A stretch of DNA of 64,000 nucleotides, from the NCBI GenBank assembly GCA_041082245.1, contig JBDOIE010000110.1, forward strand, positions 1,276-65,275, given 5' to 3'. The position numbers were made by a program, and so were the translations under genes. This document shows, one piece after another, positions 1 to 64,000 of this stretch. The stretch is from Chloroflexia bacterium. GTDB taxonomy: Bacteria; Chloroflexota; Chloroflexia; DTKN01. The notes under the pieces were generated by a model, which saw only the letters and a program-made list of their open reading frames with translations, ran no database searches and had not been told where the DNA came from. Numbering within the stretch: the first letter of the stretch is position 1; each line of letters begins with the position of its first letter.

Positions 1-810
1 CGCGCTCACGCCGGTGCCGGTGGGACTGCGGTCCACTTCGCCCTCGGCAAAGACGCAGATGTGCCGGCTGTGCACGCCTTCGCTCTGGGCAGGCGCTACA
101 AAGATCGTCCCGTAGAGGAAGCCCAGGTCCGATTCGGAGGGATGGTCGATCGGGCGGGAAGCCGCGATTGCGCGTTTGATGGCCCGGCCGCAGGCGATCA
201 GGTCGTGCAGTTCCGTCGCTACCCCGCGAAGCCCGAGGGCCTCGACGCGCACAAAGGCGTAGAAGGCGCCCCCGAAGGCCAGGTCGTAGCGGATGTACCC
301 CAGGCCGGGCAACCGCACCCGCTCGTCCAGCGCCAGCACGAACGAAGGGACGTTCTCGAAGCGCACGCTCGCCACGTGGCCGTCGCGGATGCGCGCCCGT
401 GCGGTGACCAGGCCGGCCGGCGTGTCCAGCCGCACGGTGGTTTCCGGCGCTTGCACGGGCAATACGCCGGTCTCCAGCAGCGCCTTCACCACACCGATCA
501 CCCCGTGGCCGCACATCGTGCTGTAGCCTTCGTTGTGCAGGAACAGGATCCCGACGTCGGCTTCCGGGCTGACCGGCGGGGTCACGATGCATCCATACAT
601 GTCCGCGTGGCCGCGGGGCTCCCACATCAGCGCTGTACGCAGGTGATCCCAGCGTTCCCGCAGGTACCGCCGGCGATCCAGGATCGTCCGGCCCTCGGGC
701 ATCGGAAAGCCGCTCACGATCACCCGCAGCGGTTCGCCTTCCGTGTGCACGTCCACCGCGGTGATGCGCAACCAGTCAGCGGGCGGTTCCCACCGCTCCA
801 GCGCTTCCAT
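1..810 (-). CDS. proline racemase / 4-hydroxyproline epimerase family protein (partial, 3' end beyond window)
   Basis: Minus-strand ATG at about 808-810 preceded by GAGGAAAGCG. Product MEALERWEPPADWLRITAVDVHTEGEPLRVIVSGFPMPEGRTILDRRRYLRERWDHLRTALMWEPRGHADMYGCIV... matches the family N-terminus. The frame stays open to position 1 and is absent from the ORF track because no stop lies in the window. Confidence 0.7.
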   Translation of the reverse strand, partial: MEALERWEPPADWLRITAVDVHTEGEPLRVIVSGFPMPEGRTILDRRRYLRERWDHLRTALMWEPRGHADMYGCIVTPPVSPEADVGILFLHNEGYSTMCGHGVIGVVKALLETGVLPVQAPETTVRLDTPAGLVTARARIRDGHVASVRFENVPSFVLALDERVRLPGLGYIRYDLAFGGAFYAFVRVEALGLRGVATELHDLIACGRAIKRAIAASRPIDHPSESDLGFLYGTIFVAPAQSEGVHSRHICVFAEGEVDRSPTGTGVSA

Positions 811-1489
811 CGCTTTCCTCCCCGGTTTGAGCGACGCCGTAGGCGCATCGGTCCAAGAGCGGGCAAGAGGAGCAACGGGGCCCGCGCTTGCGGCAGCGTT
901 CCTTGCCGTGGCGCACGATCAGGGCGTGGTACTCGTTAAAAAGCTGCGGATCGGGAGGCAAGTGCGCCATAAAGAGCGTCCGACAGTCCGCGTAAGATGC
1001 CCCCGCCGGGAGCAGCCCCAGCCGCTCTAGGAGGCGCATCGTATAGGCATCGACCACGAAAGTCGGATGGCCGGCCCCGTAGAGGAGGATGCTATCGGCC
1101 GTCTCCGGCCCGATACCCGGAACAGCAAGCAGCGCGCGGCGCACTGTTTCGAGCTCCCCTTGCGCCAGGCGCCCGGGGTCGCCCTCGTGCACGCGAAACA
1201 GGTACTCGAGAAAGGCGCGCAGGCGCGCCGCTTTCACCCGGTAGGTGCCGGCCGGCCGGAGTCGTTCCGAAAGTTCTTCCAGCGGGAGCGCGTACAGCCT
1301 CTCCGGCGAGAGCAGGCCCTCAGCCTTCAGTCGCGCAAGCGCGCGTTCTACGTTCCGCCAGGAAGTGTTCTGTGTCAGGATTGCGCCCACCATGATCTCG
1401 AAGGGGCTCTCTCCGGGCCACCAGCCCTGGGGCCCGTACGCCTGATACAGCCTGTGGTAGATTTCTATCAGGCGGGAACCCAGCTCCAC
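776..1489 (-). CDS. nth: endonuclease III (HhH-GPD DNA glycosylase with C-terminal 4Fe-4S Cys cluster)
   Basis: C-terminal 238 aa of ORF 776..2161: ...PFEIMVGAILTQNTSWRNVERA...VPGIGPETADSILLYGAGHPTFVVDAYTMRLLERLG...CRKRGPRCSSCPLLDRC. The upstream 220 aa are Arg/Pro-rich low-complexity, so I trimmed to the GTG at 1489, 3 nt after the stop of the upstream gene. Confidence 0.8.
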   Translation of the reverse strand: MELGSRLIEIYHRLYQAYGPQGWWPGESPFEIMVGAILTQNTSWRNVERALARLKAEGLLSPERLYALPLEELSERLRPAGTYRVKAARLRAFLEYLFRVHEGDPGRLAQGELETVRRALLAVPGIGPETADSILLYGAGHPTFVVDAYTMRLLERLGLLPAGASYADCRTLFMAHLPPDPQLFNEYHALIVRHGKERCRKRGPRCSSCPLLDRCAYGVAQTGEESDGSAGAVGTAR

Positions 1490-1493
1490 GATC

Positions 1494-2276
1494 CTATCTC
1501 CGACGCCGCACCCAGAGCCAGAGCGCCAGGAACACGAGCACTGTGCCCCCGAATGCCCAGGCCTCGAGGGACACCCGGAGCGGCCGGCGGCCTTTCTCCG
1601 GAGCAGCGGGCGACGGGACGGCCGTCGGCAGCGGCGTCGCGCTCGGGATGGGCGACGGCACCGCTTCCGTGGGGGAAAGCATCCGCAGCGCCGGAGTAGC
1701 ACTCGGGGAAACCGTCGGCGAAGGCGGGACGGTCGGGACGAGGGAAGGGGACGGGGTTGCCGGGGGCGCCGGAGATGTCGGGGTAGGGGTAGGCGCCGCT
1801 GCCTGCGCGAGCATCTCCTCCCAGGTTGCGAGCCCGGGAGGCGTCTTGCCGTCCCCCCAGACCCAGCCGTCCGCATCGCCGTCGCGCAGGTGGCGCTCCC
1901 CTGCGCCGACAGGCGAATAAATCCAGCCGGCATCGCTCCACTGAAAATAGCTCCAGTAGCGGCAGGGAGTTCCCCGACAGGCGCAGAAACATTCCTGCGG
2001 CATCGGGAGACATCCGACGCCTTCGATCGCACAGAGCGCTGTACCAATGCCAAAGCCGGGGAGCAGTGCGACGTCCAGCCCTGAGCGCTGCAGCAGCTCG
2101 ACGCCGGTGATCGATTCCTCCGCGAACTCGACCAGACGCACGACGATCCGCCCGTCCCCAAAGTCCACCACGAGCGCTGCGCGATGGGGCCCCTGTGCCT
2201 CCCCGGGCCCCGGTACGAGGGCTACCGCAAGGACCGATATCGCCGCAATCGCCCACCACAGTTGCCGTTTGCCCAC
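1494..2276 (-). CDS. secreted DUF4430-like (transcobalamin beta-domain-like) protein with Pro/Thr-rich linker and C-terminal TM anchor
   Basis: ORF 1494..2417 trimmed to GTG (V48) preceded by ACGGAG. Signal peptide KRQLWWAIAAISVLAVALVPGPGEAQG. Domain ...SITGVELLQRSGLDVAL...RYWSYFQWSDAGWIYSPVGAGERHLRDGDADGWVWGDG fits the W/G/DGD pattern of PF14478. It is followed by a PTPTPTSPAPP linker and the hydrophobic tail TVLVFLALWLWVRRRR. Confidence 0.6.
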   Translation of the reverse strand: MGKRQLWWAIAAISVLAVALVPGPGEAQGPHRAALVVDFGDGRIVVRLVEFAEESITGVELLQRSGLDVALLPGFGIGTALCAIEGVGCLPMPQECFCACRGTPCRYWSYFQWSDAGWIYSPVGAGERHLRDGDADGWVWGDGKTPPGLATWEEMLAQAAAPTPTPTSPAPPATPSPSLVPTVPPSPTVSPSATPALRMLSPTEAVPSPIPSATPLPTAVPSPAAPEKGRRPLRVSLEAWAFGGTVLVFLALWLWVRRRR

Positions 2277-2376
2277 GGGCTGCTCCGTATGCAAAACGTC
2301 GCCGTGAATCCCCGTAATCCTTCCCTTGGGGTAGACGAAGGCAATGCCTTCGTCCACCCCAAGGGAGGAACCATCG

Positions 2377-2916
2377 CTAATACTCGATCCCCGCACGCGC
2401 GGGCACCCCGGATGCATAGGGATGCTTGATCTCCCGCATCTCGGTCACGAGGTCCGCCCGCGCGAGCAGTTCTTGCGGCGCGCGCCGTCCGGTGAGGATC
2501 AGCTCGACCTGCTCGGGACGCTCGTCGAGCAGCCCCAGTACCTCGCGAAGCGAAAGGAGCCCGAAATGAAGGGCAACGCACACCTCATCCAGGACGACGA
2601 TGTCATAGCAGCCGCTGAGAAGGGCTTCCCGGGCCCGGGCGAGGCCGTCGCGGGCGCAGCGGATGTCCTCCGGGGTGGCCCGCTCGACGTGCACGAAGGA
2701 AGGCCGGCCGTACTGCTCGATCGTCAGATAGGGGGTAAGAAGGCGGGCGGCCTCGAGCTCCCCGTACGGCTGGCCCTTCATGAACTGGCCGATGTAGGTG
2801 CGCAGGCCGTGCCCTGCTGCGCGCAGCGCCAGCCCGAGCGCAGCCGTCGTCTTTCCCTTGCCGTCCCCGGTATACACCTGCACCAGTCCGCGACGTTGTT
2901 CCCTTGCCTGGGCCAT
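2377..2916 (-). CDS. cobO: cob(I)yrinic acid a,c-diamide / cob(I)alamin adenosyltransferase (CobA/CobO/BtuR family)
   Basis: MAQAREQRRGLVQVYTGDGKGKTTAALGLALRAAGHGLRTYIGQFMKG... P-loop GDGKGKTT typical of the family. Internal ATG (M28 of the ORF) has a GGAGG RBS. The first 27 aa of the ORF are treated as a spurious extension. Confidence 0.85.
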   Translation of the reverse strand: MAQAREQRRGLVQVYTGDGKGKTTAALGLALRAAGHGLRTYIGQFMKGQPYGELEAARLLTPYLTIEQYGRPSFVHVERATPEDIRCARDGLARAREALLSGCYDIVVLDEVCVALHFGLLSLREVLGLLDERPEQVELILTGRRAPQELLARADLVTEMREIKHPYASGVPARAGIEY

Positions 2917-2941
2917 AGGGACCTCCACTGTTAGCGCTTGA

Positions 2942-4021
2942 TCAGCGATGCGCGCAGGCGCGCCAACGCAGGGCGAGCCCCAGGAGCATTGCCACACCGC
3001 CGACGCCCGCCAGCACTGCTGGTCCCTGACCCGGCAGCCCGGTCTTGGGCAAGAGTACGGGCTCGGCGAGCGGTGTGTGCACGAGCGGGAACGGGCGCAG
3101 CATGAGCGCCACGATCGCCTGGTAGGTGGCGAGCGCGTTTTCCCCCGGGACTGCCGCCTGCCACAGGAACGCCCCGCTGGGAAGCTGAAGGTTCAGGAGC
3201 GCGTGCAAGGGGGTTTTCCCGTTCCGGGTCCAGGAGGGGCCTTCTGGGTCCTCCCCCGCAGCCACCAGCGCCTGGATGACGTACGCCGTGGAATTTGCAT
3301 CCGTGTCCGTGCCCCAGGGGCTGGGCTTCTGGTAGGGAAAGCCTCCGTCGTCGTTCTGCTGGGTGTGCAGGTAGGCGAGAGCATTCTGAATGGCTGCCTC
3401 TCCGGCCGGAACACCGGCCGCAATAAGCGCCTGGATGGCCAGCGCGGTGGAGTTCGTGTCGGCGCCGCCGGGCGCGGGGTCCCCGCTCCACGACCAGCCA
3501 CCTTCCGGGGTCTGTGCCTGCTTCAGCCAGCGTACGGCGGGATCCGGGATGGGCCGGCCGACCGAGGCGAGGGCGAGCATCGCGAAGGCGTGGCCGGCAA
3601 GGTCGGTCCCGTAATGTCCCGACGCGGGGTCATAGCTCTTGTCCAGGGCCGCCAGCAGATCCACCCCTCCGAAGGCCCGCGGATCCTTGCCCGCGCAAAC
3701 TGCGGCCAGGATCGTCTTGGCGGCGCTGCCTGCGCTCGCAGCGACTTCAGCGGCGTGTTGACCCAGGTAGGAAATCGGCGAATTGCCTTCCCGAAGGAAA
3801 CCGTTCGGGTCGCCATCCACAGCACAGATGGCAAAGACGGCATCCGCGGTAGACCCCGGGCCGAAACCAGGGAAGCTGCCGTCCGGTTGCTGTTGGGCGG
3901 CGACCCACGCCAGCGAGCCGAGCGCGGCACCGCGGTATGGCCCGGCGGCTTGTACGGTGGCTACAGGGACGATCGCGTACACGACCAGAGCCAGCGCCAT
4001 AAGGAAACGAGAGGTGCGCAT
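2942..4021 (-). CDS. prenyltransferase/terpene-cyclase (alpha6-alpha6 barrel) repeat protein, secreted, LPXTG cell-wall anchored
   Basis: ATG (M8 of the ORF) preceded by AGGAGGATACTGT. Signal peptide MRTSRFLMALALVVYAIVPVATVQA. Repeated Q-x-x-DGG-(F/W) motifs (QQQPDGSF, QTPEGGWSW, QQNDDGGFPY, QLPSGAFLW). C-terminal LPKTG + hydrophobic stretch + RWRACAHR sortase signal. Confidence 0.7.
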   Translation of the reverse strand: MRTSRFLMALALVVYAIVPVATVQAAGPYRGAALGSLAWVAAQQQPDGSFPGFGPGSTADAVFAICAVDGDPNGFLREGNSPISYLGQHAAEVAASAGSAAKTILAAVCAGKDPRAFGGVDLLAALDKSYDPASGHYGTDLAGHAFAMLALASVGRPIPDPAVRWLKQAQTPEGGWSWSGDPAPGGADTNSTALAIQALIAAGVPAGEAAIQNALAYLHTQQNDDGGFPYQKPSPWGTDTDANSTAYVIQALVAAGEDPEGPSWTRNGKTPLHALLNLQLPSGAFLWQAAVPGENALATYQAIVALMLRPFPLVHTPLAEPVLLPKTGLPGQGPAVLAGVGGVAMLLGLALRWRACAHR

Positions 4022-4040
4022 ACAGTATCCTCCTGTTGGC

Positions 4041-4070
4041 AAAACAAGAACCCCCTCCTTTCGGAGGGGG
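4041..4070 (-). terminator. riboswitch expression-platform intrinsic terminator (8-bp GC stem CCCCCTCC/GGAGGGGG, loop GAAA, then UUCUUGUUUU)
   Basis: On the minus strand the hairpin ccccctccgaaaggaggggg is followed by ttcttgtttt, directly upstream of the AGGAGG RBS of the 4021 gene and downstream of the cobalamin aptamer. Confidence 0.55.
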
Positions 4071-4134
4071 AAAGCAATCGGACAAATTCTTCTTGCTCTC
4101 TCACCCCCTTTCCGCGAAGGTGGTCAAGAGAACG

Positions 4135-4290
4135 GACGGAGGTGGGCGACCTGGCTTGGGTGGGATAGGGATCCCCACCCTCACAGTTGCGGGACAGCAC
4201 CGGACTTGCACCGGTTTCCCCCTGGTTAGCCCTAGCATCCGGGCATCGGGCGCCTCCGCCGGCCGGGTTGACAATGTACCGCATTACCAC
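4135..4290 (-). ncRNA. cobalamin (B12) riboswitch aptamer
   Basis: The minus strand reads ...AACCAGGGGGAAACCGGTGCAAGTCCGGTGCTGTCCCGCAACTGTGAGGGTGGGG... This is the conserved GGGAA-N-GGTGnAAnTCC ... CCCGC(C/A)ACTGTGA core and B12 box of the cobalamin riboswitch class. Confidence 0.8.
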
Positions 4291-4297
4291 TGTCGTC

Positions 4298-4326
4298 AAT
4301 TTAGCACAAGGCGGGCCTCCTGTCAA
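4298..4326 (-). promoter_or_regulatory. sigma70-type promoter (TTGACA - 17 nt - TAAATT) driving the riboswitch leader
   Basis: The minus strand reads TTGACAggaggcccgccttgtgcTAAATT immediately upstream of the aptamer 5' end. Confidence 0.55.
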
Positions 4327-4818
4327 ACAGAACGCCCCCAGTGGTAGCGTACGGTTTATTCAGGATGCGCTCATGCGCCCTTCAAGCTGGCTTTCAGTGG
4401 AAATGGCGGAGCTGGAAAGGAACCCGGCTGTAAAAGTCCGGCTTTTCTCAGGCCCTCGGCCCCGTCCCTGATCAGCAACCGCAACCCGGCTGCGGGGGTT
4501 AAACCCCGGGCATGAAGGGATAAGGCGAACTACCGTGTACGCGGGACGCGCGGGGGCAGCTGCACAGGGTGCAGCAATACACGGGCGCGTTGAACCTCGG
4601 TCCCGACCGGAGCAGCCCGCTCGAGGTATATGCCACGACGAACCACACGATGCCTGAACCGGCTCTTAAGCGCCGTGGTGAGGGACGGATGTGCCGGAAG
4701 TACAGCGAGTCCTACGCCTACGAACAACGGCAAGATCGGATGCAGCCCGGGCGCGCGCCATGCCTGTAAGGATCAGGCTGCTTTGGCACCGCGTTTCCTC
4801 GGCGTGAAAGCTCGCGAT

Positions 4819-4847
4819 TTGACAAAGCGCTTCTTCTCTGTTATCAT
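4819..4847 (+). promoter_or_regulatory. sigma70-type promoter (TTGACA - 17 nt - TATCAT) for rplU-rpmA
   Basis: tttgacaaagcgcttcttctctgttatcat lies about 45 nt upstream of the rplU GTG. Confidence 0.5.
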
Positions 4848-4889
4848 TTGGCGTTGCGAAACGAAACCGATCGCTGTGAGGAGCAAACC

Positions 4890-5201
4890 GTGTTCGCCAT
4901 TGTTCGAACGGGAGGAAAGCAATACCGGGTCGAACCGGGGCAGACGATCCTCGTGGAGCGCTTGCCCGTCGAGCCCGGTCACCAGGTTGAGCTGGATCAG
5001 GTACTCCTGGTTGCCGGCGCGGAAGGCGTCCGCGTGGGTTCCCCCGTGGTCCCGGAAGCCCGGGTGCGCGCGACCGTGCTCGCCCACGAGCGCGGGCCCA
5101 AGATCGTCGTCTTCAAGTACAAGCCGAAGAAGCGGTACCGGGTCCGCTCGGGGCACCGTCAGGAGTTGACCCGCCTGCTCATCGATGCCATCGAAGCCTA
5201 G
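4890..5201 (+). CDS. rplU: 50S ribosomal protein L21
   Basis: VFAIVRTGGKQYRVEPGQTILVERL...KPKKRYRVRSGHRQELTRLLIDAIEA. GTG start with a GAGGAG RBS. The ORF's upstream 14 aa are trimmed. Confidence 0.9.
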   Translation: MFAIVRTGGKQYRVEPGQTILVERLPVEPGHQVELDQVLLVAGAEGVRVGSPVVPEARVRATVLAHERGPKIVVFKYKPKKRYRVRSGHRQELTRLLIDAIEA

Positions 5202-5219
5202 CAGGCGAGGAGGAAAGCC

Positions 5220-5477
5220 ATGGCCCACAAGAAAGGCGTCGGTAGTACACGGAACGGTCGGGATAGCCATTCGAAGCGGCTGGGAGTCAAGCGGTACGCG
5301 GGGCAGTGGGTCCGCGCGGGGACGATCCTGGTCCGCCAGCGCGGGACCCGCATCAAGCCCGGCAACAACGTCGGGCTTGGGCGCGATTACACCATCTATG
5401 CCCTGATCGACGGTTATGTGCGCTTTGAGCCGTGCTCCCGCCAGCAGAAGCGCGTGAGCGTCTACCCGACCCTCTGA
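5220..5477 (+). CDS. rpmA: 50S ribosomal protein L27
   Basis: [43 protein letters not shown]... The canonical L27 N-terminus. GAGGAGG RBS. Confidence 0.95.
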
Positions 5478-5488
5478 GGAGGTTCCCT

Positions 5489-5803
5489 TTGAAGCCAGGG
5501 ATTCACCCGGAATATGTCGAAGCGACCGTCATCTGTGCTTGCGGCAACACCTGGAAGACGCGCTCCACGCGCCCGCTGTTAAAGACGGACATCTGCTCCA
5601 AGTGCCATCCCTTCTACACCGGCGAGCAGCGGATCGTGGACACGGCTGGCCAGGTGGAGCGCTTCATGCAGCGCGTCGAGACAAGCCAGCGCCTGCAGCA
5701 GGTCTCTGAGGAGCGCCGACGCGCGAAAGAGGAGCGGCGCCAGGCCCGGCTGATCATCGAACTGCCGGATGAACAGGGCTCGCCTGCGGAGGAGGCCGAC
5801 TAG
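5489..5803 (+). CDS. rpmE: 50S ribosomal protein L31
   Basis: (L)[28 protein letters not shown]...[24 protein letters not shown]. Zinc-ribbon L31 with the C16/C18/C37/C40 pattern. TTG start after GAGGAGG. Confidence 0.85.
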
Positions 5804-5832
5804 TTGCCTCCTGCCGTTCGGTCACATCCTGA

Positions 5833-5871
5833 GGAGGAGGCAGCCGAAGCGTAGGCCTCCTCCTTTTCTTT
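5833..5871 (+). terminator. intrinsic terminator after rpmE (GGAGGAGGC/GCCTCCTCC stem then TTTTCTTT)
   Basis: ggaggaggcagccgaagcgtaggcctcctccttttcttt lies 30 nt after the rpmE stop. Confidence 0.55.
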
Positions 5872-5910
5872 AGGCGTCGACCGGAAACCGTGATGGAGAG
5901 GAGCCGGAGG

Positions 5911-6501
5911 ATGAGCGGCATACCCCAGCGCGGACAGATCGAAGTGATCTGCGGGAGCATGTTCAGCGGCAAGACGGAGGAACTGATCCGACGCGTGCGC
6001 CGCGCCCAGATCGCCCGCCAGAAGGTGCAGGTTTTCAAGCCCAGCCTGGACGCCCGCTACACCACGGAACAGATCGCTTCGCACAACGGCCTCCGGGCGG
6101 CCGCCGTGCCCGTGGACAACGCCGCCGAGATCGCTGCCCGCATCGATCCGGATACCGACGTGGTCGCGATCGACGAAGCCCAGTTCTTCGACGAGAGCAT
6201 CGTGGAGCTGTGCGAAAGCCTGGCCAACCGGGGCATCCGGGTGATCGTTGCTGGCCTGGATATGGACTTTCGCGGCGAACCGTTCGGGCCAATGCCGCTC
6301 CTGATGGCCCGGGCCGAAGAGGTGGATAAGCTGCGGGCCATCTGCGTGCGCTGCGGAGCTCCGGCCAGCCGCACCCAGCGGCTGATCGACGGCGAGCCGG
6401 CGTCCTACGACGACCCGGTCATCCTCGTGGGCGCAGCCGAACGGTACGAGGCACGCTGCCGCCATTGCCACGAGGTGCGGCGGCCCGCCCGGCCCGAGTA
6501 G
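5911..6501 (+). CDS. tdk: thymidine kinase
   Basis: [28 protein letters not shown]...AIDEAQFF...[14 protein letters not shown]...CRHC. P-loop and zinc-ribbon of Tdk. Start taken at the ATG after GGAGAGGAG; alternative GTG/ATG at 5890/5893. Confidence 0.85.
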
Positions 6502-6528
6502 CACGAGACGACGAGGAGTACACGGCCG

Positions 6529-7038
6529 ATGCCGGACGCGCAGGTACACGATGCGGTTACCCTGGCAGGGGCAACCTTGCTGATCCCCGCAACTTGGGCC
6601 ATCCCGTCGGACAACCGATGGCTCTCCTGCGCGATGGTGAGTGGTGGACACCTCCTTTCGGGATGGATGTTCTCGTGCGATCTGGACGTATCGAGCGAAC
6701 AGGCACACCGCTGGGGACCACTGCGCTGGCTCTGGTGGCCGTACGAACGCCTGGTAGCACACCGCAGCTGGCTTTCGCACGGGTTGATCGTCGGGCCTCT
6801 CTTGCGCGTGCTCTATTTTGCGGTGATCTTGGAGGGTACGATCGCGGGGCTGTGCCTGGGGCTACAGGCGGTGGGCGGGCCAGGGCTCCTGTGGCTGGAC
6901 GGATGGCACCGGTTCTGGCAGGACATCGCTCTGCGGTACCCGCGGCGCGTTCTGGAGTTCGCAGTCGGATTCGTCCTCGCCGGCACTTCTCACTCCGTGT
7001 TGGACTGGATCCAGACCGGGATCCGGCGGGTCGCATAA
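6529..7038 (+). CDS. uncharacterized His-rich membrane protein (possibly DUF2227/COG2389-like metal-binding family)
   Basis: MPDAQVHDAVTLAGATLLIP...HRSWLSHGLIVGPLLRVLYFAVILEG... Hydrophobic segments with conserved-looking His residues. Function not recognised with confidence. Confidence 0.5.
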   Translation: MPDAQVHDAVTLAGATLLIPATWAIPSDNRWLSCAMVSGGHLLSGWMFSCDLDVSSEQAHRWGPLRWLWWPYERLVAHRSWLSHGLIVGPLLRVLYFAVILEGTIAGLCLGLQAVGGPGLLWLDGWHRFWQDIALRYPRRVLEFAVGFVLAGTSHSVLDWIQTGIRRVA

Positions 7039-8507
<1,469 letters not shown>

Positions 8508-8508
<1 letters not shown>

Positions 8509-8864
8509 TGCCACGGGAAAAGGTCCTGTGGGTGCGTGAACCCTACCTCGAACAGATCCTCGCGGGGCGCAAGACCGTCGAGGTGCGCGTGGCCTACACA
8601 AACATCGCACGGCTGGAGCCCGGGGACATCCTGCGCCTGAACGATCGCCACCCCGTGCGCATTCGCCGGATCGCCCGGTATCGCTCCTTCGAGGAGCTCC
8701 TGGCCCAGGAAGAGCCCAGGGCCATCGCCCCGGACCTGGATCGGGCGGCACTGCTGGCTGCCCTGCGGGAACTCTACCCTCCGGAGAAGGAAGCGCTCGG
8801 AGTCGTTGCCCTCGAGGTGGAACTCCTGGAAGGAGCGCCATGCCGGTCGAGCGGTTCGGCTTAG
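8508..8864 (+). CDS. ASCH-domain protein
   Basis: MPREKVLWVREPYLEQILAGRKTVEVRVAYTNIARLEPGDILRLNDRHPVRIRRIARYRSFEEL... The ATG overlaps the proS TGA (ATGA). It lies in the frame of spurious ORF 7215..8864. Confidence 0.6.
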
Positions 8865-9868
8865 CAGAGCGGGAACAGTGGGATGCGTTCGTGGCCGCCC
8901 ACCCACAGGGCCATCTCTTGCAGTCCTTCGCGTGGGGAGAGCTGAAAGCACACTTCGGCTGGGAGCCGTTGCGCCTCGCCCTGGTCGAGCGGGGAAACAT
9001 CCGGGCCGCGGCCCAGCTCCTGCTGCGCCGATGGCCTTTTTTCACGATCGCCTATGTGCCGCGGGGCCCGGTCGTCGATTGGACGGACGAAGAGGCCGTG
9101 CGCGTCCTCCTGCAGGCCCTCGTGGAAACGGCGCGCACGCGGCGAGCGGTTTTCTTGCGGGTCGAGCCGAACCACCCGGAAGCGCTTCCTTTTCCGCTGG
9201 AAACGATGGGCTTCCGTCCGGGGACGCCGGTGCAGCCGCAGAGCACCCTGGTCGTCGCCCTTACCGTGGACGACGAATCCCTCCTGGCACGGATGAAGCC
9301 GAAGACGCGCTACAACATCCGCCTCGCGATGCGGCGGGGCGTGAGCGTGCGGCCGGCACGCGGCATCGAGGAAGTCCCGCTCTTTTACCGGCTTCTGGAG
9401 GAGACCGCCCGCCGCGACCGTTTCGGCATCCATACGCTTCCGTACTACCAGGCCTTTTACCGCCTGTTCAACGAGACTGAATGCGCCCGTCTGTTCTTCG
9501 CCGAGCGGGAAGGGCAGGTACTCGCCGCCCTCTGGGCAGCAGCGTTCGGAAGGGAAGCCATCTATATGTACGGCGCTTCCCGCAGCGAGGGCCAGGAGCA
9601 TATGCCCTCCTACCTTTTGCAGTGGGAAGCGATGCGCTGGGCCCGGGAGCGGGGCTGCACACGCTACGATCTGTGGGGCATCCCGGATAGCGTAGCGCGA
9701 GGCGAGGACCCCCGGGCCGGACGGCGTGAGAAGAACGTGCGGGACGGACTGTGGGGAGTGTACCGCTTCAAGCAGGGCTTCGGTGGACAGCTCGTCCGCA
9801 CGACGGGCGCCTGGGACCTCTCCCTCCACACCTGGATCTACCGGCTGTACCGCCGGATCGGCCGGTAG
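8840..9868 (+). CDS. FemAB-family aminoacyl-tRNA-dependent transferase (FemX/lipid II glycyltransferase-like GNAT fold)
   Basis: ...KTRYNIRLAMRRGVSVR...IYMYGASRSEGQEHMPSYLLQWEAMRWARERGCTRYDLWGI...WGVYRFKQGFGG. A GGAAGGAG RBS. Overlaps the ASCH gene's 3' end by 25 nt. Confidence 0.7.
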   Translation: MPVERFGLAEREQWDAFVAAHPQGHLLQSFAWGELKAHFGWEPLRLALVERGNIRAAAQLLLRRWPFFTIAYVPRGPVVDWTDEEAVRVLLQALVETARTRRAVFLRVEPNHPEALPFPLETMGFRPGTPVQPQSTLVVALTVDDESLLARMKPKTRYNIRLAMRRGVSVRPARGIEEVPLFYRLLEETARRDRFGIHTLPYYQAFYRLFNETECARLFFAEREGQVLAALWAAAFGREAIYMYGASRSEGQEHMPSYLLQWEAMRWARERGCTRYDLWGIPDSVARGEDPRAGRREKNVRDGLWGVYRFKQGFGGQLVRTTGAWDLSLHTWIYRLYRRIGR

Positions 9869-9924
9869 CAGCGGCACAGGGGACGCCGGCGATCGGCTTC
9901 TTCCGATCCGTCCCCGCTGCTCCC

Positions 9925-11001
9925 TCACGCCGCTGGGGGGAGCGGGTCGCCCGGCCGGGGCACTTCGGCAGGCCGCACCCGACCGTGGAACGTAGGCAGG
10001 GATCGCGCCAGGAAAAATCCAGCCAGAAGAGGAAACCAGAACGCCACTCCGCGGTACGCCAGCGTAACCGCCCAGGCGCCGTCGCGCGGCAGCCCCAGCG
10101 AGCGCAGTACGGTCACCATGGCCCCTTCCGTAAACCCGATGCCCTGCGGCGTGGGAGAGATGTTCGTCACCACACTGCTCAGGCTGTACCCTACCAGCAC
10201 GACAGGGACGGTCCCCTGCTGACCGAGCGCACGCACAACGAAGTAAAGGACCAGCGCGCTGGCCCCCTGGCCCAGGAGCGCCCACAGGGCGGCAACCGCC
10301 AGCCGACGTGGCTGCCGCACGATCTCGTGCACCGCCTGATGCAGCTGCAGCACAGCGCTCTCAGCGCTGCGAAAAGGGCGTGTGGACGGTCGGCCAAGCC
10401 GCTTCCTCAGCTTCCGAAATAGCCTCTGCACCCGGTCGAAGAAGCCCACAAGCCACACCGGCGCCCAACCCGCCAGCCCCAGGAGGAGAAGCAGCGCCGC
10501 CAGTCCCAGCCCGAGCACCACACCCGACCATTTCTGGTAGGAGCGGAGCAACCCCTGCTGGTACAGGTCGACCAGGGCGACGAGAAAGACCACCCCCAGG
10601 CTGGCGTAGCAGAAGGCAACGTAGGTGACCCCGGCAATGATCGCGCGTTCCGACCGCATCCCCCGTTGCCGGGCGTCGTCCGCCAGCAGCGCGATCACCG
10701 AAACCCCGCTGCTCGGGGCAACGACGCTCATGAACGGCATCACGACCACCAGCGGGAGAAGATGGCGATAGCGATAAGGGAGACCGGCAGAATGGCCGAT
10801 CTCCCGGTACAGGCCCGCCTGGGCGAGAAAGTAGCCGAACTGCGCCAGGCAGGCCAGCGCGAGCATAACGGGGTCGCATCGCGCAAGCACGCGGAGCACC
10901 TGCACCGCTTCGTTCCAGCGGATGACCACCGCAAGCAAAAAGAGGATCAACAGGGCGATATAGAGCATCGAACGAAGCGGGGGCGCCCTGCGCTCATCCA
11001 T
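9925..11001 (-). CDS. flippase-like domain membrane protein (UPF0104 / lysylphosphatidylglycerol synthase TM-region family)
   Basis: Eight or more predicted TM segments (MLYIALLILFLLAVVIRW...VVLGLGLAALLLLLGLAGW...). Family-typical polytopic architecture. The start is 3 nt after the PIG-L gene stop. Confidence 0.7.
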   Translation of the reverse strand: MDERRAPPLRSMLYIALLILFLLAVVIRWNEAVQVLRVLARCDPVMLALACLAQFGYFLAQAGLYREIGHSAGLPYRYRHLLPLVVVMPFMSVVAPSSGVSVIALLADDARQRGMRSERAIIAGVTYVAFCYASLGVVFLVALVDLYQQGLLRSYQKWSGVVLGLGLAALLLLLGLAGWAPVWLVGFFDRVQRLFRKLRKRLGRPSTRPFRSAESAVLQLHQAVHEIVRQPRRLAVAALWALLGQGASALVLYFVVRALGQQGTVPVVLVGYSLSSVVTNISPTPQGIGFTEGAMVTVLRSLGLPRDGAWAVTLAYRGVAFWFPLLAGFFLARSLPTFHGRVRPAEVPRPGDPLPPAA

Positions 11002-11004
11002 CGG

Positions 11005-11823
11005 CTACCCCAATCCGGCGAAGAGGTCATCTTCTGGCCCCTCGATCGCTACCCCTCGGGATGCGGCCAGCGTGAACCACTCGTAGCCCCAAAGCTCGGC
11101 CATCTCCTCGGGCGGCAACCGAAGCCAGGGGCTCGTCGGGGCGAGCTGCGTACGGTGACAGCGCAGCGCCTGCCGTTTGATCTCGAGATAGGAGCGGATG
11201 TCCAGCCGGGTGGTCACCTGTTCGTCAGGAAGGGCGAAACGTTCGATCTCCTCTTCACTTGGGGGACGGTCGACCAGACCGAGCTCCCACATCTTCTGCC
11301 GCAGGCGGCGCAACGCCGACCGGGGCCGTGCCAGGAAGTACAGTTTGCGCGGCGGGCCTTCGGGTTCGGCGGCTCGTTCCCAGGCGAGACGCACGTACCG
11401 GTGCACCGCCACGTGGTCCGGATGGCCGTAGCCTCCGTCCGGGCCGAACGTCACCACAACCTCGGGGCGGAACTCGCGGAAGAGCGCCAGGATGCGGGAA
11501 ACGACCTCCTCCGGGTCGGCCTGGATGAGCGCCCGAGGATCGTGGTTGTCCGGAGCCCCGGACATACCGGAATCGCGATACCCCAGGAAGCGGAGTTCCT
11601 CAACCCCGAGCACGCGGCATGCACAGCGGAGTTCCTCTTCCCGTACCCGCCCCATGTCTTCGGGCTGTGGTACCCCCTCTTCGTGCACGATCCCCGCTTC
11701 CCCTCGGGTCGCGCACCCGAGCACCACCCGCACGCCCGCCCGCGCATACCGGGCAAGGGTACCTCCGGTGGCGAACGATTCGTCGTCCGGATGGGCAAAA
11801 ACAGCAAGAAGGGTTCGCCGCAT
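11005..11823 (-). CDS. PIG-L/LmbE family N-acetylglucosaminyl deacetylase
   Basis: MRRTLLAVFAHPDDESFATGGTLARYARAGVRVVLGCATRGEAG...VVTFGPDGGYGHPDHVAVH. Zn-binding AHPDDE and HPDH motifs. Confidence 0.8.
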   Translation of the reverse strand: MRRTLLAVFAHPDDESFATGGTLARYARAGVRVVLGCATRGEAGIVHEEGVPQPEDMGRVREEELRCACRVLGVEELRFLGYRDSGMSGAPDNHDPRALIQADPEEVVSRILALFREFRPEVVVTFGPDGGYGHPDHVAVHRYVRLAWERAAEPEGPPRKLYFLARPRSALRRLRQKMWELGLVDRPPSEEEIERFALPDEQVTTRLDIRSYLEIKRQALRCHRTQLAPTSPWLRLPPEEMAELWGYEWFTLAASRGVAIEGPEDDLFAGLG

Positions 11824-11834
11824 CGCGTCTTTCC

Positions 11835-14639
11835 CTATTTCAAGTCTCCCCAGGTCGGGCCCGTGTGCGCCTCCACCCGGAGCGGCGCAGCCAGCGGGTA
11901 GGCGCCTTCCATGATCTCGACCACCATGGGCGGTACGGTCTCTACCTCCTCCTCTGGCACCTCGAGCACCAGTTCGTCGTGCACCTGGAGGAGCATACGG
12001 CTTCGCAGTCCCTGCTCCTTGAGCGCTCGGTGCAGGCGCACCATTGCGATCTTGATAATGTCCGCCGCGCTCCCCTGGATCGGGGCGTTGATCGCTTCGC
12101 GCTCGGCGGCGGCACGGACGTTGCGGTTGCTGGCGTTCAGTTCGGGGATGTAACGCCGTCGTCCCAGGATCGTGGAGACGTAGCCCAGTCGCCGTCCTTC
12201 CTGTACGGTCTTTTCCAGGTAGCGCCGCACCGCGGGATAGCGCTGAAAATAGGTCGCGATAAAGCGCGCTGCTTCCTCCTGTTCGATCCCCAGCCGCTGG
12301 GCGAGTCCGTATTCGCTCATCCCATACATCAGGCCAAAGTTCACCGTCTTGGCCATACGGCGCTGCTCCGGCGTCACTTGATCCGTGGGCACACCGAAGA
12401 GGGTGGAAGCCGTGCTCGCGTGGATATCCTCGCCGCGAGCAAACGCCTCGAGCAGGCCCGGATCGCCAGAAAGATGGGCGAGGATGCGCAGCTCCACCTG
12501 GGAGTAGTCGGCGGAAAGGAGCACCCAGCCGGGGTCCGCGATGAACGCGCGGCGTACTTGCTTCCCGATCTCCCCACGGACCGGGATGTTCTGCAGGTTG
12601 GGGTCGGACGAGGAGAGCCGGCCGGTTGCGGTGATCGTCTGGTTGAACGAAGTGTGCACCCGGCCCGTGCGCCGGTTGACGAGCAAGGGAAGTGCATCCA
12701 CGTAGGTCGATTTGATCTTCGCCAACTCCCGGTAATTCAGCACCGCCTCGACGATCGGATGGGCCGAGCGGAGCTTTTCCAGGACATCGCTCGCGGTGGA
12801 GTATCCGCCCGACTTTAGCCGGCTGGTCGCCGTGGTGGGAAGGCCCAGTTCCTGGAACAGCACCTCGCCGAGCTGCTGGGTAGAGTTGATATTGAAAGGG
12901 TGGCCGGCCAGGCGGTAGATTTCCCTCTCAAGGGCGACCATCTCTTCGTGCAGCTGGCGCGACATCTCCTGCAGGAACGGGACGTCCAGCCGCACACCGG
13001 TGCGCTCCATCTCCAGCAGCACTTCGACCAGCGGCATCTCCAGGTCCGTGAAGAGGCGCAGCAGTTCCGGCTCTTCGGCCAGCCGCGCCGCGAGCACCTG
13101 CTGGAGGCGGCACGTCATATCCGCATCGGCACAGGCGTAGGGACCGACCTCCTCGATCGCCGCGCGGTCCATCGTGCGCTGCCCTTTCCCCTTCCCCAGG
13201 ATGTCGCCGATCTCCTTCATCTGGACGCCCAGGTAGAGAAAAGCCAGGTTCTTGAGCCCTACCGAGCGGTCAGCCCGCTGGGCCGCGCTCAGGGCCGCCT
13301 CCCCTTCTTCGCCCGAAAGCCCCGATCGTCCCCCAAGCAGGTAGGCGGCGATCATCGTGTCGAAGACAACACCTTGCACCGGAAGCCCATGCTCGAGGAG
13401 CACGAGCATATCGAACTTGGCGTGATGCGCATACTTGGGGATAGCCGGATCGCCCAGCAGTGGCGCCAACCGATCCCGCACCTCCTCCCAGGGGAGCTGG
13501 CCCGGGAGCGGCCGGCCAAGCGCGTCCCGGTGACCCACCGGGACGTACCAGGCCCGGCCATCCGGCACCGCGAAGGAAAGGCCCACAAGGTCTGCCTGGA
13601 GCGGCTGAAGCGAGGTCGTCTCCGTATCCAGGGCGAAAGGCCCCTTTCCGAGCGCCGCGAGCATCTCCGCAAGCGCCTGCCGCTCACGCACGATGTGGTA
13701 GGCCGGAGGGGCCCCTTCGACCGAAAAAAGCGGCAACTGGCGTGTGGCCGCGGGCGCCTCAGCCTCCTTCCGTGGTTTCGGCAGGCGACTCAGGAGGCTG
13801 CGGAACTCCAGTTCGCGAAAGATCGCCAGGGCCGCTGACTCGTCGTAGAAGCCGAAACGGCTTTTCTCCAGGTCGAGTTTCACCGGAACGTCCGTACGGA
13901 TCCTCGCGAGGTCCCGGCTGAGGAAGGCCTGGTCCCGGTGGGCCTCGAGCATCTTCCGGTAGCGTTCTGGAACCTGGTCCAGGTTGCGATAGACGCCGTC
14001 CAGGTCGCCGTATCGCACGACAAGCTCCTGCGCCGTCTTGTCGCCGATCCCGGGAACGCCCGGGATGTTGTCGGAGGGGTCGCCCTTGAGCGCCTTGAAC
14101 TCGATGAGCTGTCGTGGGGAAAAGCCGTACCGTTCTTGTACTGCCTCCGGATCGTAACGGAGCGTATCCGCGTACTTGCGTCCGGGGACCAGCACGTGGG
14201 TCTGTTCGTCCACCAGCTGCAGCGCATCCGCGTCCCCGGTGACGATGAGCGTCTGCAGCCCGGCCTCCTTCGCCTGGCGGGCCAGCGTGCCGATCAGGTC
14301 ATCCGCCTCGTAGCCATCCAGCCCGCAGACGCGGATGCCCAGCGCCTGGAGCACCTCTTCCGTGCGCGCAACCTGAGGGCGCAGGTCGTCGGGCATCTTC
14401 GCCCGATGTGCCTTGTACTCGGGATACAGGTCGTGACGGAAGGTCGGGCCCCGATCCATGCAGACGATCACATACTCGGGGTTTTCCTCGGCGAGCACCT
14501 TCAGCACGGTCGAGAGAAAGCCGTAGATGGCGTTCGTCGGTTCTCCCTTCGAGGTGATCATGGTTGCCGGGAGTGCATGGTAGGCCCGGTAGAGCAGGGC
14601 ATGCCCGTCGATCAATACCAGCTTCGGACGCTCGGCCAT
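11835..14639 (-). CDS. polA: DNA polymerase I
   Basis: MAERPKLVLIDGHALLYRAYHALP... 5'-3' exonuclease domain, then 3'-5' exo-like domain, then the Pol A motifs (DYSQVELRILAHLS, QVHDELVLE). ATG (M21 of the ORF) after GGAGGAGG. Confidence 0.95.
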   Translation of the reverse strand: MAERPKLVLIDGHALLYRAYHALPATMITSKGEPTNAIYGFLSTVLKVLAEENPEYVIVCMDRGPTFRHDLYPEYKAHRAKMPDDLRPQVARTEEVLQALGIRVCGLDGYEADDLIGTLARQAKEAGLQTLIVTGDADALQLVDEQTHVLVPGRKYADTLRYDPEAVQERYGFSPRQLIEFKALKGDPSDNIPGVPGIGDKTAQELVVRYGDLDGVYRNLDQVPERYRKMLEAHRDQAFLSRDLARIRTDVPVKLDLEKSRFGFYDESAALAIFRELEFRSLLSRLPKPRKEAEAPAATRQLPLFSVEGAPPAYHIVRERQALAEMLAALGKGPFALDTETTSLQPLQADLVGLSFAVPDGRAWYVPVGHRDALGRPLPGQLPWEEVRDRLAPLLGDPAIPKYAHHAKFDMLVLLEHGLPVQGVVFDTMIAAYLLGGRSGLSGEEGEAALSAAQRADRSVGLKNLAFLYLGVQMKEIGDILGKGKGQRTMDRAAIEEVGPYACADADMTCRLQQVLAARLAEEPELLRLFTDLEMPLVEVLLEMERTGVRLDVPFLQEMSRQLHEEMVALEREIYRLAGHPFNINSTQQLGEVLFQELGLPTTATSRLKSGGYSTASDVLEKLRSAHPIVEAVLNYRELAKIKSTYVDALPLLVNRRTGRVHTSFNQTITATGRLSSSDPNLQNIPVRGEIGKQVRRAFIADPGWVLLSADYSQVELRILAHLSGDPGLLEAFARGEDIHASTASTLFGVPTDQVTPEQRRMAKTVNFGLMYGMSEYGLAQRLGIEQEEAARFIATYFQRYPAVRRYLEKTVQEGRRLGYVSTILGRRRYIPELNASNRNVRAAAEREAINAPIQGSAADIIKIAMVRLHRALKEQGLRSRMLLQVHDELVLEVPEEEVETVPPMVVEIMEGAYPLAAPLRVEAHTGPTWGDLK

Positions 14640-14713
14640 CGCGCACCTCCTCCGTCGACGGCGTAGCCGCATTGTACACCATCGGTGAAGACCGCGCAAA
14701 CTGAGCTCCGCGC

Positions 14714-14741
14714 TTGACTTCCGCTGCCGTCTCGTTACAAT
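14714..14741 (+). promoter_or_regulatory. candidate promoter TTGACT - 16 nt - TACAAT
   Basis: gcgcTTGACTtccgctgccgtctcgtTACAATagg in the polA upstream intergenic region, reading away from polA. Confidence 0.35.
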
Positions 14742-14773
14742 AGGGCCGTCAAGGATGGTGCAAGGCCATAAAG

Positions 14774-15010
14774 GTGCTGGTCAAACCTCGTATGGCCGCA
14801 TGGTTGGCGCAGCGGCGCAAGGCCGAGGAACGGCTACGCCTGGAACGGCTGGAGAGGATGGAACACCTCACGCCTGAGGAGTCTTTGCGGGCCTATCCTG
14901 CGCTGTGGGAATTTCGCCCCGCAACTCGCGTGGACATCCCCCCTTTGATCCGCGCAATGCGGAAGGCCGCCGACGCGTTGAACCGGAGGAAGACCCGTGG
15001 GTCTCCTTGA
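14774..15010 (+). CDS. hypothetical small protein (78 aa)
   Basis: GTG-start ORF MLVKPRMAAWLAQRRKAEERLRLERLERMEHLTPEESLRAYPALWEFRP... downstream of the candidate promoter. No recognisable family. Overlaps a downstream truncated nucleotidyltransferase-like frame. Confidence 0.3.
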   Translation: MLVKPRMAAWLAQRRKAEERLRLERLERMEHLTPEESLRAYPALWEFRPATRVDIPPLIRAMRKAADALNRRKTRGSP

Positions 15011-15215
15011 CGCGGCCCGGCAGGTAGCGGAGCTTCTCGCGCAGCGACGCATCCCACAAGCCTGGATCGGCGGCCTTGCGCTCCGGCATTGGGGCGAACC
15101 TCGCCTGAGCTACGAAATGGCTTTCCGGCTTCAGGGAAGTGACAGAGGAGCACGATCCTCTGGCGCTATTTGAGCACTGTCTGCACGAGGCGTCTGGGTC
15201 AGCGCAAGAACAGCC

Positions 15216-16889
15216 GTGGAACCATCTTTCGAGCAAGTGCGCCGTGCAATCCGCGAGTGCCTGCGCAAGGGAGAAAAGGAACAGGCACTGGTCACGGTAG
15301 AAGCTTTCCTTAAGAAGGCACCGGATAGCGTCCCTGCCCTGATCTGGTATGCCGGCCTTACGCCCGACCTGGAAAAGGGCATCCAGGCACTGGAGCGCGT
15401 TCTCGAACTCGACCCGCAGAATCCGCGTGCCCGCGCTGGGCTTCAGGACCTGCGCGCGCGGCTCGCCAGCATACGTCCCACGGAGGAACCCCCTGCACAG
15501 GAGGACGGCGAGCTGGCGGCCTCGACCGGTATCCCGGCCCCAGCGGCTGGCGCGGAGTCGCTCATTGGCGCTACGGTGCACGGGGACGAGGTGATCGCAT
15601 TCGCCGAAAGCCTGATCTGGCCGTTCCGGGGGCTAAACCGCCCCATCGGAGAGCTGCTGAAGGAAGGCAATATCCGAGACAAGGACCTCGCCTGGGCCGG
15701 CGGGAACGCGCGCGATCCCCGCCTGCGGTGGGCAGCGGGCATCCTTCTGCGCCGCAGCGAGCTCCGGGGGAAAGAATTCCCGGTGGATGCCGCCCGGACG
15801 GCGGTGTGGCCGTTCCGGGGGTTGAACCGGCCTATCGGCGAGCTTGTAGCCGCAGGCACGGTGCGACTGGAGGATCTGGCATACGCCCTGCTCCAGGGAA
15901 GGGAGGCTTCCCTGCGTTGCGCCGCCGCAGTGGTGGGGTATGCAATCGTGCGCGGCAGCGCGCAGTGCATGCCCGCCAAGGAAGCGAAGAGCGAGCGCGT
16001 GCCGGAGCGGCCTGTGGAAGCCGCGCCCGGCAAACCGCTGGCACAGGGCGCGACGCACGTGTCAGCGGCGGGGCGTGCCCGTCCCCAGGAAGAAGCCGCT
16101 GTGGAAGCACCGCCTCCGGGCCGCCTGGAGGTCGTTCTGGAGAGCGGGTACCTCGAAAAGCAACAGCGAGCCCACCGGGAGAAGCGCAAAAGGATCATCA
16201 GATGGGTGCTGATGCTTCTCGCCCCGCTTGCATTCGTGACGATGTTGAGCGGTATCCTGCTCCCCACGCGTAAGGTGCCTCTACACATCGCTGTCGCTCT
16301 GCTGTTTGCCCTGTGGGTGATCGAAGGCTTGCTCGATCGGACCATCGTGCCGATCGTGAACCGACTCAGGAGGGAAGAAGAGGCCTACGCGCGCGGCAGG
16401 GCGGCCGAGGATCGGTTGGCGGCGCTGTTGAGCAAGCATTTGGACTCCGCCTGGACGCTCTTTCGCAACGTCGTCCTTCCCGGCCGGCCGGACGATATCG
16501 ACGCGGTCCTGCTCGGACCACGCGGCCTGTACGCGCTGGAGGTGAAGGCCTACAGCGGGTTGTACCGCAATGTGGGAGAGCGGTGGGAATACCGCCACGG
16601 GCGATTCTGGCGAGAGGCCGACGAAAACCCGACCGCGCAGGCCCTTGGGAACGCCGCGCGGCTCCGGGATTACCTGCGCGAGATCGTGGGAACGGAGGTC
16701 TGGGTGGAACCGCGCGTCGTCTGGGGCGGAAACCACCGGGTGGTCTTCGAGCAGTCGCGGGTGCGCATCTGGGAACTGGGACGACCCGATTACTGGCTCC
16801 GCGAGCTTTGCAACGGGAAGCCTCTGCCGAAAGAGACGGTCGAACGCATCCGGGTCGCCCTGAGGGCGGTCTGCTCCACGTTGCGGTGA
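15216..16889 (+). CDS. TPR-like / tandem-repeat / two-TM / C-terminal NERD (nuclease-related) domain protein
   Basis: N-terminal TPR-like helices. Two roughly 60-aa repeats, each containing WPFRGLNRPIGEL. TM helices IIRWVLMLLAPLAFVTMLSGILL and HIAVALLFALWVIEGLL. C-terminal ...GRPDDIDAVLLGPRGLYALEVKAYSG... is the NERD signature. GTG start. Confidence 0.7.
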   Translation: MEPSFEQVRRAIRECLRKGEKEQALVTVEAFLKKAPDSVPALIWYAGLTPDLEKGIQALERVLELDPQNPRARAGLQDLRARLASIRPTEEPPAQEDGELAASTGIPAPAAGAESLIGATVHGDEVIAFAESLIWPFRGLNRPIGELLKEGNIRDKDLAWAGGNARDPRLRWAAGILLRRSELRGKEFPVDAARTAVWPFRGLNRPIGELVAAGTVRLEDLAYALLQGREASLRCAAAVVGYAIVRGSAQCMPAKEAKSERVPERPVEAAPGKPLAQGATHVSAAGRARPQEEAAVEAPPPGRLEVVLESGYLEKQQRAHREKRKRIIRWVLMLLAPLAFVTMLSGILLPTRKVPLHIAVALLFALWVIEGLLDRTIVPIVNRLRREEEAYARGRAAEDRLAALLSKHLDSAWTLFRNVVLPGRPDDIDAVLLGPRGLYALEVKAYSGLYRNVGERWEYRHGRFWREADENPTAQALGNAARLRDYLREIVGTEVWVEPRVVWGGNHRVVFEQSRVRIWELGRPDYWLRELCNGKPLPKETVERIRVALRAVCSTLR

Positions 16890-16948
16890 ACCGTCGATGC
16901 TCGAGGTTGTGCTATAATTGCTATGCCAGCATGTCTAGCCCGTGAGAG

Positions 16949-16989
16949 GGGCACCCAGCTGGGTTTCCGGCTGGGTGCCCGTTCTTTTA
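16949..16989 (+). terminator. intrinsic terminator (14-bp stem GGGCACCCAGCUGG/CCGGCUGGGUGCCC then GUUCUUUUAG)
   Basis: A perfect long GC stem with a 4-nt loop and a U-tract lies 60 nt after the NERD gene stop and 20 nt before the SBP gene RBS. Confidence 0.55.
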
Positions 16990-17008
16990 GCAGAAGGAGG
17001 AAACTGAA

Positions 17009-17968
17009 ATGGCCAGGACATTGAGCGTCCTTGCGCTCTGTATGCTGCTCGTCGCCGCCTGCGGGCGGACTCAGCCGGCCGGGCCGGTACAGATCGGCGT
17101 GCGTACCGCCAACGACCATGTCCCGTTCTACATCGCCGACAAAGAAGCGCTCTACCGGCAGGTCGGCCTCGAAGCGACCGTGCGCCTCATCCCCAGCAAC
17201 ACCGAGATCGTGGAGGCGCTCCAGCGCGGCGACCTCCAGATCGGCGCGATCCCCGTGACCACCGCCATCACTGCGATCGACCACGGCGCGGACCTCCGGA
17301 TCGTCGCGATGACCGGGCGCGGCAGCGACGGTCTCCTGGTGCGCCGCGACAGCGGCATTACAAGCTGGGAAGACCTGAGAGGGAAACGCATCGCGACGAT
17401 CCGCGCCTCTATCCTGGACGTGCTCTTGCTTCAGGCGCTCGAAACACACGGCTTGGACCCCAGCCGCGACGTGACGCTTGTGTACTTCCAGAAGCTCGGG
17501 GATATGATCAGCGCCCTCAAGACGGGCCAGGTCGATGCTACCTCGAACACCGAGCCGTTTATGACCGACGCCGTCCGCCAGGGATGGGGCCATATCCTTG
17601 GGTACTACACCGAGCAGTGGCCGGACCATCCTTGCTGCGTGGTCGTAGCGCGCGGCGACCTGCTGAGGCAGCACCCGGAGACGGTCGAACGGGTGCTCAG
17701 GGCGCACATCCAGGCCGTGGAACGGGCGTGTACGGACCGCGCCTACGCCGCCCGGGTGATCGTGGAATACCTGCAGGCGTTCAATCCGGAGCTGGTAGAA
17801 GCCTCCCTGGCCCCGGAGAAGATGCGGGTGGACTATCACCTCACCCAGGAAGAGATCGCCCGTATGGCGGAACTGATGTACCGACAGGGGTTGTTGGAAC
17901 ATCCTCCGGAAGAGACCCAGTTCACCGACCTGGGTCCGCTCCAGCGCGTGATGGGGGAACAGAAATGA
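17009..17968 (+). CDS. ABC transporter substrate-binding lipoprotein, NMT1/THI5-like (SsuA/TauA/ThiY family)
   Basis: Lipoprotein signal MARTLSVLALCMLLVAACG. NMT1-like periplasmic binding fold. AAGGAGG RBS. Confidence 0.8.
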   Translation: MARTLSVLALCMLLVAACGRTQPAGPVQIGVRTANDHVPFYIADKEALYRQVGLEATVRLIPSNTEIVEALQRGDLQIGAIPVTTAITAIDHGADLRIVAMTGRGSDGLLVRRDSGITSWEDLRGKRIATIRASILDVLLLQALETHGLDPSRDVTLVYFQKLGDMISALKTGQVDATSNTEPFMTDAVRQGWGHILGYYTEQWPDHPCCVVVARGDLLRQHPETVERVLRAHIQAVERACTDRAYAARVIVEYLQAFNPELVEASLAPEKMRVDYHLTQEEIARMAELMYRQGLLEHPPEETQFTDLGPLQRVMGEQK

Positions 17969-18744
17969 AGCGTCAGGCGGAATGGCGTGGGGGCCTGCTC
18001 CTCGCGGTCCTGCTGATCGCTTGGGAGGTGATCCCCCGGCTGGGGTGGGTCGACCCGCTCCTCCTGCCGCCCTTTTCGCGCGTGGGCACCCGCCTGCTCA
18101 CGCTGGCCGTCTCGGGCGAGCTCGTGCAGCACGCCGCGGCGAGCCTGGGGCGGGTGCTCACGGGCTACGGCCTGGCGCTGGCTGTGGCCCTGCCCCTGGG
18201 GTTCCTCCTGGGGTTGAGCGAGCCGGCCGAGCAGTTTGCCCGCCTGACGGTACAGCTCCTGCGGCCGCTTTCTCCCCCGGCATGGATCCCGCTCGCCATC
18301 CTCTGGTTCGGCATCGGCAACGCACCGGCGATCTTTATCATCTTCGTGGGGACATTCCTCACCCTGCTTACCGGGACGATCGCCGCCGTACGGGGCGTAG
18401 ATCGGCGCCTGGTGCAGGCGGCACGCACCCTGGGATGCAGCCGTCGGAGTGCCATCCTGCGCGTGGTGCTGCCCGCGGCGCTGCCGGAGCTGCTCACACT
18501 GGTGCGCCTCGGGCTCGGGCTGGCTTGGATGTGCGTGATGGCTGCGGAAATGGTCGCGGTTTCGCGAGGGCTGGGTTTCCTGATGCTGGAAGCCCGCAAT
18601 CTCTTCCGCACCGACACCGTCCTGGCCGGCATGCTCACCGTGGGGTGCCTGGGACTGCTCCTGGACGGGATATTGCGCCTTGTGCAGGCGCGCCTCCTGC
18701 GGTGGCAGGTCGGGAGGAGGGCCTATGAAATGCCTGGAGATTGA
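17965..18744 (+). CDS. ABC transporter permease (SsuC/TauC-like, BPD_transp_1)
   Basis: MKRQAEWRGGLLLAVLLIAWEVIP... Six TMs. ATG overlaps the SBP stop (ATGA). The ORF's upstream 127 aa are trimmed. Confidence 0.8.
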   Translation: MKRQAEWRGGLLLAVLLIAWEVIPRLGWVDPLLLPPFSRVGTRLLTLAVSGELVQHAAASLGRVLTGYGLALAVALPLGFLLGLSEPAEQFARLTVQLLRPLSPPAWIPLAILWFGIGNAPAIFIIFVGTFLTLLTGTIAAVRGVDRRLVQAARTLGCSRRSAILRVVLPAALPELLTLVRLGLGLAWMCVMAAEMVAVSRGLGFLMLEARNLFRTDTVLAGMLTVGCLGLLLDGILRLVQARLLRWQVGRRAYEMPGD

Positions 18745-19465
18745 GGCCCTCTCCAAGGTCTACCCCGGCCCGGACGGGCCCATCGAGGCGATCCGGCGCG
18801 TGGACCTCGCGGTGCGCGAAGGCGACTTTGTGGCGATCGTGGGGCCCAGCGGGTGCGGCAAGAGCACGCTCCTGCAGATCGTTGCCGGGCTCGAGCGGCC
18901 GACGAGCGGTCGGGTTCTGTTCCGGGGCCAGCCGGTTCGCGGGAGCAGCCACGAGCGCACGCTGATCTTCCAGGAGAGTGCCCTGTTCCCATGGCTCACG
19001 GCCCAGGGGAACATCGAGTTCGGCCTGCGCAACCTGGGCCTGGCGGCGGCGGAGCGTCGGGCCCGTGCCCGGGAGGCGCTGCGGTGGCTCGGGCTGGAGG
19101 CGTTCGCCGGCCTGTACCCGCACCAGCTGTCCGGGGGGATGCAGCAGCGCGTCGCGCTCGCCCGGGCTCTGGCGGTCGATCCCGCCCTGCTGCTGATGGA
19201 CGAGCCGTTCGCCGCCCTGGATGCCCTGACCCGCCGGCGCCTGCAGGAGGAGGTGCGCCGCATCCAGGAGGAACGCCGGCAGACGGTGCTGCTGGTCACC
19301 CACAGCGTCCGGGAGGCGCTCTCCCTGGCCGACCAGGTCGTCGTGCTGAGCGGCCGGCCGGCCGTGGTTCGCACGACCATGCCCATCCCGCACCCGCTCT
19401 CTCCCAGCGCGCTTGTGGAGTGGGAGGAAGCCATCCATCGCTACCTGATGGATGAGTTGTGCTAG
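18725..19465 (+). CDS. ABC transporter ATP-binding protein
   Basis: MKCLEIEALSKVY...GPSGCGKSTLLQ...LSGGMQQRVALARAL...LLMDEPFAALD. Walker A/B and the ABC signature. Confidence 0.85.
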   Translation: MKCLEIEALSKVYPGPDGPIEAIRRVDLAVREGDFVAIVGPSGCGKSTLLQIVAGLERPTSGRVLFRGQPVRGSSHERTLIFQESALFPWLTAQGNIEFGLRNLGLAAAERRARAREALRWLGLEAFAGLYPHQLSGGMQQRVALARALAVDPALLLMDEPFAALDALTRRRLQEEVRRIQEERRQTVLLVTHSVREALSLADQVVVLSGRPAVVRTTMPIPHPLSPSALVEWEEAIHRYLMDELC

Positions 19466-19500
19466 AATGGCCGGTGACGGGCTTACGAAAGGAGGTCGGC

Positions 19501-20262
19501 ATGCGCCTCGCAGGTAAGGTAGCCCTGATCACGGGGGGCACGTCGGGCATCGGCCGGGCCACGGCGCTCCTGTTCGCGCGAGAAGGTGCGCGGGTAGCGA
19601 TCGTCGGCCGGAACGAGGAACGCGGCCGGCAGGTCGTCGAAGAGATCCGCGCAAACGGAGGAGAAGCGCGCTTTGTGCCCGGTGATGTCCGGGTGGCCGA
19701 CGATTGCCGGCGCGCGGTGGAGGAAACGGTGCGCGCCTTCGGCCGGCTGGACATCCTCTTCAACAACGCCGGGGTTTTCGTCCCGAACACCGTGGTGGAG
19801 TGCAGCGAGGAGGAGTGGGATCTCCAGCTGGACGTCAACCTGAAGGGCGCTTTCCTGATGTCCAAGTACGCCCTTCCGGTGATGATTGCCCAGGGTAGCG
19901 GGGTGATCATCCACAACGCCTCCGGCTGGGGCCTGGTGGGAGGCGATCGCGCGGCCGCGTACTGTGCCGCAAAAGGGGGGCTTGTGCTCCTCACGAAGGC
20001 CATGGCGATCGACCACGGGCCCCAGGGGATCCGCGTGAACTGCGTCTGTCCCGGGGACACAGACACCCCGATGCTGCTCGAGGACGCCCGCATGCGGGGG
20101 ATGTCGTGGGATGCATACCTCGCCGCAGCATCCAACCGGCCATTGCGACGGATCGGCCGACCGGAGGAGGTGGCGCAGGCCGTGCTGTTCCTCGCCTCCG
20201 ATGACGCGTCCTACATCACAGGCGCCGTGCTCGCCGTCGACGGCGGAGGTACGGCCGATTGA
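19501..20262 (+). CDS. SDR-family short-chain dehydrogenase/reductase
   Basis: MRLAGKVALITGGTSGIGRA...NNAGV...YCAAKGG... TGxxxGxG motif and the YxxxK catalytic motif. AAAGGAGG RBS. Confidence 0.85.
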   Translation: MRLAGKVALITGGTSGIGRATALLFAREGARVAIVGRNEERGRQVVEEIRANGGEARFVPGDVRVADDCRRAVEETVRAFGRLDILFNNAGVFVPNTVVECSEEEWDLQLDVNLKGAFLMSKYALPVMIAQGSGVIIHNASGWGLVGGDRAAAYCAAKGGLVLLTKAMAIDHGPQGIRVNCVCPGDTDTPMLLEDARMRGMSWDAYLAAASNRPLRRIGRPEEVAQAVLFLASDDASYITGAVLAVDGGGTAD

Positions 20263-20284
20263 CAGCCGGAATCAGGAGGTCGCC

Positions 20285-20716
20285 GTGTCCAGGCCAGAAC
20301 AGGCGGTAGCGCTCTTCGAGGCGGGCGCAAACTGCGCCCAGTCCGTCCTTTCCGTCTTTGCACCGACATACGGAATCGAACCGGGGCTTGCCATGCGGAT
20401 CGCCGCCGCATTCGGGGGCGGAATGGCGAGGACCGGGGAGGTATGTGGGGCCATCAGCGGCGGTCTGATGGTGATCGGGCTGCACTGCGGACCGGACCGG
20501 CCTGCGGAAGAGGAAAGGGACCGCTGCTACGAACTGACACGCACCTTTCTCCAGCGATTCCGGGAAAAAGAGGGCGCCCTGCTCTGCCGGGAGCTTCTGG
20601 GGTGCGAGATCCTGACCCCCGAAGGGAGGAAGCGCGCCCACGAGATCGGGCTGATCCAGAAGCGCTGCCCGGGTTTTGTCCGGCGCGCGGTGGAGCTGCT
20701 GGAGGAGTTACTGTAG
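20285..20716 (+). CDS. C_GCAxxG_C_C family redox-active protein
   Basis: VSRPEQAVALFEAGANCAQSVLSVFAPTYGIE...GEVCGAISGGLMVIGLHCG...C-terminal CPGF. GTG after CAGGAGG, 20 nt after the SDR stop. Confidence 0.6.
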   Translation: MSRPEQAVALFEAGANCAQSVLSVFAPTYGIEPGLAMRIAAAFGGGMARTGEVCGAISGGLMVIGLHCGPDRPAEEERDRCYELTRTFLQRFREKEGALLCRELLGCEILTPEGRKRAHEIGLIQKRCPGFVRRAVELLEELL

Positions 20717-20724
20717 CCGGGAAA

Positions 20725-20756
20725 AGCCTCCGGGCGCGCGGCCCGGAGGCTTTATC
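20725..20756. terminator. bidirectional terminator hairpin between convergent genes (12-bp stem AAGCCTCCGGGC/GCCCGGAGGCTT)
   Basis: aaagcctccgggcgcgcggcccggaggcttt is flanked by T/A runs on both strands, between the 20716 (+) and 20777 (-) gene ends. Confidence 0.45.
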
Positions 20757-20776
20757 CACGGATGAGGCGGTCGTCG

Positions 20777-21412
20777 CTACGAGCCGATCAACGCCCGCGC
20801 GACCTCGACCGCGGTCGCGGCGTCCGGCGCGTAGGCGTCGGCACCGATCTCACGGGCATAGGCATCCGTCAAAGGCGCGCCGCCGACCATCACTTTAACC
20901 CTGTCCCTCAGGCCTGCGCTCCGGAGTGCCTCGATCGTATCGCGCATCCGCACCATCGTCGTTGTGAGCAGCGCGCTCATCCCCACGATCTGCGGCCGAT
21001 GCTCTTCCACCGCGGCCACAAAGCGTTCCGGCGCGACGTCGGTCCCCAGGTCGATTACCTCAAAGCCGGCGCCCTCGAGCATCATGCGGACAAGGTTCTT
21101 GCCGATATCGTGGAGATCTCCCTGCACGGTCCCGATCACGTACGTGCCGATGCGCGGCACCCCGGTCTCGGCAAGCAAGGGCCGCAACACGGCCATCCCG
21201 GCATGCATGGCCCGCGCGGCAACCAGCACCTCAGGGACAAATAGCTCCCCGGCCTTAAAGTCCCGCCCGACACGGTCCATCCCTGCGATAAGGCCGGAAA
21301 GCACCTCCGCCGGCGAGTGGCCGCGTCCAAGGGCTTCCTGCACCAGCGCGGCAACCTCGGTGTGCTTTCCCTCGTACAGCTTTTCGGCGATTCGTTCCAG
21401 GATCTCCGACAT
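20777..21412 (-). CDS. corrinoid (B12-binding) protein of methyltransferase systems (MtbC/MttC/MtgC-like)
   Basis: MSEILERIAEKLYEG... N-terminal B12-binding_2 helical domain, then ...GTVQGDLHDIGKNLVRMMLEGAGFEVIDLG (DxHxxG cobalamin-binding motif) and the Rossmann B12-binding domain. Confidence 0.85.
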   Translation of the reverse strand: MSEILERIAEKLYEGKHTEVAALVQEALGRGHSPAEVLSGLIAGMDRVGRDFKAGELFVPEVLVAARAMHAGMAVLRPLLAETGVPRIGTYVIGTVQGDLHDIGKNLVRMMLEGAGFEVIDLGTDVAPERFVAAVEEHRPQIVGMSALLTTTMVRMRDTIEALRSAGLRDRVKVMVGGAPLTDAYAREIGADAYAPDAATAVEVARALIGS

Positions 21413-21445
21413 CGAGATGACCTCCTCACTGTAGGGAACGTCGTG

Positions 21446-22666
21446 TCAGGATCGGATCACTTCCCCCTCGCGGACGACGAGCCGCACCCGGTCGAGCGCC
21501 CCGATGTCCGCAAGCGGATCCCCTTCCACGGCGATCAGGTCGGCCAGCTTGCCGGGCTGTAGCGAACCGATCTCGTCCCAGCCCATAGCCTGGGCCGGCC
21601 AGAGCGTTGCCGCCTGGATCGCCTGCATCGGGGAGGCACCGTATGCCACAAGCCAGCGTACCTCGTCGGCCATCGCGGCAAAGCGCACACCGCCCAGCCA
21701 GGAGTCCGTGCCGGCCGCGATCTTCAACCCCGCCTGGAGAGCGCAGGCCATCGAGGCATGCTTCTTCTCCCGGTATTCCAGCGTTTCCTCGTATTCCTTC
21801 TGCGCGCGCCGGGCAACCTCCGGATCGGGATCGAAGCGCCGTCGGTCGCACCACTTCAGGTACTCCTCGCCGATGTTCAGCGTGGGCACCCAGGTGATCC
21901 CCCGGGCAGCTGCCAGTTCGATCTCCTCGGGCGAGGGAGTGCCATGTTCGAAGGTATCCACACCGGCCTCGATCGCCATGCGCTGGGAGGGCGGTTTGGA
22001 GGTATGGCAGGTCACCTTCTTCCCGAGCCGGTGCGCCTCGTCGACCGCGGCGTTCAGCTCTTCCTGTGTCAGGTCTGCCCCGTTGTTCGCCAGTTTGATG
22101 AAATCGGCCCCTGCCCGCACCTCCTCGCGCACCGCGCGCCGGAAACCGTAGGGGCCGTCCGCCTCGTTCGCCAGGCCAGGAAGGTAATGCACATGCCCAC
22201 CGGTCGGGACGATCAGCCGGCCGGAAACGTACACCTTGGGGCCCGGGATGCGCCCCCGTTCGATCGCCCGCTTGACGTCGAACATGATCTGGTCCACCGA
22301 GCCGGTATCCCGCACGGTGGTGATCCCGGCCCAGAGCGCCTCGCGCAGCCGCTGAGCAGCGACCAGGGCGATCATGACCGGGGAGTAGACGAGGGCGTTT
22401 TCGGGCTCGTAAGTGTAAGTGGCAGAGTCGGGTTCTTCCCAATAGTAGGTCGGGTGGACGTGCATGTCGATCAACCCGGGAAGGAGGCACCCGTCCGGGT
22501 ACTCGAGCACCCGGGCTTCGGGCGGCGGAGTGGGCGCACCGGCCGCCGGACCGGCGTAGACGATCCGCCTGCCGGAAACGGCGACTGCGCCGGGCGATAT
22601 GGCAGGGCCACCCAGCCCGTCGATCAGCCAGCGCGCGCGCACGAGCAGCGTGATCGGTTCGCTCAT
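21446..22666 (-). CDS. amidohydrolase-family metal-dependent hydrolase
   Basis: ...LLPGLIDMHVHPTY... (HxH), ...KVTCHTSKP..., ...AAGTDSWLG... The amidohydrolase_1 metal ligands. ATG overlaps the upstream MttB-family stop (ATGA). Confidence 0.8.
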   Translation of the reverse strand: MSEPITLLVRARWLIDGLGGPAISPGAVAVSGRRIVYAGPAAGAPTPPPEARVLEYPDGCLLPGLIDMHVHPTYYWEEPDSATYTYEPENALVYSPVMIALVAAQRLREALWAGITTVRDTGSVDQIMFDVKRAIERGRIPGPKVYVSGRLIVPTGGHVHYLPGLANEADGPYGFRRAVREEVRAGADFIKLANNGADLTQEELNAAVDEAHRLGKKVTCHTSKPPSQRMAIEAGVDTFEHGTPSPEEIELAAARGITWVPTLNIGEEYLKWCDRRRFDPDPEVARRAQKEYEETLEYREKKHASMACALQAGLKIAAGTDSWLGGVRFAAMADEVRWLVAYGASPMQAIQAATLWPAQAMGWDEIGSLQPGKLADLIAVEGDPLADIGALDRVRLVVREGEVIRS

Positions 22667-24165
22667 AGGGCACCTCCCGCGCGGGCATCCGCCTCCGCGA
22701 CGATCGCCCGCAGCGTTTCCTGCACCTGGGGCGGGAGAGGCTTCGGTTCGTGGGAAGCCAGAATCGAGCGCGCGAACTCACGGGCGTTCCGCACGGCATC
22801 CGGCCGGCCGGCATCCACCCAGGCAGCATAGGCCCGCCGATCGAACAGGCGCGGGTACCACACCTCGCGGTAGTGGCGCGCCGTGTGCGGCGACTCAAGG
22901 AAATTCCCGCCCGGGCCCACCTCGTGGATCACGTCCAGTGCGAGCGTCTCGGGGGTGATCTCGATCCCGCGGAGCAGGCGGCGCACCAGCCCGATCACCT
23001 CGTTCCCCAGGACGATCATCTCGTAGGAGCAGGTCAGGCCCGATTCGATATAGCCGACATCGTGCACGAGGTTCGCGCCGGAGAGGGCGGTCCAGAGGAT
23101 CCAGAGCGCGCTCTCGACCCCGGCTTGCAGGTCGGCCGCTTTCGAGTCCGAGCAGCCGGCAAACCCCCACACCGGCAGGTGGTAGTAGTAATGGGCCAGT
23201 TCTGCCATCGCCATGCAGTGGAGCATGAACTCGGGACCCGCGTAGACGCCCACCATCGTGCGCATGTCGAGCGGGCCGCTCCCCGAGCCCCACACGAACG
23301 GGGTTCCCGGCCGACGCAGCTGCGCGATGACCAGGCCGCTCAGCACCTCCGCGTTGGCCATCGCCAGGCTACCGGCCGAGGTGACCGGCGCCGAAGCCCC
23401 TTCCAGCGGCCCCGGCGCGTACACGAGCGGCAGGCCGTGATCCGCCATACGGAGCAGCTTCCGCAGCACAACCTCGGAGTGACGCAAAGGGGAGGAGGGT
23501 TCCAGGTAGGCCAGGAGGAACGGCTTGAGAGCGAGCTCCCGGGGCCCGCCGGCGACTGCCTCGGCCATGGCGATGATGTCCGCAAGGCCCCGATCGTCCC
23601 ATGCGGTGAACACGATCGGCTTGACCGTGTTTTCGAGCATCGCCAGGAACGAGTGACGGTCCGCGGTTTCGGCCGGCACGTCTGACGGGAGCGCCATCGA
23701 CATGACAAAGTCGAGGTGGGGGAGGGCATCCGTCAGGCGGGCCGTCTGCGCGACGTCCGAAAGGCGCGAAGGCCGGCGCTCTCCCGTCTCCAGGTCGATC
23801 GTGTTCGGCAAGTCCGAGCCGGTGCCGAAGTAGCAGCGATGCCCTTCGAGAAAGGCGCGTGGCTCGCCGGTGCGGTCGCACAGCACCACGCGCGAGGGGG
23901 CGCGCTGCAACGCCTCTTCCACCACCGCAGCAGGGAACCGCACGAGCGTCTCGTCGCTCACGATGCAGCCGGCTTCCTGGAGCAGGGTGCGCGCTTCGGC
24001 CTCGTACACGCGTACGCCGGTACGACGGAGGATTTCGAGCGAGGCCAAGTGGATCTCCTCCAGCTGGGCATCCGAGAGCATCCGAAAGCCGGAGGGGCGA
24101 GGGCTCACCGGTTCGACGGAATCCGAGAGCCCCGGTTTCCTGGGCGAGAGCGGTACGTTCGACAT
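22663..24165 (-). CDS. MttB-superfamily (non-pyrrolysine) quaternary-amine:corrinoid methyltransferase (MtgB/MtpB/MtcB-like)
   Basis: MSNVPLSPRKPGLSDS...RMLSDAQLEEIHLASLEILRRTGVRVY... TIM-barrel MttB family. The ORF is uninterrupted, so there is no in-frame UAG. ATG (M52 of the ORF) after GAGGAGG. Confidence 0.85.
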   Translation of the reverse strand: MSNVPLSPRKPGLSDSVEPVSPRPSGFRMLSDAQLEEIHLASLEILRRTGVRVYEAEARTLLQEAGCIVSDETLVRFPAAVVEEALQRAPSRVVLCDRTGEPRAFLEGHRCYFGTGSDLPNTIDLETGERRPSRLSDVAQTARLTDALPHLDFVMSMALPSDVPAETADRHSFLAMLENTVKPIVFTAWDDRGLADIIAMAEAVAGGPRELALKPFLLAYLEPSSPLRHSEVVLRKLLRMADHGLPLVYAPGPLEGASAPVTSAGSLAMANAEVLSGLVIAQLRRPGTPFVWGSGSGPLDMRTMVGVYAGPEFMLHCMAMAELAHYYYHLPVWGFAGCSDSKAADLQAGVESALWILWTALSGANLVHDVGYIESGLTCSYEMIVLGNEVIGLVRRLLRGIEITPETLALDVIHEVGPGGNFLESPHTARHYREVWYPRLFDRRAYAAWVDAGRPDAVRNAREFARSILASHEPKPLPPQVQETLRAIVAEADARAGGAL

Positions 24166-24182
24166 CGGACCTCCTCTAGAGC

Positions 24183-25151
24183 CTATTGTAGCCGCACACG
24201 CGGGTCGATCACCGCGTAGAGCAAGTCCACGACGAAATTCATCACCACGATGGCCACCGCGGCGAAGGTGATCGTGCCGACGATCACCGGCACGTCCAGG
24301 TTGCGGATGGCGCGCCACATCTCGAAGCCGATCCCGGGCCAGGAAAAGACCGCCTCGATGAGCACCAGGCCGCCCAGGTAGTAGGCAAGGTCCATACCGA
24401 TCATGCTGACGATCGGCTGGATCGCGTTGCGCAGGACGTGGCGAAAGAGCACCGCCGTTTCGGAAAGGCCCTTGGCACGGGCCGTGCGCACGAAATCGGC
24501 CTGCAGGATGTCCAGCATGCTGGAGCGGAGCATCCGCGCGTACCAGGCGGCACCGGCCAACCCCAGGGTGATCGCCGGCAGGATGAGATGTTTGAAACTC
24601 CCGTGGCCCCCCAGCGGCAGGATCGGCCAGCGGTAGCCAAAGAGGTAGAGCAACACCAGCCCGAGCCAGAACGAGGGCGCGGAGACGCCAAAGAGCGCCA
24701 GCAGCATCGCCGTGCGGTCCCAGATGCTGCGCTGCTTGTAGGCAGAAACGATACCTACCGGGATGCCGAGTACCACCTCCACGATCACACCGGAAACGGC
24801 CAGTTGCGCGGTGGCGGGGATCCGCTGGGCGAGGATCTCGGCCACGGGGCGCTGCTGGTAGTAGGAGGTGCCCAGATCTCCGTGCAGCAGGTGGTTCAGG
24901 TAACGCAGGAATTGCGTATCGACCGCGCGCGCCAGGTCTCCCGCGAAGAGCGCCCCGAGGTCCAGGAAAAGGGGACGGTTCAGGCCGAGGTGTTCACGGA
25001 TGAGCTCCAGCGTTTCAGGACGGGCCCGAGGGCCGGCAACCGCACGCGCCGGGTCGGCCGGGATCATATAGGCGATGACAAAGGTCACCACCAGGATAGC
25101 GCCGACCACGAGCAGCATACCGAGGAAGCGGCGGATGATGTAACGGACCAT
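24183..25151 (-). CDS. ABC transporter permease, DppB/OppB-like
   Basis: MVRYIIRRFLGMLLVVGAILVVTFVIAYMIPADPAR... The canonical DppB N-terminus and the BPD_transp_1 core. Confidence 0.85.
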   Translation of the reverse strand: MVRYIIRRFLGMLLVVGAILVVTFVIAYMIPADPARAVAGPRARPETLELIREHLGLNRPLFLDLGALFAGDLARAVDTQFLRYLNHLLHGDLGTSYYQQRPVAEILAQRIPATAQLAVSGVIVEVVLGIPVGIVSAYKQRSIWDRTAMLLALFGVSAPSFWLGLVLLYLFGYRWPILPLGGHGSFKHLILPAITLGLAGAAWYARMLRSSMLDILQADFVRTARAKGLSETAVLFRHVLRNAIQPIVSMIGMDLAYYLGGLVLIEAVFSWPGIGFEMWRAIRNLDVPVIVGTITFAAVAIVVMNFVVDLLYAVIDPRVRLQ

Positions 25152-25160
25152 CGGACCCTC

Positions 25161-26084
25161 CTACCGGCGCTGCTGCGGGTCAAGGGCGTCGCGTAGCCCG
25201 TCGCCCATCAGGTTGAAGCCCAGTACGGTCAACATGAGCATGAACCCGGGGCTCAGGATCAGCCATGGGGCGCTGCGATAGTAGGTCTGGCCTTCGCTGA
25301 TCATTCCGCCCCACGAGGCGGTAGGCAGGCGGATGCCCAGCCCGAGGTAGGAGAGTTCCGCCTCCATGAGCACCGTGCTCGCCACGCCCAGCGTGGCATA
25401 GACCACGGCGACGGACACCAGGTGCGGCAGGATATGGCGGGTCAGGATGCGCCACCGGCTGGCGCCGATCACCTGGGCGGCGAGCACGAACTCCATCTCG
25501 CGCAGCGACAGGACTCGCCCGTGCACGATCCGGGCGAGGTAGACCCAGTACACCAGGGCGATGATGACGATCAGGATGTCGATCCCGGGCCGCAGGACCG
25601 CGCCGAGAGCGATGGCCAGCAGCAGGGTGGGAAAGGCCATCATGACGTCCGTCAGGCGCATGAGCACCGTCTCCACCCATCCGCCGAGGAAAGCGGCCGT
25701 AGCCCCGATCAGCAGAGCGATGATCACAGCGAGCCCATTGCCGACAATCCCCACGAAGAGCGAAACGCGCGCTCCCCAGATGAGCCGGCTGAGCACATCC
25801 CGCCCCAGGTGGTCCGTACCCAGCCAGAAGGTCCGGCTGGGAGGCAGCGGCGCTCCGACCGCTGTGAGGCCATGGGGGTGCTGCCAGTTGGGGTCGTAAG
25901 GGGCGATCCACGGCGCAAAGATGGCGAGGACGATGAGGATGACACAGATCACCGCCCCCACGATTGCTGCGCGGTCCCTCTTCAGTCGGCGCCATGCGTC
26001 CGACCAGAGGGTGTTGACGCGCTCAACCTCGCGCTCTTTCCCCCATCGAGGCCTGGCTTTCTCCGAGACGTCCGTGCTGTCCAT
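25161..26084 (-). CDS. ABC transporter permease, DppC/OppC-like
   Basis: ...LWSDAWRRLKRDRAAIVGAVICVILIVLAIFAPWIAPYDP... The DppC-type N-terminus and six TMs. Confidence 0.85.
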   Translation of the reverse strand: MDSTDVSEKARPRWGKEREVERVNTLWSDAWRRLKRDRAAIVGAVICVILIVLAIFAPWIAPYDPNWQHPHGLTAVGAPLPPSRTFWLGTDHLGRDVLSRLIWGARVSLFVGIVGNGLAVIIALLIGATAAFLGGWVETVLMRLTDVMMAFPTLLLAIALGAVLRPGIDILIVIIALVYWVYLARIVHGRVLSLREMEFVLAAQVIGASRWRILTRHILPHLVSVAVVYATLGVASTVLMEAELSYLGLGIRLPTASWGGMISEGQTYYRSAPWLILSPGFMLMLTVLGFNLMGDGLRDALDPQQRR

Positions 26085-26275
26085 CGCTTCCTACCAGTTC
26101 GTCCTGCCGGGCATGGCCGCTCGAAAGCGGGAAGGGGACGAGGGTACATCCCTCGCCCCTTCCCTTTCCCCACAGGACTGGGGTCCGATACCCTATCCCA
26201 TGGTGGGCCCGCACATCCTCCAGAACTTGCCCGGACAGAGAGCGGCATTGCCTCTCCCTGCGCGGAAAGGTGCTG

Positions 26276-27910
26276 CTACGGCTGGATCCACATCCGCTCG
26301 AAGAAGGGTCCGTACTCCGAGCGCGAGTAGAAGCCCTGGATGCGCGGGTTGTGCAGGTAGAAGGAGATACCGGTGAACAGTGGCACGTGTACTGCATCCT
26401 CCATCAGGATGTGCTCGATCTGCCGGTACAGCTCCAGCCGTTTCGCGCGGTCCTGTTCGGCCAGGGCCTGGCGTCCCAGCTCGTCCACCTTCGGGTTGGA
26501 GTAAAAGTCATAGTTGCTGCCCGCACCGCTCATATAGAGGTTGTTGATCAGGTCGGCGGGATCCGGCTGGATCATGTACCAGGAGTTCAGGAACAGTTCG
26601 GTCTCCCCGGCGACCATCATATCGTAGACCACCGTGTCGGAAGCCTGCTTGATCTCGATCTGGATACCGATCTGGCCCAGGTCCTGCTGGATGGCCTGCG
26701 CCACGGTCGATGCGAGCGGGTCCTCGCCGATCAGGAGCTCCAGGGTTAATCCTGTGGAAACGCCGGCCTCGGCCAGTTTCTGTTTGGCTGCCTCCGGGTC
26801 GTACGGATAGGGCTTGTAGTTGGGATCGTATCCCGGAGCGGTAGAGGGATAGATAGCATAGAGCGGTTCTCCCTTGCCGCCTGTCAGGCGGGCGATCTTT
26901 TCCCGGTCTATCGCCATGTTGAGCGCCTGGCGCAGGGCGAGGTTGTCAAGCGGCGGCTTGGTGTTGTTCACCCCAAGCCACCAGGTGTACATCGACGGCT
27001 CCCGGAAGAGCCACGACTCGTACTTCGGGTCGTTCACGATCCGGGCAAAGTCGGCGGCCGGGATCATATCCCCGAAGAGCACGTCCAGCTCTCCTTTTTC
27101 CAGGCGCAGAAGCGCGGTCGAGGGATCGACCCCGAAGTACATGATGGTCTCATCGATGTACGGCTGGCCCTCGTGGAAAAAGTCGGGGTTGCGCACAAAG
27201 ACGGCTTTCTCTCCAGGGACAAACTCTTTCAGTATGAAGGGGCCGGTCCCTACCGGATGCATCCCGAACTCTTTGCCCCATTTCTCCACCTCTTCCCGCG
27301 GCACTACCCAGTTGTTGGGCAGGGCAAGCACATTCAGGAAGGTCATATCCGGGGCGACCAGCTCTACGCGCAAGGTGTACTTGTCCAGTACCTTCACCCC
27401 GGCGAGCTCCTTGGTCTGCCCGTCGATGATCTCCTGGGCACCTTTGATGCTCAGGAGGTAGTAGTTGGCCCACGATTCCCACTCCGGGTCCAGGCACCGC
27501 TCCCAGGAGTACTTGAAGTCGGCCGCTTCGACCTCGCGGCCGTTGTGGAACTTGATGCCGGGCTTCAGGGTAAAGGTATAGACTGTGCCGTCAGCGCTGA
27601 TCTGGGGGAAATCGGCCGCCATATCGGGAACGGCACGATCCCCTTCGTAGATCATCAGGCCGCGGTACAGGTTCATCAGGCTCTGCCAGGCGGGAAGGTT
27701 GTAGCCCAGGATGGCGTCCATCGAGTTCGGGTCTTCTGTGAAGGCCAGCGTGACCGTGCCTCCCCGCACCGGGCCGGCCGGAGTGGGCGTTTCTGCCACG
27801 GCCGTCGGGGGCGGCGATGTGGGGGAGGGACGGCTGGGCCCACAGGCGGCCAGGGTAACCAGGAGCCATACGGCCACGACGAGCGCACCGATGCGCACCT
27901 TCTTTACCAT
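26276..27910 (-). CDS. ABC transporter substrate-binding lipoprotein, family 5 (peptide/nickel/opine type)
   Basis: MVKKVRIGALVVAVWLLVTLAACG. A lipobox, then the family-5 SBP fold. ATG (M7 of the ORF) after GAGGAGG. Confidence 0.85.
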   Translation of the reverse strand: MVKKVRIGALVVAVWLLVTLAACGPSRPSPTSPPPTAVAETPTPAGPVRGGTVTLAFTEDPNSMDAILGYNLPAWQSLMNLYRGLMIYEGDRAVPDMAADFPQISADGTVYTFTLKPGIKFHNGREVEAADFKYSWERCLDPEWESWANYYLLSIKGAQEIIDGQTKELAGVKVLDKYTLRVELVAPDMTFLNVLALPNNWVVPREEVEKWGKEFGMHPVGTGPFILKEFVPGEKAVFVRNPDFFHEGQPYIDETIMYFGVDPSTALLRLEKGELDVLFGDMIPAADFARIVNDPKYESWLFREPSMYTWWLGVNNTKPPLDNLALRQALNMAIDREKIARLTGGKGEPLYAIYPSTAPGYDPNYKPYPYDPEAAKQKLAEAGVSTGLTLELLIGEDPLASTVAQAIQQDLGQIGIQIEIKQASDTVVYDMMVAGETELFLNSWYMIQPDPADLINNLYMSGAGSNYDFYSNPKVDELGRQALAEQDRAKRLELYRQIEHILMEDAVHVPLFTGISFYLHNPRIQGFYSRSEYGPFFERMWIQP

Positions 27911-27976
27911 CGCAGACCTCCTCGGCACTCCTTGCCGGGGACCTTGCCCCGAATCCGGTGCAACTGCTCTCTTGCG

Positions 27977-29251
27977 TTAAGGCCTCCTTTCCTGCGGACC
28001 TCCCGGCTGCCTTCCCTGTGCTCCTCCGGGGCAGGTGTGCGCGGTCGCGATCAGCGTGTCGATCAGGCGGGGATTCGTATCCAGGGGGAACGGGCTTCCG
28101 GTGCTGACGACGAACCCACGTGCCCGCGCGCCGATCGCCGCCTGTCTCCGGACCTCGGCAGCCATCTCCTCCAGCGTGGCGTGCAGACCGAAGCGGATGG
28201 CGTCGATGTTGCCAAAGACTGTCACGCGATCGCCCACCCGTTCGACCACATCCTCCAAGTCGATGCGGAACGACTTCTTGCTCTCCTCCACGGCGACAGC
28301 GTCGATTTCCAATTGGGCGATACGCTCCAGCCGCGGGATCACATCGCCGCACACGTAATGGATGGAGAGCAATCCCAGGCGGCGCATATGCTGGAAATAG
28401 GGCCGGTTGTAGGCAAACACGAATTCGTCGTAACTGCGGGGCGAAATCACATCCGCCCCGGTGAACACTTCTTCCACGTAAACCCCGTGGATACCGGCTT
28501 TGGCCCACGCTGCCATGACCTCCATGGTCTGGCGCAGCTTGCGCTCCAGGAGGTAATGAAGCAGGTCAGGGTTGTCGTGCTGGATCAGCATCAACCCCTG
28601 GAACCCCAGCAGGTCGTACGCATCGGAGAACGGGGTGTCCAGCACGGTGGAAAGAAAGTAGCGGTCTCCGTATTCGCTGACGATGAGGCGCGGAAGGTCC
28701 CAGTCACCCCGGGCCAAAAGTTGCTCGCAATCCAGGATCGGAAGCCGTGCGTCCACGTCCTCCGGACCGCACAGTTGGTCGGAGAGATCCCAAAGGTCGC
28801 TCTGCGAGGCGTTGGGCGGGGCCAGGACCGCATCGCCGGTGGGGATGGGAACCTGATCCATCGGTACCTGCATCCCGGTTTCGCGGTCGCGGTAGCAGAG
28901 CATACCGTCACCAAGCTGCACGATCTCCGTGCGCTCGGCCCAGGCGCGGCTTGCTCCCCGGTGGATCTCCATCCAATCCGGCCGCACCTTGAAGATGCCG
29001 TAGGACTGGTAGATCGCCTCGGCCCGCAGGCGGGTGTCTTCTTCGTGGTCGATCGGGTAGACGGATCGGCCGCGCATGCGGCGCCGGTACAGTTCGATGT
29101 AGTAGGCACGCTCGAAATCCGCAAGGAACAGGCTCAGGTAAGCGGGCGCTGCCGGAAGGACGTCGACCTGATCGCCGCGCAGCGCGCGACGCATCCGCTC
29201 AACGGGGGCAAGGTTGTCCGTCTCCCCAGGCTCTATATCCGCCATGGGCAT
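27977..29251 (-). CDS. uroporphyrinogen decarboxylase (URO-D) family protein, MtaA/MtbA-like methylcorrinoid methyltransferase candidate
   Basis: MPMADIEPGETDNLAPVERMRRALRGDQVDVLPAAPAYLS... URO-D TIM-barrel family. ATG (M66 of the ORF) after AAGGAGGAG. The ORF's first 65 aa are treated as spurious. Confidence 0.7.
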   Translation of the reverse strand: MPMADIEPGETDNLAPVERMRRALRGDQVDVLPAAPAYLSLFLADFERAYYIELYRRRMRGRSVYPIDHEEDTRLRAEAIYQSYGIFKVRPDWMEIHRGASRAWAERTEIVQLGDGMLCYRDRETGMQVPMDQVPIPTGDAVLAPPNASQSDLWDLSDQLCGPEDVDARLPILDCEQLLARGDWDLPRLIVSEYGDRYFLSTVLDTPFSDAYDLLGFQGLMLIQHDNPDLLHYLLERKLRQTMEVMAAWAKAGIHGVYVEEVFTGADVISPRSYDEFVFAYNRPYFQHMRRLGLLSIHYVCGDVIPRLERIAQLEIDAVAVEESKKSFRIDLEDVVERVGDRVTVFGNIDAIRFGLHATLEEMAAEVRRQAAIGARARGFVVSTGSPFPLDTNPRLIDTLIATAHTCPGGAQGRQPGGPQERRP

Positions 29252-29463
29252 CGTGGGCTCCTCCTTCTTACGAAGCCGCCGATGACTTGGGAAAGCGCTG
29301 CCCGAGAAGGCAACGCGGACGAGAGGTCTGGAAAGTCGCGTTCCGATAAAAGTATAGCACTCGGGGAAACCCCTGTCAATGGTTGCGGGACGCCTGAGCT
29401 TGTAGTACAATACGGGCGGTCTGCCCCTGAGGGCATATACAATCATCCTTTAGGGAGGCATCG

Positions 29464-31554
29464 ATGCTGGAAGCCTTCTTCAATCCCCGCAGCGTGGCGG
29501 TGATCGGAGCCTCGGCCACCCCCGGCAAGATGGGCTATATCCTGATGGACAATCTCATCCGCGGCGGGTACAAGGGAAAGATCTACCCGATCAACCCGAA
29601 AGGCGGCGAGATCCTGGGGTATCCCGCCTACCCGACCATCGGCGATGTCCCCGGACCAGTGGACCTCGCGGTCATCGTGATCCCTGCGCCGGCCATCCCG
29701 GATGTGGTGGACGAGTGCGGCCGCAAGGGTGTCCAGGGGTTGCTCATCATCTCTGCCGGATTTCGGGAAACGGGCCCCGAGGGCGCACGGCGCGAGCGCG
29801 AGGTGGTGACGCGGGCCCGGAAGTATGGGATGCGCATCCTGGGGCCCAATGTACTTGGGCTGATCGACACGATTTCGTGTCTGAACGCCACGTTTGCCAC
29901 CACGATGGCCAAGCGCGGCGAGATCGCGTTCTTTTCGCAGTCCGGCGCCCTCGGCTCGGCCATCCTCGACTGGTCGCGTGAGGAGGAGATCGGGTTCTCC
30001 CATTTCGTCTCGCTCGGCAACAAGGCGGACATCAACGAGATCGACCTGCTCGAGGCGTGGGAAGATGACCCGCATTCCAAGGTGATCCTCGCGTACCTGG
30101 AGGGGATCAGTGACGGCGTGCGCTTCATGGAAGTCGCGCGCCGCGTCACCCGCAAGCGCCCGGTGATCGCGATCAAGTCGGGGACCACCGCGGCCGGCAC
30201 GCGCGCGATCTCTTCGCACACCGGGAGCCTGGCAGGTTCGGAAAAAGCGTACGAGGCCGCGTTCCGCCAAACCGGGATCATCCGTGCCCAGTCGGTCCAG
30301 GACCTGTTCGACTTTGCCGAGATCTTTGCCTACCAGCCGATGCTCCGGGGGAACCGGATCGCCATTGTCACCAACGCCGGAGGTCCGGGCATCCTGGCCA
30401 CCGATGCCCTCGAACGGGTGGGGTTGACCCTGGCCCATTTTGCGCGGGAGACCATCGAGGCCATGGCGCCGCACCTTCCGGAGACGGCCAACCTGTACAA
30501 CCCGGTGGATGTGATCGGAGATGCCCGCTCGGACCGCTACCGGGCGGCTCTGACCGCGGTGCTGCGCGATCCCGGGGTGGACGGTGTGGTCGTGCTGCTG
30601 ACCCCCCAGGCAATGACCGACGTGCTGGATATTGCCCAGACGGTGCTCGAGATCGCCAGGGCGTACGACAAACCGGTCGTGACCTCGTTCATCGGGGGAG
30701 AGGTAGTCGAACCCGCGGTTCGCCTTTTCCGGCAGAACCGGATCCCGACCTATCCTTTCCCCGAACGCGCCGTGATGGCGCTGGGAGCGATGGAAGCTTA
30801 CCGGCGGTGGCTGGAGCGTCCCCCCCAGCGGTTGGTTACACTACCCGTAGATCGCGAGCGGGTCCGCGGCATCTTTGCACGGGCCCGGCAGGAAGGTCGG
30901 CTGAACCTGGGGGAGGTAGAGGCACGCGAGGTGATGGAGGCCTACGGGCTGCGTGTGCCCAAGGCGGAACTGGCTCGTTCTGCCGACGAAGCGGTGCGGA
31001 TCGCCAGCGAGATCGGCTATCCCGTGGTGATGAAGATCGCCTCCCCCGACATCCTCCACAAGTCGGATATCGGCGCGGTCAAGCTGGGCCTCTCGACCCC
31101 AACCGACGTCCGCGATGCTTACGAGCTGATCGAGTACCGCGCCCGGCGCCACCACCCGGACGCCGACATCTGGGGCGTGCTCGTACAGCAGATGATCCGC
31201 GGCGGAAAAGAGGTCATCATCGGGATGAGCCGCGATCCACAGTTCGGTCCTATGTTGATGTTCGGACTCGGCGGCATTTACGTTGAAGTGATGAAGGACG
31301 TGGTCTTCCAGATCGCGCCGATCGACCGCACCGAAGCGCGGGAAATGGTCGAGGGGATCCGTTCCTACCCGCTTCTCAAGGGGGTGCGCGGTGAACCTCC
31401 CGCGGACATCGACGCGATCATCGATACCCTCCTGCGCGTTTCACAGCTGGTGACCGATTTCCCCGAGATTGTGGAAATGGACGTGAATCCGCTTATCGTC
31501 CATGAGAACGGACAGGGGGCCACCGTGCTGGACGCGCGCATCATCCTGCAGTAG
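29464..31554 (+). CDS. acetate--CoA ligase (ADP-forming), fused alpha/beta subunits (NDP-forming acyl-CoA synthetase)
   Basis: MLEAFFNPRSVAVIGASATPGKMGYILMDNLI... CoA-binding domain, then a succinyl-CoA-synthetase-like flavodoxin domain, then a C-terminal ATP-grasp (..GYPVVMKIASPDILHKSDIGAVKLG..). Confidence 0.85.
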   Translation: MLEAFFNPRSVAVIGASATPGKMGYILMDNLIRGGYKGKIYPINPKGGEILGYPAYPTIGDVPGPVDLAVIVIPAPAIPDVVDECGRKGVQGLLIISAGFRETGPEGARREREVVTRARKYGMRILGPNVLGLIDTISCLNATFATTMAKRGEIAFFSQSGALGSAILDWSREEEIGFSHFVSLGNKADINEIDLLEAWEDDPHSKVILAYLEGISDGVRFMEVARRVTRKRPVIAIKSGTTAAGTRAISSHTGSLAGSEKAYEAAFRQTGIIRAQSVQDLFDFAEIFAYQPMLRGNRIAIVTNAGGPGILATDALERVGLTLAHFARETIEAMAPHLPETANLYNPVDVIGDARSDRYRAALTAVLRDPGVDGVVVLLTPQAMTDVLDIAQTVLEIARAYDKPVVTSFIGGEVVEPAVRLFRQNRIPTYPFPERAVMALGAMEAYRRWLERPPQRLVTLPVDRERVRGIFARARQEGRLNLGEVEAREVMEAYGLRVPKAELARSADEAVRIASEIGYPVVMKIASPDILHKSDIGAVKLGLSTPTDVRDAYELIEYRARRHHPDADIWGVLVQQMIRGGKEVIIGMSRDPQFGPMLMFGLGGIYVEVMKDVVFQIAPIDRTEAREMVEGIRSYPLLKGVRGEPPADIDAIIDTLLRVSQLVTDFPEIVEMDVNPLIVHENGQGATVLDARIILQ

Positions 31555-31574
31555 TGAGAGGTGAGGGAACGGCC

Positions 31575-32267
31575 ATGCCAACCGGAGTCCACTTGACAGC
31601 CTGGACGGCGATCGGACTGGGGGCGGTGCTGTTCTTCTCGCTGTTGGTGAGAGGCGCTCAGGCGCTTCTGCGCCGTCTGCAGCCGATGAACGTCTGGGCG
31701 CGCTACGCGGAGGAATCGAGCCCTTACCGGCGCCGGCGTGGACACACCCTGGGCTGTCTGGGAGCGCTGCTCCTGTTCGTGGGGGGTGTGCTGCTGCTGG
31801 GCGCTGGCTGGGGGCTTCTGGCACTCGATCGGGCGCTCGAGGCCTACGCTCCGCTTCCGACCGATGGGGTGGTGGCGAGCCTCCGCTGCTGGCCGGGCGC
31901 GGAGGAACCTCCGGGAACGATGGGGTGCGCTCTAACAGTAGAACATCCGGCCTACAGCGAGACCCTTTCCCTGCGCGGAAGCCGGTGGGGGCTGGAAGCG
32001 GAGGTGCTGGTGTGGGACCCGGCACTCGAACAGTTCGGGCTGCGCTCCGGTGTGCGCCTGATCCGTGTGCTCGGGCTGAGTACGGATGGGGAAACGCTCG
32101 ATCAGGCCCTGCTTCCCACATCTTCCGGCGGGTTGGACGCGCGCTGGCTGCGGCCGGCCGGCCGACTGCTCTTTTACCAGCGGCAGCTCCTGCAGGGAGA
32201 GGTAGTCCCCGATCGCTTCTACGAGGTCACCGTCTCCCGCAGCGGTCTTGCTGTGCGCTCGTGGTGA
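31575..32267 (+). CDS. hypothetical membrane protein
   Basis: MPTGVHLTAWTAIGLGAVLFFSLLV... plus a second TM CLGALLLFVGGVLLLGAGWGLLAL. No family recognised. ATG after GAGGTGAGGG; alternative GTG at 31554. Confidence 0.45.
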   Translation: MPTGVHLTAWTAIGLGAVLFFSLLVRGAQALLRRLQPMNVWARYAEESSPYRRRRGHTLGCLGALLLFVGGVLLLGAGWGLLALDRALEAYAPLPTDGVVASLRCWPGAEEPPGTMGCALTVEHPAYSETLSLRGSRWGLEAEVLVWDPALEQFGLRSGVRLIRVLGLSTDGETLDQALLPTSSGGLDARWLRPAGRLLFYQRQLLQGEVVPDRFYEVTVSRSGLAVRSW

Positions 32268-32289
32268 TCTGATGCTTCAGGAGGAGCCC

Positions 32290-33369
32290 ATGGAAACGGT
32301 ACTGGTGGTCTCGGCAGAGACCTTCTCAGGGAAAAGCGCCGTCTGCATCACCCTGGGCCAGCGCCTCCGACGCGACGGCTACCGGGTGGGCTATATGAAG
32401 CCGATCTGCGTGCGCGTGCGCCGCGCCGAGGAGGCGGCTTACGACGAGGACACGGCCTTTGTCAAGCAGGTTTTCGAGCTGGAAGAGCCTCTGGATGTGC
32501 TCTCCCCGGTCCTCCTGACCCCCCGGCTGGTAGAAGGTGTCCTGAAGGGGGAAGAGCAGCCCGACTACGGCGCGCGCGTCCAGGAAGCGTTTCGCACCGC
32601 CTCTCAGGGCAAGGACTTGATGCTCCTGGAAGGCCCCAACGACTGGTCGGAGGGGACGATCGTGGGCTTGCCCGCGGCCCGGGTGGCCGACCTCTTCGGA
32701 GCGCGAGTGCTGATGGTCTCGAATTTTCGCTCTTCGCTCGAGGTCGACAACATCCTCGCGCTGCGCGAGGCGATGGCCGGGCGGGAGTTCCTGGGTGTGG
32801 TACTGAACAACGTGCCCCGTGCGCGCACGGACCTGGCGGAACGACTCGTACGGCCGTTCCTAGAGAAGCAGGGCATCCCGGTGCTGGGCGTGTTGCCCCA
32901 GGACCCGCTCCTTTGCTCCGTGAGCGTAGCCGAACTGGCGGAACAGCTGAACGCCGAGATCCTCTGCTGCCCGGATCGGGCCGAAGAGCTCGTGGAAACG
33001 CTTATGGTCGGCGCGATGAGCGTCGACAGTGCCCTATCGTACTTCCGCCGTCAGGCGAACAAAGCGGTGGTTACGGGCGGTGACCGGGTGGATATCCAGC
33101 TCGCGGCCCTGGAGACCCCCACGACCTGCCTCATCCTCACCGGAAACCTGCGCCCGAACCCCCTGATCGTCGCACGGGCGGAGGAACAGTGCGTCCCGAT
33201 CCTGCTGGTGGCCACGGATACGATGACCACCGTGCGCCGCGCCGAGGAACTGTTCGGACGGGCACGTTTCCGCCAGACGAGCAAGATCGAGCGCTTCGAA
33301 TCGCTGCTCGAGGCACGGTTCGACTTTGCGCGGTTCTACGGGGCGCTGGGGTTGAAAGCACGGGCGTGA
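32290..33369 (+). CDS. phosphotransacetylase-N-terminal-like protein (CobQ/AAA-like domain + DRTGG domain)
   Basis: METVLVVSAETFSGKSAVCITLGQRL... P-loop-like. ...KAVVTGGDRVDIQLAALETPTTCLILTGNLRP... is the DRTGG motif region. ATG after CAGGAGGAG. Confidence 0.7.
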   Translation: METVLVVSAETFSGKSAVCITLGQRLRRDGYRVGYMKPICVRVRRAEEAAYDEDTAFVKQVFELEEPLDVLSPVLLTPRLVEGVLKGEEQPDYGARVQEAFRTASQGKDLMLLEGPNDWSEGTIVGLPAARVADLFGARVLMVSNFRSSLEVDNILALREAMAGREFLGVVLNNVPRARTDLAERLVRPFLEKQGIPVLGVLPQDPLLCSVSVAELAEQLNAEILCCPDRAEELVETLMVGAMSVDSALSYFRRQANKAVVTGGDRVDIQLAALETPTTCLILTGNLRPNPLIVARAEEQCVPILLVATDTMTTVRRAEELFGRARFRQTSKIERFESLLEARFDFARFYGALGLKARA

Positions 33370-33378
33370 GGAGGCAGG

Positions 33379-34761
33379 ATGGAGAGCGCTTTTCGCGCCC
33401 TGCCGGCCGTGGATCGGGTGCTCCAGGAGCTGCGGACGCTCCCGGAAGCAGGGGCATATCCGCACGCCCTGACGGTAGAGGCGATCCGGCTCACGCTGGA
33501 TGATGCGCGCCGCGCGATCGCTGCCGGTGAGGTCATACCTTCTTTGGCTGAACTGTGCAACCGGGCAATGGCACGGCTGCGCACATGGCTGGAACCCACC
33601 CTCCGCCCCGCGATCAACGCGAGCGGGGTGATCCTGCACACGAACCTGGGTCGGGCGCCGCTGAGCCGCGCGGCGCTGGAGGCGGTGCGGCGGGTGGGCG
33701 AGGGGTATTGCAACCTGGAGTACGACCTGGAGGCCGGCCGTCGGGGTTCCCGCCATGAGCACGCCCGGAGGTTGCTCTGCCGACTGACGGGTGCCGAGTC
33801 GGCACTCGCAGTGAACAACAACGCTTCCGCTGTATTGCTTGCCCTGTCCGCGCTCGCGCGCGGCCGTGAGGTGATCGTGTCCCGGGGGCAGGCGGTGGAA
33901 ATCGGCGGCGGCTTTCGCATCCCCGAGGTCCTCCAGCAGAGCGGCGCCCAGCTCGTGGAGGTCGGCACGACGAACCGTACCTACCTGCGCGATTACGAGG
34001 CGGCCATCACCCCGCAGACCGCAGCCCTGCTGCGCGTGCACCGGAGCAACTTTGCCCTGATCGGCTTCGTGGAGGACGTCGCGCTGGCCGACCTGGTGGC
34101 GCTCGCGCATCGCCACGGCCTGATCGTGATCGACGATCTGGGGAGCGGTACGCTGCTAGACACGACCCGTTTCGGTTTGGCCCACGAACCAACGGTTACC
34201 GAGAGCGTGCAGGCAGGGGCCGACGTAGTCTGCTTCAGCGGCGATAAACTGCTCGGCGGCCCCCAGGCCGGCCTGGTCGTGGGCCGTGCGGAGTGGATTG
34301 CCCGGATGGAGCGCCATCCGCTGGCCCGTGCGGTGCGGCTCGACAAGATGGCCCTGGCTGCCCTGGAAGCGACCCTCCTGCACTACCTGCGCGAGGAGGC
34401 GCTGCGCGAAATCCCGATCTGGCGCATGATTTCCGAGCCGGCCGCGCACGTACGTCGCCGTGCCCGGCGCTGGCAGCGCGCCCTGGCTGCGGCAGGATTG
34501 CGCGCAAGCGTCGTCCCGTCCGAGACGGCGGTTGGAGGCGGTTCCCTCCCGGGGCAAACGCTGCCCACTTGGGCGGTGGAAGTCGCCTGGGACGGCCCGG
34601 CGGAGGAGGCGGCCCGGAAGCTGCGGGAAGGAGAACCTCCGATCGTGCCGCGTATCGAGGGGGAGCGGTTGCTCCTCGACCCGCGTACTGTGCTTCCGGA
34701 ACAGGAGGCAGTGTTACTGCGCGAGGTCGTCGCCCGGCTGAGCGGCACCCGCCTCGCTTGA
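33379..34761 (+). CDS. selA: L-seryl-tRNA(Sec) selenium transferase
   Basis: MESAFRALPAVDRVLQEL...INASGVILHTNLGRAPL...VVCFSGDKLLGGPQAGLVVG. The SelA PLP-lysine motif FSGDKLLGGPQAG. GTGAGGAGG RBS. Confidence 0.9.
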   Translation: MESAFRALPAVDRVLQELRTLPEAGAYPHALTVEAIRLTLDDARRAIAAGEVIPSLAELCNRAMARLRTWLEPTLRPAINASGVILHTNLGRAPLSRAALEAVRRVGEGYCNLEYDLEAGRRGSRHEHARRLLCRLTGAESALAVNNNASAVLLALSALARGREVIVSRGQAVEIGGGFRIPEVLQQSGAQLVEVGTTNRTYLRDYEAAITPQTAALLRVHRSNFALIGFVEDVALADLVALAHRHGLIVIDDLGSGTLLDTTRFGLAHEPTVTESVQAGADVVCFSGDKLLGGPQAGLVVGRAEWIARMERHPLARAVRLDKMALAALEATLLHYLREEALREIPIWRMISEPAAHVRRRARRWQRALAAAGLRASVVPSETAVGGGSLPGQTLPTWAVEVAWDGPAEEAARKLREGEPPIVPRIEGERLLLDPRTVLPEQEAVLLREVVARLSGTRLA

Positions 34762-34800
34762 GGCGGGTGCCTGTATCTGTGGGGCGAAAAGGAGGCGGAA

Positions 34801-35337
34801 GTGGCCGAGACCCGATCGGTGAGCGAGATCTTGAGCCGCGCACAACAAGCGGTGCGCGAAAAACGGCGCGAGGCAGCGCGGGAGCTGCTGCTGCAGGCGA
34901 TCGAGATCGACGAATGGAACGAGCAGGCATGGCTCTGGCTCAGCGCGGTGGTGGACGACCCGCGCGACATGCAGGTGGCACTGGCCAACGCGCTCACCAT
35001 CAACCCGAATAACGACCAGGCGCGGAAAGGGTTGGAGCTCCTGCGCCAGCGGTATGGGAACCTCCTTACCCCCGAAGAGGAACCGCCCGCACCCGGCGCG
35101 GTGTCGCGCGCCGAGCCCGAACATAGAGAAGAAGAGACAGGTCGGGTGCTCCTCTGCTACCGTTGCCAGGCCGAAGTCTACGACGTCGCGGACTACTGCT
35201 GGAACTGCCACGCGGTAGTCCACTGCTGCCAGAACTGCGTGTACCTCCGGGAGACGGCCTGCAAAGAGCGGATGGGCATACGCGGTCCGGCAGCCAGCAT
35301 CACACGGAACAGCTGCCCCGATTGGACGCCGCGCTAG
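34801..35337 (+). CDS. hypothetical protein with TPR-like N-terminus and Cys-rich zinc-ribbon-like C-terminus
   Basis: GTG after AAAAGGAGG. ...EIDEWNEQAWLWLSAVVDDPRDMQVALANALTINPNNDQARKGL... then CYRCQAEVYDVADYCWNCHAVVHCCQNC. Confidence 0.5.
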   Translation: MAETRSVSEILSRAQQAVREKRREAARELLLQAIEIDEWNEQAWLWLSAVVDDPRDMQVALANALTINPNNDQARKGLELLRQRYGNLLTPEEEPPAPGAVSRAEPEHREEETGRVLLCYRCQAEVYDVADYCWNCHAVVHCCQNCVYLRETACKERMGIRGPAASITRNSCPDWTPR

Positions 35338-35584
35338 GAGCATTGCGCTCGCTCCCCGGTTCTTCCTGCGGGTCGTACCCCACCAGGAAGTGGTGTCGCT
35401 GCACGTGGGGTGCGGCGCGTACCTGGACTGTCCGGTGCGGCACGCACTCCTCGCGGTGTACCAGGCACAGGTTCGGCCGCCTTCCGAAGCGCAGGATGTA
35501 GCGCTCCACTGCCTCGTCGATCTTGGCCTCGACTGGCTTCTTCGGATTGTCGTCGAACCATCCCAGGTATACTCCCTCCTTCAT
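35300..35584 (-). CDS. hypothetical small protein (94 aa)
   Basis: MKEGVYLGWFDDNPKKPVEAKIDEAVERYILRFGRRPNLCLVHREECVPHR... ATG after GGAGGAGGAACT. It is the C-terminal part of ORF 35300..36010, whose upstream 142 aa are spurious. Confidence 0.45.
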   Translation of the reverse strand: MKEGVYLGWFDDNPKKPVEAKIDEAVERYILRFGRRPNLCLVHREECVPHRTVQVRAAPHVQRHHFLVGYDPQEEPGSERNAPSAASNRGSCSV

Positions 35585-35928
35585 AGTTCCTCCTCCTGTC
35601 CCACAACCGTGAACTCGCGCGGTGCGGGCGACCCAAGCAAGCGGCCTGGCAGGAACGGTTCTGCAGCGCGAGCCGTCTGCAACACGATCACTGGAGGGGC
35701 GGCGGCCGGCCGCCGCTCGAGCTCCGCGAGCTGTTGCTGGACGCGCAGCCGCTCCCCACGCTCCCGCCACCACAGGTAGAGCACGGCTCCCACTGCCGGG
35801 AGGGCAGCGGCTACCCCGCAGAGCACCCCGACGACCACCGCCAGGCTCCGGCTGTCCAGCCGCAGACCTCCGAGCAGCGCAAGCCCGGCGCCCACCACGA
35901 TAGCGATCCAGTAGAACTTTTCCTTCAT
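35581..35928 (-). CDS. small two-TM membrane protein (116 aa)
   Basis: MKEKFYWIAIVVGAGLALLGGLRLDSRSLAVVVGVLCGVAAALPAVGAVLYLWWRERGERLR... ATG after GGGAGGTGGGG, overlapping the FtsK-like gene stop (ATGA). Confidence 0.55.
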   Translation of the reverse strand: MKEKFYWIAIVVGAGLALLGGLRLDSRSLAVVVGVLCGVAAALPAVGAVLYLWWRERGERLRVQQQLAELERRPAAAPPVIVLQTARAAEPFLPGRLLGSPAPREFTVVGQEEEL

Positions 35929-37103
35929 CCCCACCTCCCGGACACCGCGGCCCGGTCCGCGTTCCCGGTGCTGGGCTGTGTCCCCCGGACGGCTCGAAGC
36001 AGGCGCGCAACCCACTGTCCCGGCAGAAGGCGTCCCCCCTGCGCCGGCGCGGAGGGTCGAGCTTCTCTCGCCCGGAAAGCCAGCTGTTCCTCCTGAAGCA
36101 TCGACACCATCGCGCGGATCTCGTCCGCGCCGATGTAGGCCGCCTGGAACCGGATCAGCTCGCCACCGGCCACCAGGACAAAGTCGCCACGGCCCAGGAG
36201 CTGTTCCGCGCCGGTCCCCCGGATGCCGGAGGCAAGGACGGCCTCCTGAGCGCTTACCACGCGCCCGACGAGCCGACAGGGCAGGTTGGCCCGCAGGAGG
36301 CTCCCAAGCGCTTCGGCGGTGGGCTTCTGGGTGCACAGCATCAGGTGCAGCCCCGCCGACCGTCCGCGGGCCGCAATGCGGGTCAGCAGCTCTCCAAGCG
36401 CAGGCTCTGTCGCGAGCAGGTCGGCGACTTCGTCCACCGCGAGTAGAACCCTTGGTGTCCGGATCCCCGTCTCTTCCCTCCAGACCATCTCCTCAACCAG
36501 CCCCTCGAGCCGCTGGGAGAGCTCCGGGCCCCCGCGCAGGATCGGGCCCGCCAGGTGCGGTAGCCCTAAGAAGGGGGAGAAGCCGTGACCCTTCGGGTCC
36601 ACGAGGAGGAAACGTAGCTCGTCCGGGTCATTCGCCAGGGCCAGGGAGGAAAGGATCGCTCGGGCGAGCGCCGTCTTCCCGGAGCCCGTCGTGCCAGCGA
36701 TCAGGAGGTGTGCGACCTCGGGCGCCGAGAGGCGCAGGAGGAGGGGTGCCCCGGTGCTGTCCTGGCCGAGTAGCGCGGTGAATGGAGGAAGCGGATCCAG
36801 GGAGGCCTGTAGCCGCAGCAGCGCGACGTTTACGGGCTGCGGCCGCGGCACTTCTACTGCGACGACGCCTCCATCGCGGCAAATCCGGACCTTTGGCACT
36901 TCGAGGACGAGTGCGAGTTCCTCCTCCAGGGCAAGCAGGCGCTTCAGGGGAATGCTGGGGGACACGAGCAGGTGAAAGCGCACCAGACGAGGCGTGACAA
37001 TGCCGCCCTGGCACTGCACCCACAAGTGTCGGGCCTCGCAGAGTCGTTCGATGCGTTCCGCCTGCTGCTCCAGCCACGGGCGCAGCGGGTGATCGTGAGC
37101 CAT
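35925..37103 (-). CDS. FtsK/SpoIIIE-family DNA-translocase motor ATPase, standalone (no N-terminal TM domain, no gamma/KOPS domain)
   Basis: ...PEVAHLLIAGTTGSGKTALARAIL...LRFLLVDPKGHGFSPFLGLPHL...LLAVDEVADLL...GLHLMLCTQKPTAEAL...RLVGRVVSAQEAVLASGIRGTGAEQLLGRGDFVL. Walker A/B and arginine-finger-region motifs of the FtsK beta domain. GAAGG RBS. Confidence 0.75.
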   Translation of the reverse strand: MAHDHPLRPWLEQQAERIERLCEARHLWVQCQGGIVTPRLVRFHLLVSPSIPLKRLLALEEELALVLEVPKVRICRDGGVVAVEVPRPQPVNVALLRLQASLDPLPPFTALLGQDSTGAPLLLRLSAPEVAHLLIAGTTGSGKTALARAILSSLALANDPDELRFLLVDPKGHGFSPFLGLPHLAGPILRGGPELSQRLEGLVEEMVWREETGIRTPRVLLAVDEVADLLATEPALGELLTRIAARGRSAGLHLMLCTQKPTAEALGSLLRANLPCRLVGRVVSAQEAVLASGIRGTGAEQLLGRGDFVLVAGGELIRFQAAYIGADEIRAMVSMLQEEQLAFRAREARPSAPAQGGRLLPGQWVARLLRAVRGTQPSTGNADRAAVSGRWG

Positions 37104-37152
37104 GGTGTACCTTCAGCGCGTCGCGCGGTCGTTTTCGCAGAAGCGCAACGCC

Positions 37153-37181
37153 ATTATACCAGAACATCTGTTCTACGTCAA
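37153..37181 (-). promoter_or_regulatory. sigma70-type promoter TTGACG - 17 nt - (TGg)TATAAT for the FtsK-like operon
   Basis: The minus strand reads TTGACGtagaacagatgttctggTATAATgg, about 45 nt upstream of the 37103 ATG. Confidence 0.55.
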
Positions 37182-37860
37182 GTGGGGGGTCTCCGAGGTT
37201 GGGACCTCAGGAAACATCGTCATTAGCCTGTCGTCCACTGCCCCGTGCGCACTCAGGTGTGAAACTCACGACTGTCTTGCCCCGCTCCCTTGCAGTGCTG
37301 CGCGGCGCACGGGGGATCGATAGGGGAGGGGGCAAAGTCGCCCCCCGCCCCCCGTTCCTTCATGCTTGCAGGGCAGGGTAATGGGACCGTGTCCCGACAA
37401 GTTCGAACCTCGGGGGGCCGGCCGATCTCGGGCTACGAGTCCGGATGGAGAGACCCTCGTTCGACCGCCTGACCACCCAACTCCCCTCTCTTCTTGCGGC
37501 TGGGGCAACCGTCGCAGCAGTACGCCGGAGCGCATAGGTCCAGGCTAGACCGAGCGTTTCGGTTGTCATGCCAAGTGCAACGGCCCGGCCGCAACAGCCT
37601 CACCCGCACCTTACCAGCGGCCAGCGCGCGGAGCAGGCGACCGCTCCCTTCGGAAAAGCCTGCAGGGGCGCCCCGTCGTCGCCCCTGCAGGTTGGGCCCG
37701 GCTTGTCGGCGGTTTTCCCTGGACAGCTCCCTTCGTTATGGGCCCGCGGCTTGGATGGAGGTGTAAACAAACGAGAGAAGGACCCCGGCATTGCCGGACG
37801 GCCTTATCATCGTTTCCGGAGGATAGCGCATCGTCAGCGTCAGGTTGCAGTCCGGTTACC

Positions 37861-37903
37861 AAAGAGATCCCCCTCCCGCCCGCTGCGGCATGGCGGGAGG
37901 GGG
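37861..37903 (-). terminator. intrinsic terminator of the long fum-hdr operon (12-bp stem CCCCCTCCCGCC/GGCGGGAGGGGG then AUCUCUUU)
   Basis: The hairpin starts 13 nt after the 37916 stop on the minus strand. Confidence 0.5.
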
Positions 37904-37915
37904 CAGGCCAAAGCG

Positions 37916-39517
37916 CTATCGCTTTCCGACGTAGTCAGGAAGCAGGATCGGCGCGCGTTCCTGGGGGTCCAGCCCGGCCTCGCGCAGTTGCTGCTCCCAT
38001 TCCACGAGGTGCTGGAGCGTCGGCCGGCCCGGTACGACCTCGCGCGCCCGCTTGGCGGCAGCGATACCGGCCCGACGCCCGAACACGGTGATGTCCAGGA
38101 GCGAGTTGCCCATGAGCCGGTTTCGCCCGTGGATTCCGCCCACGACTTCTCCCGCGGCAAAGAGGTTGGGGATCTCGGTCGCGCCGTTGACATCGATCTT
38201 GATCCCCCCGTTCTGGTAGTGCAGCGTGGGGTAAACGAGCATCGGCTCCTTGGTGATGTCCACGCCGAAGCGGGCGAACTGGCGTACCATGGCCGGGAGG
38301 TCCCGTGCGACCGTCCCTGGCCCGTGGATGAGATCGATCATCGGGGAGTCAAGCCATACCCCCAGAAAGCCCGAAGGTGTGCGCACCCCCTTGCCCCGTT
38401 CCTGGCACTCGCGGATGATCGCGGCCGATTCTACGTCGCGGGTCTCCCGGGGGTTCACGAACTGCACGCCGTCGACGTTGAGCACCTGGGCGCCCAGGCC
38501 CCGCACCTTCTCGGTCACCAGGAAGCCGAGGATCTGCTCAGGAAAGGCCGCCCCCGTAGGGTGGTATTGCATGGTATCGATATGGAGCAGATGGGCTCCT
38601 GCCCGGTAGGCGAGCACCAGGCCGTCCCCGGTGGCCCCGTAGTGGTTCGTGGTGGCAAAGCCCTGGTAATGGAGCCGGCCGCTTCCGCCGGTAGCCAGGA
38701 TGGTGCACTTGGCGCGGGCCACGAGGTACTCTTCCGTCTCCATGTTCAACAGCACCGCGCCCACGCATTGTCCCTTGTCGTCCAGGATCAGCTCCACCGC
38801 AGCGGTAAACTCCAGGACAAAGATGCCGCTACGGTTGCGCACTTCGTCCCGCAGGGTACGCATGATCTCCGCGCCCGAGTAGTCGCGCGCAGAATGCATC
38901 CGCTTGCGCGAGGTACCTCCGCCGTGGATCGTGATCATCGTGCCGTCGGGCTCCTTGTCGAACATGCAGCCCAGCGATTCCAACCACAGGATCACTTTCG
39001 GCGCATCGAGCACCAGCGCTTCCACGAGATCCGGATCGTTTGCATAGTGCCCTCCGCCCATAACATCTAGGTAATGGATGGCCGGAGAATCGTTCGGCTT
39101 GTCGGCGGCCTGGATCCCTCCCTGGGCCATCATGGTGTTCGCGTCGCCGTGGCGCAGTTTCGTGACCAGCACCACACGGGCACCGTTCTCCTCGGCCATC
39201 AGCGCGGCCGCCGATCCGGCGCCACCGCCTCCGATCACAAGGACATCGGTTTCGATATCGGTCCTCGTGACGTCGAAATCCGGCGGGATGACCGGCCGCG
39301 CCTGGAGCAGCCGGGCCAGTTCGTGGGGCGCTTTTCCTCCCTTGTTCGGTCCCACCTGGAGTGTGGCGAACGCTTCCGGGATGAAATCCGGGTGGAAACG
39401 GCGCAGGAGGTCTTCCTTCTCCTGGGCCGAAAGCCGGGGAAAAGTCTCGGAAAGGCGCGCGGAGCGCGTGGCTTCGACCCGCTTGAGCGATTCGTACATT
39501 TCCGGGGTGTAGATCAT
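37916..39517 (-). CDS. FAD-binding flavoprotein, fumarate reductase/succinate dehydrogenase flavoprotein-like (FrdA/TfrA/NadB family, non-covalent-FAD type)
   Basis: ...DVLVIGGGGAGSAAALMAEENGARVVLVTK...DANTMMAQGGIQAA...ILATGGSGRLH... GGAGGAAG RBS. Confidence 0.8.
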   Translation of the reverse strand: MIYTPEMYESLKRVEATRSARLSETFPRLSAQEKEDLLRRFHPDFIPEAFATLQVGPNKGGKAPHELARLLQARPVIPPDFDVTRTDIETDVLVIGGGGAGSAAALMAEENGARVVLVTKLRHGDANTMMAQGGIQAADKPNDSPAIHYLDVMGGGHYANDPDLVEALVLDAPKVILWLESLGCMFDKEPDGTMITIHGGGTSRKRMHSARDYSGAEIMRTLRDEVRNRSGIFVLEFTAAVELILDDKGQCVGAVLLNMETEEYLVARAKCTILATGGSGRLHYQGFATTNHYGATGDGLVLAYRAGAHLLHIDTMQYHPTGAAFPEQILGFLVTEKVRGLGAQVLNVDGVQFVNPRETRDVESAAIIRECQERGKGVRTPSGFLGVWLDSPMIDLIHGPGTVARDLPAMVRQFARFGVDITKEPMLVYPTLHYQNGGIKIDVNGATEIPNLFAAGEVVGGIHGRNRLMGNSLLDITVFGRRAGIAAAKRAREVVPGRPTLQHLVEWEQQLREAGLDPQERAPILLPDYVGKR

Positions 39518-39547
39518 CGGCTTCCTCCGTTCATCCTTGCGGGCACG

Positions 39548-40228
39548 CTAGTCCGGCTCGATGTCCCTGCTGTTGTACTTCTCGGCCAGTTCCTCTTTCG
39601 ACATCGCCTTGAGGGCCGCGATCTCGGCGTCGTACTTGCCCGCTTCGATCTCCCGCACCCGTTCCGCCAGGTGCTGGGCGCGGGGCGCGATGTATCGCCC
39701 GTAGAGCCGCCGACAAAGGATGGCGATGTTGTACTGCACCTCCTCTGCCGGGCAGCGTGCTGCGCAAAGGCCGCACATGATGCAGTCGAACGACTTGTCG
39801 GCCACCGCCGCGATATCCCCGCGCATTGCGGCGGCCATATAAGCGCGCACGTCGATGTTCTGCGGGCACGCCTTCGTGCAGGTGCCGCACTGCAGGCAAC
39901 GAAGCACCTCAGGGTAAATCGAAAAGAGGGTTTCCGGGGTTGCCTTCAGTTCCTCCAGTTTGTACGGCCGGCGCTCGGCAGGGAAGAACGGGATCTGGGT
40001 GAGGTACATGTTCGGCTGCACAAGCGTGGCGCACGCCAGTCCGATGTGCAGCCGATAGTCCCCGGCAATCCGGTACACCGTCGCGCAGGCGCCACAGAAG
40101 CCGGCCCGACATCCACATCCCCGAAGGAGCCGATATCCGGCATACTCCATGGCACGCTGGATCGTCAGCGACGGGGGGACCATATACCGTTTGCCCATAA
40201 TGTAGATCGGGATGAGCTCCTCGGACAT
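39548..40228 (-). CDS. iron-sulfur subunit, SdhB/FrdB-like ([2Fe-2S] + two [4Fe-4S]-type Cys clusters)
   Basis: ...GCGCRAGFCGACATVY..., ...CLQCGTCTKACP..., ...CIMCGLCAARCP... AGGAGGAA RBS. Confidence 0.8.
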   Translation of the reverse strand: MSEELIPIYIMGKRYMVPPSLTIQRAMEYAGYRLLRGCGCRAGFCGACATVYRIAGDYRLHIGLACATLVQPNMYLTQIPFFPAERRPYKLEELKATPETLFSIYPEVLRCLQCGTCTKACPQNIDVRAYMAAAMRGDIAAVADKSFDCIMCGLCAARCPAEEVQYNIAILCRRLYGRYIAPRAQHLAERVREIEAGKYDAEIAALKAMSKEELAEKYNSRDIEPD

Positions 40229-40239
40229 CTCGGTTCCTC

Positions 40240-41367
40240 CTATCGCTCCACAACGTGCAGTTCATCCTCGCGGAAGACGGCCAGGGGCAGCTCTTCCTCC
40301 AGGCTTCGCCCGGCCTCGTAGTCGAAGAGCGCCTGGACCTCCTGCCCGATCGCGCGGAAGATGACCGTCAGCGGGATGTCGCTCGGACAACCATCCTCGC
40401 AGACCCCACACCCCACGCAGGAAGCCACCATGTGGTTCAAACGGGTGATCTGGAAGAGCAAGGTATCGGTCGGCATCCGCACGGCTCCCCGACGCCCAGC
40501 CCACTTCAGATACTGTTCCGAGGCGTGGTCGAACGTGGGGGTGCGGAAGATGCACTCCCGACAATAGCAGATCGGGCAGGTCACCGTGCAGTTGTGGCAC
40601 CGCAGGCACGCGGAAAAGAGCGAAAGCAACCCCTCACGGGTGCGTACCTGCTCGCGGAAAGCGGCGAAAGCCTCGTCGCGGCGCGCCAGCCGCGCCTCGC
40701 GTAGCCGGGCGATCGCCTCCTGCCGACCCGGCAGATCCCCCTCCTGAAGCCCCAGGACCCCGGCGAGTTCCGCGTGTGTCTCCTTCAGCTCCACCCCGAT
40801 TTCCTTCCGCGGATCCGTGCCGATCCACTCCAGCCGCACATCCACGCCCTGCGGCACGAAATGTTCGCAGATGCGGCAGGCCGTGCGCAGCTCCCGGTTC
40901 GGCCAGCGGAACCCTTCGGTCGGCTCGACGCTCTCCAGCAACCGCATCGTCAGGTCGGGTGTCTCCGCAACCATCGCGCCGTAATCGAGCACCCGGAAGG
41001 CACCGTAGCAGTCGACGCCGACGGTCAGCACACGGGCGAGGTTCACCTGGCGAAGCTTGGTCAACTCGACCGTGGCCCGCCACTCACACGGTTTCAGCAC
41101 CACGGCCAGCCGTTCCCGGGGTTCGGTGAAGGTCAACTGGGAAACCACCCGCGCCGATTGGATCGGCATCACCGGCGCGATCGGGTCGGCTTCCGCAAGG
41201 TGCGCCGGATCGCGCACCAGCGTTGGGACCAGGTTGCGCCCGTCGGGGGTAGCCACCGGGACCAGGACGCCGTCGACGACATTCTGCTCAAGCAGGAGAG
41301 CAAGCAGCCGCCTGAGCGTCCCCAGCGTGTCCCCTTGGGCAACAGGAACCGTTCCGCGAATTGGCAT
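40240..41367 (-). CDS. FrhB/FdhB/FpoF-like flavin- and FeS-binding protein (coenzyme F420 hydrogenase beta family) with C-terminal 2x[4Fe-4S] ferredoxin motifs
   Basis: ...CLRCHNCTVTCPICYCREC... and ...CVGCGVCEDGCP... AAGGAG RBS. Confidence 0.7.
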   Translation of the reverse strand: MPIRGTVPVAQGDTLGTLRRLLALLLEQNVVDGVLVPVATPDGRNLVPTLVRDPAHLAEADPIAPVMPIQSARVVSQLTFTEPRERLAVVLKPCEWRATVELTKLRQVNLARVLTVGVDCYGAFRVLDYGAMVAETPDLTMRLLESVEPTEGFRWPNRELRTACRICEHFVPQGVDVRLEWIGTDPRKEIGVELKETHAELAGVLGLQEGDLPGRQEAIARLREARLARRDEAFAAFREQVRTREGLLSLFSACLRCHNCTVTCPICYCRECIFRTPTFDHASEQYLKWAGRRGAVRMPTDTLLFQITRLNHMVASCVGCGVCEDGCPSDIPLTVIFRAIGQEVQALFDYEAGRSLEEELPLAVFREDELHVVER

Positions 41368-41400
41368 CTTTGGACTCCTTGTACGGTAGCCGGATCGTGT

Positions 41401-41826
41401 TCAGATCGCCCACTCCTTACGCATCGGGTTAGGGCCTTTCTCCTTAAGGTATTGCACCATCTCGGTCACGGTGTCGGCGAAGCGCCGCCCCTCGCTGGCG
41501 CTGATCCAGCGCAGCCACACACGGTCTTCTTCCAGGCCCAACTGTCGCAGCACGCTCTGGAGAATGGCCACCCGGCGGCGCGCCTTGTAGTTGCCGCTCT
41601 GGTAGTGGCAGTCCCCCGGGTGGCAACCGCCGATGAGGACGCCGTCCGCGCCCTCGATGAGCGCTTTCAGCACATAGACGGGGTCGACCGCCCCGCTGCA
41701 CATCAGCCGGATGATGCGGATGTTCGGCGGGTACTGGATGCGCGAGGTCCCCGCCAGGTCGGCGCCCGTGTAGGTGCACCAGTTACACAGGAAGGCGACG
41801 ATGCGGGGTTCGAACTCTTCGGGCAT
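41401..41826 (-). CDS. mvhD: methyl-viologen-reducing hydrogenase delta subunit (MvhD)-like [2Fe-2S] protein
   Basis: MPEEFEPRIVAFLCNWCTYTGADLAGTSRIQYPPNIRIIRLMCSGAVDPVYVLKALIEGADGVLIGGCHPGDCHY. The MvhD/FlpD family pattern. GGAGGAG RBS. The ORF's first 49 aa are trimmed. Confidence 0.75.
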   Translation of the reverse strand: MPEEFEPRIVAFLCNWCTYTGADLAGTSRIQYPPNIRIIRLMCSGAVDPVYVLKALIEGADGVLIGGCHPGDCHYQSGNYKARRRVAILQSVLRQLGLEEDRVWLRWISASEGRRFADTVTEMVQYLKEKGPNPMRKEWAI

Positions 41827-41896
41827 CGATGTCTCCTCCGCTCGCAAACGGACGTGCCGCAGGGCGGGAGCGCGGCTCCCGCCCTGCCCGTCCGGA

Positions 41897-42541
41897 CTAG
41901 GTCGTGCGGATGTCGCGCAGTTCGGCATCCGCCTGCTGCACCGCCGTACGCACTTGGTCTTCCGTGATCCCACGTACCTTCATCGTGATGCGGCCGTGGC
42001 TGCGGTCCTCGCCGTAGAAGGTGCCCAGAGAGAGGATGTCGCCGCCCTGGCCAGCGATCGCGGAGGCGAGCCGGGCAAGCGAACCGGGCTCGTTTCGGAC
42101 CGCTACGCTGACCCGCAGCCCCTGCTCTCGGGCCCCCAGCATCTCCAGGAAGACCTTGAAGAGGTCTGTCTCGGTGATGATCCCCACCAGCCGGCCGTCC
42201 TCGACCACTGGCAGCCCACCGATCTTGTGGTCGACCATGATGCGCGCCGCCTCTTCGATCGGGCAATCCGGGCAAACGGTGATCACCTCGCGCGTCATGA
42301 TCTCCTTCACCTTGAGCTTGGAGAGCAGGTAGCCGATCTCGTAGACGCTCAGGCTGGTTGCGGGAGAAGGGGATGCGTAGAGCAGGTCCTTTTCCGAAAC
42401 GATCCCGAGAAGGTTTCCGTGTCGGTCGATCACAGGCAGGCGACGAACACGGTTCTGCCGCATGAAGCTCAGCGCTTCGGTCACCGAGGTATCCGGCTCG
42501 ATGGTAATCGGATGGGTGGACATACGCTCCTTTACCAGCAT
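41897..42541 (-). CDS. CBS-pair + ACT domain protein
   Basis: MLVKERMSTHPITIEPDTSVTEALSFMRQNRVRRLPVIDRHGNLLGIVSEKDLL...IMTREVITVCPDCPIEEAARIMVDHKIGGLPVVEDGRLVGIITETDLF... Then an ACT-like tail. GAGGAGGAG RBS. Confidence 0.7.
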   Translation of the reverse strand: MLVKERMSTHPITIEPDTSVTEALSFMRQNRVRRLPVIDRHGNLLGIVSEKDLLYASPSPATSLSVYEIGYLLSKLKVKEIMTREVITVCPDCPIEEAARIMVDHKIGGLPVVEDGRLVGIITETDLFKVFLEMLGAREQGLRVSVAVRNEPGSLARLASAIAGQGGDILSLGTFYGEDRSHGRITMKVRGITEDQVRTAVQQADAELRDIRTT

Positions 42542-42557
42542 GGCACTCCTCCTCTGT

Positions 42558-45500
42558 TCACTCCAGCGCCTCGTCGACCATCGCCACCAGCTGGGCTTTC
42601 TCGAAGCCCAGATGCTGGGTCGCACCGCTCGGACAAGCTACCGCACAGGCTCCGCATCCCTGGCAGAGGACCTCGATAACCTCCGCGACGCGGGTTTCTT
42701 CGTTCAGCACACGGGCATCGTACGGACAAACGGCCACGCAGAGGCCACACCCCTTGCAGAGCCGGCTGTTCACCTGGGCGACGATCGCCTGGCCTTCCAG
42801 ACGATCCTTGCTGAGCAGGGTGGCCGCCCGGACGGCGACTCCCTGTGCCTGCGCGATCGCATTCTCGATCGGCATCGGCGAGTGCGCCAGGCCGCAGAGG
42901 AAGATGCCGTCAGCGGCAAAGTCGAGCGGGCGCAGCTTCACGTGCGCCTCCAGGAAAAAGCGATCCTGCGTGAGCGGCACCTTGAGCATCTGCGCCAGGG
43001 CAGCCTGCTCCGGGCGCGGCACGATCCCCGTGCTCAGCACGAGCCAGTCGGCCGGCAGGCCGATCGGTTCTTCCCCCGGGCTGCGGACGGTGATACGCAG
43101 CGAATCGCCTTCCACACTGACCTCCGGCGGTTCCTCCGGCCGGTATTCGAGAAACACGACGCCCTGGCGCCGCGCCTCTTCGTAGTAGACTTCCTGGAAA
43201 CCGTAGGCGCGGATGTCGCGGAAGAGCACTGTTACCCGGGCGAGCGGTTCGAGACGTTTGAGCCGCAGCGCGTTCTTGAGCGCCGAAGCGCAGCAGATGC
43301 GCGAGCACCAGGGGTGCTCCTCGTTCCGCGATCCCACGCACTGGATCATCACCACGGAAGGCGGGCGCCCCAATCCGAGCACGGCGCCCGAGTGGTTCAC
43401 GAGCTGCGCCTCGAACTCCCGCTGGGTCAGGACGCGTGGATGCTGGCCGTACAGGTACTCCCCGGGCTTCGGTTCGTAGGCCTCCGCTCCGGTCGCAACG
43501 ACGATCGCGCCATGGGCGATCTCCTCCACGCGCCCTTCGCTGGCCAGGTGCACCCGGCTCACAAAGCGTCCCACGTATCCGCCGACCTCGAGCAGTTCGG
43601 CACGGGTATAGACACGGACGCGCGGATGCGCAAGCACCCGGGCGACCGTCTCCTGAAGGAGCGCCTGGGGGTCGTTCCCGTAAAGCGTGTAGTGGAGATG
43701 GCGGAGATGTCCGCCCAGTTCCGCTTCACGCTCGATCAGGGTGACCGGGAAGCCCTGCTCCGCCAGCGCAAGCGCGGCAACCATACCGGAGAGGCCCCCG
43801 CCGATCACCAGTGCGCTCTGCTCGATCTCGATCGACGGCCGGTAGATCGGGCGCAATCGCAACGCCTTGGCGACCGCCATGCGCACGAGGTCCTTGGCCT
43901 TTTCCGTCGCTTCCTCCGGTGTCGCCTTGTGCACCCAGGAATCCTGTTCCCGGATGTTCGTCATCTCGAAGAGGTAAGGGTTCAGTCCCGCTTCGCGGAT
44001 CGTGTCCTGGAAGAGCGGCTCATGGGTGCGCGGGGTACACGAGGCCACGACCACGCGGTTCAGGCGCAGCTCGCGCACGGTGTCCGTGATCTTCTTCTGG
44101 GTATCCTGCGAGCAGGTATACAGGTTATGCTCCGCGTACGCGACGCCCGGCAGGGTGCGCGCATACTCCACCACCGCAGGGACATCTACCACGCTCCCGA
44201 TGTTGATCCCGCAGTGGCAGATGAACACCCCGACGCGCGGTTCCTCGAAACGCACGTCCAGTTCGGGCGGGTAGGTCTTGCTTCGCGTGAGCGTGCCACG
44301 CGCGGGGGCCAGCAGCCGGGCCGCGGCTGCTGCTGCCGCCGACGCTTCCACCACCGTTTCCGGGATGTCCTTCGGCCCCCGGAAGGCCCCGGCGACAAAG
44401 ATCCCCGGGCGCGAAGTCTCGACCGGCGCAAACTCGGACGTCTGGGCGAAACCGTAGCGGTTCAACCGCACCCCCAGCCGCTCCGCAAGCGCCCGCGCCT
44501 CCGTTCCCGCGACCAGCCCCACCGACAGGACAACGAGGTCGAACTGCTCCTCCACCACCGCCCCGTCGGGCCGGGTGTAGGTGAGACGCAGGTCGCGGGT
44601 CTCGGGGTCCTCCTTCAGCGAGGAGATGAAGGAACGGATGTAGCGCACCCCGTGCTCGCGCATCGCGGTCTCGTAGTAGGCATCGAACCCCTTCCCGAAT
44701 GCCCGCACATCCAGGAAAAAGATCGTCGGCTCGATATCCGGCGCGTGCTCACGGGCGATGATCGCCTCCTTGGTCGCGTACATGCAGCAGACCGAAGAGC
44801 AGTAGTTCTGGTCGCAGCGGCTTTCGCGCGAGCCGATGCACTGGATCCAGGCGATGCGGCGGGGTTCGCGTCCGTCGGAAGGGCGGGTGATGTGCCCGGC
44901 GAAGGGACCCGAGGCCGAGAGCATCCGTTCGAACTCGATCGAGGTGAGGACATTCGGATACCGGCCGTAGCCGAACTCTTCCTTCAGCCGGGCATCGTAC
45001 AGCCCGACCCCCGGGGTCAGGATGACCGCCCCCACCTCGAGCGCCCGCACCTCTTCCGTCATCTCGTGGTTGACCGCTCCGGCCTTGCAGGCGCGGGCGC
45101 ACGCGAGGCATTCGGAGCAGATGCCGCACTCCAGGCACCGCTCCGCCTCTGCGCGTGCTTCTTCCTCACTCAGCGGGAGATCCACTTCCACGAAGGAACG
45201 TATCCGTTCTTCCACCGGCCGCTGCTTCTTCTGCAGCCGTGGCCGCATCACGATTCGCCCCTCTGCCCGGGCGGAGGCAATCTCCTCGTCGCTCAGCTCG
45301 ACCACCGGCTGCAGCACCGGTTCCCGCAGCCCCGCTTCGCCGCGCAGGTAGCGATCGATCGCGCGCGCGGCGCGGTGTCCGGCGGCGATCGCGTCGACCA
45401 CGAACGTGGTTCCGGTCACCGCGTCGCCCCCGGCAAAGACGCCCGGACGGGACGTCATCAGCGTCTCCGGATCCACGACAAGCGTGCCGTTCCGGCGCAC

Positions 45501-47030
45501 TTCCAGCCCGGCCGCGGCGAAAAAGCCGGTCTGCGGCACCTGACCGATGGCAAAGATCACCACGTCGGCCGGCAGGACGTGCTCCGTACCGGGCCGCACG
45601 TCCATATCCGGCCGTCCGTCCGGGTGAAAGCCGCGGAAATCCACTTCTGCGCACCGGACGCCGGCCACGTGCCCATCCCGGGAAACGATCTCCAGGAAGG
45701 TGCGGGAGGGAAAGATCCGCACGCCCTCTTCCTCCGCCTCCTCGATCTCCCAGGGGTGCGCAGGCATCTGGCCGCGCGATTCCAGGCAGGCCGCGCCGAC
45801 CTCCCGGGCCCCCAGGCGAAGCGCGGTGCGGGCGCAGTCCATCGCGACGTTTCCGCCTCCCAGCACAAGCACCTGCTTGCCCGTAAGGTCGGGCGGCCGG
45901 CCCAGGGCGGTCTCGCGGAGGAACTCGGTGTTCAGCAGCACCTCCGGCAGGTCCGCCCCGGGTATCGAGAGTTTGCGCCCCTGGTGCGCGCCCACGGCCA
46001 GGAACACGGCCTGGAAGCCGGAGGAGAATAGCGCGTCCAGATCCTCGACCCGCGTATTCAGTTTCAACTCCACTCCCTGGGCCAGGATGGCATCGATCTC
46101 GCGCTGCACAAGCTCGTAAGGCAGCCGGTAGGCCGGGATCCCCACGCGCATCATCCCGCCGGCGACCGGCAGCGCTTCAAAAACGGTCACCTGGTAGCCT
46201 AACCGGGCCAGATCGAGCGCGCAGGTAAGCCCTGCCGGCCCGGCGCCCACGACCGCCACCCTCCCCAGCGGCTCCTGGTCGGGGGAGCGCTTTTCCTGAG
46301 CGGCAGGCACAGAAACGCCGTTCGTCCATGCCCAATCGACGACGAAGCGCTTGAGGCGCATGATGGAAAGTGGCTCGTCCACACGGCCTCGCGAGCAGGC
46401 GTCTTCGCAGCGGTGGTTGCAGATGCGGCCGCAGATCGCCGGGAAGGGGTTGTCCTCCAGGATGGTACGGTACGCTTCCTCGTACCGGCCCTGGTGGACG
46501 AGCGCGATGTACCCCTCGGCGCGCTGGTGGATCGGGCAGGCGTTGCGACAGGGCGCTGTACCCCGTTTCTCGATCGCGAAGGCGTTCGGTGTGGCTTGGG
46601 GATAGAGCTTGTAAGTCGCTTTGCGCGTGGAGAGGTTCGCGTTGAACGGGTCCGGCAGCACGATAGGGCAGGCCTCGGCACAGTCGCCGCAGCCCGTGCA
46701 CTTGCTCAGGTCGATGAAGCGCGGCCGCTGGCGCACGTATGCGGTAAAGCGCCCTGGTTCCCCTTCGACTCGCTCGAGCTCGGCCATGGTGAGGATCTCG
46801 ATGTTCAGGTGTCGGCCGCACTCGACGAGCTTCGGGGAGAGGATACACATCGCGCAGTCGTTTGTGGGGAACGTCTTGTCCAGCATGGCCATCGTTCCCC
46901 CGATGGCCGCGGCCTTTTCCACAAGGTAGACCTTGAAGCCGGAGTTCGCCAGGTCGAGAGCGGCCTGCATCCCTCCGATGCCGCCGCCCACAACGAGTAC
47001 CGCGCCGACAACGCCTTTCTCTTCCATCAT
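42558..47030 (-). CDS. 1490-aa multi-domain flavo-FeS oxidoreductase: HdrA-like + glutamate-synthase-small-subunit(GltD)/NfnB-like + second HdrA-like module + ferredoxin domains
   Basis: MMEEKGVVGAVLVVGGGIGGMQAALD... is the HdrA FAD site. It has several CxxCxxCxxxCP clusters, a GltD-like segment (RVAVVGAGPAGLTCA...VLVLGGGNVAMDCA), and a second HdrA-like module with CCMYATK / VASCTPRTHE motifs. It ends in 2x[4Fe-4S] (CKGCGLCVAVCP, CQGCGACAVACP). Confidence 0.8.
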   Translation of the reverse strand: MMEEKGVVGAVLVVGGGIGGMQAALDLANSGFKVYLVEKAAAIGGTMAMLDKTFPTNDCAMCILSPKLVECGRHLNIEILTMAELERVEGEPGRFTAYVRQRPRFIDLSKCTGCGDCAEACPIVLPDPFNANLSTRKATYKLYPQATPNAFAIEKRGTAPCRNACPIHQRAEGYIALVHQGRYEEAYRTILEDNPFPAICGRICNHRCEDACSRGRVDEPLSIMRLKRFVVDWAWTNGVSVPAAQEKRSPDQEPLGRVAVVGAGPAGLTCALDLARLGYQVTVFEALPVAGGMMRVGIPAYRLPYELVQREIDAILAQGVELKLNTRVEDLDALFSSGFQAVFLAVGAHQGRKLSIPGADLPEVLLNTEFLRETALGRPPDLTGKQVLVLGGGNVAMDCARTALRLGAREVGAACLESRGQMPAHPWEIEEAEEEGVRIFPSRTFLEIVSRDGHVAGVRCAEVDFRGFHPDGRPDMDVRPGTEHVLPADVVIFAIGQVPQTGFFAAAGLEVRRNGTLVVDPETLMTSRPGVFAGGDAVTGTTFVVDAIAAGHRAARAIDRYLRGEAGLREPVLQPVVELSDEEIASARAEGRIVMRPRLQKKQRPVEERIRSFVEVDLPLSEEEARAEAERCLECGICSECLACARACKAGAVNHEMTEEVRALEVGAVILTPGVGLYDARLKEEFGYGRYPNVLTSIEFERMLSASGPFAGHITRPSDGREPRRIAWIQCIGSRESRCDQNYCSSVCCMYATKEAIIAREHAPDIEPTIFFLDVRAFGKGFDAYYETAMREHGVRYIRSFISSLKEDPETRDLRLTYTRPDGAVVEEQFDLVVLSVGLVAGTEARALAERLGVRLNRYGFAQTSEFAPVETSRPGIFVAGAFRGPKDIPETVVEASAAAAAAARLLAPARGTLTRSKTYPPELDVRFEEPRVGVFICHCGINIGSVVDVPAVVEYARTLPGVAYAEHNLYTCSQDTQKKITDTVRELRLNRVVVASCTPRTHEPLFQDTIREAGLNPYLFEMTNIREQDSWVHKATPEEATEKAKDLVRMAVAKALRLRPIYRPSIEIEQSALVIGGGLSGMVAALALAEQGFPVTLIEREAELGGHLRHLHYTLYGNDPQALLQETVARVLAHPRVRVYTRAELLEVGGYVGRFVSRVHLASEGRVEEIAHGAIVVATGAEAYEPKPGEYLYGQHPRVLTQREFEAQLVNHSGAVLGLGRPPSVVMIQCVGSRNEEHPWCSRICCASALKNALRLKRLEPLARVTVLFRDIRAYGFQEVYYEEARRQGVVFLEYRPEEPPEVSVEGDSLRITVRSPGEEPIGLPADWLVLSTGIVPRPEQAALAQMLKVPLTQDRFFLEAHVKLRPLDFAADGIFLCGLAHSPMPIENAIAQAQGVAVRAATLLSKDRLEGQAIVAQVNSRLCKGCGLCVAVCPYDARVLNEETRVAEVIEVLCQGCGACAVACPSGATQHLGFEKAQLVAMVDEALE

Positions 47031-47031
47031 C

Positions 47032-50000
47032 CTATGCCTCGTGGTCCTTCAGAGGGTGCGTTTCCCCTGCCGGCAGGGCAATATAGAAAGTTGCCCCCTG
47101 GCCCGGTTCGCTCTTGACCCAGACGTGCCCTCCGTGGGCACGGACGAGCAGCCATGCAATGTGAAGCCCCAGTCCGGTTCCTTCTTCCTGTCGCACGAGC
47201 GGATGGTCGCTCCGGAAAAAGCGGGTGAAGAGGCGACGCTGGTCCTGCCGGCTGAGGCCGATCCCGGTATCCTGCACGGTCAGCACGATACAGGGAAGCT
47301 GTATCACCCGCTCGACCTGTCCATCCCCTGGGATCTGCTCCGGATCCTCAACCCTCCGGAGCCTCACGACGACCGTCCCGGGCGCCGGAGTGTACTTGTA
47401 TGCGTTCGACAGCAGGTTGTCGAGCACCTGGACCATGCGCTCCCGGTCCGCCTCCACGGCCGGGACGTCGTCGGGCAGATCCAGCTCCAGCCGAAGCCCC
47501 TTACGCTCCATCCGCGGCCGCCAGGTGGCCGCGCACTCCAGGGCCACTTCCTGAAGGTAGAGCGGAGCCCTACGGAGCTGGATACGACCGGCCTCGATGC
47601 GGCTGACCTCGAGGAGGTCCTTCACCAGTGCGTCCAGTCGGGCGATGTTCGACTTGAGCACGGCCAGGAAGCCGCGCAATGTCCCGACATCCACCCGTTC
47701 GCCTTCCTGCTCGATCAACTCGGCATAGCCCCAGATGGTCCCCATCGGAACCTGCAGCTCATGGGCCACCCGGGAGAGGAACTCTCCTTTCGCCTCGTAG
47801 GCCTGCCGGAGCGCCTGGTAGAGGCGCGCGTTCTCGATCGCCGTCGCGGCCTGGTTCGCAAAGATCTCCAGCATTTCGATCGTATCCCGCGAAGGGACCT
47901 GGCGGTCGGCCGGGTCATCGACCGAAAGGATCCCGAGGAGGCGGTCCCGCCCGCGGAGCGGGACAAAGAGCGCACACCGCTCGTTCCACTCTCCAGGCTG
48001 ACGCGGGCCGAGATCCGGGATGTAGACCCCCTGGTCGCCGTGCGGCTCCCACTGGAGCGCCTCCTCAGGGCCGATCAGGTAGCTGTGGCTGACGCGCCAC
48101 TCCGGGCGCATTACTGCCTCGTACATCGCGAGCGGTGGATGCTCTGCCTGCATCCGCTTCAGCACCGCAGGATCCAGGCCGACTGCTGCCGCGCGCCGTA
48201 CGACGGTCGGGTCCTCCTCATCGGCCAGACTGAGCAGGACGATACGGAAACCCAGCGTATCTCGGATCGCCTCGACCACGAGCTGCAACACCTGGTCGAG
48301 CTCCATGTTCGCCCGCAGGGCGTTTCCCAACTTGAGCACCTCGGCGAGGTGACGCGCACGTCGATCCAGGCCGTCCCGCTGCTGGACAAGTTGCTGGTAG
48401 AGGAGCGCGTTCTCGAGCGCGACGGCGGCGTGGTCCGCCACATGGCGGAGAAACAGCCGGGCATCTTCATCGACCGTCCGCCCGGGTGCCATCACCAGGT
48501 GCAGAAAGGCCAGCAGGTTGTCCTCGCGGATGAGCGGGCAGAACAGGTGCAACGGATTTCCCTCGAGCGGGGGGGCTCCTGCGGGGATCGCGTCGTGGGG
48601 CAGCGCGAGCACCGGTTCCTCTGCCTCCAGCAGTGCCGGCAAGAGCGCTTGCCAAACCTCGTGCCATCGCGCGTCCGAGGGCCACTCGACGGTGACCAGG
48701 GGAGAACAGCTCTGGGCTTCCCCCTGGCAATGCACGAGCGCGCCCTGTGTCGCTTCGATCGCTTCACAGGCTACCTCAAGCGTCTCTTCCGCGACCTGCC
48801 TGGGGTCCAGCGCAACACAGGCCAGGGTGCGCGCAAAGCGAGCCAGCCGGCTGAGTTCCTCGAGCCGCCGGTCCAGCGCCCGATCCATCTGCTCGATGAG
48901 CCGGGCGTTCTCGATGGCAACGGCTGCCTGGTTCGCGACCGCGCTCAGGAGCGTCAGGTCTTCGACTTCGAACGTGCGCTCGGGGTCGTGGCTGTGCACC
49001 GCCAGGAACCCCAGCGGCCGGCCGGCGTGCACGATCGGCACGCCCATCCAGGCAGTCGGTGTGCGGCCACTCCCATCCAGCCCCAGGCTGCGAACCGTCT
49101 CCTCCACCTGTTCCCGAATCAGCAAGGGTTGCTTGGTCCGAATCAGGTAATCGCCCAGACGGTTGCCGCCACGGCGCGGCGGGCGGAAAACGCGTTGCCC
49201 GTCTTCCGTAGCGATCGGGAAGGACATCTCATCGCGCTCGCTATCGTACAGGCCCAGCTCAAAGTTTGTCGTATCCAGAACCTTGCCCGTCAGCTCGTAG
49301 ATCGCCTCCAGCACCTCGGATAGCCGATGCGCAGCGTTGATCTCGCGGCCGATCTCGTTCAACGCCGCAAGTTGCCGCACGCGCCGTTCGCGCTCCGAGA
49401 AGAGACGCGCATTTTCGACCGCGACCGCTGCCCGGTCCGCGAGCGCCTCCAGCAGTTCCAGCTCCTCGGCGTCGTACCGCTCACCGGATCGCTTCTCGCC
49501 AAGGTTGAGCCACCCGACCAGCCGCCCCTGGATCGATAAGGGGAGAAAGAACGCCGCCTGCAAGCGAGCGACGCGTTGACGCTCTTCCTCGGGCAAGGTG
49601 TTCAGCCACCGCTCTCTCATCGGATCGTTTGGCACCGCTGCACGGGTACCGTGCAACCGGGTAACCAACCGGTCCGTTTCGTGAAAGACGGGCGCCTGCG
49701 CCGGGTCGAGAGCGGGGACGCTCCCGTAGAGACGGTAATGGCCCCGGGAAGGCTCGAAGAGGTACAGGGACGCCCGATCCAGGTGCATCGCCCCCACGAT
49801 CCGCTGCAGGATGGTGTCGCACAGGTCGGGCAGGGCCATCAGTTGTCCCAGCGATTGAGCGAATGCCTGCACCGTGCGGCGAAAGTTCACACGCTCCCGA
49901 TACAGCAACCGATCGACCGCCTCGCGCAGGTACCGTTGTAGCGGGGCGACCAGGATGGCCGCCAGGATAATCAGGAAGGCCAGGCCAACTGGTTCGTCTG

Positions 50001-51171
50001 GCCGGATCCATCCGGGGGCGATCCGGCTTGCGGCCAGCACGATGGCCAGGAACGCTCCCGTGGCCAGGATCACAAGCAGGCTATAGACCAACCCCTGGCG
50101 CAGGACATAGTCCAGGTCCAGGAGCTGCTCCCGCGCGACGGCATAGGCCAGCGCCATTGGAAAAGCGAGCAGTGGCCCATATATGAGGAGGAGGTGCGCA
50201 TCGTAGCTGAGGAAGGCCAACCCGGAGAGAAATGCGAAAGCTGCTGGCAGGAAGGCCATCGTGCTGCCGATCAGGATCGCGCGCGCTTGCCGGCGCACGC
50301 GCGCGTCAAGAGGGAAGTACAGCCTCCAGAGCATGCTGCCAATCAGGACCAGGGCAGCCAGGCACACCCAGACATATATCCACCGCCACGGCCGCAAAAA
50401 CGCTTCCGGATCGACACCCAGCGACCGGTTTCGCTGGTCCCAGGCGATGAGTGCCGCTGCAGGGAGGTAGCCCAGCCAGGCCAGCCCGGGGCGTCGACGC
50501 AATCCGGGTAACGGTTGGGGGAACAGCAACGCCAGGTGGATGCCCCCCGCCGCTGTGAGCGGAAGGCCCAACGCCCAGACATGGTGCAGATGCTGGCCGG
50601 TAAACGCGTCGAAGAACAGGGCGCTGCTCAGGGCGATCCCGGCGCACAACATCGTGCACGCTGCGGCATCCGCTTCCGCGCGCCCGTGAAAAACCCACAA
50701 GCCACAGGACAGGTATGTCAGGGCGACTACGTAGGGGCCCCAGAAGAGCAGCGCAAGGTCCCGCGTCCGCCACCTGCCCACCGGCACGGCGACCGTTTTC
50801 CGCTGGCCGTCGGGATCTTCCACGTCGTAGCGCACGATAGAACCAGGTGCGAGCCCCCTGAGGTAAACGTAGAGATCGGCCGGCCGTCGAATCGTGAGAC
50901 CGTCTGCCCCAACAATCCGCTGCGGAAAGCGCAGTCCGGCAGCCAGTCCGGCCCACTCGGGGCGTCCGATGCGGCTCACAGCCCGGGTGGGCTCCACAAG
51001 AAAACCCGGAAAGGGCCGATGCCCCTGCTCAAGCGCCAGGAAAGGTGTCACGAGGCACGCCAGAGTGGCCACTGCAAGCCAGATGCCCGCAACCACCCGC
51101 TCCAGGCGTCGGCCCGGGGAAAGGTTTCGTCCTTTCCTGTTGCCCCGAAACAGCTTGAAACGCGGAGACAT
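47032..51171 (-). CDS. multi-GAF sensor histidine kinase with N-terminal membrane/sensor region
   Basis: An N-terminal TM, a roughly 110-aa extracytoplasmic segment and about 7 TM helices. At least four GAF domains. HisKA (VAHELQVPMGTIWGY), then HATPase_c (DTGIGLSRQDQRRLFTRFFR...GTGLGLHIAWLLV). ATG after GAGGG; alternative GTG at 51192. Confidence 0.85.
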   Translation of the reverse strand: MSPRFKLFRGNRKGRNLSPGRRLERVVAGIWLAVATLACLVTPFLALEQGHRPFPGFLVEPTRAVSRIGRPEWAGLAAGLRFPQRIVGADGLTIRRPADLYVYLRGLAPGSIVRYDVEDPDGQRKTVAVPVGRWRTRDLALLFWGPYVVALTYLSCGLWVFHGRAEADAAACTMLCAGIALSSALFFDAFTGQHLHHVWALGLPLTAAGGIHLALLFPQPLPGLRRRPGLAWLGYLPAAALIAWDQRNRSLGVDPEAFLRPWRWIYVWVCLAALVLIGSMLWRLYFPLDARVRRQARAILIGSTMAFLPAAFAFLSGLAFLSYDAHLLLIYGPLLAFPMALAYAVAREQLLDLDYVLRQGLVYSLLVILATGAFLAIVLAASRIAPGWIRPDEPVGLAFLIILAAILVAPLQRYLREAVDRLLYRERVNFRRTVQAFAQSLGQLMALPDLCDTILQRIVGAMHLDRASLYLFEPSRGHYRLYGSVPALDPAQAPVFHETDRLVTRLHGTRAAVPNDPMRERWLNTLPEEERQRVARLQAAFFLPLSIQGRLVGWLNLGEKRSGERYDAEELELLEALADRAAVAVENARLFSERERRVRQLAALNEIGREINAAHRLSEVLEAIYELTGKVLDTTNFELGLYDSERDEMSFPIATEDGQRVFRPPRRGGNRLGDYLIRTKQPLLIREQVEETVRSLGLDGSGRTPTAWMGVPIVHAGRPLGFLAVHSHDPERTFEVEDLTLLSAVANQAAVAIENARLIEQMDRALDRRLEELSRLARFARTLACVALDPRQVAEETLEVACEAIEATQGALVHCQGEAQSCSPLVTVEWPSDARWHEVWQALLPALLEAEEPVLALPHDAIPAGAPPLEGNPLHLFCPLIREDNLLAFLHLVMAPGRTVDEDARLFLRHVADHAAVALENALLYQQLVQQRDGLDRRARHLAEVLKLGNALRANMELDQVLQLVVEAIRDTLGFRIVLLSLADEEDPTVVRRAAAVGLDPAVLKRMQAEHPPLAMYEAVMRPEWRVSHSYLIGPEEALQWEPHGDQGVYIPDLGPRQPGEWNERCALFVPLRGRDRLLGILSVDDPADRQVPSRDTIEMLEIFANQAATAIENARLYQALRQAYEAKGEFLSRVAHELQVPMGTIWGYAELIEQEGERVDVGTLRGFLAVLKSNIARLDALVKDLLEVSRIEAGRIQLRRAPLYLQEVALECAATWRPRMERKGLRLELDLPDDVPAVEADRERMVQVLDNLLSNAYKYTPAPGTVVVRLRRVEDPEQIPGDGQVERVIQLPCIVLTVQDTGIGLSRQDQRRLFTRFFRSDHPLVRQEEGTGLGLHIAWLLVRAHGGHVWVKSEPGQGATFYIALPAGETHPLKDHEA

Positions 51172-51216
51172 CGGCCCTCGATTCAGTCGCACCCTCGCGG
51201 CCCCTGCGCCGCGGTG

Positions 51217-52929
51217 CTACAGTTCCAAGGCATCGACCATCGCAAGGATCTGATCCGCGCTCCAGTTGTGCACCTGGGAAGCCTTGTTCGGGCAGGCCGC
51301 GACACACGCCCCACACGACTGGCACAGCGCTGGGTTCACAACGGCAACCCGGCGGCGGGCGTCCACCGTGCGTGCGCCGTACGGGCAGGCGCCGACGCAG
51401 ATCCCGCAGCCGGCGCAGATCTCCTCGATCACATAGGCCACCGTCGGCTCCTGGACCAGTTCCTGCTGGGAGAACAGGGCCAGCACCTTGGCCGCAGCGC
51501 CGCTCGCCTGTGCCACAGTATCCGGGATGTCCTTGGGAGCCTGGGCCGCTCCAGCAAGGAAAATGCCGGCGGTCAGGCTTTCCACCGGCCGCAGTTTCGG
51601 GTGGGCTTCGCTGAAAAACCCGTAAGGGTCGGTAGCCACACGGAGGCGCTGGGCGAGCTCCACAGCCCCCTCAGAGGACACAGCGGCCGTCGCCAGCACC
51701 ACGAGGTCTGCCGCGACTTCGATCGTCCGTCCACTGAGCGTGTCGACCCCCCAGACGATCGTGTGGTCTCCTTGCGGAAAGACCTTCGCCACCCGACCGC
51801 GAAGGTACAGGATGCCATCTGTCTCCATCGCTGCCTGGACGAACTCCTCGTACCCCTTTCCGGCGGAGCGGATGTCGATGTAAAAGACGGTGGCGTGTCC
51901 GTCCGGCACGCGCTGACGGAAGAGCCGCGCCTGCTTGGCAGTGTACATACAGCAGATCCGCGAACAGTACGGCATCCCGCGCTCGGGATCCCGCGAACGC
52001 ACGCACTGCACAAAGACGACTTCCTTCGGCACTTTGCCGTCGGAGGGGCGGCGCAGGCCGTCCGGTCGGGCGAGCATACGCTCGAACTCGAGCGCGCTGA
52101 CGACGTCCGCGTAGGCTCCGGCACCGTACTCGCCGAGCAGTCGCATCGGGAAAAGGTCGAACCCCGTGGCCACGACGATCGCCCCGACGTCCAGGGGGTC
52201 GCCGGCCGCGCTATCCGCTGCCCCGGCCGGCTTGAGGCGTGCCCGGAAGTTGCCGATATATCCTTCCAGCGAGGCTAGCTCGGTCTGCAGGTGCACTTCG
52301 ATGCGCGGGTGCTCCTCGACCGCCCGAATCCGCTCGGCGATCAGGTCCGGCCCGCCCCGGAAGTTGAGGTAAACGCCAGAAAGCTGCGCCACCTTCCCGC
52401 CCAGACGGTCGCTTCGTTCCACCAGCACGACCGGGTAGCCGGCATCCGCAATATCCAGCGCGGCCTGAAGGCCGGCAAGCCCCCCACCGAGGATCAGCGC
52501 CCGCCGGGTGATCGGCATCGCAAGGGGCTGGAGGGCCTCATCGCGCGCGGTCTTGGCAACCATCGTCCGGACGATTTCCGTCGCCTTGAGCGTCGCTTTC
52601 TCCGGCTCGGCCTGGTGCACCCAACTGCACTGTTCCCGGATGTTCGCGATCTCGCAGCAGTAGGGGTTGAGGCCCGCGGAAGCGCTTGCCTTGCGGAAGG
52701 TCGTTTCGTGCATCGCCGGCGAGCAGGCCGCGACAATCACGCCGTCCAGGTTCTGTTCGGCGATCGCCTGACGGATCAGGTCCTGGCCGGGTTGGGAGCA
52801 CATATACTTGTAGGTGGTGGCGTACACCACGTGCGGCTCGCTGCGGAGCGCTTCCGCCACCGCTTCTACGTCGACCGTCCCGGCGATGTTCAGCCCGCAG
52901 TGGCAGATAAAGACGCCGATCCGACGCAT
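51217..52929 (-). CDS. hdrA: heterodisulfide reductase subunit A (HdrA) homolog
   Basis: MRRIGVFICHCGLNIAGT...LILGGGLAGLQAALDIADAGYPVVLVE...CVRSRDPERGMPYCSRICCMYTAKQA...C-terminal CAGCGICVGACP / CQSCGACVAACP. Confidence 0.85.
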   Translation of the reverse strand: MRRIGVFICHCGLNIAGTVDVEAVAEALRSEPHVVYATTYKYMCSQPGQDLIRQAIAEQNLDGVIVAACSPAMHETTFRKASASAGLNPYCCEIANIREQCSWVHQAEPEKATLKATEIVRTMVAKTARDEALQPLAMPITRRALILGGGLAGLQAALDIADAGYPVVLVERSDRLGGKVAQLSGVYLNFRGGPDLIAERIRAVEEHPRIEVHLQTELASLEGYIGNFRARLKPAGAADSAAGDPLDVGAIVVATGFDLFPMRLLGEYGAGAYADVVSALEFERMLARPDGLRRPSDGKVPKEVVFVQCVRSRDPERGMPYCSRICCMYTAKQARLFRQRVPDGHATVFYIDIRSAGKGYEEFVQAAMETDGILYLRGRVAKVFPQGDHTIVWGVDTLSGRTIEVAADLVVLATAAVSSEGAVELAQRLRVATDPYGFFSEAHPKLRPVESLTAGIFLAGAAQAPKDIPDTVAQASGAAAKVLALFSQQELVQEPTVAYVIEEICAGCGICVGACPYGARTVDARRRVAVVNPALCQSCGACVAACPNKASQVHNWSADQILAMVDALEL

Positions 52930-54251
52930 CAGCCCTGCTCCTTCTGGGTCCAGCGCTGGAAGAGCGCGAGCACCTTAGCCGCGGCACCGCTCGCCTGAGC
53001 CACGGTATCGGGGATGTCCTTGGGACTCTGGGCGGCACCCGCAAGGTAGATGCCCGGACGCGTGCTCTCCATCGGCCGCATCGCCTCGTCGGCCTCCCGG
53101 AAGAAGCCGTGCTCGTCCACCTCGATCCCCAGGATGGCGGCAAGCTCCTGCGCGGAAGGATCGGCCACCACGGCCGTAGCCAGGACGACCATATCGGCGG
53201 CAACCTCGACCGGTTTGCCGGTGAGCGTGTCCGTTCCCCACACGATCACCTTGCCGTCCTGGGGGAAGAGCCGGGAGACGCGTCCGCGGATATAGAGCAC
53301 GCGCTCCTCTTCCATCGCGCGCTGGACGAACTCCTCATAGTTCTTGCCGGCGGAGCGGATGTCGATGTAGAAAACGTACGCCTGGCCGTCGTGCACGCGG
53401 TGCTTGTAGAGCATGGCGTGCTTGGCGGTGTACATACAGCAGATGCGCGAACAGTAGGGCATCCCGCGCTCGGGATCCCGTGAGCGCACACACTGCACAA
53501 AGACGACCTCTTTCGGCTCCTTCCCATCGGACGGGCGCCGGATCTGACCCGCCGTCGGACCGCTGGCGGAGAGCAGCCGCTCGAACTGGATACCCGTCAG
53601 CACATCCGCGAGCGCTCCTGCGCCGTACTCCCCGATTTCGGCCGGCGGATAGAGGCCGAAGCCTGTCGCCACCACGATGGCGCCCACCTCTTCCTCGACC
53701 GTCGTCTCCTGCTGGTCGAACGCGATCGCGCCGGTCGGGCACAGTTTTTCGCAGGCCCGGCACTTGCCCCGCTGGAAGTAGATGCAGGAGGCGGGATCGA
53801 TCACCGGCTTGTTGGGCACAGCCTGAGGGGAAAGGGTGTAGATCGCCTTGCGGCGGCCGACGCCTTCATCGAAATCCGACAGAACCCGAGCGGGGCACTT
53901 TTCCTGGCAAAGGCCGCACCCCGTGCAGCGGCTCCAGTCCACGTAGGCCGGCCGGCGACGGATCCGGGCGCGGAAACGGCCGACATCCCCCTCGAGCCCG
54001 ACTACCTCCGAGTAGGTGTAGAGGCGGATGCGCGGGTGCTGCCCCACTTCCACGGTGCGCGGGGTCAGGATGCACTGGGCACAGTCGAGGGTGGGAAAAG
54101 TCTCGGAGAGCTGCAGCATATGCCCGCCGATGGAGGGCCGGCGTTCCACGAGCACGACCTCGAAACCGGCGTTGGCGATATCCAGTGCTGCCTGCATTCC
54201 GGCAATGCCGGCCCCGATCACGAGGGCGCGCGGGATGCCGTCCGTCTTCAT
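52929..54251 (-). CDS. hdrA: heterodisulfide reductase subunit A (HdrA) homolog, second copy
   Basis: MKTDGIPRALVIGAGIAGMQAALDIANAGFEVVLVE...CTGCGLCQEKCP...CVRSRDPERGMPYCSRICCMYTAKHA. ATG overlaps the hdrB stop (ATGA). The ORF's first 104 aa are spurious. Confidence 0.85.
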   Translation of the reverse strand: MKTDGIPRALVIGAGIAGMQAALDIANAGFEVVLVERRPSIGGHMLQLSETFPTLDCAQCILTPRTVEVGQHPRIRLYTYSEVVGLEGDVGRFRARIRRRPAYVDWSRCTGCGLCQEKCPARVLSDFDEGVGRRKAIYTLSPQAVPNKPVIDPASCIYFQRGKCRACEKLCPTGAIAFDQQETTVEEEVGAIVVATGFGLYPPAEIGEYGAGALADVLTGIQFERLLSASGPTAGQIRRPSDGKEPKEVVFVQCVRSRDPERGMPYCSRICCMYTAKHAMLYKHRVHDGQAYVFYIDIRSAGKNYEEFVQRAMEEERVLYIRGRVSRLFPQDGKVIVWGTDTLTGKPVEVAADMVVLATAVVADPSAQELAAILGIEVDEHGFFREADEAMRPMESTRPGIYLAGAAQSPKDIPDTVAQASGAAAKVLALFQRWTQKEQG

Positions 54252-55129
54252 GGTGTGCCCACCTTCTCGGGAATGCGCGCCAGGAGCGGGGATGGATCGA
54301 CCGTGTGCCGCTCGAAGCCGAAGCCCTCCGTTTCCAGCCCGAGGGCGATCCCCAACACCTGGGTGATGTAGAACACCGGCAACGGCCGGAAACCCGGATA
54401 ACGCACGGCCATCTCCTGCTGGGGATGGTCCAGGTTGTAGTGGCAGAGGGGACAGCTTGTGACCAGGGCATCCGCACCGCTGACACGCGCCGCATGCAGG
54501 ATACGGTAGGAGGCATCGCGCGCGATATCTGGCGCTCCCACCGCCAGGTAGGACCCGCAGCACTCCCCGCGATGGGGATACAGCACCGGCTCAGCCCCGA
54601 GCGCCGCGAGGAAATCCTCGAACAGGTGCGGCATTTCCGGGTCGTCCAGAGCGATCTCGTCGGCCGGGCGAAGTAGGAAGCAGCCGTAGTAGGCGGCCAG
54701 CCGCAGGCCCTCCAGCGGTCGCACCACGCGCTGGCGCAGCGCTTCGAACCCGAGCCGGTCACGCAACAGGTCGAGCAGGTGCAAGACACGGACGCGCCCA
54801 TCGTACTGTGCTTCGATGAAGGCGTTGATCCGCTCGCGCCGCGCCTCATCCTCGCGCATCACCCGATTGGCACGCTTGGTCACGTTGTAACAGGTCGAGC
54901 AAAGTGCCAGGAGCTCTTCCTGTCCCATTTCGGCGGTGCGCACCAGGTTGCGCACCGCGCCGGCCAGCCGAAGGTCATCGTTGGTCAGAGGAAATGCCGC
55001 TCCGCAGCAGTTCCACTCGGGGATCTCGCGCAACACGATCCCCAGCGCTTCCAGGGATGCCCGCGCGGAACGATCGAGCCCCTGGGCCTTGGTGCTCAGG
55101 GTACATCCGGGGAAATAGGCGATCTCCAT
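54248..55129 (-). CDS. hdrB: heterodisulfide reductase subunit B (two CCG domains)
   Basis: MEIAYFPGCTLSTKAQ...EWNCCGAAF...YYGCFLLRP...GECCGSY...TSCPLCHYN. Two CCG motifs. Confidence 0.85.
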   Translation of the reverse strand: MEIAYFPGCTLSTKAQGLDRSARASLEALGIVLREIPEWNCCGAAFPLTNDDLRLAGAVRNLVRTAEMGQEELLALCSTCYNVTKRANRVMREDEARRERINAFIEAQYDGRVRVLHLLDLLRDRLGFEALRQRVVRPLEGLRLAAYYGCFLLRPADEIALDDPEMPHLFEDFLAALGAEPVLYPHRGECCGSYLAVGAPDIARDASYRILHAARVSGADALVTSCPLCHYNLDHPQQEMAVRYPGFRPLPVFYITQVLGIALGLETEGFGFERHTVDPSPLLARIPEKVGTP

Positions 55130-55154
55130 CTCCCGGTCTCCTTCTCAGCGGCCC

Positions 55155-55562
55155 TTAGATGGAGTACTTGCGGAAACCGCCGACGAACGCCTGCTGGGGC
55201 ATCTCCGCCAGAACTTCCGGGGGGAACTCCTCGATAGCGATGTGGCGGATACCCTGCTCCAGCGCCAGAGTGCGAAGCGCCTCCGTCAGGCGTGCCACGT
55301 CGATCCCCTTTGGGCAGCGGGCTTCGCACGTCAGGCAGGCCGCGCAGTACCAGATGGCACGCGCACGCAGCGCTTCCTCCACGCAGCCCAGCTGCAGCAG
55401 GCGCACGATCTGGTTGGGAAGCAGGTCCATCGCGCCCGCGGCAGGACAGCCGGCCGAACAGTTGCCGCACTGGTAGCAGGCCATCACGTCCTGGCCGCTC
55501 AGGTCTTCCACACGGCGGACAAGTTCGCTCCCCAGGGTGGACGGATTCAGAACGAGGCGCAT
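55155..55562 (-). CDS. hdrC: heterodisulfide reductase subunit C (2x[4Fe-4S])
   Basis: ...CYQCGNCSAGCP... and ...CAACLTCEARCP... Confidence 0.8.
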   Translation of the reverse strand: MRLVLNPSTLGSELVRRVEDLSGQDVMACYQCGNCSAGCPAAGAMDLLPNQIVRLLQLGCVEEALRARAIWYCAACLTCEARCPKGIDVARLTEALRTLALEQGIRHIAIEEFPPEVLAEMPQQAFVGGFRKYSI

Positions 55563-55583
55563 CTTCGTACCTCCAGGCGCGAC

Positions 55584-56132
55584 CTATACCTGCCGGTACA
55601 TCCTTTTCCCATCTTCGTAGGCATCCCCGCCGTAGATATCGTTCACCACGATCGCCGGGAAATCGACAACCCGTAGCCGGAGCAGCGCTTCCGCCCCCAG
55701 CTCGGGGTAGGCGATGACTTCGGACTCGACGATCGAACGGGCGATCAGTGCGCCGGCCCCCCCGATGGCGGCAAAATAGACCGCGCGGTACTCCTGCAGT
55801 GCCCGGCGCACGGCCTCGGAGCGGTTCCCTTTTCCGATCATCCCCTTGAGACCTGCCTGCAGGAGCGGGATCGTGTAGGGGTCCATCCGCCCGCTCGTCG
55901 TGGGGCCGGCCGAACCGGAGACCTGCCCGGGTTTGGCGGGAGCCGGGCCCATGTAGTAGATCACCTGCCCCCGGGGATCGAAGGGCAGGGGCTTTCCCTC
56001 TTGAAGCAGTGCCACAAGCCGCTTGTGCGCGGCATCGCGCCCGACGTAAAGCGTCCCGGTGATGAGCACCTGGTCGCCCGCCCGGAGGTCGGCGATCACT
56101 TCCTCCGTCAGTGGGGTGGAGATGTGCTTCAT
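55584..56132 (-). CDS. class I fumarate hydratase / Fe-S hydro-lyase beta subunit (FumB/TtdB-like)
   Basis: MKHISTPLTEEVIADLRAGDQVLITGTLYVGRDAAHKRL...YYMGPAPAKPGQVSGSAGPTTSGRMD...GMIGKGNRS. AAGGAGGAG RBS. Confidence 0.8.
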   Translation of the reverse strand: MKHISTPLTEEVIADLRAGDQVLITGTLYVGRDAAHKRLVALLQEGKPLPFDPRGQVIYYMGPAPAKPGQVSGSAGPTTSGRMDPYTIPLLQAGLKGMIGKGNRSEAVRRALQEYRAVYFAAIGGAGALIARSIVESEVIAYPELGAEALLRLRVVDFPAIVVNDIYGGDAYEDGKRMYRQV

Positions 56133-56152
56133 CGTCGATCTCCTCCTTGCCG

Positions 56153-56998
56153 CTACAGGACCGCTTCCTTGTGCCGTGCGGCGTGGCACTGGAGGTTCAC
56201 CGCCACGGGCAGGCTAGCAATGTGGCAAGGCTCTGCCTCCACGTGCACCGCAAGCGCCGTGATCCGCCCGCCGAAGCCCTGGGGGCCGATCCCCAACCGG
56301 TTGATGCGCTCCAGCAGTTCCTGCTCCAGTTCGTCGAGTTCTGGGTCCGGGTTCCGCGTGCCGATCTCGCGCAGGAGCGCGTGCTTGGCCAGGAAGGCCA
56401 CGCGCTCGAAAGTCCCCCCGATGCCGACTCCCACCACGATGGGCGGGCAGGGGTTTGCGCCCGCCTCGTCCACCGTGCGGACGACGAAATCGATGATCCC
56501 CTGGCGGCCGGCCGCAGGCGTGAGCATCGCCAGCCGGCTCATGTTCTCGCTTCCTCCGCCTTTGGGAGCTACCGTGATCCGCAGTTGCTCCCCGGGGACA
56601 ATCCGGGTATGGATAATCGCCGGGGTGTTGTCTCCGGTGTTGACACGCGCCGAAAACGGCTGCCGCACGGACGACTTTCGGAGGTAACCGTCGCGGTATC
56701 CACGGCGGACCCCCTCGTGGATCGCCTCGTACAGGTCGCCGCCCACGATATGCAGGTCCTGCCCCAGCTCGAGAAACACAACCGCGAGACCCGTATCCTG
56801 GCACATCGCCATCTGGGTCTCGCGGGCGATCCGCGCGTTCTCCAGGATCTGCTGGAGTACGACCCGTCCAGTTTCGGACTCTTCGCGCCGGAGGGCATCC
56901 TCCAACGCCGCGACGACGTCGGCGCCCAGATCGTAGTTGGCTTCCATGCACAAGCGTGCCACTGTCTCTGTGACGACACTGGCCGGCAGTTCCCGCAT
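56153..56998 (-). CDS. class I fumarate hydratase / Fe-S hydro-lyase alpha subunit (FumA/TtdA-like)
   Basis: MRELPASVVTETVARLCMEANYDL...QMAMCQDTGLAVVFLE...ANPCPPIVVGVGIGG...GFGGRITALAVHVEAEPCHIASLPVAVNLQCH. AAGGAGG RBS. Confidence 0.8.
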   Translation of the reverse strand: MRELPASVVTETVARLCMEANYDLGADVVAALEDALRREESETGRVVLQQILENARIARETQMAMCQDTGLAVVFLELGQDLHIVGGDLYEAIHEGVRRGYRDGYLRKSSVRQPFSARVNTGDNTPAIIHTRIVPGEQLRITVAPKGGGSENMSRLAMLTPAAGRQGIIDFVVRTVDEAGANPCPPIVVGVGIGGTFERVAFLAKHALLREIGTRNPDPELDELEQELLERINRLGIGPQGFGGRITALAVHVEAEPCHIASLPVAVNLQCHAARHKEAVL

Positions 56999-57156
56999 CG
57001 GTTCCTCCTTACGGCTTCCATGGACGAAAGGGACACCGTTCCGCTTACCTTCCCCGGCGGTGGCGGTGTCCCTTGAAAGCGGGCCATACCCGCATCCGCC
57101 ACTCCGCTGTGGCCCTTTCCAGCCGGTCAGCCCCATTGCTGCCCAGGCTGGCGCTC

Positions 57157-57186
57157 ATTATACACCTTACACCTCGCTTTGTCCAA
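57157..57186 (-). promoter_or_regulatory. sigma70-type promoter TTGGAC - 18 nt - TATAAT for the fum-hdr operon
   Basis: The minus strand reads TTGGACaaagcgaggtgtaaggtgTATAATgagcg, about 150 nt upstream of the fumA-like ATG. Confidence 0.5.
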
Positions 57187-57212
57187 TGATCGAGATCACA
57201 TATTGTGCGGGT

Positions 57213-57241
57213 TTGACAGGGCTTTACCGGTGCGCTAAGAT
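57213..57241 (+). promoter_or_regulatory. sigma70-type promoter TTGACA - 17 nt - TAAGAT for the divergent SBP gene (near-leaderless)
   Basis: gtTTGACAgggctttaccggtgcgcTAAGATgggtgtacaATG. The predicted transcript start is only a few nt before the ATG. Confidence 0.45.
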
Positions 57242-57250
57242 GGGTGTACA

Positions 57251-58519
57251 ATGCGCTGCCGAGTCTGGGTCGCGATCTTGTTGTTGTTCGCCGTCGCCTG
57301 TGGGCGCGGCCCTACGCCGGCTCCTTCCCCCTCGTCCTCGCCGGCGTCGCCATCCCCTGCTCCGGCTACCCCCCGTGGCGAAAAGGCAGTGCTCACCGTA
57401 TGGCATTCGTGGGAACCGTCGGAAGAAGCGATCGTGCGCACCTTGCTCGAGGACTACCGGTCGCTAAAGCCTGACGTCACGGTCCGCCTGCGCCGCGTTC
57501 CTGTGGATCGCATCCTGAGCGAGTACCAGGAGGCGGTGCTGGCGGGCGAAGGTCCGGACCTGCTGATCGGGCGCAGTTCCTGGATCGGGTACCTGGCCGA
57601 CGGTCACACGATCGTGTCGCTGGAGAGCCTCCTCGAAAACGGCTTCTGGGACGCTTACTATCCGTTTGCCGTGGAGGGCGTACGCTACAACGGCGAACGG
57701 TACGGCGTCCCTTTTGCCTGCGAGACGGTGGCCCTGTACTACAACAAAGCCTTCGTTCTCGATCCGCCCACGAGCACGAACCGCTTGCTCGAGCTTGCGG
57801 CCGTCTGGCAGGGGGAAGAGCAGGCCGGATTGGCTTTCCCGCTTAGCTTCTACAACACGATCGGCTACCTCTACGCCTTCGGAGGACAGCTCTTCGACGA
57901 GCAGGGCAACTCGCTCCTCGACACCCCCGAGACGAGGGCGTGGCTCTTCTGGCTCTATCAGGTCAAGACTTCGCCGGGCGTGGTGGCAACGGACAACTAC
58001 AGCGATGCGGACGCGCGCTTCAAGGCCGGGCGCGTGGCGATGACCGTAAACGGCTCCTGGGCGCTCTCGGACTATGTCCAGGCACTAGGGGAAGGCAAAC
58101 TGGGTGTGGCGCGGCTCCCAATGGTGTCCTCTACCCGGGCGTGGCCGACCCCCTTCGTTGGCTGCCAGGTCCTTCTGGTGAACCCGGCAACCCTGCCGAG
58201 CCATCCGAAGACCACGCTCGACCTCTTGCGCTTCCTCGGCGGGCCCGTCTTTCAGCGGCTCCTGGTGGCCCGTTCCCGCACCATCCCGACCTGGAAGGAG
58301 ATCGACCTTTCCGGCGATCCCTTGCTGAAGGCCTTCCTGGAGCAAGCTCAGGCCGGCCGGCCGAGGCCGACCGGCGGTCGTCTGGAAGTGTACTGGGACG
58401 CGACGGAGGCCCTTATCTACAACGTCACTACCCGCCGCGTGCCGGTGGATGTGGCACTCGAAGAAACGCGTCGCCAGCTGGAGAAGGCGCTGGCGGAGCC
58501 GGAGGGAAGCGCCCCCTGA
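57251..58519 (+). CDS. ABC transporter substrate-binding lipoprotein, family 1 (carbohydrate-type)
   Basis: MRCRVWVAILLLFAVACG. A lipobox and a Pro/Ser-rich linker, then the SBP_bac_1 fold. Confidence 0.8.
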   Translation: MRCRVWVAILLLFAVACGRGPTPAPSPSSSPASPSPAPATPRGEKAVLTVWHSWEPSEEAIVRTLLEDYRSLKPDVTVRLRRVPVDRILSEYQEAVLAGEGPDLLIGRSSWIGYLADGHTIVSLESLLENGFWDAYYPFAVEGVRYNGERYGVPFACETVALYYNKAFVLDPPTSTNRLLELAAVWQGEEQAGLAFPLSFYNTIGYLYAFGGQLFDEQGNSLLDTPETRAWLFWLYQVKTSPGVVATDNYSDADARFKAGRVAMTVNGSWALSDYVQALGEGKLGVARLPMVSSTRAWPTPFVGCQVLLVNPATLPSHPKTTLDLLRFLGGPVFQRLLVARSRTIPTWKEIDLSGDPLLKAFLEQAQAGRPRPTGGRLEVYWDATEALIYNVTTRRVPVDVALEETRRQLEKALAEPEGSAP

Positions 58520-58536
58520 AGGGACCGAAAAGGGCG

Positions 58537-58585
58537 GAACAACGCGCTTGTCACGTTGTCCCGCCCGGTGTTTCTGTCGCTCTCC
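58537..58585. terminator. hairpin terminator between convergent SBP and grpE genes
   Basis: gggcggaacaacgcgcttgtcacgttgtcccgccc has one mismatch in a 13-bp stem. It is followed by GGUGUUUCUGUC on the plus strand and UUUUCGG on the minus strand. Confidence 0.4.
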
Positions 58586-58741
58586 TTCGCAACTTGCCCC
58601 GCCCAACTTGCGGATCGTGTCCGCCAGGTCCACGCCCGTGAGCGCCTCCGCCGGCGCAGGCAACAGCGCGACGATCTGGGTGATGCTCTGGATGATCCGC
58701 CGAGCACCGATGCCGTCGCCCCGCCGGTGGCCCCGACGATC

Positions 58742-59251
58742 TCAGCGCCGCACGATCACGCGGGCCGGCCGCAGCAACCGCCCACGGTAGCGGTAGCCCT
58801 TCTGGACCTGTTGCACGACCTTCCCGGCTTCCTCTCCGCCCTCCTCGACCACTCCTACCGCTTCGTGGAGTTGAGGATCGAAACGTTCCCCTTCCGCGGG
58901 GACTTCCTCCACTCCTTCTTTCTCCAGGAAACGGCGGAATTTCTCCCAGGTCGCCCGCAGCCCTTCGCGCAACCCGGGCTGTTCCTGGAAAGCGAGCGCC
59001 CGCTCCAGGTGGTCGCCCAGGGCGAGGAACTCGCGTAGCAGGCGGGCACGCTCTTCTTCTATCGCTTCCCGTGCCCGTTCCTGCATCCGCCTCCGAAAGT
59101 TCGCCATGTCCGCGAGCGCCCGCAGGTAGAGATCGCGGTAATCGGCTTCCGGCTGCGGGACTTCCGCCTCCGCCGGAGAAGCCGGCATAGCCTGCTCGAC
59201 AGGTTCGGGGGACACCTGGGGCTCTTCTGCACCGGATACCGGAATGCGCAT
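58742..59251 (-). CDS. grpE: nucleotide exchange factor GrpE
   Basis: ...DYRDLYLRALADMANFRRRMQERAREAIEE...C-terminal KGYRYRGRLLRPARVIV. GAGGTGAG RBS. Confidence 0.9.
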   Translation of the reverse strand: MRIPVSGAEEPQVSPEPVEQAMPASPAEAEVPQPEADYRDLYLRALADMANFRRRMQERAREAIEEERARLLREFLALGDHLERALAFQEQPGLREGLRATWEKFRRFLEKEGVEEVPAEGERFDPQLHEAVGVVEEGGEEAGKVVQQVQKGYRYRGRLLRPARVIVRR

Positions 59252-59309
59252 CGCTCACCTCGCCGCGGGCGGCGCGCCGACACCGGGGGTGCCGGCGCGC
59301 CGGCACCCG

Positions 59310-61193
59310 TTATACCTCTCGGAATTCCCCTTCGACGGTATCCGGTCCGCTCTGTTGCGAGCGCCCGGTGTCTCCCGATGCCGCGCTGGCCGGCTGGCCG
59401 TAGATCTGGCTGGAAACACGGTAGAGCGTCTGCTGGAGTGCTTCCATATCGCGCCGGATGGCCGGCGTGTTCTGAGCCGCGATGCTCTCGCGCAGCGCTT
59501 TCACGCGCGTTTCGATCTCGCTCCGCACCGCAGGATCGAGCCGGCCGCCGGCCTCGCGGAGCGTACGCTCCGCGCTGTAGGCGAGTTGATCCGCCTGGTT
59601 GCGCAGCTCGACCTCCTCGCGCCGGCGCCGGTCCTCCTCAGCGTGTGCTTCCGCTTCGCGCACGAGCCGCTCGACCTCTTCCTTGCTCAGGTTCGTGGAA
59701 GCGGTGATCGTGATGCGCTGTTCGCGCCCGGTCGCCTGATCGCGCGCGGACACGTGCAGGATGCCGTTCGCGTCGATATCGAACGTGACCTCGATCTGCG
59801 GGACGCCACGCGGCGCGGGCGGAATCCCCTCCAGGCGGAAGCGGCCCAGGGTGACGTTGTCCTCGGCCATCGGCCGCTCGCCCTGAAGGACGTGGATATC
59901 CACCGCTGTCTGGCCGTCCTCGGCCGTGGTAAAGATCTCGGTCTTGCGGGTCGGGATGGTCGTATTGCGCGGGATGAGCACCGTCATCACGCCGCCGAGC
60001 GTCTCCACGCCGAGCGAAAGCGGTGTGACATCGAGCAGGAGGACGTCCTTGACCTCGCCGCCCAGCACCCCGGCCTGAATGGCCGCCCCGACCGCCACCA
60101 CCTCGTCCGGGTTCACGCCCTTATGGGGCTCCTTGCCGGTCAGTTCCCGCACGAGCGCCTGCACGGCCGGCATCCGTGTGGCACCGCCGACCAGGATCAC
60201 TTCGTCCAGGTCCTCGGGCTTCAGGTGAGCATCCTGGAGCGCCTGGAAGAACGGCCCCTTCAGCCGTTCCGTGAGATCGGCGGTCAGCTGTTCAAAGCGC
60301 GCGCGGGTGAGGCGCATCTGCAGATGCTTCGGTCCGGAGGCGTCTGCCGTGATGAAGGGGAGGTTGATTTCGGTCTCCAGGAGCGTGGAGAGCTCGATCT
60401 TGGCCTTCTCCGCTGCTTCCTTCAGCCGCTGGAGCGCCATCCGGTCCTGGGAAAGGTCGATCCCCGTCTCCTTGCGGAACTCCTCCACCAGCCAGTTGAT
60501 GATGCGCTGGTCATAGTCGTCGCCTCCCAGGTGCGTATCGCCACTCGTAGCCTTCACTTCAAAGACGCCGTCGCCGACCTCAAGGATCGAGACGTCGAAC
60601 GTGCCGCCGCCCAGGTCGAACACGAGGATCGTCTCGTCCTTCTTCTTGTCCAGGCCGTAGGCGAGGGCGGAGGCGGTGGGCTCGTTGATGATGCGCAGCA
60701 CCTCCAGGCCGGCGATGCGGCCGGCGTCTTTGGTGGCCTGGCGCTGGCTGTCGTTGAAGTAGGCAGGGACGGTGATAACGGCCTTGGTGACCGGCTCGCC
60801 CAGGTAGGCCTCGGCGTCCTGCTTCAGTTTCTGCAGGATCATCGCCGAGATCTCCTGCGGCGTGAACTCGCGGCCGGCAGCAGGGATATAGACGCGCGCA
60901 TCGCCCCGGCTACCCCGTACCACCCGGTAGGGCACCATCTCCCGCTCACGGGCCACCTCATCGTACGAGCGCCCTATGAAGCGCTTGATGGAGAAGACGG
61001 TGTTCTCCGGGTTCGTAATCGCCTGGCGGCGTGCGAGCTGTCCGACGAGCCGCTCTCCGTTCTTTGTAAATGCCACAACCGAAGGCGTGAGCCGGCTTCC
61101 TTCCGCGTTCGGAATCACGGTGACCTCGCCGCCCTCGAGTACAGCGATCACCGAGTTGGTCGTACCCAGGTCAATGCCAACGATCTTTCCCAT
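59310..61193 (-). CDS. dnaK: molecular chaperone DnaK (Hsp70)
   Basis: [29 protein letters not shown]...[13 protein letters not shown]... ATG 8 nt after GGAGGTGG. The ORF-track start at 61208 is a TTG five codons upstream. Confidence 0.95.
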
Positions 61194-61287
61194 CGCAACC
61201 ACCTCCAAAGGTTAGGTTCGCAGGTATCCTAAGGCCGGGGCATTAGAGTTTTGCTAGAAAAGCGTTGGCAGGCCGTTGGTGGGCACA

Positions 61288-61316
61288 TTTGACGCTCGCG
61301 CCGCTTCCGGTTATAC
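61288..61316 (+). promoter_or_regulatory. candidate promoter TTGACG - 17 nt - TATACT
   Basis: cattTGACGctcgcgccgcttccggtTATACTggg lies about 70 nt upstream of the MoaD-like gene. Confidence 0.4.
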
Positions 61317-61384
61317 TGGGCCTGCCCGGGCGGAGCCGTTCGGTTCTGGGAAGAAAAAGGTCGTGTACCGAGAGCGGGAGAGCG

Positions 61385-61618
61385 ATGTCTGGCGTGCGTG
61401 TGATTCCTGTGGGGATGTTGCGCCAGTACGTGGGGGGGCAGGAGGCCCTATGGCTGGAGGGGTGGGCCGGCCGAACCGTCCGCGAAATGCTGGACGCGCT
61501 CGGCATTCCTTCGGCCGTAGTGGGCGGGGTCTTTGCCGGCAATACGCTGGTGCAGAAGGATTACCGCCTGCAGGAGGGAGACGAGATCCGGTTGATCGCA
61601 CTCCTGGGCGGCGGATAG
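61385..61618 (+). CDS. MoaD/ThiS-family ubiquitin-like sulfur-carrier protein (C-terminal GG)
   Basis: MSGVRVIPVGMLRQYVGGQEALWLEGWAGRTVREMLDALGIPSAVVGGVFAGNTLVQKDYRLQEGDEIRLIALLGGG. A beta-grasp protein ending in Gly-Gly. GGGAGAG RBS. Confidence 0.65.
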   Translation: MSGVRVIPVGMLRQYVGGQEALWLEGWAGRTVREMLDALGIPSAVVGGVFAGNTLVQKDYRLQEGDEIRLIALLGGG

Positions 61619-61659
61619 GGGCATGGGGGCCCCGGAAAGAACTCAGAGAGGAGGAAACG

Positions 61660-62829
61660 ATGCGACTTGCTGAACGGATGAACCGTCTGGGCACCGAGAC
61701 CGCCTTCGAAGTGCTCGTGCGCGCCCGAGCCCTGGAAGCAAAGGGACGGGAGGTCATCCACCTGGAGATCGGGGAACCGGACTTTGATACGCCGCCTAAC
61801 ATCATCGCCGCGGCGGAACGGGCCCTGCGGTCGGGGCACACCCACTATACTCCATCGGCCGGGATCCCGGAACTGCGCCAGGCGGTGGCAGAAGAGGTCT
61901 CCCGTACCCGCCGCATCCCGGTCAAGCCGGAAAACGTGGTCATCGTTCCGGGCGGAAAGCCGATCATCTTCTTCACGATGCTCGCGCTCGTGGAGGAAGG
62001 GGATGAGGTCGTCTACCCCAACCCCGGCTTTCCGATCTATGAATCGATGATCCAATTCCTCGGAGCGCGGCCCGTTCCGATCCCGTTGCTCGAGGAGAAC
62101 GACTTTGCCTTCGATCTGGACGTGCTGCGGCGCAGCATCGGCCCCCGCACGAAGCTCGTGATCATCAACTCGCCCCATAACCCCACGGGCGGGGTGCTCA
62201 GCGAAGCGGACCTGAAGGAAATCGCGGAGCTCGTGCAGCGGTACGACTGTTACGTGCTTTCGGACGAGATTTACTCCCGCACCCTGTACGAAGGCAAGTT
62301 CGTCAGCATCGCTTCGCTCCCTGGCATGCAGGAGCGCACGATCATCCTGGACGGCTTTTCCAAGACCTACGCGATGACCGGCTGGCGGCTCGGGTACGGC
62401 GTGATGCCGGAGGCGCTCGCGGCGGCCGAGGCGCGGCTGATGACGAACAGCAATTCGTGCACGGCAGCTTTTACCCAGATAGCGGGGATCGAGGCGCTGC
62501 GCGGACCCCAGGACGAGTCGTACCGGATGGTGGAGGAGTTCCGCCGCCGGCGCGACGTCATCGTCGAGGGGCTGAACGCGATCCCGGGCGTTTCCTGTCG
62601 GAAGCCGGCCGGTGCGTTCTACGTTTTCCCCAACGTCAAGTCGTTTGGGCGTCCGTCGAAGGAGATCGCCGACTACCTGCTCGAGGAGGCCGGGGTAGCA
62701 GTCCTCTCCGGCACCGCCTTCGGCGCCTACGGCGAAGGCTACCTGCGCCTCTCTTATGCCAACTCGATCGAGAACATCCGTAAGGCGCTGGAACGCATGG
62801 AAGCGGCGTTGAGCCGCCTGCGTCGCTAG
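61660..62829 (+). CDS. class I/II pyridoxal-phosphate-dependent aminotransferase (aspartate aminotransferase-like)
   Basis: MRLAERMNRLGTETAFEVLVRARALEAKGREVIHLEIGEPDFDTP...NPTGGVL...DEIY...GFSKTYAMTGWRLGY... is the PLP-Lys motif. AGGAGGAAACG RBS. Confidence 0.85.
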   Translation: MRLAERMNRLGTETAFEVLVRARALEAKGREVIHLEIGEPDFDTPPNIIAAAERALRSGHTHYTPSAGIPELRQAVAEEVSRTRRIPVKPENVVIVPGGKPIIFFTMLALVEEGDEVVYPNPGFPIYESMIQFLGARPVPIPLLEENDFAFDLDVLRRSIGPRTKLVIINSPHNPTGGVLSEADLKEIAELVQRYDCYVLSDEIYSRTLYEGKFVSIASLPGMQERTIILDGFSKTYAMTGWRLGYGVMPEALAAAEARLMTNSNSCTAAFTQIAGIEALRGPQDESYRMVEEFRRRRDVIVEGLNAIPGVSCRKPAGAFYVFPNVKSFGRPSKEIADYLLEEAGVAVLSGTAFGAYGEGYLRLSYANSIENIRKALERMEAALSRLRR

Positions 62830-62859
62830 GGTCATCGCAAAGGACCTGTAGAGGCATAT

Positions 62860-63921
62860 ATGCAGATCCAAGAGGTGCGTGACGGCGCGGCGTGGGACCA
62901 GGCGCTGCTTTCCCTGCCGTGCCCGCACGTCCTTCAATGCTTCCTCTGGGGAGAGGTGAAACGGATCACCGGGTGGGTTCCCCGGAGGTTCCTCTTTCTG
63001 GAAGGCACCGAAGTGCGGGCTGCTGCGAGCGTGCTTGCGCGCCGACTCCCTCTGCTCGGAGCACCGATCCTCTATGTCCCCAAGGGGCCGCTCCTCGCCG
63101 AACTCGGCGACGCCCGCCTGATGGAAGAGGTGCTCGGATTCCTGGAGCAGTTCGGACGGGAAGTGGGGGGCATCCTGCTCAAGATCGACCCGGACTGGCC
63201 GGCGCACACCCCTGAGGCGCGGGATCTCCTGGCACGCCGCGGATGGCGAGCGGGAGAACCGGTACAGTTTCGCAACACGGTGCGCGTGGATCTGCGGGCG
63301 GACGAGGCGACACTGCTCGCGCGCATGAAGCAGAAGACGCGCTACAACATCCGCCTGGCGGAGCGGCACGGGGTCCTGGTGCGGCCCGGAGGGCTAGAGG
63401 ACTTGCCGGCGTTCTATGCGCTGTACCAGGAAACGGGGCACCGTGACGGCTTCCTCATCCGCCCCTACACGTATTACCGCGCCGTGTGGCAGGCGTTCCT
63501 CGAAGCCAGGCTGGCTCAGCTGTTCCTTGCGGAGCACGAGGGGCAATTGCTGGCCGGCGTGCTGGCGTTTCGCTTCGGGCCGACGGTCTGGTACATGTAC
63601 GGGGCTTCGGCGAGCGAGAAACGGGAACTGATGCCGAACTATTTGCTCCAGTGGGCGGTGATACGCTGGGCCAAGGACCAGGGGTGCACAACCTACGACC
63701 TGTGGGGCGCGCCCGAGCGGCTGGAGGAGACAGACCCGCTCTGGGGCGTGTACCGCTTCAAGGCGGGATTCGGGGGGCAGTTCGTGGCGCAGATCGGGGC
63801 CTACGATTACCCCATCCGGCCGGTGCTCTACCGCTTGGTGACCTGGGGGCTTCCGCGGCTGCTCGCGCTCTGGCGGTGGATCCGCAGGCAGCCGACCTTG
63901 CGCGCCGCCGGGCCATCGTAG
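62860..63921 (+). CDS. FemAB-family aminoacyl-tRNA-dependent transferase, second paralog
   Basis: ...KTRYNIRLAERHGVLVR...WYMYGASASEKRELMPNYLLQWAVIRWAKDQGCTTYDLWGAPERLEETDPLWGVYRFKAGFGG. About 50% identical to the 8840..9868 product across the conserved core. Confidence 0.7.
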   Translation: MQIQEVRDGAAWDQALLSLPCPHVLQCFLWGEVKRITGWVPRRFLFLEGTEVRAAASVLARRLPLLGAPILYVPKGPLLAELGDARLMEEVLGFLEQFGREVGGILLKIDPDWPAHTPEARDLLARRGWRAGEPVQFRNTVRVDLRADEATLLARMKQKTRYNIRLAERHGVLVRPGGLEDLPAFYALYQETGHRDGFLIRPYTYYRAVWQAFLEARLAQLFLAEHEGQLLAGVLAFRFGPTVWYMYGASASEKRELMPNYLLQWAVIRWAKDQGCTTYDLWGAPERLEETDPLWGVYRFKAGFGGQFVAQIGAYDYPIRPVLYRLVTWGLPRLLALWRWIRRQPTLRAAGPS

Positions 63922-64000
63922 CGGCCTCTCAGCTCGCATCCGCTCGCCGGGGCACCGGGTATCCTGTAGCGAAGGGCAGGACTGGCGGGTCCGGACAGCC

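What the first reader, a model, noticed from the sequence alone, without database searches (positions are those of the whole stretch)
42558..47030. Giant 1490-aa fusion of two HdrA-like modules with a GltD/NfnB-like NAD(P)H module and multiple ferredoxin domains
One polypeptide strings together an HdrA-type FAD site, a glutamate-synthase-small-subunit-like NAD(P)H:FeS module, a second HdrA-like thioredoxin-reductase-fold module (CCMYATK, CTPRTHE) and a terminal 2x[4Fe-4S] ferredoxin domain. By my count it has about ten Cys clusters. This looks like a hard-wired bifurcation core (HdrA + NfnB-like) and is much larger than typical HdrA (about 650 aa).
Basis: seen in the sequence. Interest (0 to 1): 0.55.

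Follow-up and report, generated by a model that had tools for sequence, protein, structure and literature searches.

The report
Long NADH-linked HdrA fusion (HdrL)

Summary
The ORF at 42558..47030 (- strand) is one intact 1490-aa, 162.7-kDa gene. More than 120 homologues match it end to end.

Its anatomy is a first HdrA half (FAD domain plus a split ferredoxin domain) that carries a nested, circularly permuted GltD/StnC-type FAD and NAD(P)H cassette at aa 159-637. A second HdrA half follows: N-terminal FeS domain, FAD domain and a 2x[4Fe-4S] tail. I predict three FAD, one NAD(P)H site (NADH-type Glu417) and 8-9 [4Fe-4S] clusters from 38 conserved Cys.

This matches, nearly residue for residue, the published description of Moorella thermoacetica HdrA in the MetFV-HdrABC-MvhD complex. 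That protein is 162.8 kDa, has its second module at 922-1487, and oxidises NADH. The same architecture is called HdrL in Desulfobacterium and Syntrophobacter.

Full-length relatives occur in 80 of the 80 retained species genomes, spanning at least eight phyla. MvhD lies in the locus in 73 of them.

What is less usual is the context. Here and in 13 of 80 related loci, HdrL clusters with MvhD, an FdhB-like adaptor, an FeS protein, a TfrA-like flavoprotein, HdrCB, a split HdrA pair and fumarase.

Verdict: a real, correctly parsed member of a known kind. The one lead worth following is a possible NADH-dependent, ferredoxin-coupled soluble fumarate reductase.

The parts
42558..47030 (-). hdrL: a single 1490-aa ORF (162.7 kDa), a long HdrA of the Moorella/HdrL type
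46716..47030 (-). aa 1-105: start of the first thioredoxin-reductase-fold FAD domain (GGGIGG at 15-20). It contains the FPTNDC59AMC62 motif, the counterpart of HdrA Cys197.
46557..46715 (-). aa 106-158: first half of the inserted ferredoxin domain (C111, C114, C117, C121)
45120..46556 (-). aa 159-637: nested GltD/StnC-type cassette. It has two [4Fe-4S] sites (C161, C165, C200, C204, C208, C212, plus C632 and C635 from the permuted segment, and Lys227), an FAD site (GAGPAG 262-267) and an NAD(P)H site (GGGNVA 391-396, Glu417).
45051..45119 (-). aa 638-660: second half of the inserted ferredoxin domain (C638, C641, C644, C648)
44256..45050 (-). aa 661-925: remainder of the first FAD domain. It carries Glu701 and Lys754 (the bifurcating-flavin signature) and the HA4-type cluster C731, C744, C748, C749.
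43836..44255 (-). aa 926-1065: N-terminal (MvhD-like) FeS domain of the second HdrA module (C938, C940, C973, C998)
42786..43835 (-). aa 1066-1415: second FAD domain (GGGLSG 1077-1082, Glu1207, Lys1252, cluster C1231, C1242, C1246, C1247). It has no inserted ferredoxin domain and no Cys197 motif.
42561..42785 (-). aa 1416-1490: C-terminal 2x[4Fe-4S] ferredoxin domain (C1425-1435 and C1456-1466)
41401..41826 (-). mvhD (141 aa, FlpD family), the conserved partner of HdrL
40240..41367 (-). FdhB-like FeS adaptor (375 aa), homologous to the FdhB subunit of methanogen Fdh-Hdr complexes
39548..40228 (-). FeS protein (226 aa) with a [2Fe-2S]-like motif plus two CxxCxxCxxxCP motifs. Its layout resembles FrdB/TfrB-N, but sequence similarity is weak.
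37916..39517 (-). TfrA-like flavoprotein of the SdhA/FrdA/NadB superfamily (533 aa). The fumarate-site residues are present; the His that binds FAD covalently is replaced by Asn.
41897..42541 (-). CBS-CBS-ACT protein (214 aa) between hdrL and mvhD. Among the 80 related species loci only L001 has it; the near-identical relatives L081-L083 have it too.
47032..51192 (-). Membrane GAF-GAF-GAF histidine kinase (1386 aa) inserted between hdrA(C) and hdrL. Its stop codon lies 1 nt before the hdrL ATG. The closest relatives lack it.
51217..52929 (-). Split HdrA, C-type half (570 aa): N-terminal FeS domain, FAD domain and C-terminal ferredoxin. It aligns end to end with HdrL module 2 (41% identity).
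52929..54251 (-). Split HdrA, N-type half (440 aa): FAD domain, inserted ferredoxin and Cys197 motif. It aligns end to end with HdrL module 1 once the cassette is removed (43% identity).
54248..55129 (-). HdrB-like protein (293 aa, two CCG domains)
55155..55562 (-). HdrC-like 2x[4Fe-4S] protein (135 aa)
55584..57136 (-). Class I fumarate hydratase, alpha and beta subunits (two ORFs, 56153..57136 and 55584..56189), at the head of the cluster

Best explanation
The gene encodes a long HdrA of the Moorella/HdrL type. It is a covalent pseudo-heterodimer of two complementary HdrA halves.

The first half has the FAD domain, the Cys197-type motif and the inserted ferredoxin domain. The second half has the N-terminal FeS domain, the FAD domain and the C-terminal di-cluster ferredoxin. 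A StnC/GltD-type NADH:FeS oxidoreductase cassette is nested in the ferredoxin domain of the first half.

Proposed mechanism, with the basis of each step:
- NADH is oxidised at the cassette FAD. This is inferred from the motifs here and was shown for the Moorella homologue.
- Electrons pass one at a time through the two cassette [4Fe-4S] clusters and the two clusters of the split ferredoxin domain to the HdrA-type FAD of the first module (inferred).
- That flavin carries the Glu/Lys bifurcation signature. It is proposed to split the electron pair between a high-potential branch and a low-potential branch. The second half, MvhD and the partner subunits provide the wiring (inferred by analogy with HdrABC-MvhAGD and with BamE/BamF).
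- In this genome the high-potential end is most probably fumarate. It would be reached through MvhD, an FdhB-like adaptor, an FeS protein and a TfrA-like flavoprotein. HdrCB and a split HdrA pair belong to the same system.

The net reaction proposed is 2 NADH + fumarate + oxidised ferredoxin -> 2 NAD+ + succinate + reduced ferredoxin. The identity of the protein is well supported. The bifurcation step and the acceptors are inference.
For: Identity:
- The ORF is intact and matches 120 homologues end to end.
- Module 2 aligns to methanogen HdrA residues 9-242 and 325-653. It therefore lacks the inserted ferredoxin domain and the Cys197 motif, both of which module 1 has.
- Module 1 without the cassette aligns end to end with the neighbouring HdrA(N) (43%), and module 2 with HdrA(C) (41%).
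- Mass (162.70 kDa), module 2 boundaries (925-1490) and the residues Glu701, Lys754, Glu1207 and Lys1252 correspond to the published Moorella HdrA values: 162.8 kDa, 922-1487, and E696, K750, E1204, K1246 (PMC9430772). That HdrA oxidises NADH at 190 U/mg with benzyl viologen (PMC9430772, PMC5861303).

Cassette:
- It scores above the PRK12771 cutoff.
- Its closest solved relatives are 9bov_A, 9n5u_A and StnC 8oh5_C, both by sequence and by the AF2 model (pLDDT 83).
- The NfnL 5-47 segment aligns to aa 595-637, which demonstrates the permutation.
- Lys227 is invariant, as is StnC Lys170.
- Glu417 replaces the Arg-Arg of NADPH enzymes in 141 of 151 homologues.

Cofactors: 38 conserved Cys fall into motifs for 8-9 clusters.

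Partners:
- MvhD lies in the locus in 73 of 80 loci and HdrB nearby in 53 of 80.
- The TfrA-type cluster is conserved in 13 of 80 loci across Chloroflexota, Bacillota and Aerophobetes, with fumarase in the locus in three of the thirteen (L002, L030, L033) and adjacent to the cluster in the window and in the near-identical relatives L081-L083.
- The 375-aa protein is homologous to the FdhB that links FdhA to MvhD/HdrA in solved methanogen complexes.
- The TfrA-like protein keeps HPTG, TE..RG, R-x4-R, PTxHY and HGxNRL, and has Asn in place of the covalent-FAD His.

Structural precedent: BamE is a fused HdrA dimer that uses the MvhD homologue BamF (bioRxiv 10.64898/2026.04.10.717634).
Against: - No member of this family has been shown to bifurcate. 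The second acceptor of the Moorella complex is still unknown, and the Sporomusa Hdr-type enzyme showed no bifurcation (PMC9430772, PMC5861303).
- The cassette sits in the domain that docks ferredoxin in methanogen HdrA. Where a low-potential acceptor would bind is therefore unclear.
- In canonical HdrA and in BamE, MvhD lies on the electron-input path, not on a high-potential exit. A fumarate reductase at the end of that arm does not map simply onto the known wiring.
- The TfrA-like protein reaches no NCBIfam equivalog cutoff (362.8 bits against 718 for TfrA).
- The 226-aa FeS protein is only weakly FrdB-like.
- Both FAD domains carry the Glu/Lys signature, whereas only one does in BamE. Which flavin bifurcates is therefore open.
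Confidence: 0.6

Rival explanations
1. Non-bifurcating electron wire. HdrL would simply channel NADH electrons through its FeS chain to the partner enzyme, here the fumarate-reductase-like flavoprotein, without coupling to ferredoxin. This is how non-bifurcating HdrA relatives such as Qmo and sHdrA work.
For: - NADH to fumarate is strongly exergonic and needs no coupling.
- Non-bifurcating HdrA homologues exist (cited in PMC9430772).
- No bifurcation was demonstrated for the Moorella or Sporomusa enzymes (PMC9430772).
- The StnC-type cassette FAD is non-bifurcating (PMC10482914).
Against: - The Glu/Lys signature used to distinguish bifurcating HdrA flavins is invariant in both FAD domains.
- A simple NADH:fumarate reductase would not need three flavins, about nine clusters, MvhD, HdrCB and a second HdrA pair, all kept together across phyla.
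Confidence: 0.22
2. Two bifurcating flavins in series. The GltD/NfnB-like FAD would bifurcate NAD(P)H as in NfnB, and its low-potential branch would feed the HdrA-type bifurcating FAD.
For: - The cassette is homologous to NfnB, whose FAD is the bifurcating site.
- Chadwick et al. raised this possibility for ANME-1 HdrA-NfnB fusions (PMC9012536).
- BCRII shows that two bifurcation modules can be coupled (bioRxiv 10.64898/2026.04.10.717634).
Against: - There is no NfnA-like high-potential partner in the polypeptide or in this cluster.
- The cassette is closer to StnC and NfnABC subunits than to NfnB.
- It carries the StnC-type Lys227 instead of the NfnB Glu, and the StnC FAD lost the ability to bifurcate (PMC10482914).
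Confidence: 0.1
3. NAD(P)+ takes the place of ferredoxin. Because the cassette occupies the ferredoxin-docking domain, NAD+ would be the lower-potential acceptor (or NADH the co-donor in confurcation). The electron pair would enter or leave through MvhD from another partner: hydrogenase in some lineages, HdrCB thiols here.
For: - The insertion lies exactly in the inserted ferredoxin domain.
- [NiFe]-hydrogenase genes flank HdrL-MvhD in 9 of 80 loci.
- MvhD is the input adaptor in solved complexes (PMC5861303; bioRxiv 10.64898/2026.04.10.717634).
Against: - The Moorella homologue acts as an NADH oxidase towards dyes and methylene-THF (PMC9430772, PMC5861303).
- With fumarate at the end of the MvhD arm, electrons must leave by that arm, not enter by it.
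Confidence: 0.07
4. Assembly or annotation artefact: two or three separate genes joined by a sequencing error.
For: None found. Separate N-type and C-type HdrA genes do exist next door, which shows that the unfused state is viable.
Against: - 120 full-length homologues.
- 80 species-level genomes with collinear matches.
- Three independent assemblies call the same 1489-aa gene.
- Uniform coding signature.
Confidence: 0.01

Closest known systems
HdrA of the Moorella thermoacetica MetFV-HdrABC-MvhD complex (Mock et al. 2014, as described in PMC9430772 and PMC5861303)
   Same: - Same size: 162.8 against 162.7 kDa, about 1487 against 1490 aa.
- Same order: ferredoxin domain plus FAD domain interrupted by a GltD domain, then an MvhD-like N-domain, a second FAD domain and a C-terminal ferredoxin, with no inserted ferredoxin in the second module.
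- Glu/Lys signature in both FAD domains at nearly the same positions.
- MvhD and HdrCB partners.
- Family members at 53-57% identity sit in MetV-MetF-HdrCB clusters.
   Different: - Here the cluster carries a TfrA-like flavoprotein, an FeS protein, an FdhB-like adaptor, a split HdrA pair and fumarase instead of MetFV.
- I could not obtain the Moorella sequence for a direct alignment. The match rests on published coordinates.
HdrL of Desulfobacterium autotrophicum and Syntrophobacter fumaroxidans (PMC2702500, PMC5947623)
   Same: [quoted passage not shown]
- The Syntrophobacter locus order HdrABC-FeS-MvhD-HdrL matches the Syntrophales loci found here.
   Different: - Some HdrL proteins contain selenocysteine or extra domains; this one is all-Cys.
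- A sulfur or DsrC role is proposed there. No dsr genes were seen among the window ORFs that I annotated.
BamE/BamF of class II benzoyl-CoA reductase (bioRxiv 10.64898/2026.04.10.717634)
   Same: - Fused HdrA dimer in the same order, with the first FAD domain carrying a Cys59/Cys62 pair.
- MvhD-type adaptor and a C-terminal ferredoxin.
- Paralogues lacking the cassette lie next to HdrL in many loci.
   Different: - BamE has no GltD cassette; NADH enters through BamGHI.
- Its second FAD has Gln768 instead of Lys and is non-bifurcating, whereas HdrL keeps Glu/Lys in both domains.
StnC / NfnABC large subunit GltD cassette (PDB 8oh5_C, 9bov_A, 9n5u_A; PMC10482914)
   Same: - Best sequence and fold matches to aa 159-645.
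- Same permuted order, with the RCxxC segment after the Rossmann domains.
- Lys at the proximal cluster.
- The cassette is inserted into another FeS domain and feeds a separate bifurcating module.
   Different: - The host there is a NuoG/FdhF-like protein and the bifurcating module is HydBC-like.
- StnC uses NADPH, whereas HdrL has the NADH-type Glu417.
- HdrL has an extra conserved Cys200.
ANME HdrA variants (HdrA3/4 fused tandem; HdrA9-11 with an NfnB-like insert; PMC9012536)
   Same: - Complementary presence of the N-terminal domain and of Cys197 between the two fused halves.
- A roughly 500-aa NfnB-like insertion interrupting the inserted ferredoxin domain.
   Different: - In ANME HdrA3/4 the half bearing the N-terminal domain comes first; here it comes second.
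- As described there, the ANME proteins carry either the fusion or the insert. This protein has both.
Methanogen HdrA (PDB 5odc_A, 8rvu_a, 7bkb_A)
   Same: All four HdrA domains and all six cluster motifs are present when the two modules are taken together. The FAD domains carry the Glu356/Lys409 equivalents.
   Different: - The features are distributed over two complementary modules in one chain.
- Scores fall below the NCBIfam equivalog cutoffs.
- No methanogenic context.
Thiol:fumarate reductase TfrAB of Methanothermobacter, and tfrAB-flx-hdr clusters in rTCA gene clusters (PMC6315080)
   Same: - TfrA is the best NCBIfam match for the 533-aa neighbour.
- A non-covalent-FAD fumarate-reductase signature.
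- Genomic linkage of a soluble fumarate reductase to Hdr modules.
   Different: - The TfrB fusion (FeS plus CCG domains) is replaced by separate FeS, FdhB-like, MvhD and HdrCB proteins.
- The score is half the TfrA cutoff.

Membership tests
Long HdrA of Moorella type / HdrL | Single polypeptide of about 1490 aa and about 163 kDa | tested here: met
   1490 aa, 162.70 kDa, against 162.8 kDa and about 1487 aa in PMC9430772
Long HdrA of Moorella type / HdrL | N-terminal ferredoxin domain plus FAD domain interrupted by a GltD domain that carries FAD, NAD(P)H and [4Fe-4S] sites | tested here: met
Long HdrA of Moorella type / HdrL | C-terminal module made of an MvhD-like N-domain, an FAD domain and a C-terminal ferredoxin, without an inserted ferredoxin domain | tested here: met
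   aa 925-1490 align to HdrA 9-242 and 325-653
Long HdrA of Moorella type / HdrL | Glu/Lys bifurcation signature in both FAD domains | tested here: met
   Glu701, Lys754, Glu1207 and Lys1252 are invariant or nearly so in 151 sequences
Long HdrA of Moorella type / HdrL | mvhD in the same locus, usually directly downstream, with hdrB/hdrC in the cluster | tested here: met
   mvhD lies one gene downstream here. It is present in 73 of 80 loci and HdrB in 53 of 80.
Long HdrA of Moorella type / HdrL | Association with metV and metF (Hdr-type methylene-THF reductase) | tested here: not met
   I found no metV or metF among the window ORFs that I annotated; a TfrA-like set is present instead. MetFV is present in 29 of 80 related loci.
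Long HdrA of Moorella type / HdrL | NADH:benzyl viologen oxidoreductase activity; FAD content | not testable with these tools
   Biochemical assay needed. Only the motifs (Glu417, GxGxxG) could be read.
Long HdrA of Moorella type / HdrL | Direct sequence orthology to Moth HdrA or to D. autotrophicum HdrL | not tested
Methanogen HdrA (NCBIfam NF041778 / NF040770) | Whole-protein score above the curated cutoff | tested here: not met
   986.5 bits against 1100 (HdrA2) and 698.1 against 1400 (HdrA)
NfnB (bifurcating subunit of NfnAB) | N-terminal CxxC segment preceding the FeS/Rossmann domains (collinear order) | tested here: not met
   Permuted: NfnL 5-47 aligns to aa 595-637, after the Rossmann domains
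NfnB (bifurcating subunit of NfnAB) | Glu ligand at the proximal [4Fe-4S] cluster | tested here: not met
   An invariant Lys227 aligns with NfnL Glu and StnC Lys170 (PMC10482914)
NfnB (bifurcating subunit of NfnAB) | NfnA (PyrK-like, [2Fe-2S], FAD, NAD) partner | tested here: not met
   None among the 13 genes of the cluster. An NfnA-like gene is present only in the Syntrophales loci.
StnC/NfnABC-type GltD cassette | Permuted GltD module inserted in another FeS domain, with Lys at the proximal cluster | tested here: met
   Collinear alignment to 8oh5_C 96-573, 9bov_A 102-574 and 9n5u_A 105-602; top Foldseek hits
StnC/NfnABC-type GltD cassette | NADPH specificity | tested here: inconclusive
   C-L-E417-S-R replaces Y-R-R in 141 of 151 sequences, which suggests NADH. 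The binding preference itself was not measured.
TfrA / soluble fumarate reductase (the 533-aa neighbour) | Catalytic His/Arg set of the fumarate site and non-covalent FAD | tested here: met
   HPTG, TE..RG, R-x4-R, PTxHY and HGxNRL are present; Asn stands at the covalent-His position
TfrA / soluble fumarate reductase (the 533-aa neighbour) | NCBIfam TfrA equivalog cutoff | tested here: not met
   362.8 bits against 718

The most novel reading that the evidence does not exclude
The conserved cluster comprises fumarase, HdrC, HdrB, the split HdrA pair, HdrL, MvhD, an FdhB-like adaptor, an FeS protein and a TfrA-like flavoprotein. It is found here and in 13 of 80 related loci, in Chloroflexota, Bacillota and Aerophobetes. 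It may encode a class of flavin-based electron-bifurcating enzyme that has not yet been described: a soluble NADH-dependent fumarate reductase that also reduces ferredoxin. The fumarate/succinate couple would play the role that crotonyl-CoA or methylene-THF plays in known systems.
Probability: 0.3. Interest if true: 0.6.

Novelty: new member of a known kind. Interest (0 to 1): 0.28.

Why it matters
The fusion itself adds nothing new for specialists. The architecture was named in 2009, the Moorella protein was purified in 2014, and the domain map was published in 2022.

Three things are useful.

(a) A clean anatomical reading: HdrL is the tandem N-type and C-type HdrA pair fused in gene order, with a permuted StnC-type NADH cassette dropped into the ferredoxin domain. 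This ties together observations that were described separately for Moorella, sulfate reducers, ANME archaea, BamE and Stn.

(b) A census showing that one core is reused with different partners: MetFV (29 of 80 loci), TfrA-like (13), Nfn-like/HdrCB (12) and [NiFe] hydrogenase (9).

(c) The TfrA-linked variant. If it is a bifurcating fumarate reductase, it would add a new exergonic partner reaction to flavin-based bifurcation. It would also change energy budgets for fumarate respiration or the reductive TCA branch in uncultured Chloroflexota.

Tried and rejected
- **Frameshift or fusion artefact:** rejected.
- **Classical NfnB reading of the insert:** downgraded after alignment showed the permutation, Lys227 and closer StnC/NfnABC relatives.
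- **Loss of the catalytic Arg in the TfrA-like protein:** I first suspected this from 'RDVESA'. The HMMER alignments place R-E-C-Q-E-R on the R-D-x-x-x-R motif, so I dropped the suspicion.
- **AprA/Qmo reading of the split HdrA pair plus flavoprotein:** not supported. The best families are TfrA, SdhA and NadB.
- **Looking up the window protein's own contig:** no record.
- **Reading Mock et al. 2014:** not held in the library. I relied on PMC9430772 and PMC5861303 instead.
- **Search for the phrase 'bifurcating fumarate reductase':** no papers. The HdrA evolution preprint contains no mention of fusions or GltD.
- **UPGMA clustering of context classes:** uninformative, because the closest loci had been removed as duplicates.
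- **Tracing FeS distances from the AF2 model:** not possible, because coordinates are not exposed.
- **Full-length structure prediction:** not possible, because the limit is 1200 aa.

Full report
**1.

The - strand of 42558..47030 carries one ATG-started ORF of 1490 codons with no internal stop. Its codon-position GC (GC1 0.71, GC2 0.47, GC3 0.84) matches the other genes of this 66% GC window. A GAGG lies 6 nt upstream of the ATG, inside the end of the preceding histidine-kinase gene, whose TAG stop is 1 nt from the ATG.

A search of 5.8 billion proteins returned 7999 hits at E <= 1e-50. The best 120 are all 1477-1629 aa and cover 99-100% of the query at 59-91% identity. The exact sequence is in NCBI, in a cluster whose named member is annotated 'FAD-dependent oxidoreductase [Chloroflexia bacterium]'. 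The 91%-identical relative was called as one 1489-aa gene in three independent assemblies.

**2. Anatomy**

Pfam and NCBIfam give three kinds of match:
- HdrA matches in several stretches;
- a GltD-type module at about 150-660 (PRK12771, 557.8 bits, above its cutoff of 516);
- a C-terminal 2x[4Fe-4S] domain.

*Module 2.* Residues 925-1490 align with Methanothermobacter HdrA (8rvu) residues 9-242 and 325-653. Module 2 therefore has the N-terminal FeS domain, the thioredoxin-reductase-fold FAD domain and the C-terminal ferredoxin domain. It lacks the inserted ferredoxin domain. It also lacks the 'FPTLDCSMC' motif that supplies Cys197.

*Module 1.* The first module starts directly with the FAD domain. 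It carries FPTNDC59AMC62 and has the inserted ferredoxin domain, which is split by the roughly 480-aa cassette.

*Relation to the neighbouring split genes.* With the cassette removed, module 1 aligns end to end with the neighbouring 440-aa HdrA(N) gene product (43% over 426 aa). Module 2 aligns end to end with the neighbouring 570-aa HdrA(C) (41% over 576 aa). HdrL is thus the tandem N-type/C-type pair fused in gene order, plus a cassette. The complementary distribution of the N-domain and Cys197 is the pattern that Chadwick et al. interpreted as a built-in heterodimer (PMC9012536). BamE has since been shown by cryo-EM to be such a fused HdrA dimer (bioRxiv 10.64898/2026.04.10.717634).

**3. 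The cassette**

Residues 159-565 align with P. furiosus NfnI-L residues 50-473. NfnL residues 5-47, including the first RCxxC, align with HdrL residues 595-637, that is, after the Rossmann domains. The module is therefore circularly permuted relative to NfnB.

It is collinear with the GltD-like parts of 9bov_A (Caldicellulosiruptor NfnABC), 9n5u_A (Thermococcus NfnABC) and 8oh5_C (Sporomusa StnC). These are the best hits both by sequence and by fold for an AF2 model of residues 1-930 (mean pLDDT 83, pTM 0.71). HdrA 5odc_A also matches that model, across the insert (TM 0.60 normalised to the target).

In StnC the GltD FAD is non-bifurcating and Lys170 ligates the proximal cluster, where NfnB has Glu (PMC10482914). 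HdrL has an invariant Lys227 at that position.

At the NAD(P)H site, 141 of 151 homologues have C-L-E417-S-R where NADPH-dependent relatives have Y-R-R. From established knowledge of Rossmann-fold specificity, I infer a preference for NADH.

**4. Cofactor count**

Of the 45 Cys, 39 are at least 90% conserved across 151 full-length homologues. Thirty-eight of them group as follows:
- C59, C62;
- C111, C114, C117, C121;
- C161, C165, C200, C204, C208, C212;
- C632, C635, C638, C641, C644, C648;
- C731, C744, C748, C749;
- C938, C940, C973, C998;
- C1231, C1242, C1246, C1247;
- C1425, C1428, C1431, C1435;
- C1456, C1459, C1462, C1466.

The 16 Cys between residues 111 and 648 fit four clusters: two of the split ferredoxin domain and two of the cassette. 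The total is nine predicted [4Fe-4S] sites. Kremp et al. predicted eight for the Moorella protein.

There are three FAD sites (GxGxxG at 15-20, 262-267 and 1077-1082) and one NAD(P)H site.

The Glu/Lys pair used to recognise bifurcating HdrA flavins is present and invariant in both FAD domains: Glu701/Lys754 and Glu1207/Lys1252.

**5. It is a known kind**

- Strittmatter et al. [quoted passage not shown]
- It was detected as an abundant HdrABC/HdrL complex in Syntrophobacter (PMC5947623).
- Kremp et al. (2022) describe M. thermoacetica HdrA as follows (PMC9430772). It is 162.8 kDa. Residues 922-1487 form an MvhD-like domain, a TrxR domain and a C-terminal ferredoxin, without the inserted ferredoxin. 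The N-terminal part is a ferredoxin domain and a TrxR domain interrupted by a GltD domain. They predict three FAD and one NAD(P)H site, and find E696, K750, E1204 and K1246 conserved.
- The window protein is 162.70 kDa, with the corresponding features at 925-1490 and at E701, K754, E1207 and K1252.
- The Moorella protein was purified within the MetFV-HdrABC-MvhD complex. It oxidises NADH (190 U/mg with benzyl viologen). It is proposed, but not shown, to bifurcate, and its second acceptor is unknown (PMC5861303; PMC9430772).

I could not fetch the Moorella or Desulfobacterium sequences. Orthology therefore rests on these published coordinates, and on the fact that family members at 53-57% identity to the window protein sit in MetV-MetF-HdrCB clusters of the Moorella type.

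**6. Distribution and partners**

A scan of one genome per species found 582 loci encoding relatives. The 80 retained are all full length at 49-79% identity. They come from:
- Chloroflexota;
- Syntrophales, Smithella and Syntrophus;
- other Thermodesulfobacteriota;
- Acidobacteriota;
- Bacillota;
- Armatimonadota;
- Aerophobetes;
- Thermotogae;
- one Thermoplasmatota archaeon.

Partner genes in these 80 loci:

| Partner | Loci (of 80) |
|---|---|
| MvhD in the locus | 73 |
| HdrB-like nearby | 53 |
| MetF + MetV | 29 |
| TfrA-like | 13 |
| NfnA-like + FeS + HdrCB (Syntrophales) | 12 |
| [NiFe] hydrogenase | 9 |

Many loci also hold a paralogue that is the same double HdrA without the cassette (query residues 21-155 plus 638-1482), with its own MvhD. 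That is a BamE/BamF-like pair. HdrL is therefore a modular NADH-linked HdrA core, reused with different terminal enzymes.

**7. This window's context**

Thirteen genes lie head to tail on the - strand from 57136 to 37916, with gaps of 70 nt or less:

1. fumarase alpha
2. fumarase beta
3. HdrC-like
4. HdrB-like (two CCG domains)
5. HdrA(N)
6. HdrA(C)
7. a GAF histidine kinase
8. HdrL
9. a CBS-ACT protein
10. MvhD
11. a 375-aa FdhB-like protein
12. a 226-aa FeS protein
13. a 533-aa TfrA-like flavoprotein

The 375-aa protein is homologous to the FdhB subunits that connect FdhA to MvhD/HdrA in solved methanogen complexes (9t1s_M, 8rvu_E, 7bkb_E).

The flavoprotein's best family is TfrA (362.8 bits, below the cutoff of 718). 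It keeps the fumarate-site residues and has Asn where succinate dehydrogenases have the covalent-FAD His. From established knowledge of complex II enzymes, this favours the reductase direction.

The 226-aa protein has a [2Fe-2S]-like motif and two CxxCxxCxxxCP motifs, but only weak similarity to FrdB.

The same gene set recurs in 13 of 80 loci, including a Bacillota MAG and an Aerophobetes MAG. Gene order is shuffled. In L006, for example, an HdrCB fusion sits between HdrA(N) and HdrA(C), directly before MvhD, FdhB', the FeS protein and TfrA. Fumarase lies in the locus in three of those thirteen (L002, L030, L033), and it heads the cluster in the window and in the near-identical relatives L081-L083. 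The histidine kinase is absent from the closest relatives and is a recent insertion.

**8. Mechanism**

*Shown in homologues:* NADH oxidation by this type of HdrA; the fused HdrA dimer with an MvhD-type adaptor in BamE; a non-bifurcating cassette FAD in StnC.

*Inferred here:* NADH passes electrons to the cassette FAD, then through two cassette clusters and two ferredoxin-domain clusters to the FAD of module 1. That flavin bifurcates. Module 2, MvhD and the FdhB-like adaptor wire the core to the TfrA-like enzyme. By analogy with Bcd-Etf and with the proposed Moorella reaction, the most likely net reaction is 2 NADH + fumarate + oxidised ferredoxin -> 2 NAD+ + succinate + reduced ferredoxin.

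*Weak points:*
- Bifurcation is unproven for the whole family.
- The cassette occupies the canonical ferredoxin-docking domain.
- MvhD is an input adaptor in the solved complexes.
- Both flavins carry the signature.

The rival readings cannot be excluded without biochemistry or a complex structure. They are a plain NADH wire, NAD+ taking the place of ferredoxin, and two bifurcating flavins in series.

**9. Verdict**

The protein is a new member of a known kind.

The TfrA-linked cluster is the only lead worth following. I found no paper using the phrase 'bifurcating fumarate reductase'. I found only passing notes of frdA/tfrAB next to hdrA and mvhD, in Thiomargarita and in rTCA clusters (PMC4914600, PMC6315080).

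Noticed in passing
window 47032..51192 (-): A 1386-aa membrane histidine kinase with three to four GAF domains sits inside the hdr operon. Its stop codon is 1 nt from the hdrL ATG, and the hdrL Shine-Dalgarno lies inside its last codons. The 91%-identical relatives (L081-L083) have only a roughly 400-nt spacer there. L002 has a 53%-identical kinase at the same place.
   Followed up: partly
window 41897..42541 (-): A CBS-CBS-ACT protein (214 aa) is wedged between hdrL and mvhD. Among the 80 related loci only L001 has it; the near-identical relatives L081-L083 have it too. It may be a nucleotide- or metabolite-sensing regulator of the complex.
   Followed up: no
window 51217..54251 (-) and 54248..55562 (-): A complete second Hdr set (HdrC, HdrB, and a split HdrA whose N-type and C-type halves are complementary in the same way as the two modules of HdrL) lies directly upstream. 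The fused and unfused versions of the same heterodimer coexist in one operon.
   Followed up: partly
L019, L024-L026, L028, L038, L043, L048, L050, L069, L076, L080 (upstream of their HdrL genes): These loci carry a paralogue that is the same double HdrA without the GltD cassette (it matches query residues 21-155 and 638-1482). It has its own mvhD and lies immediately upstream of hdrL-mvhD, forming a BamE/BamF-like pair. The deletion boundaries coincide with the cassette boundaries.
   Followed up: partly
window 45120..46556 (-), HdrL aa 159-637: The GltD cassette is circularly permuted relative to NfnB and GltD: the N-terminal RCxxC segment of NfnL aligns after the Rossmann domains. It shares this order with StnC and the NfnABC large subunits. 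This suggests a mobile NAD(P)H:FeS cassette that inserts into ferredoxin-like domains of different bifurcating enzymes. HdrL also has an extra conserved Cys200 that StnC and NfnL lack.
   Followed up: partly
L020 14839..17999; L032 5605..9981; L027 14941..21584: Other partner sets were found for HdrL-MvhD. In a Chloroflexi MAG: MetV plus a [NiFe] hydrogenase, next to acsD/acsE-like genes. In Acidobacteriota: a [NiFe] hydrogenase with a HycI protease. In Syntrophales: FeS-HdrC-HdrB-Fer4_22, two PyrK/NfnA-like proteins and a separate GltD-like protein, behind a sigma-54 two-component system.
   Followed up: partly
window 42462..46031 (+): A 1189-aa ORF runs antisense to hdrL. Neither it nor the window's other long overlapping alternative-frame ORFs survived my GC3-minus-GC2 selection of non-overlapping ORFs, and I did not compute its codon-position GC. 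I take it to be a by-product of the high G+C content rather than a gene.
   Followed up: partly
window 37916..39517 (-): The TfrA-like flavoprotein has an 85-aa N-terminal extension before its FAD motif. This extension is conserved in the relatives (tblastn matches start at residue 1). The protein is also shorter at the C-terminus than SdhA or FrdA. No family cutoff is reached, so it appears to be a distinct subfamily.
   Followed up: partly
window 33379..34761 (+); 22663..24318 (-); 27977..29446 (-); 29464..31554 (+): Four unrelated genes elsewhere in the window: a SelA-like selenocysteine synthase gene (the homologous gene in L081 carries a SelA Pfam annotation), although HdrL itself is all-Cys; an MttB-family methyltransferase; a URO-D/MtaA-like protein; and an ADP-forming acetyl-CoA synthetase-like protein.
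   Followed up: no
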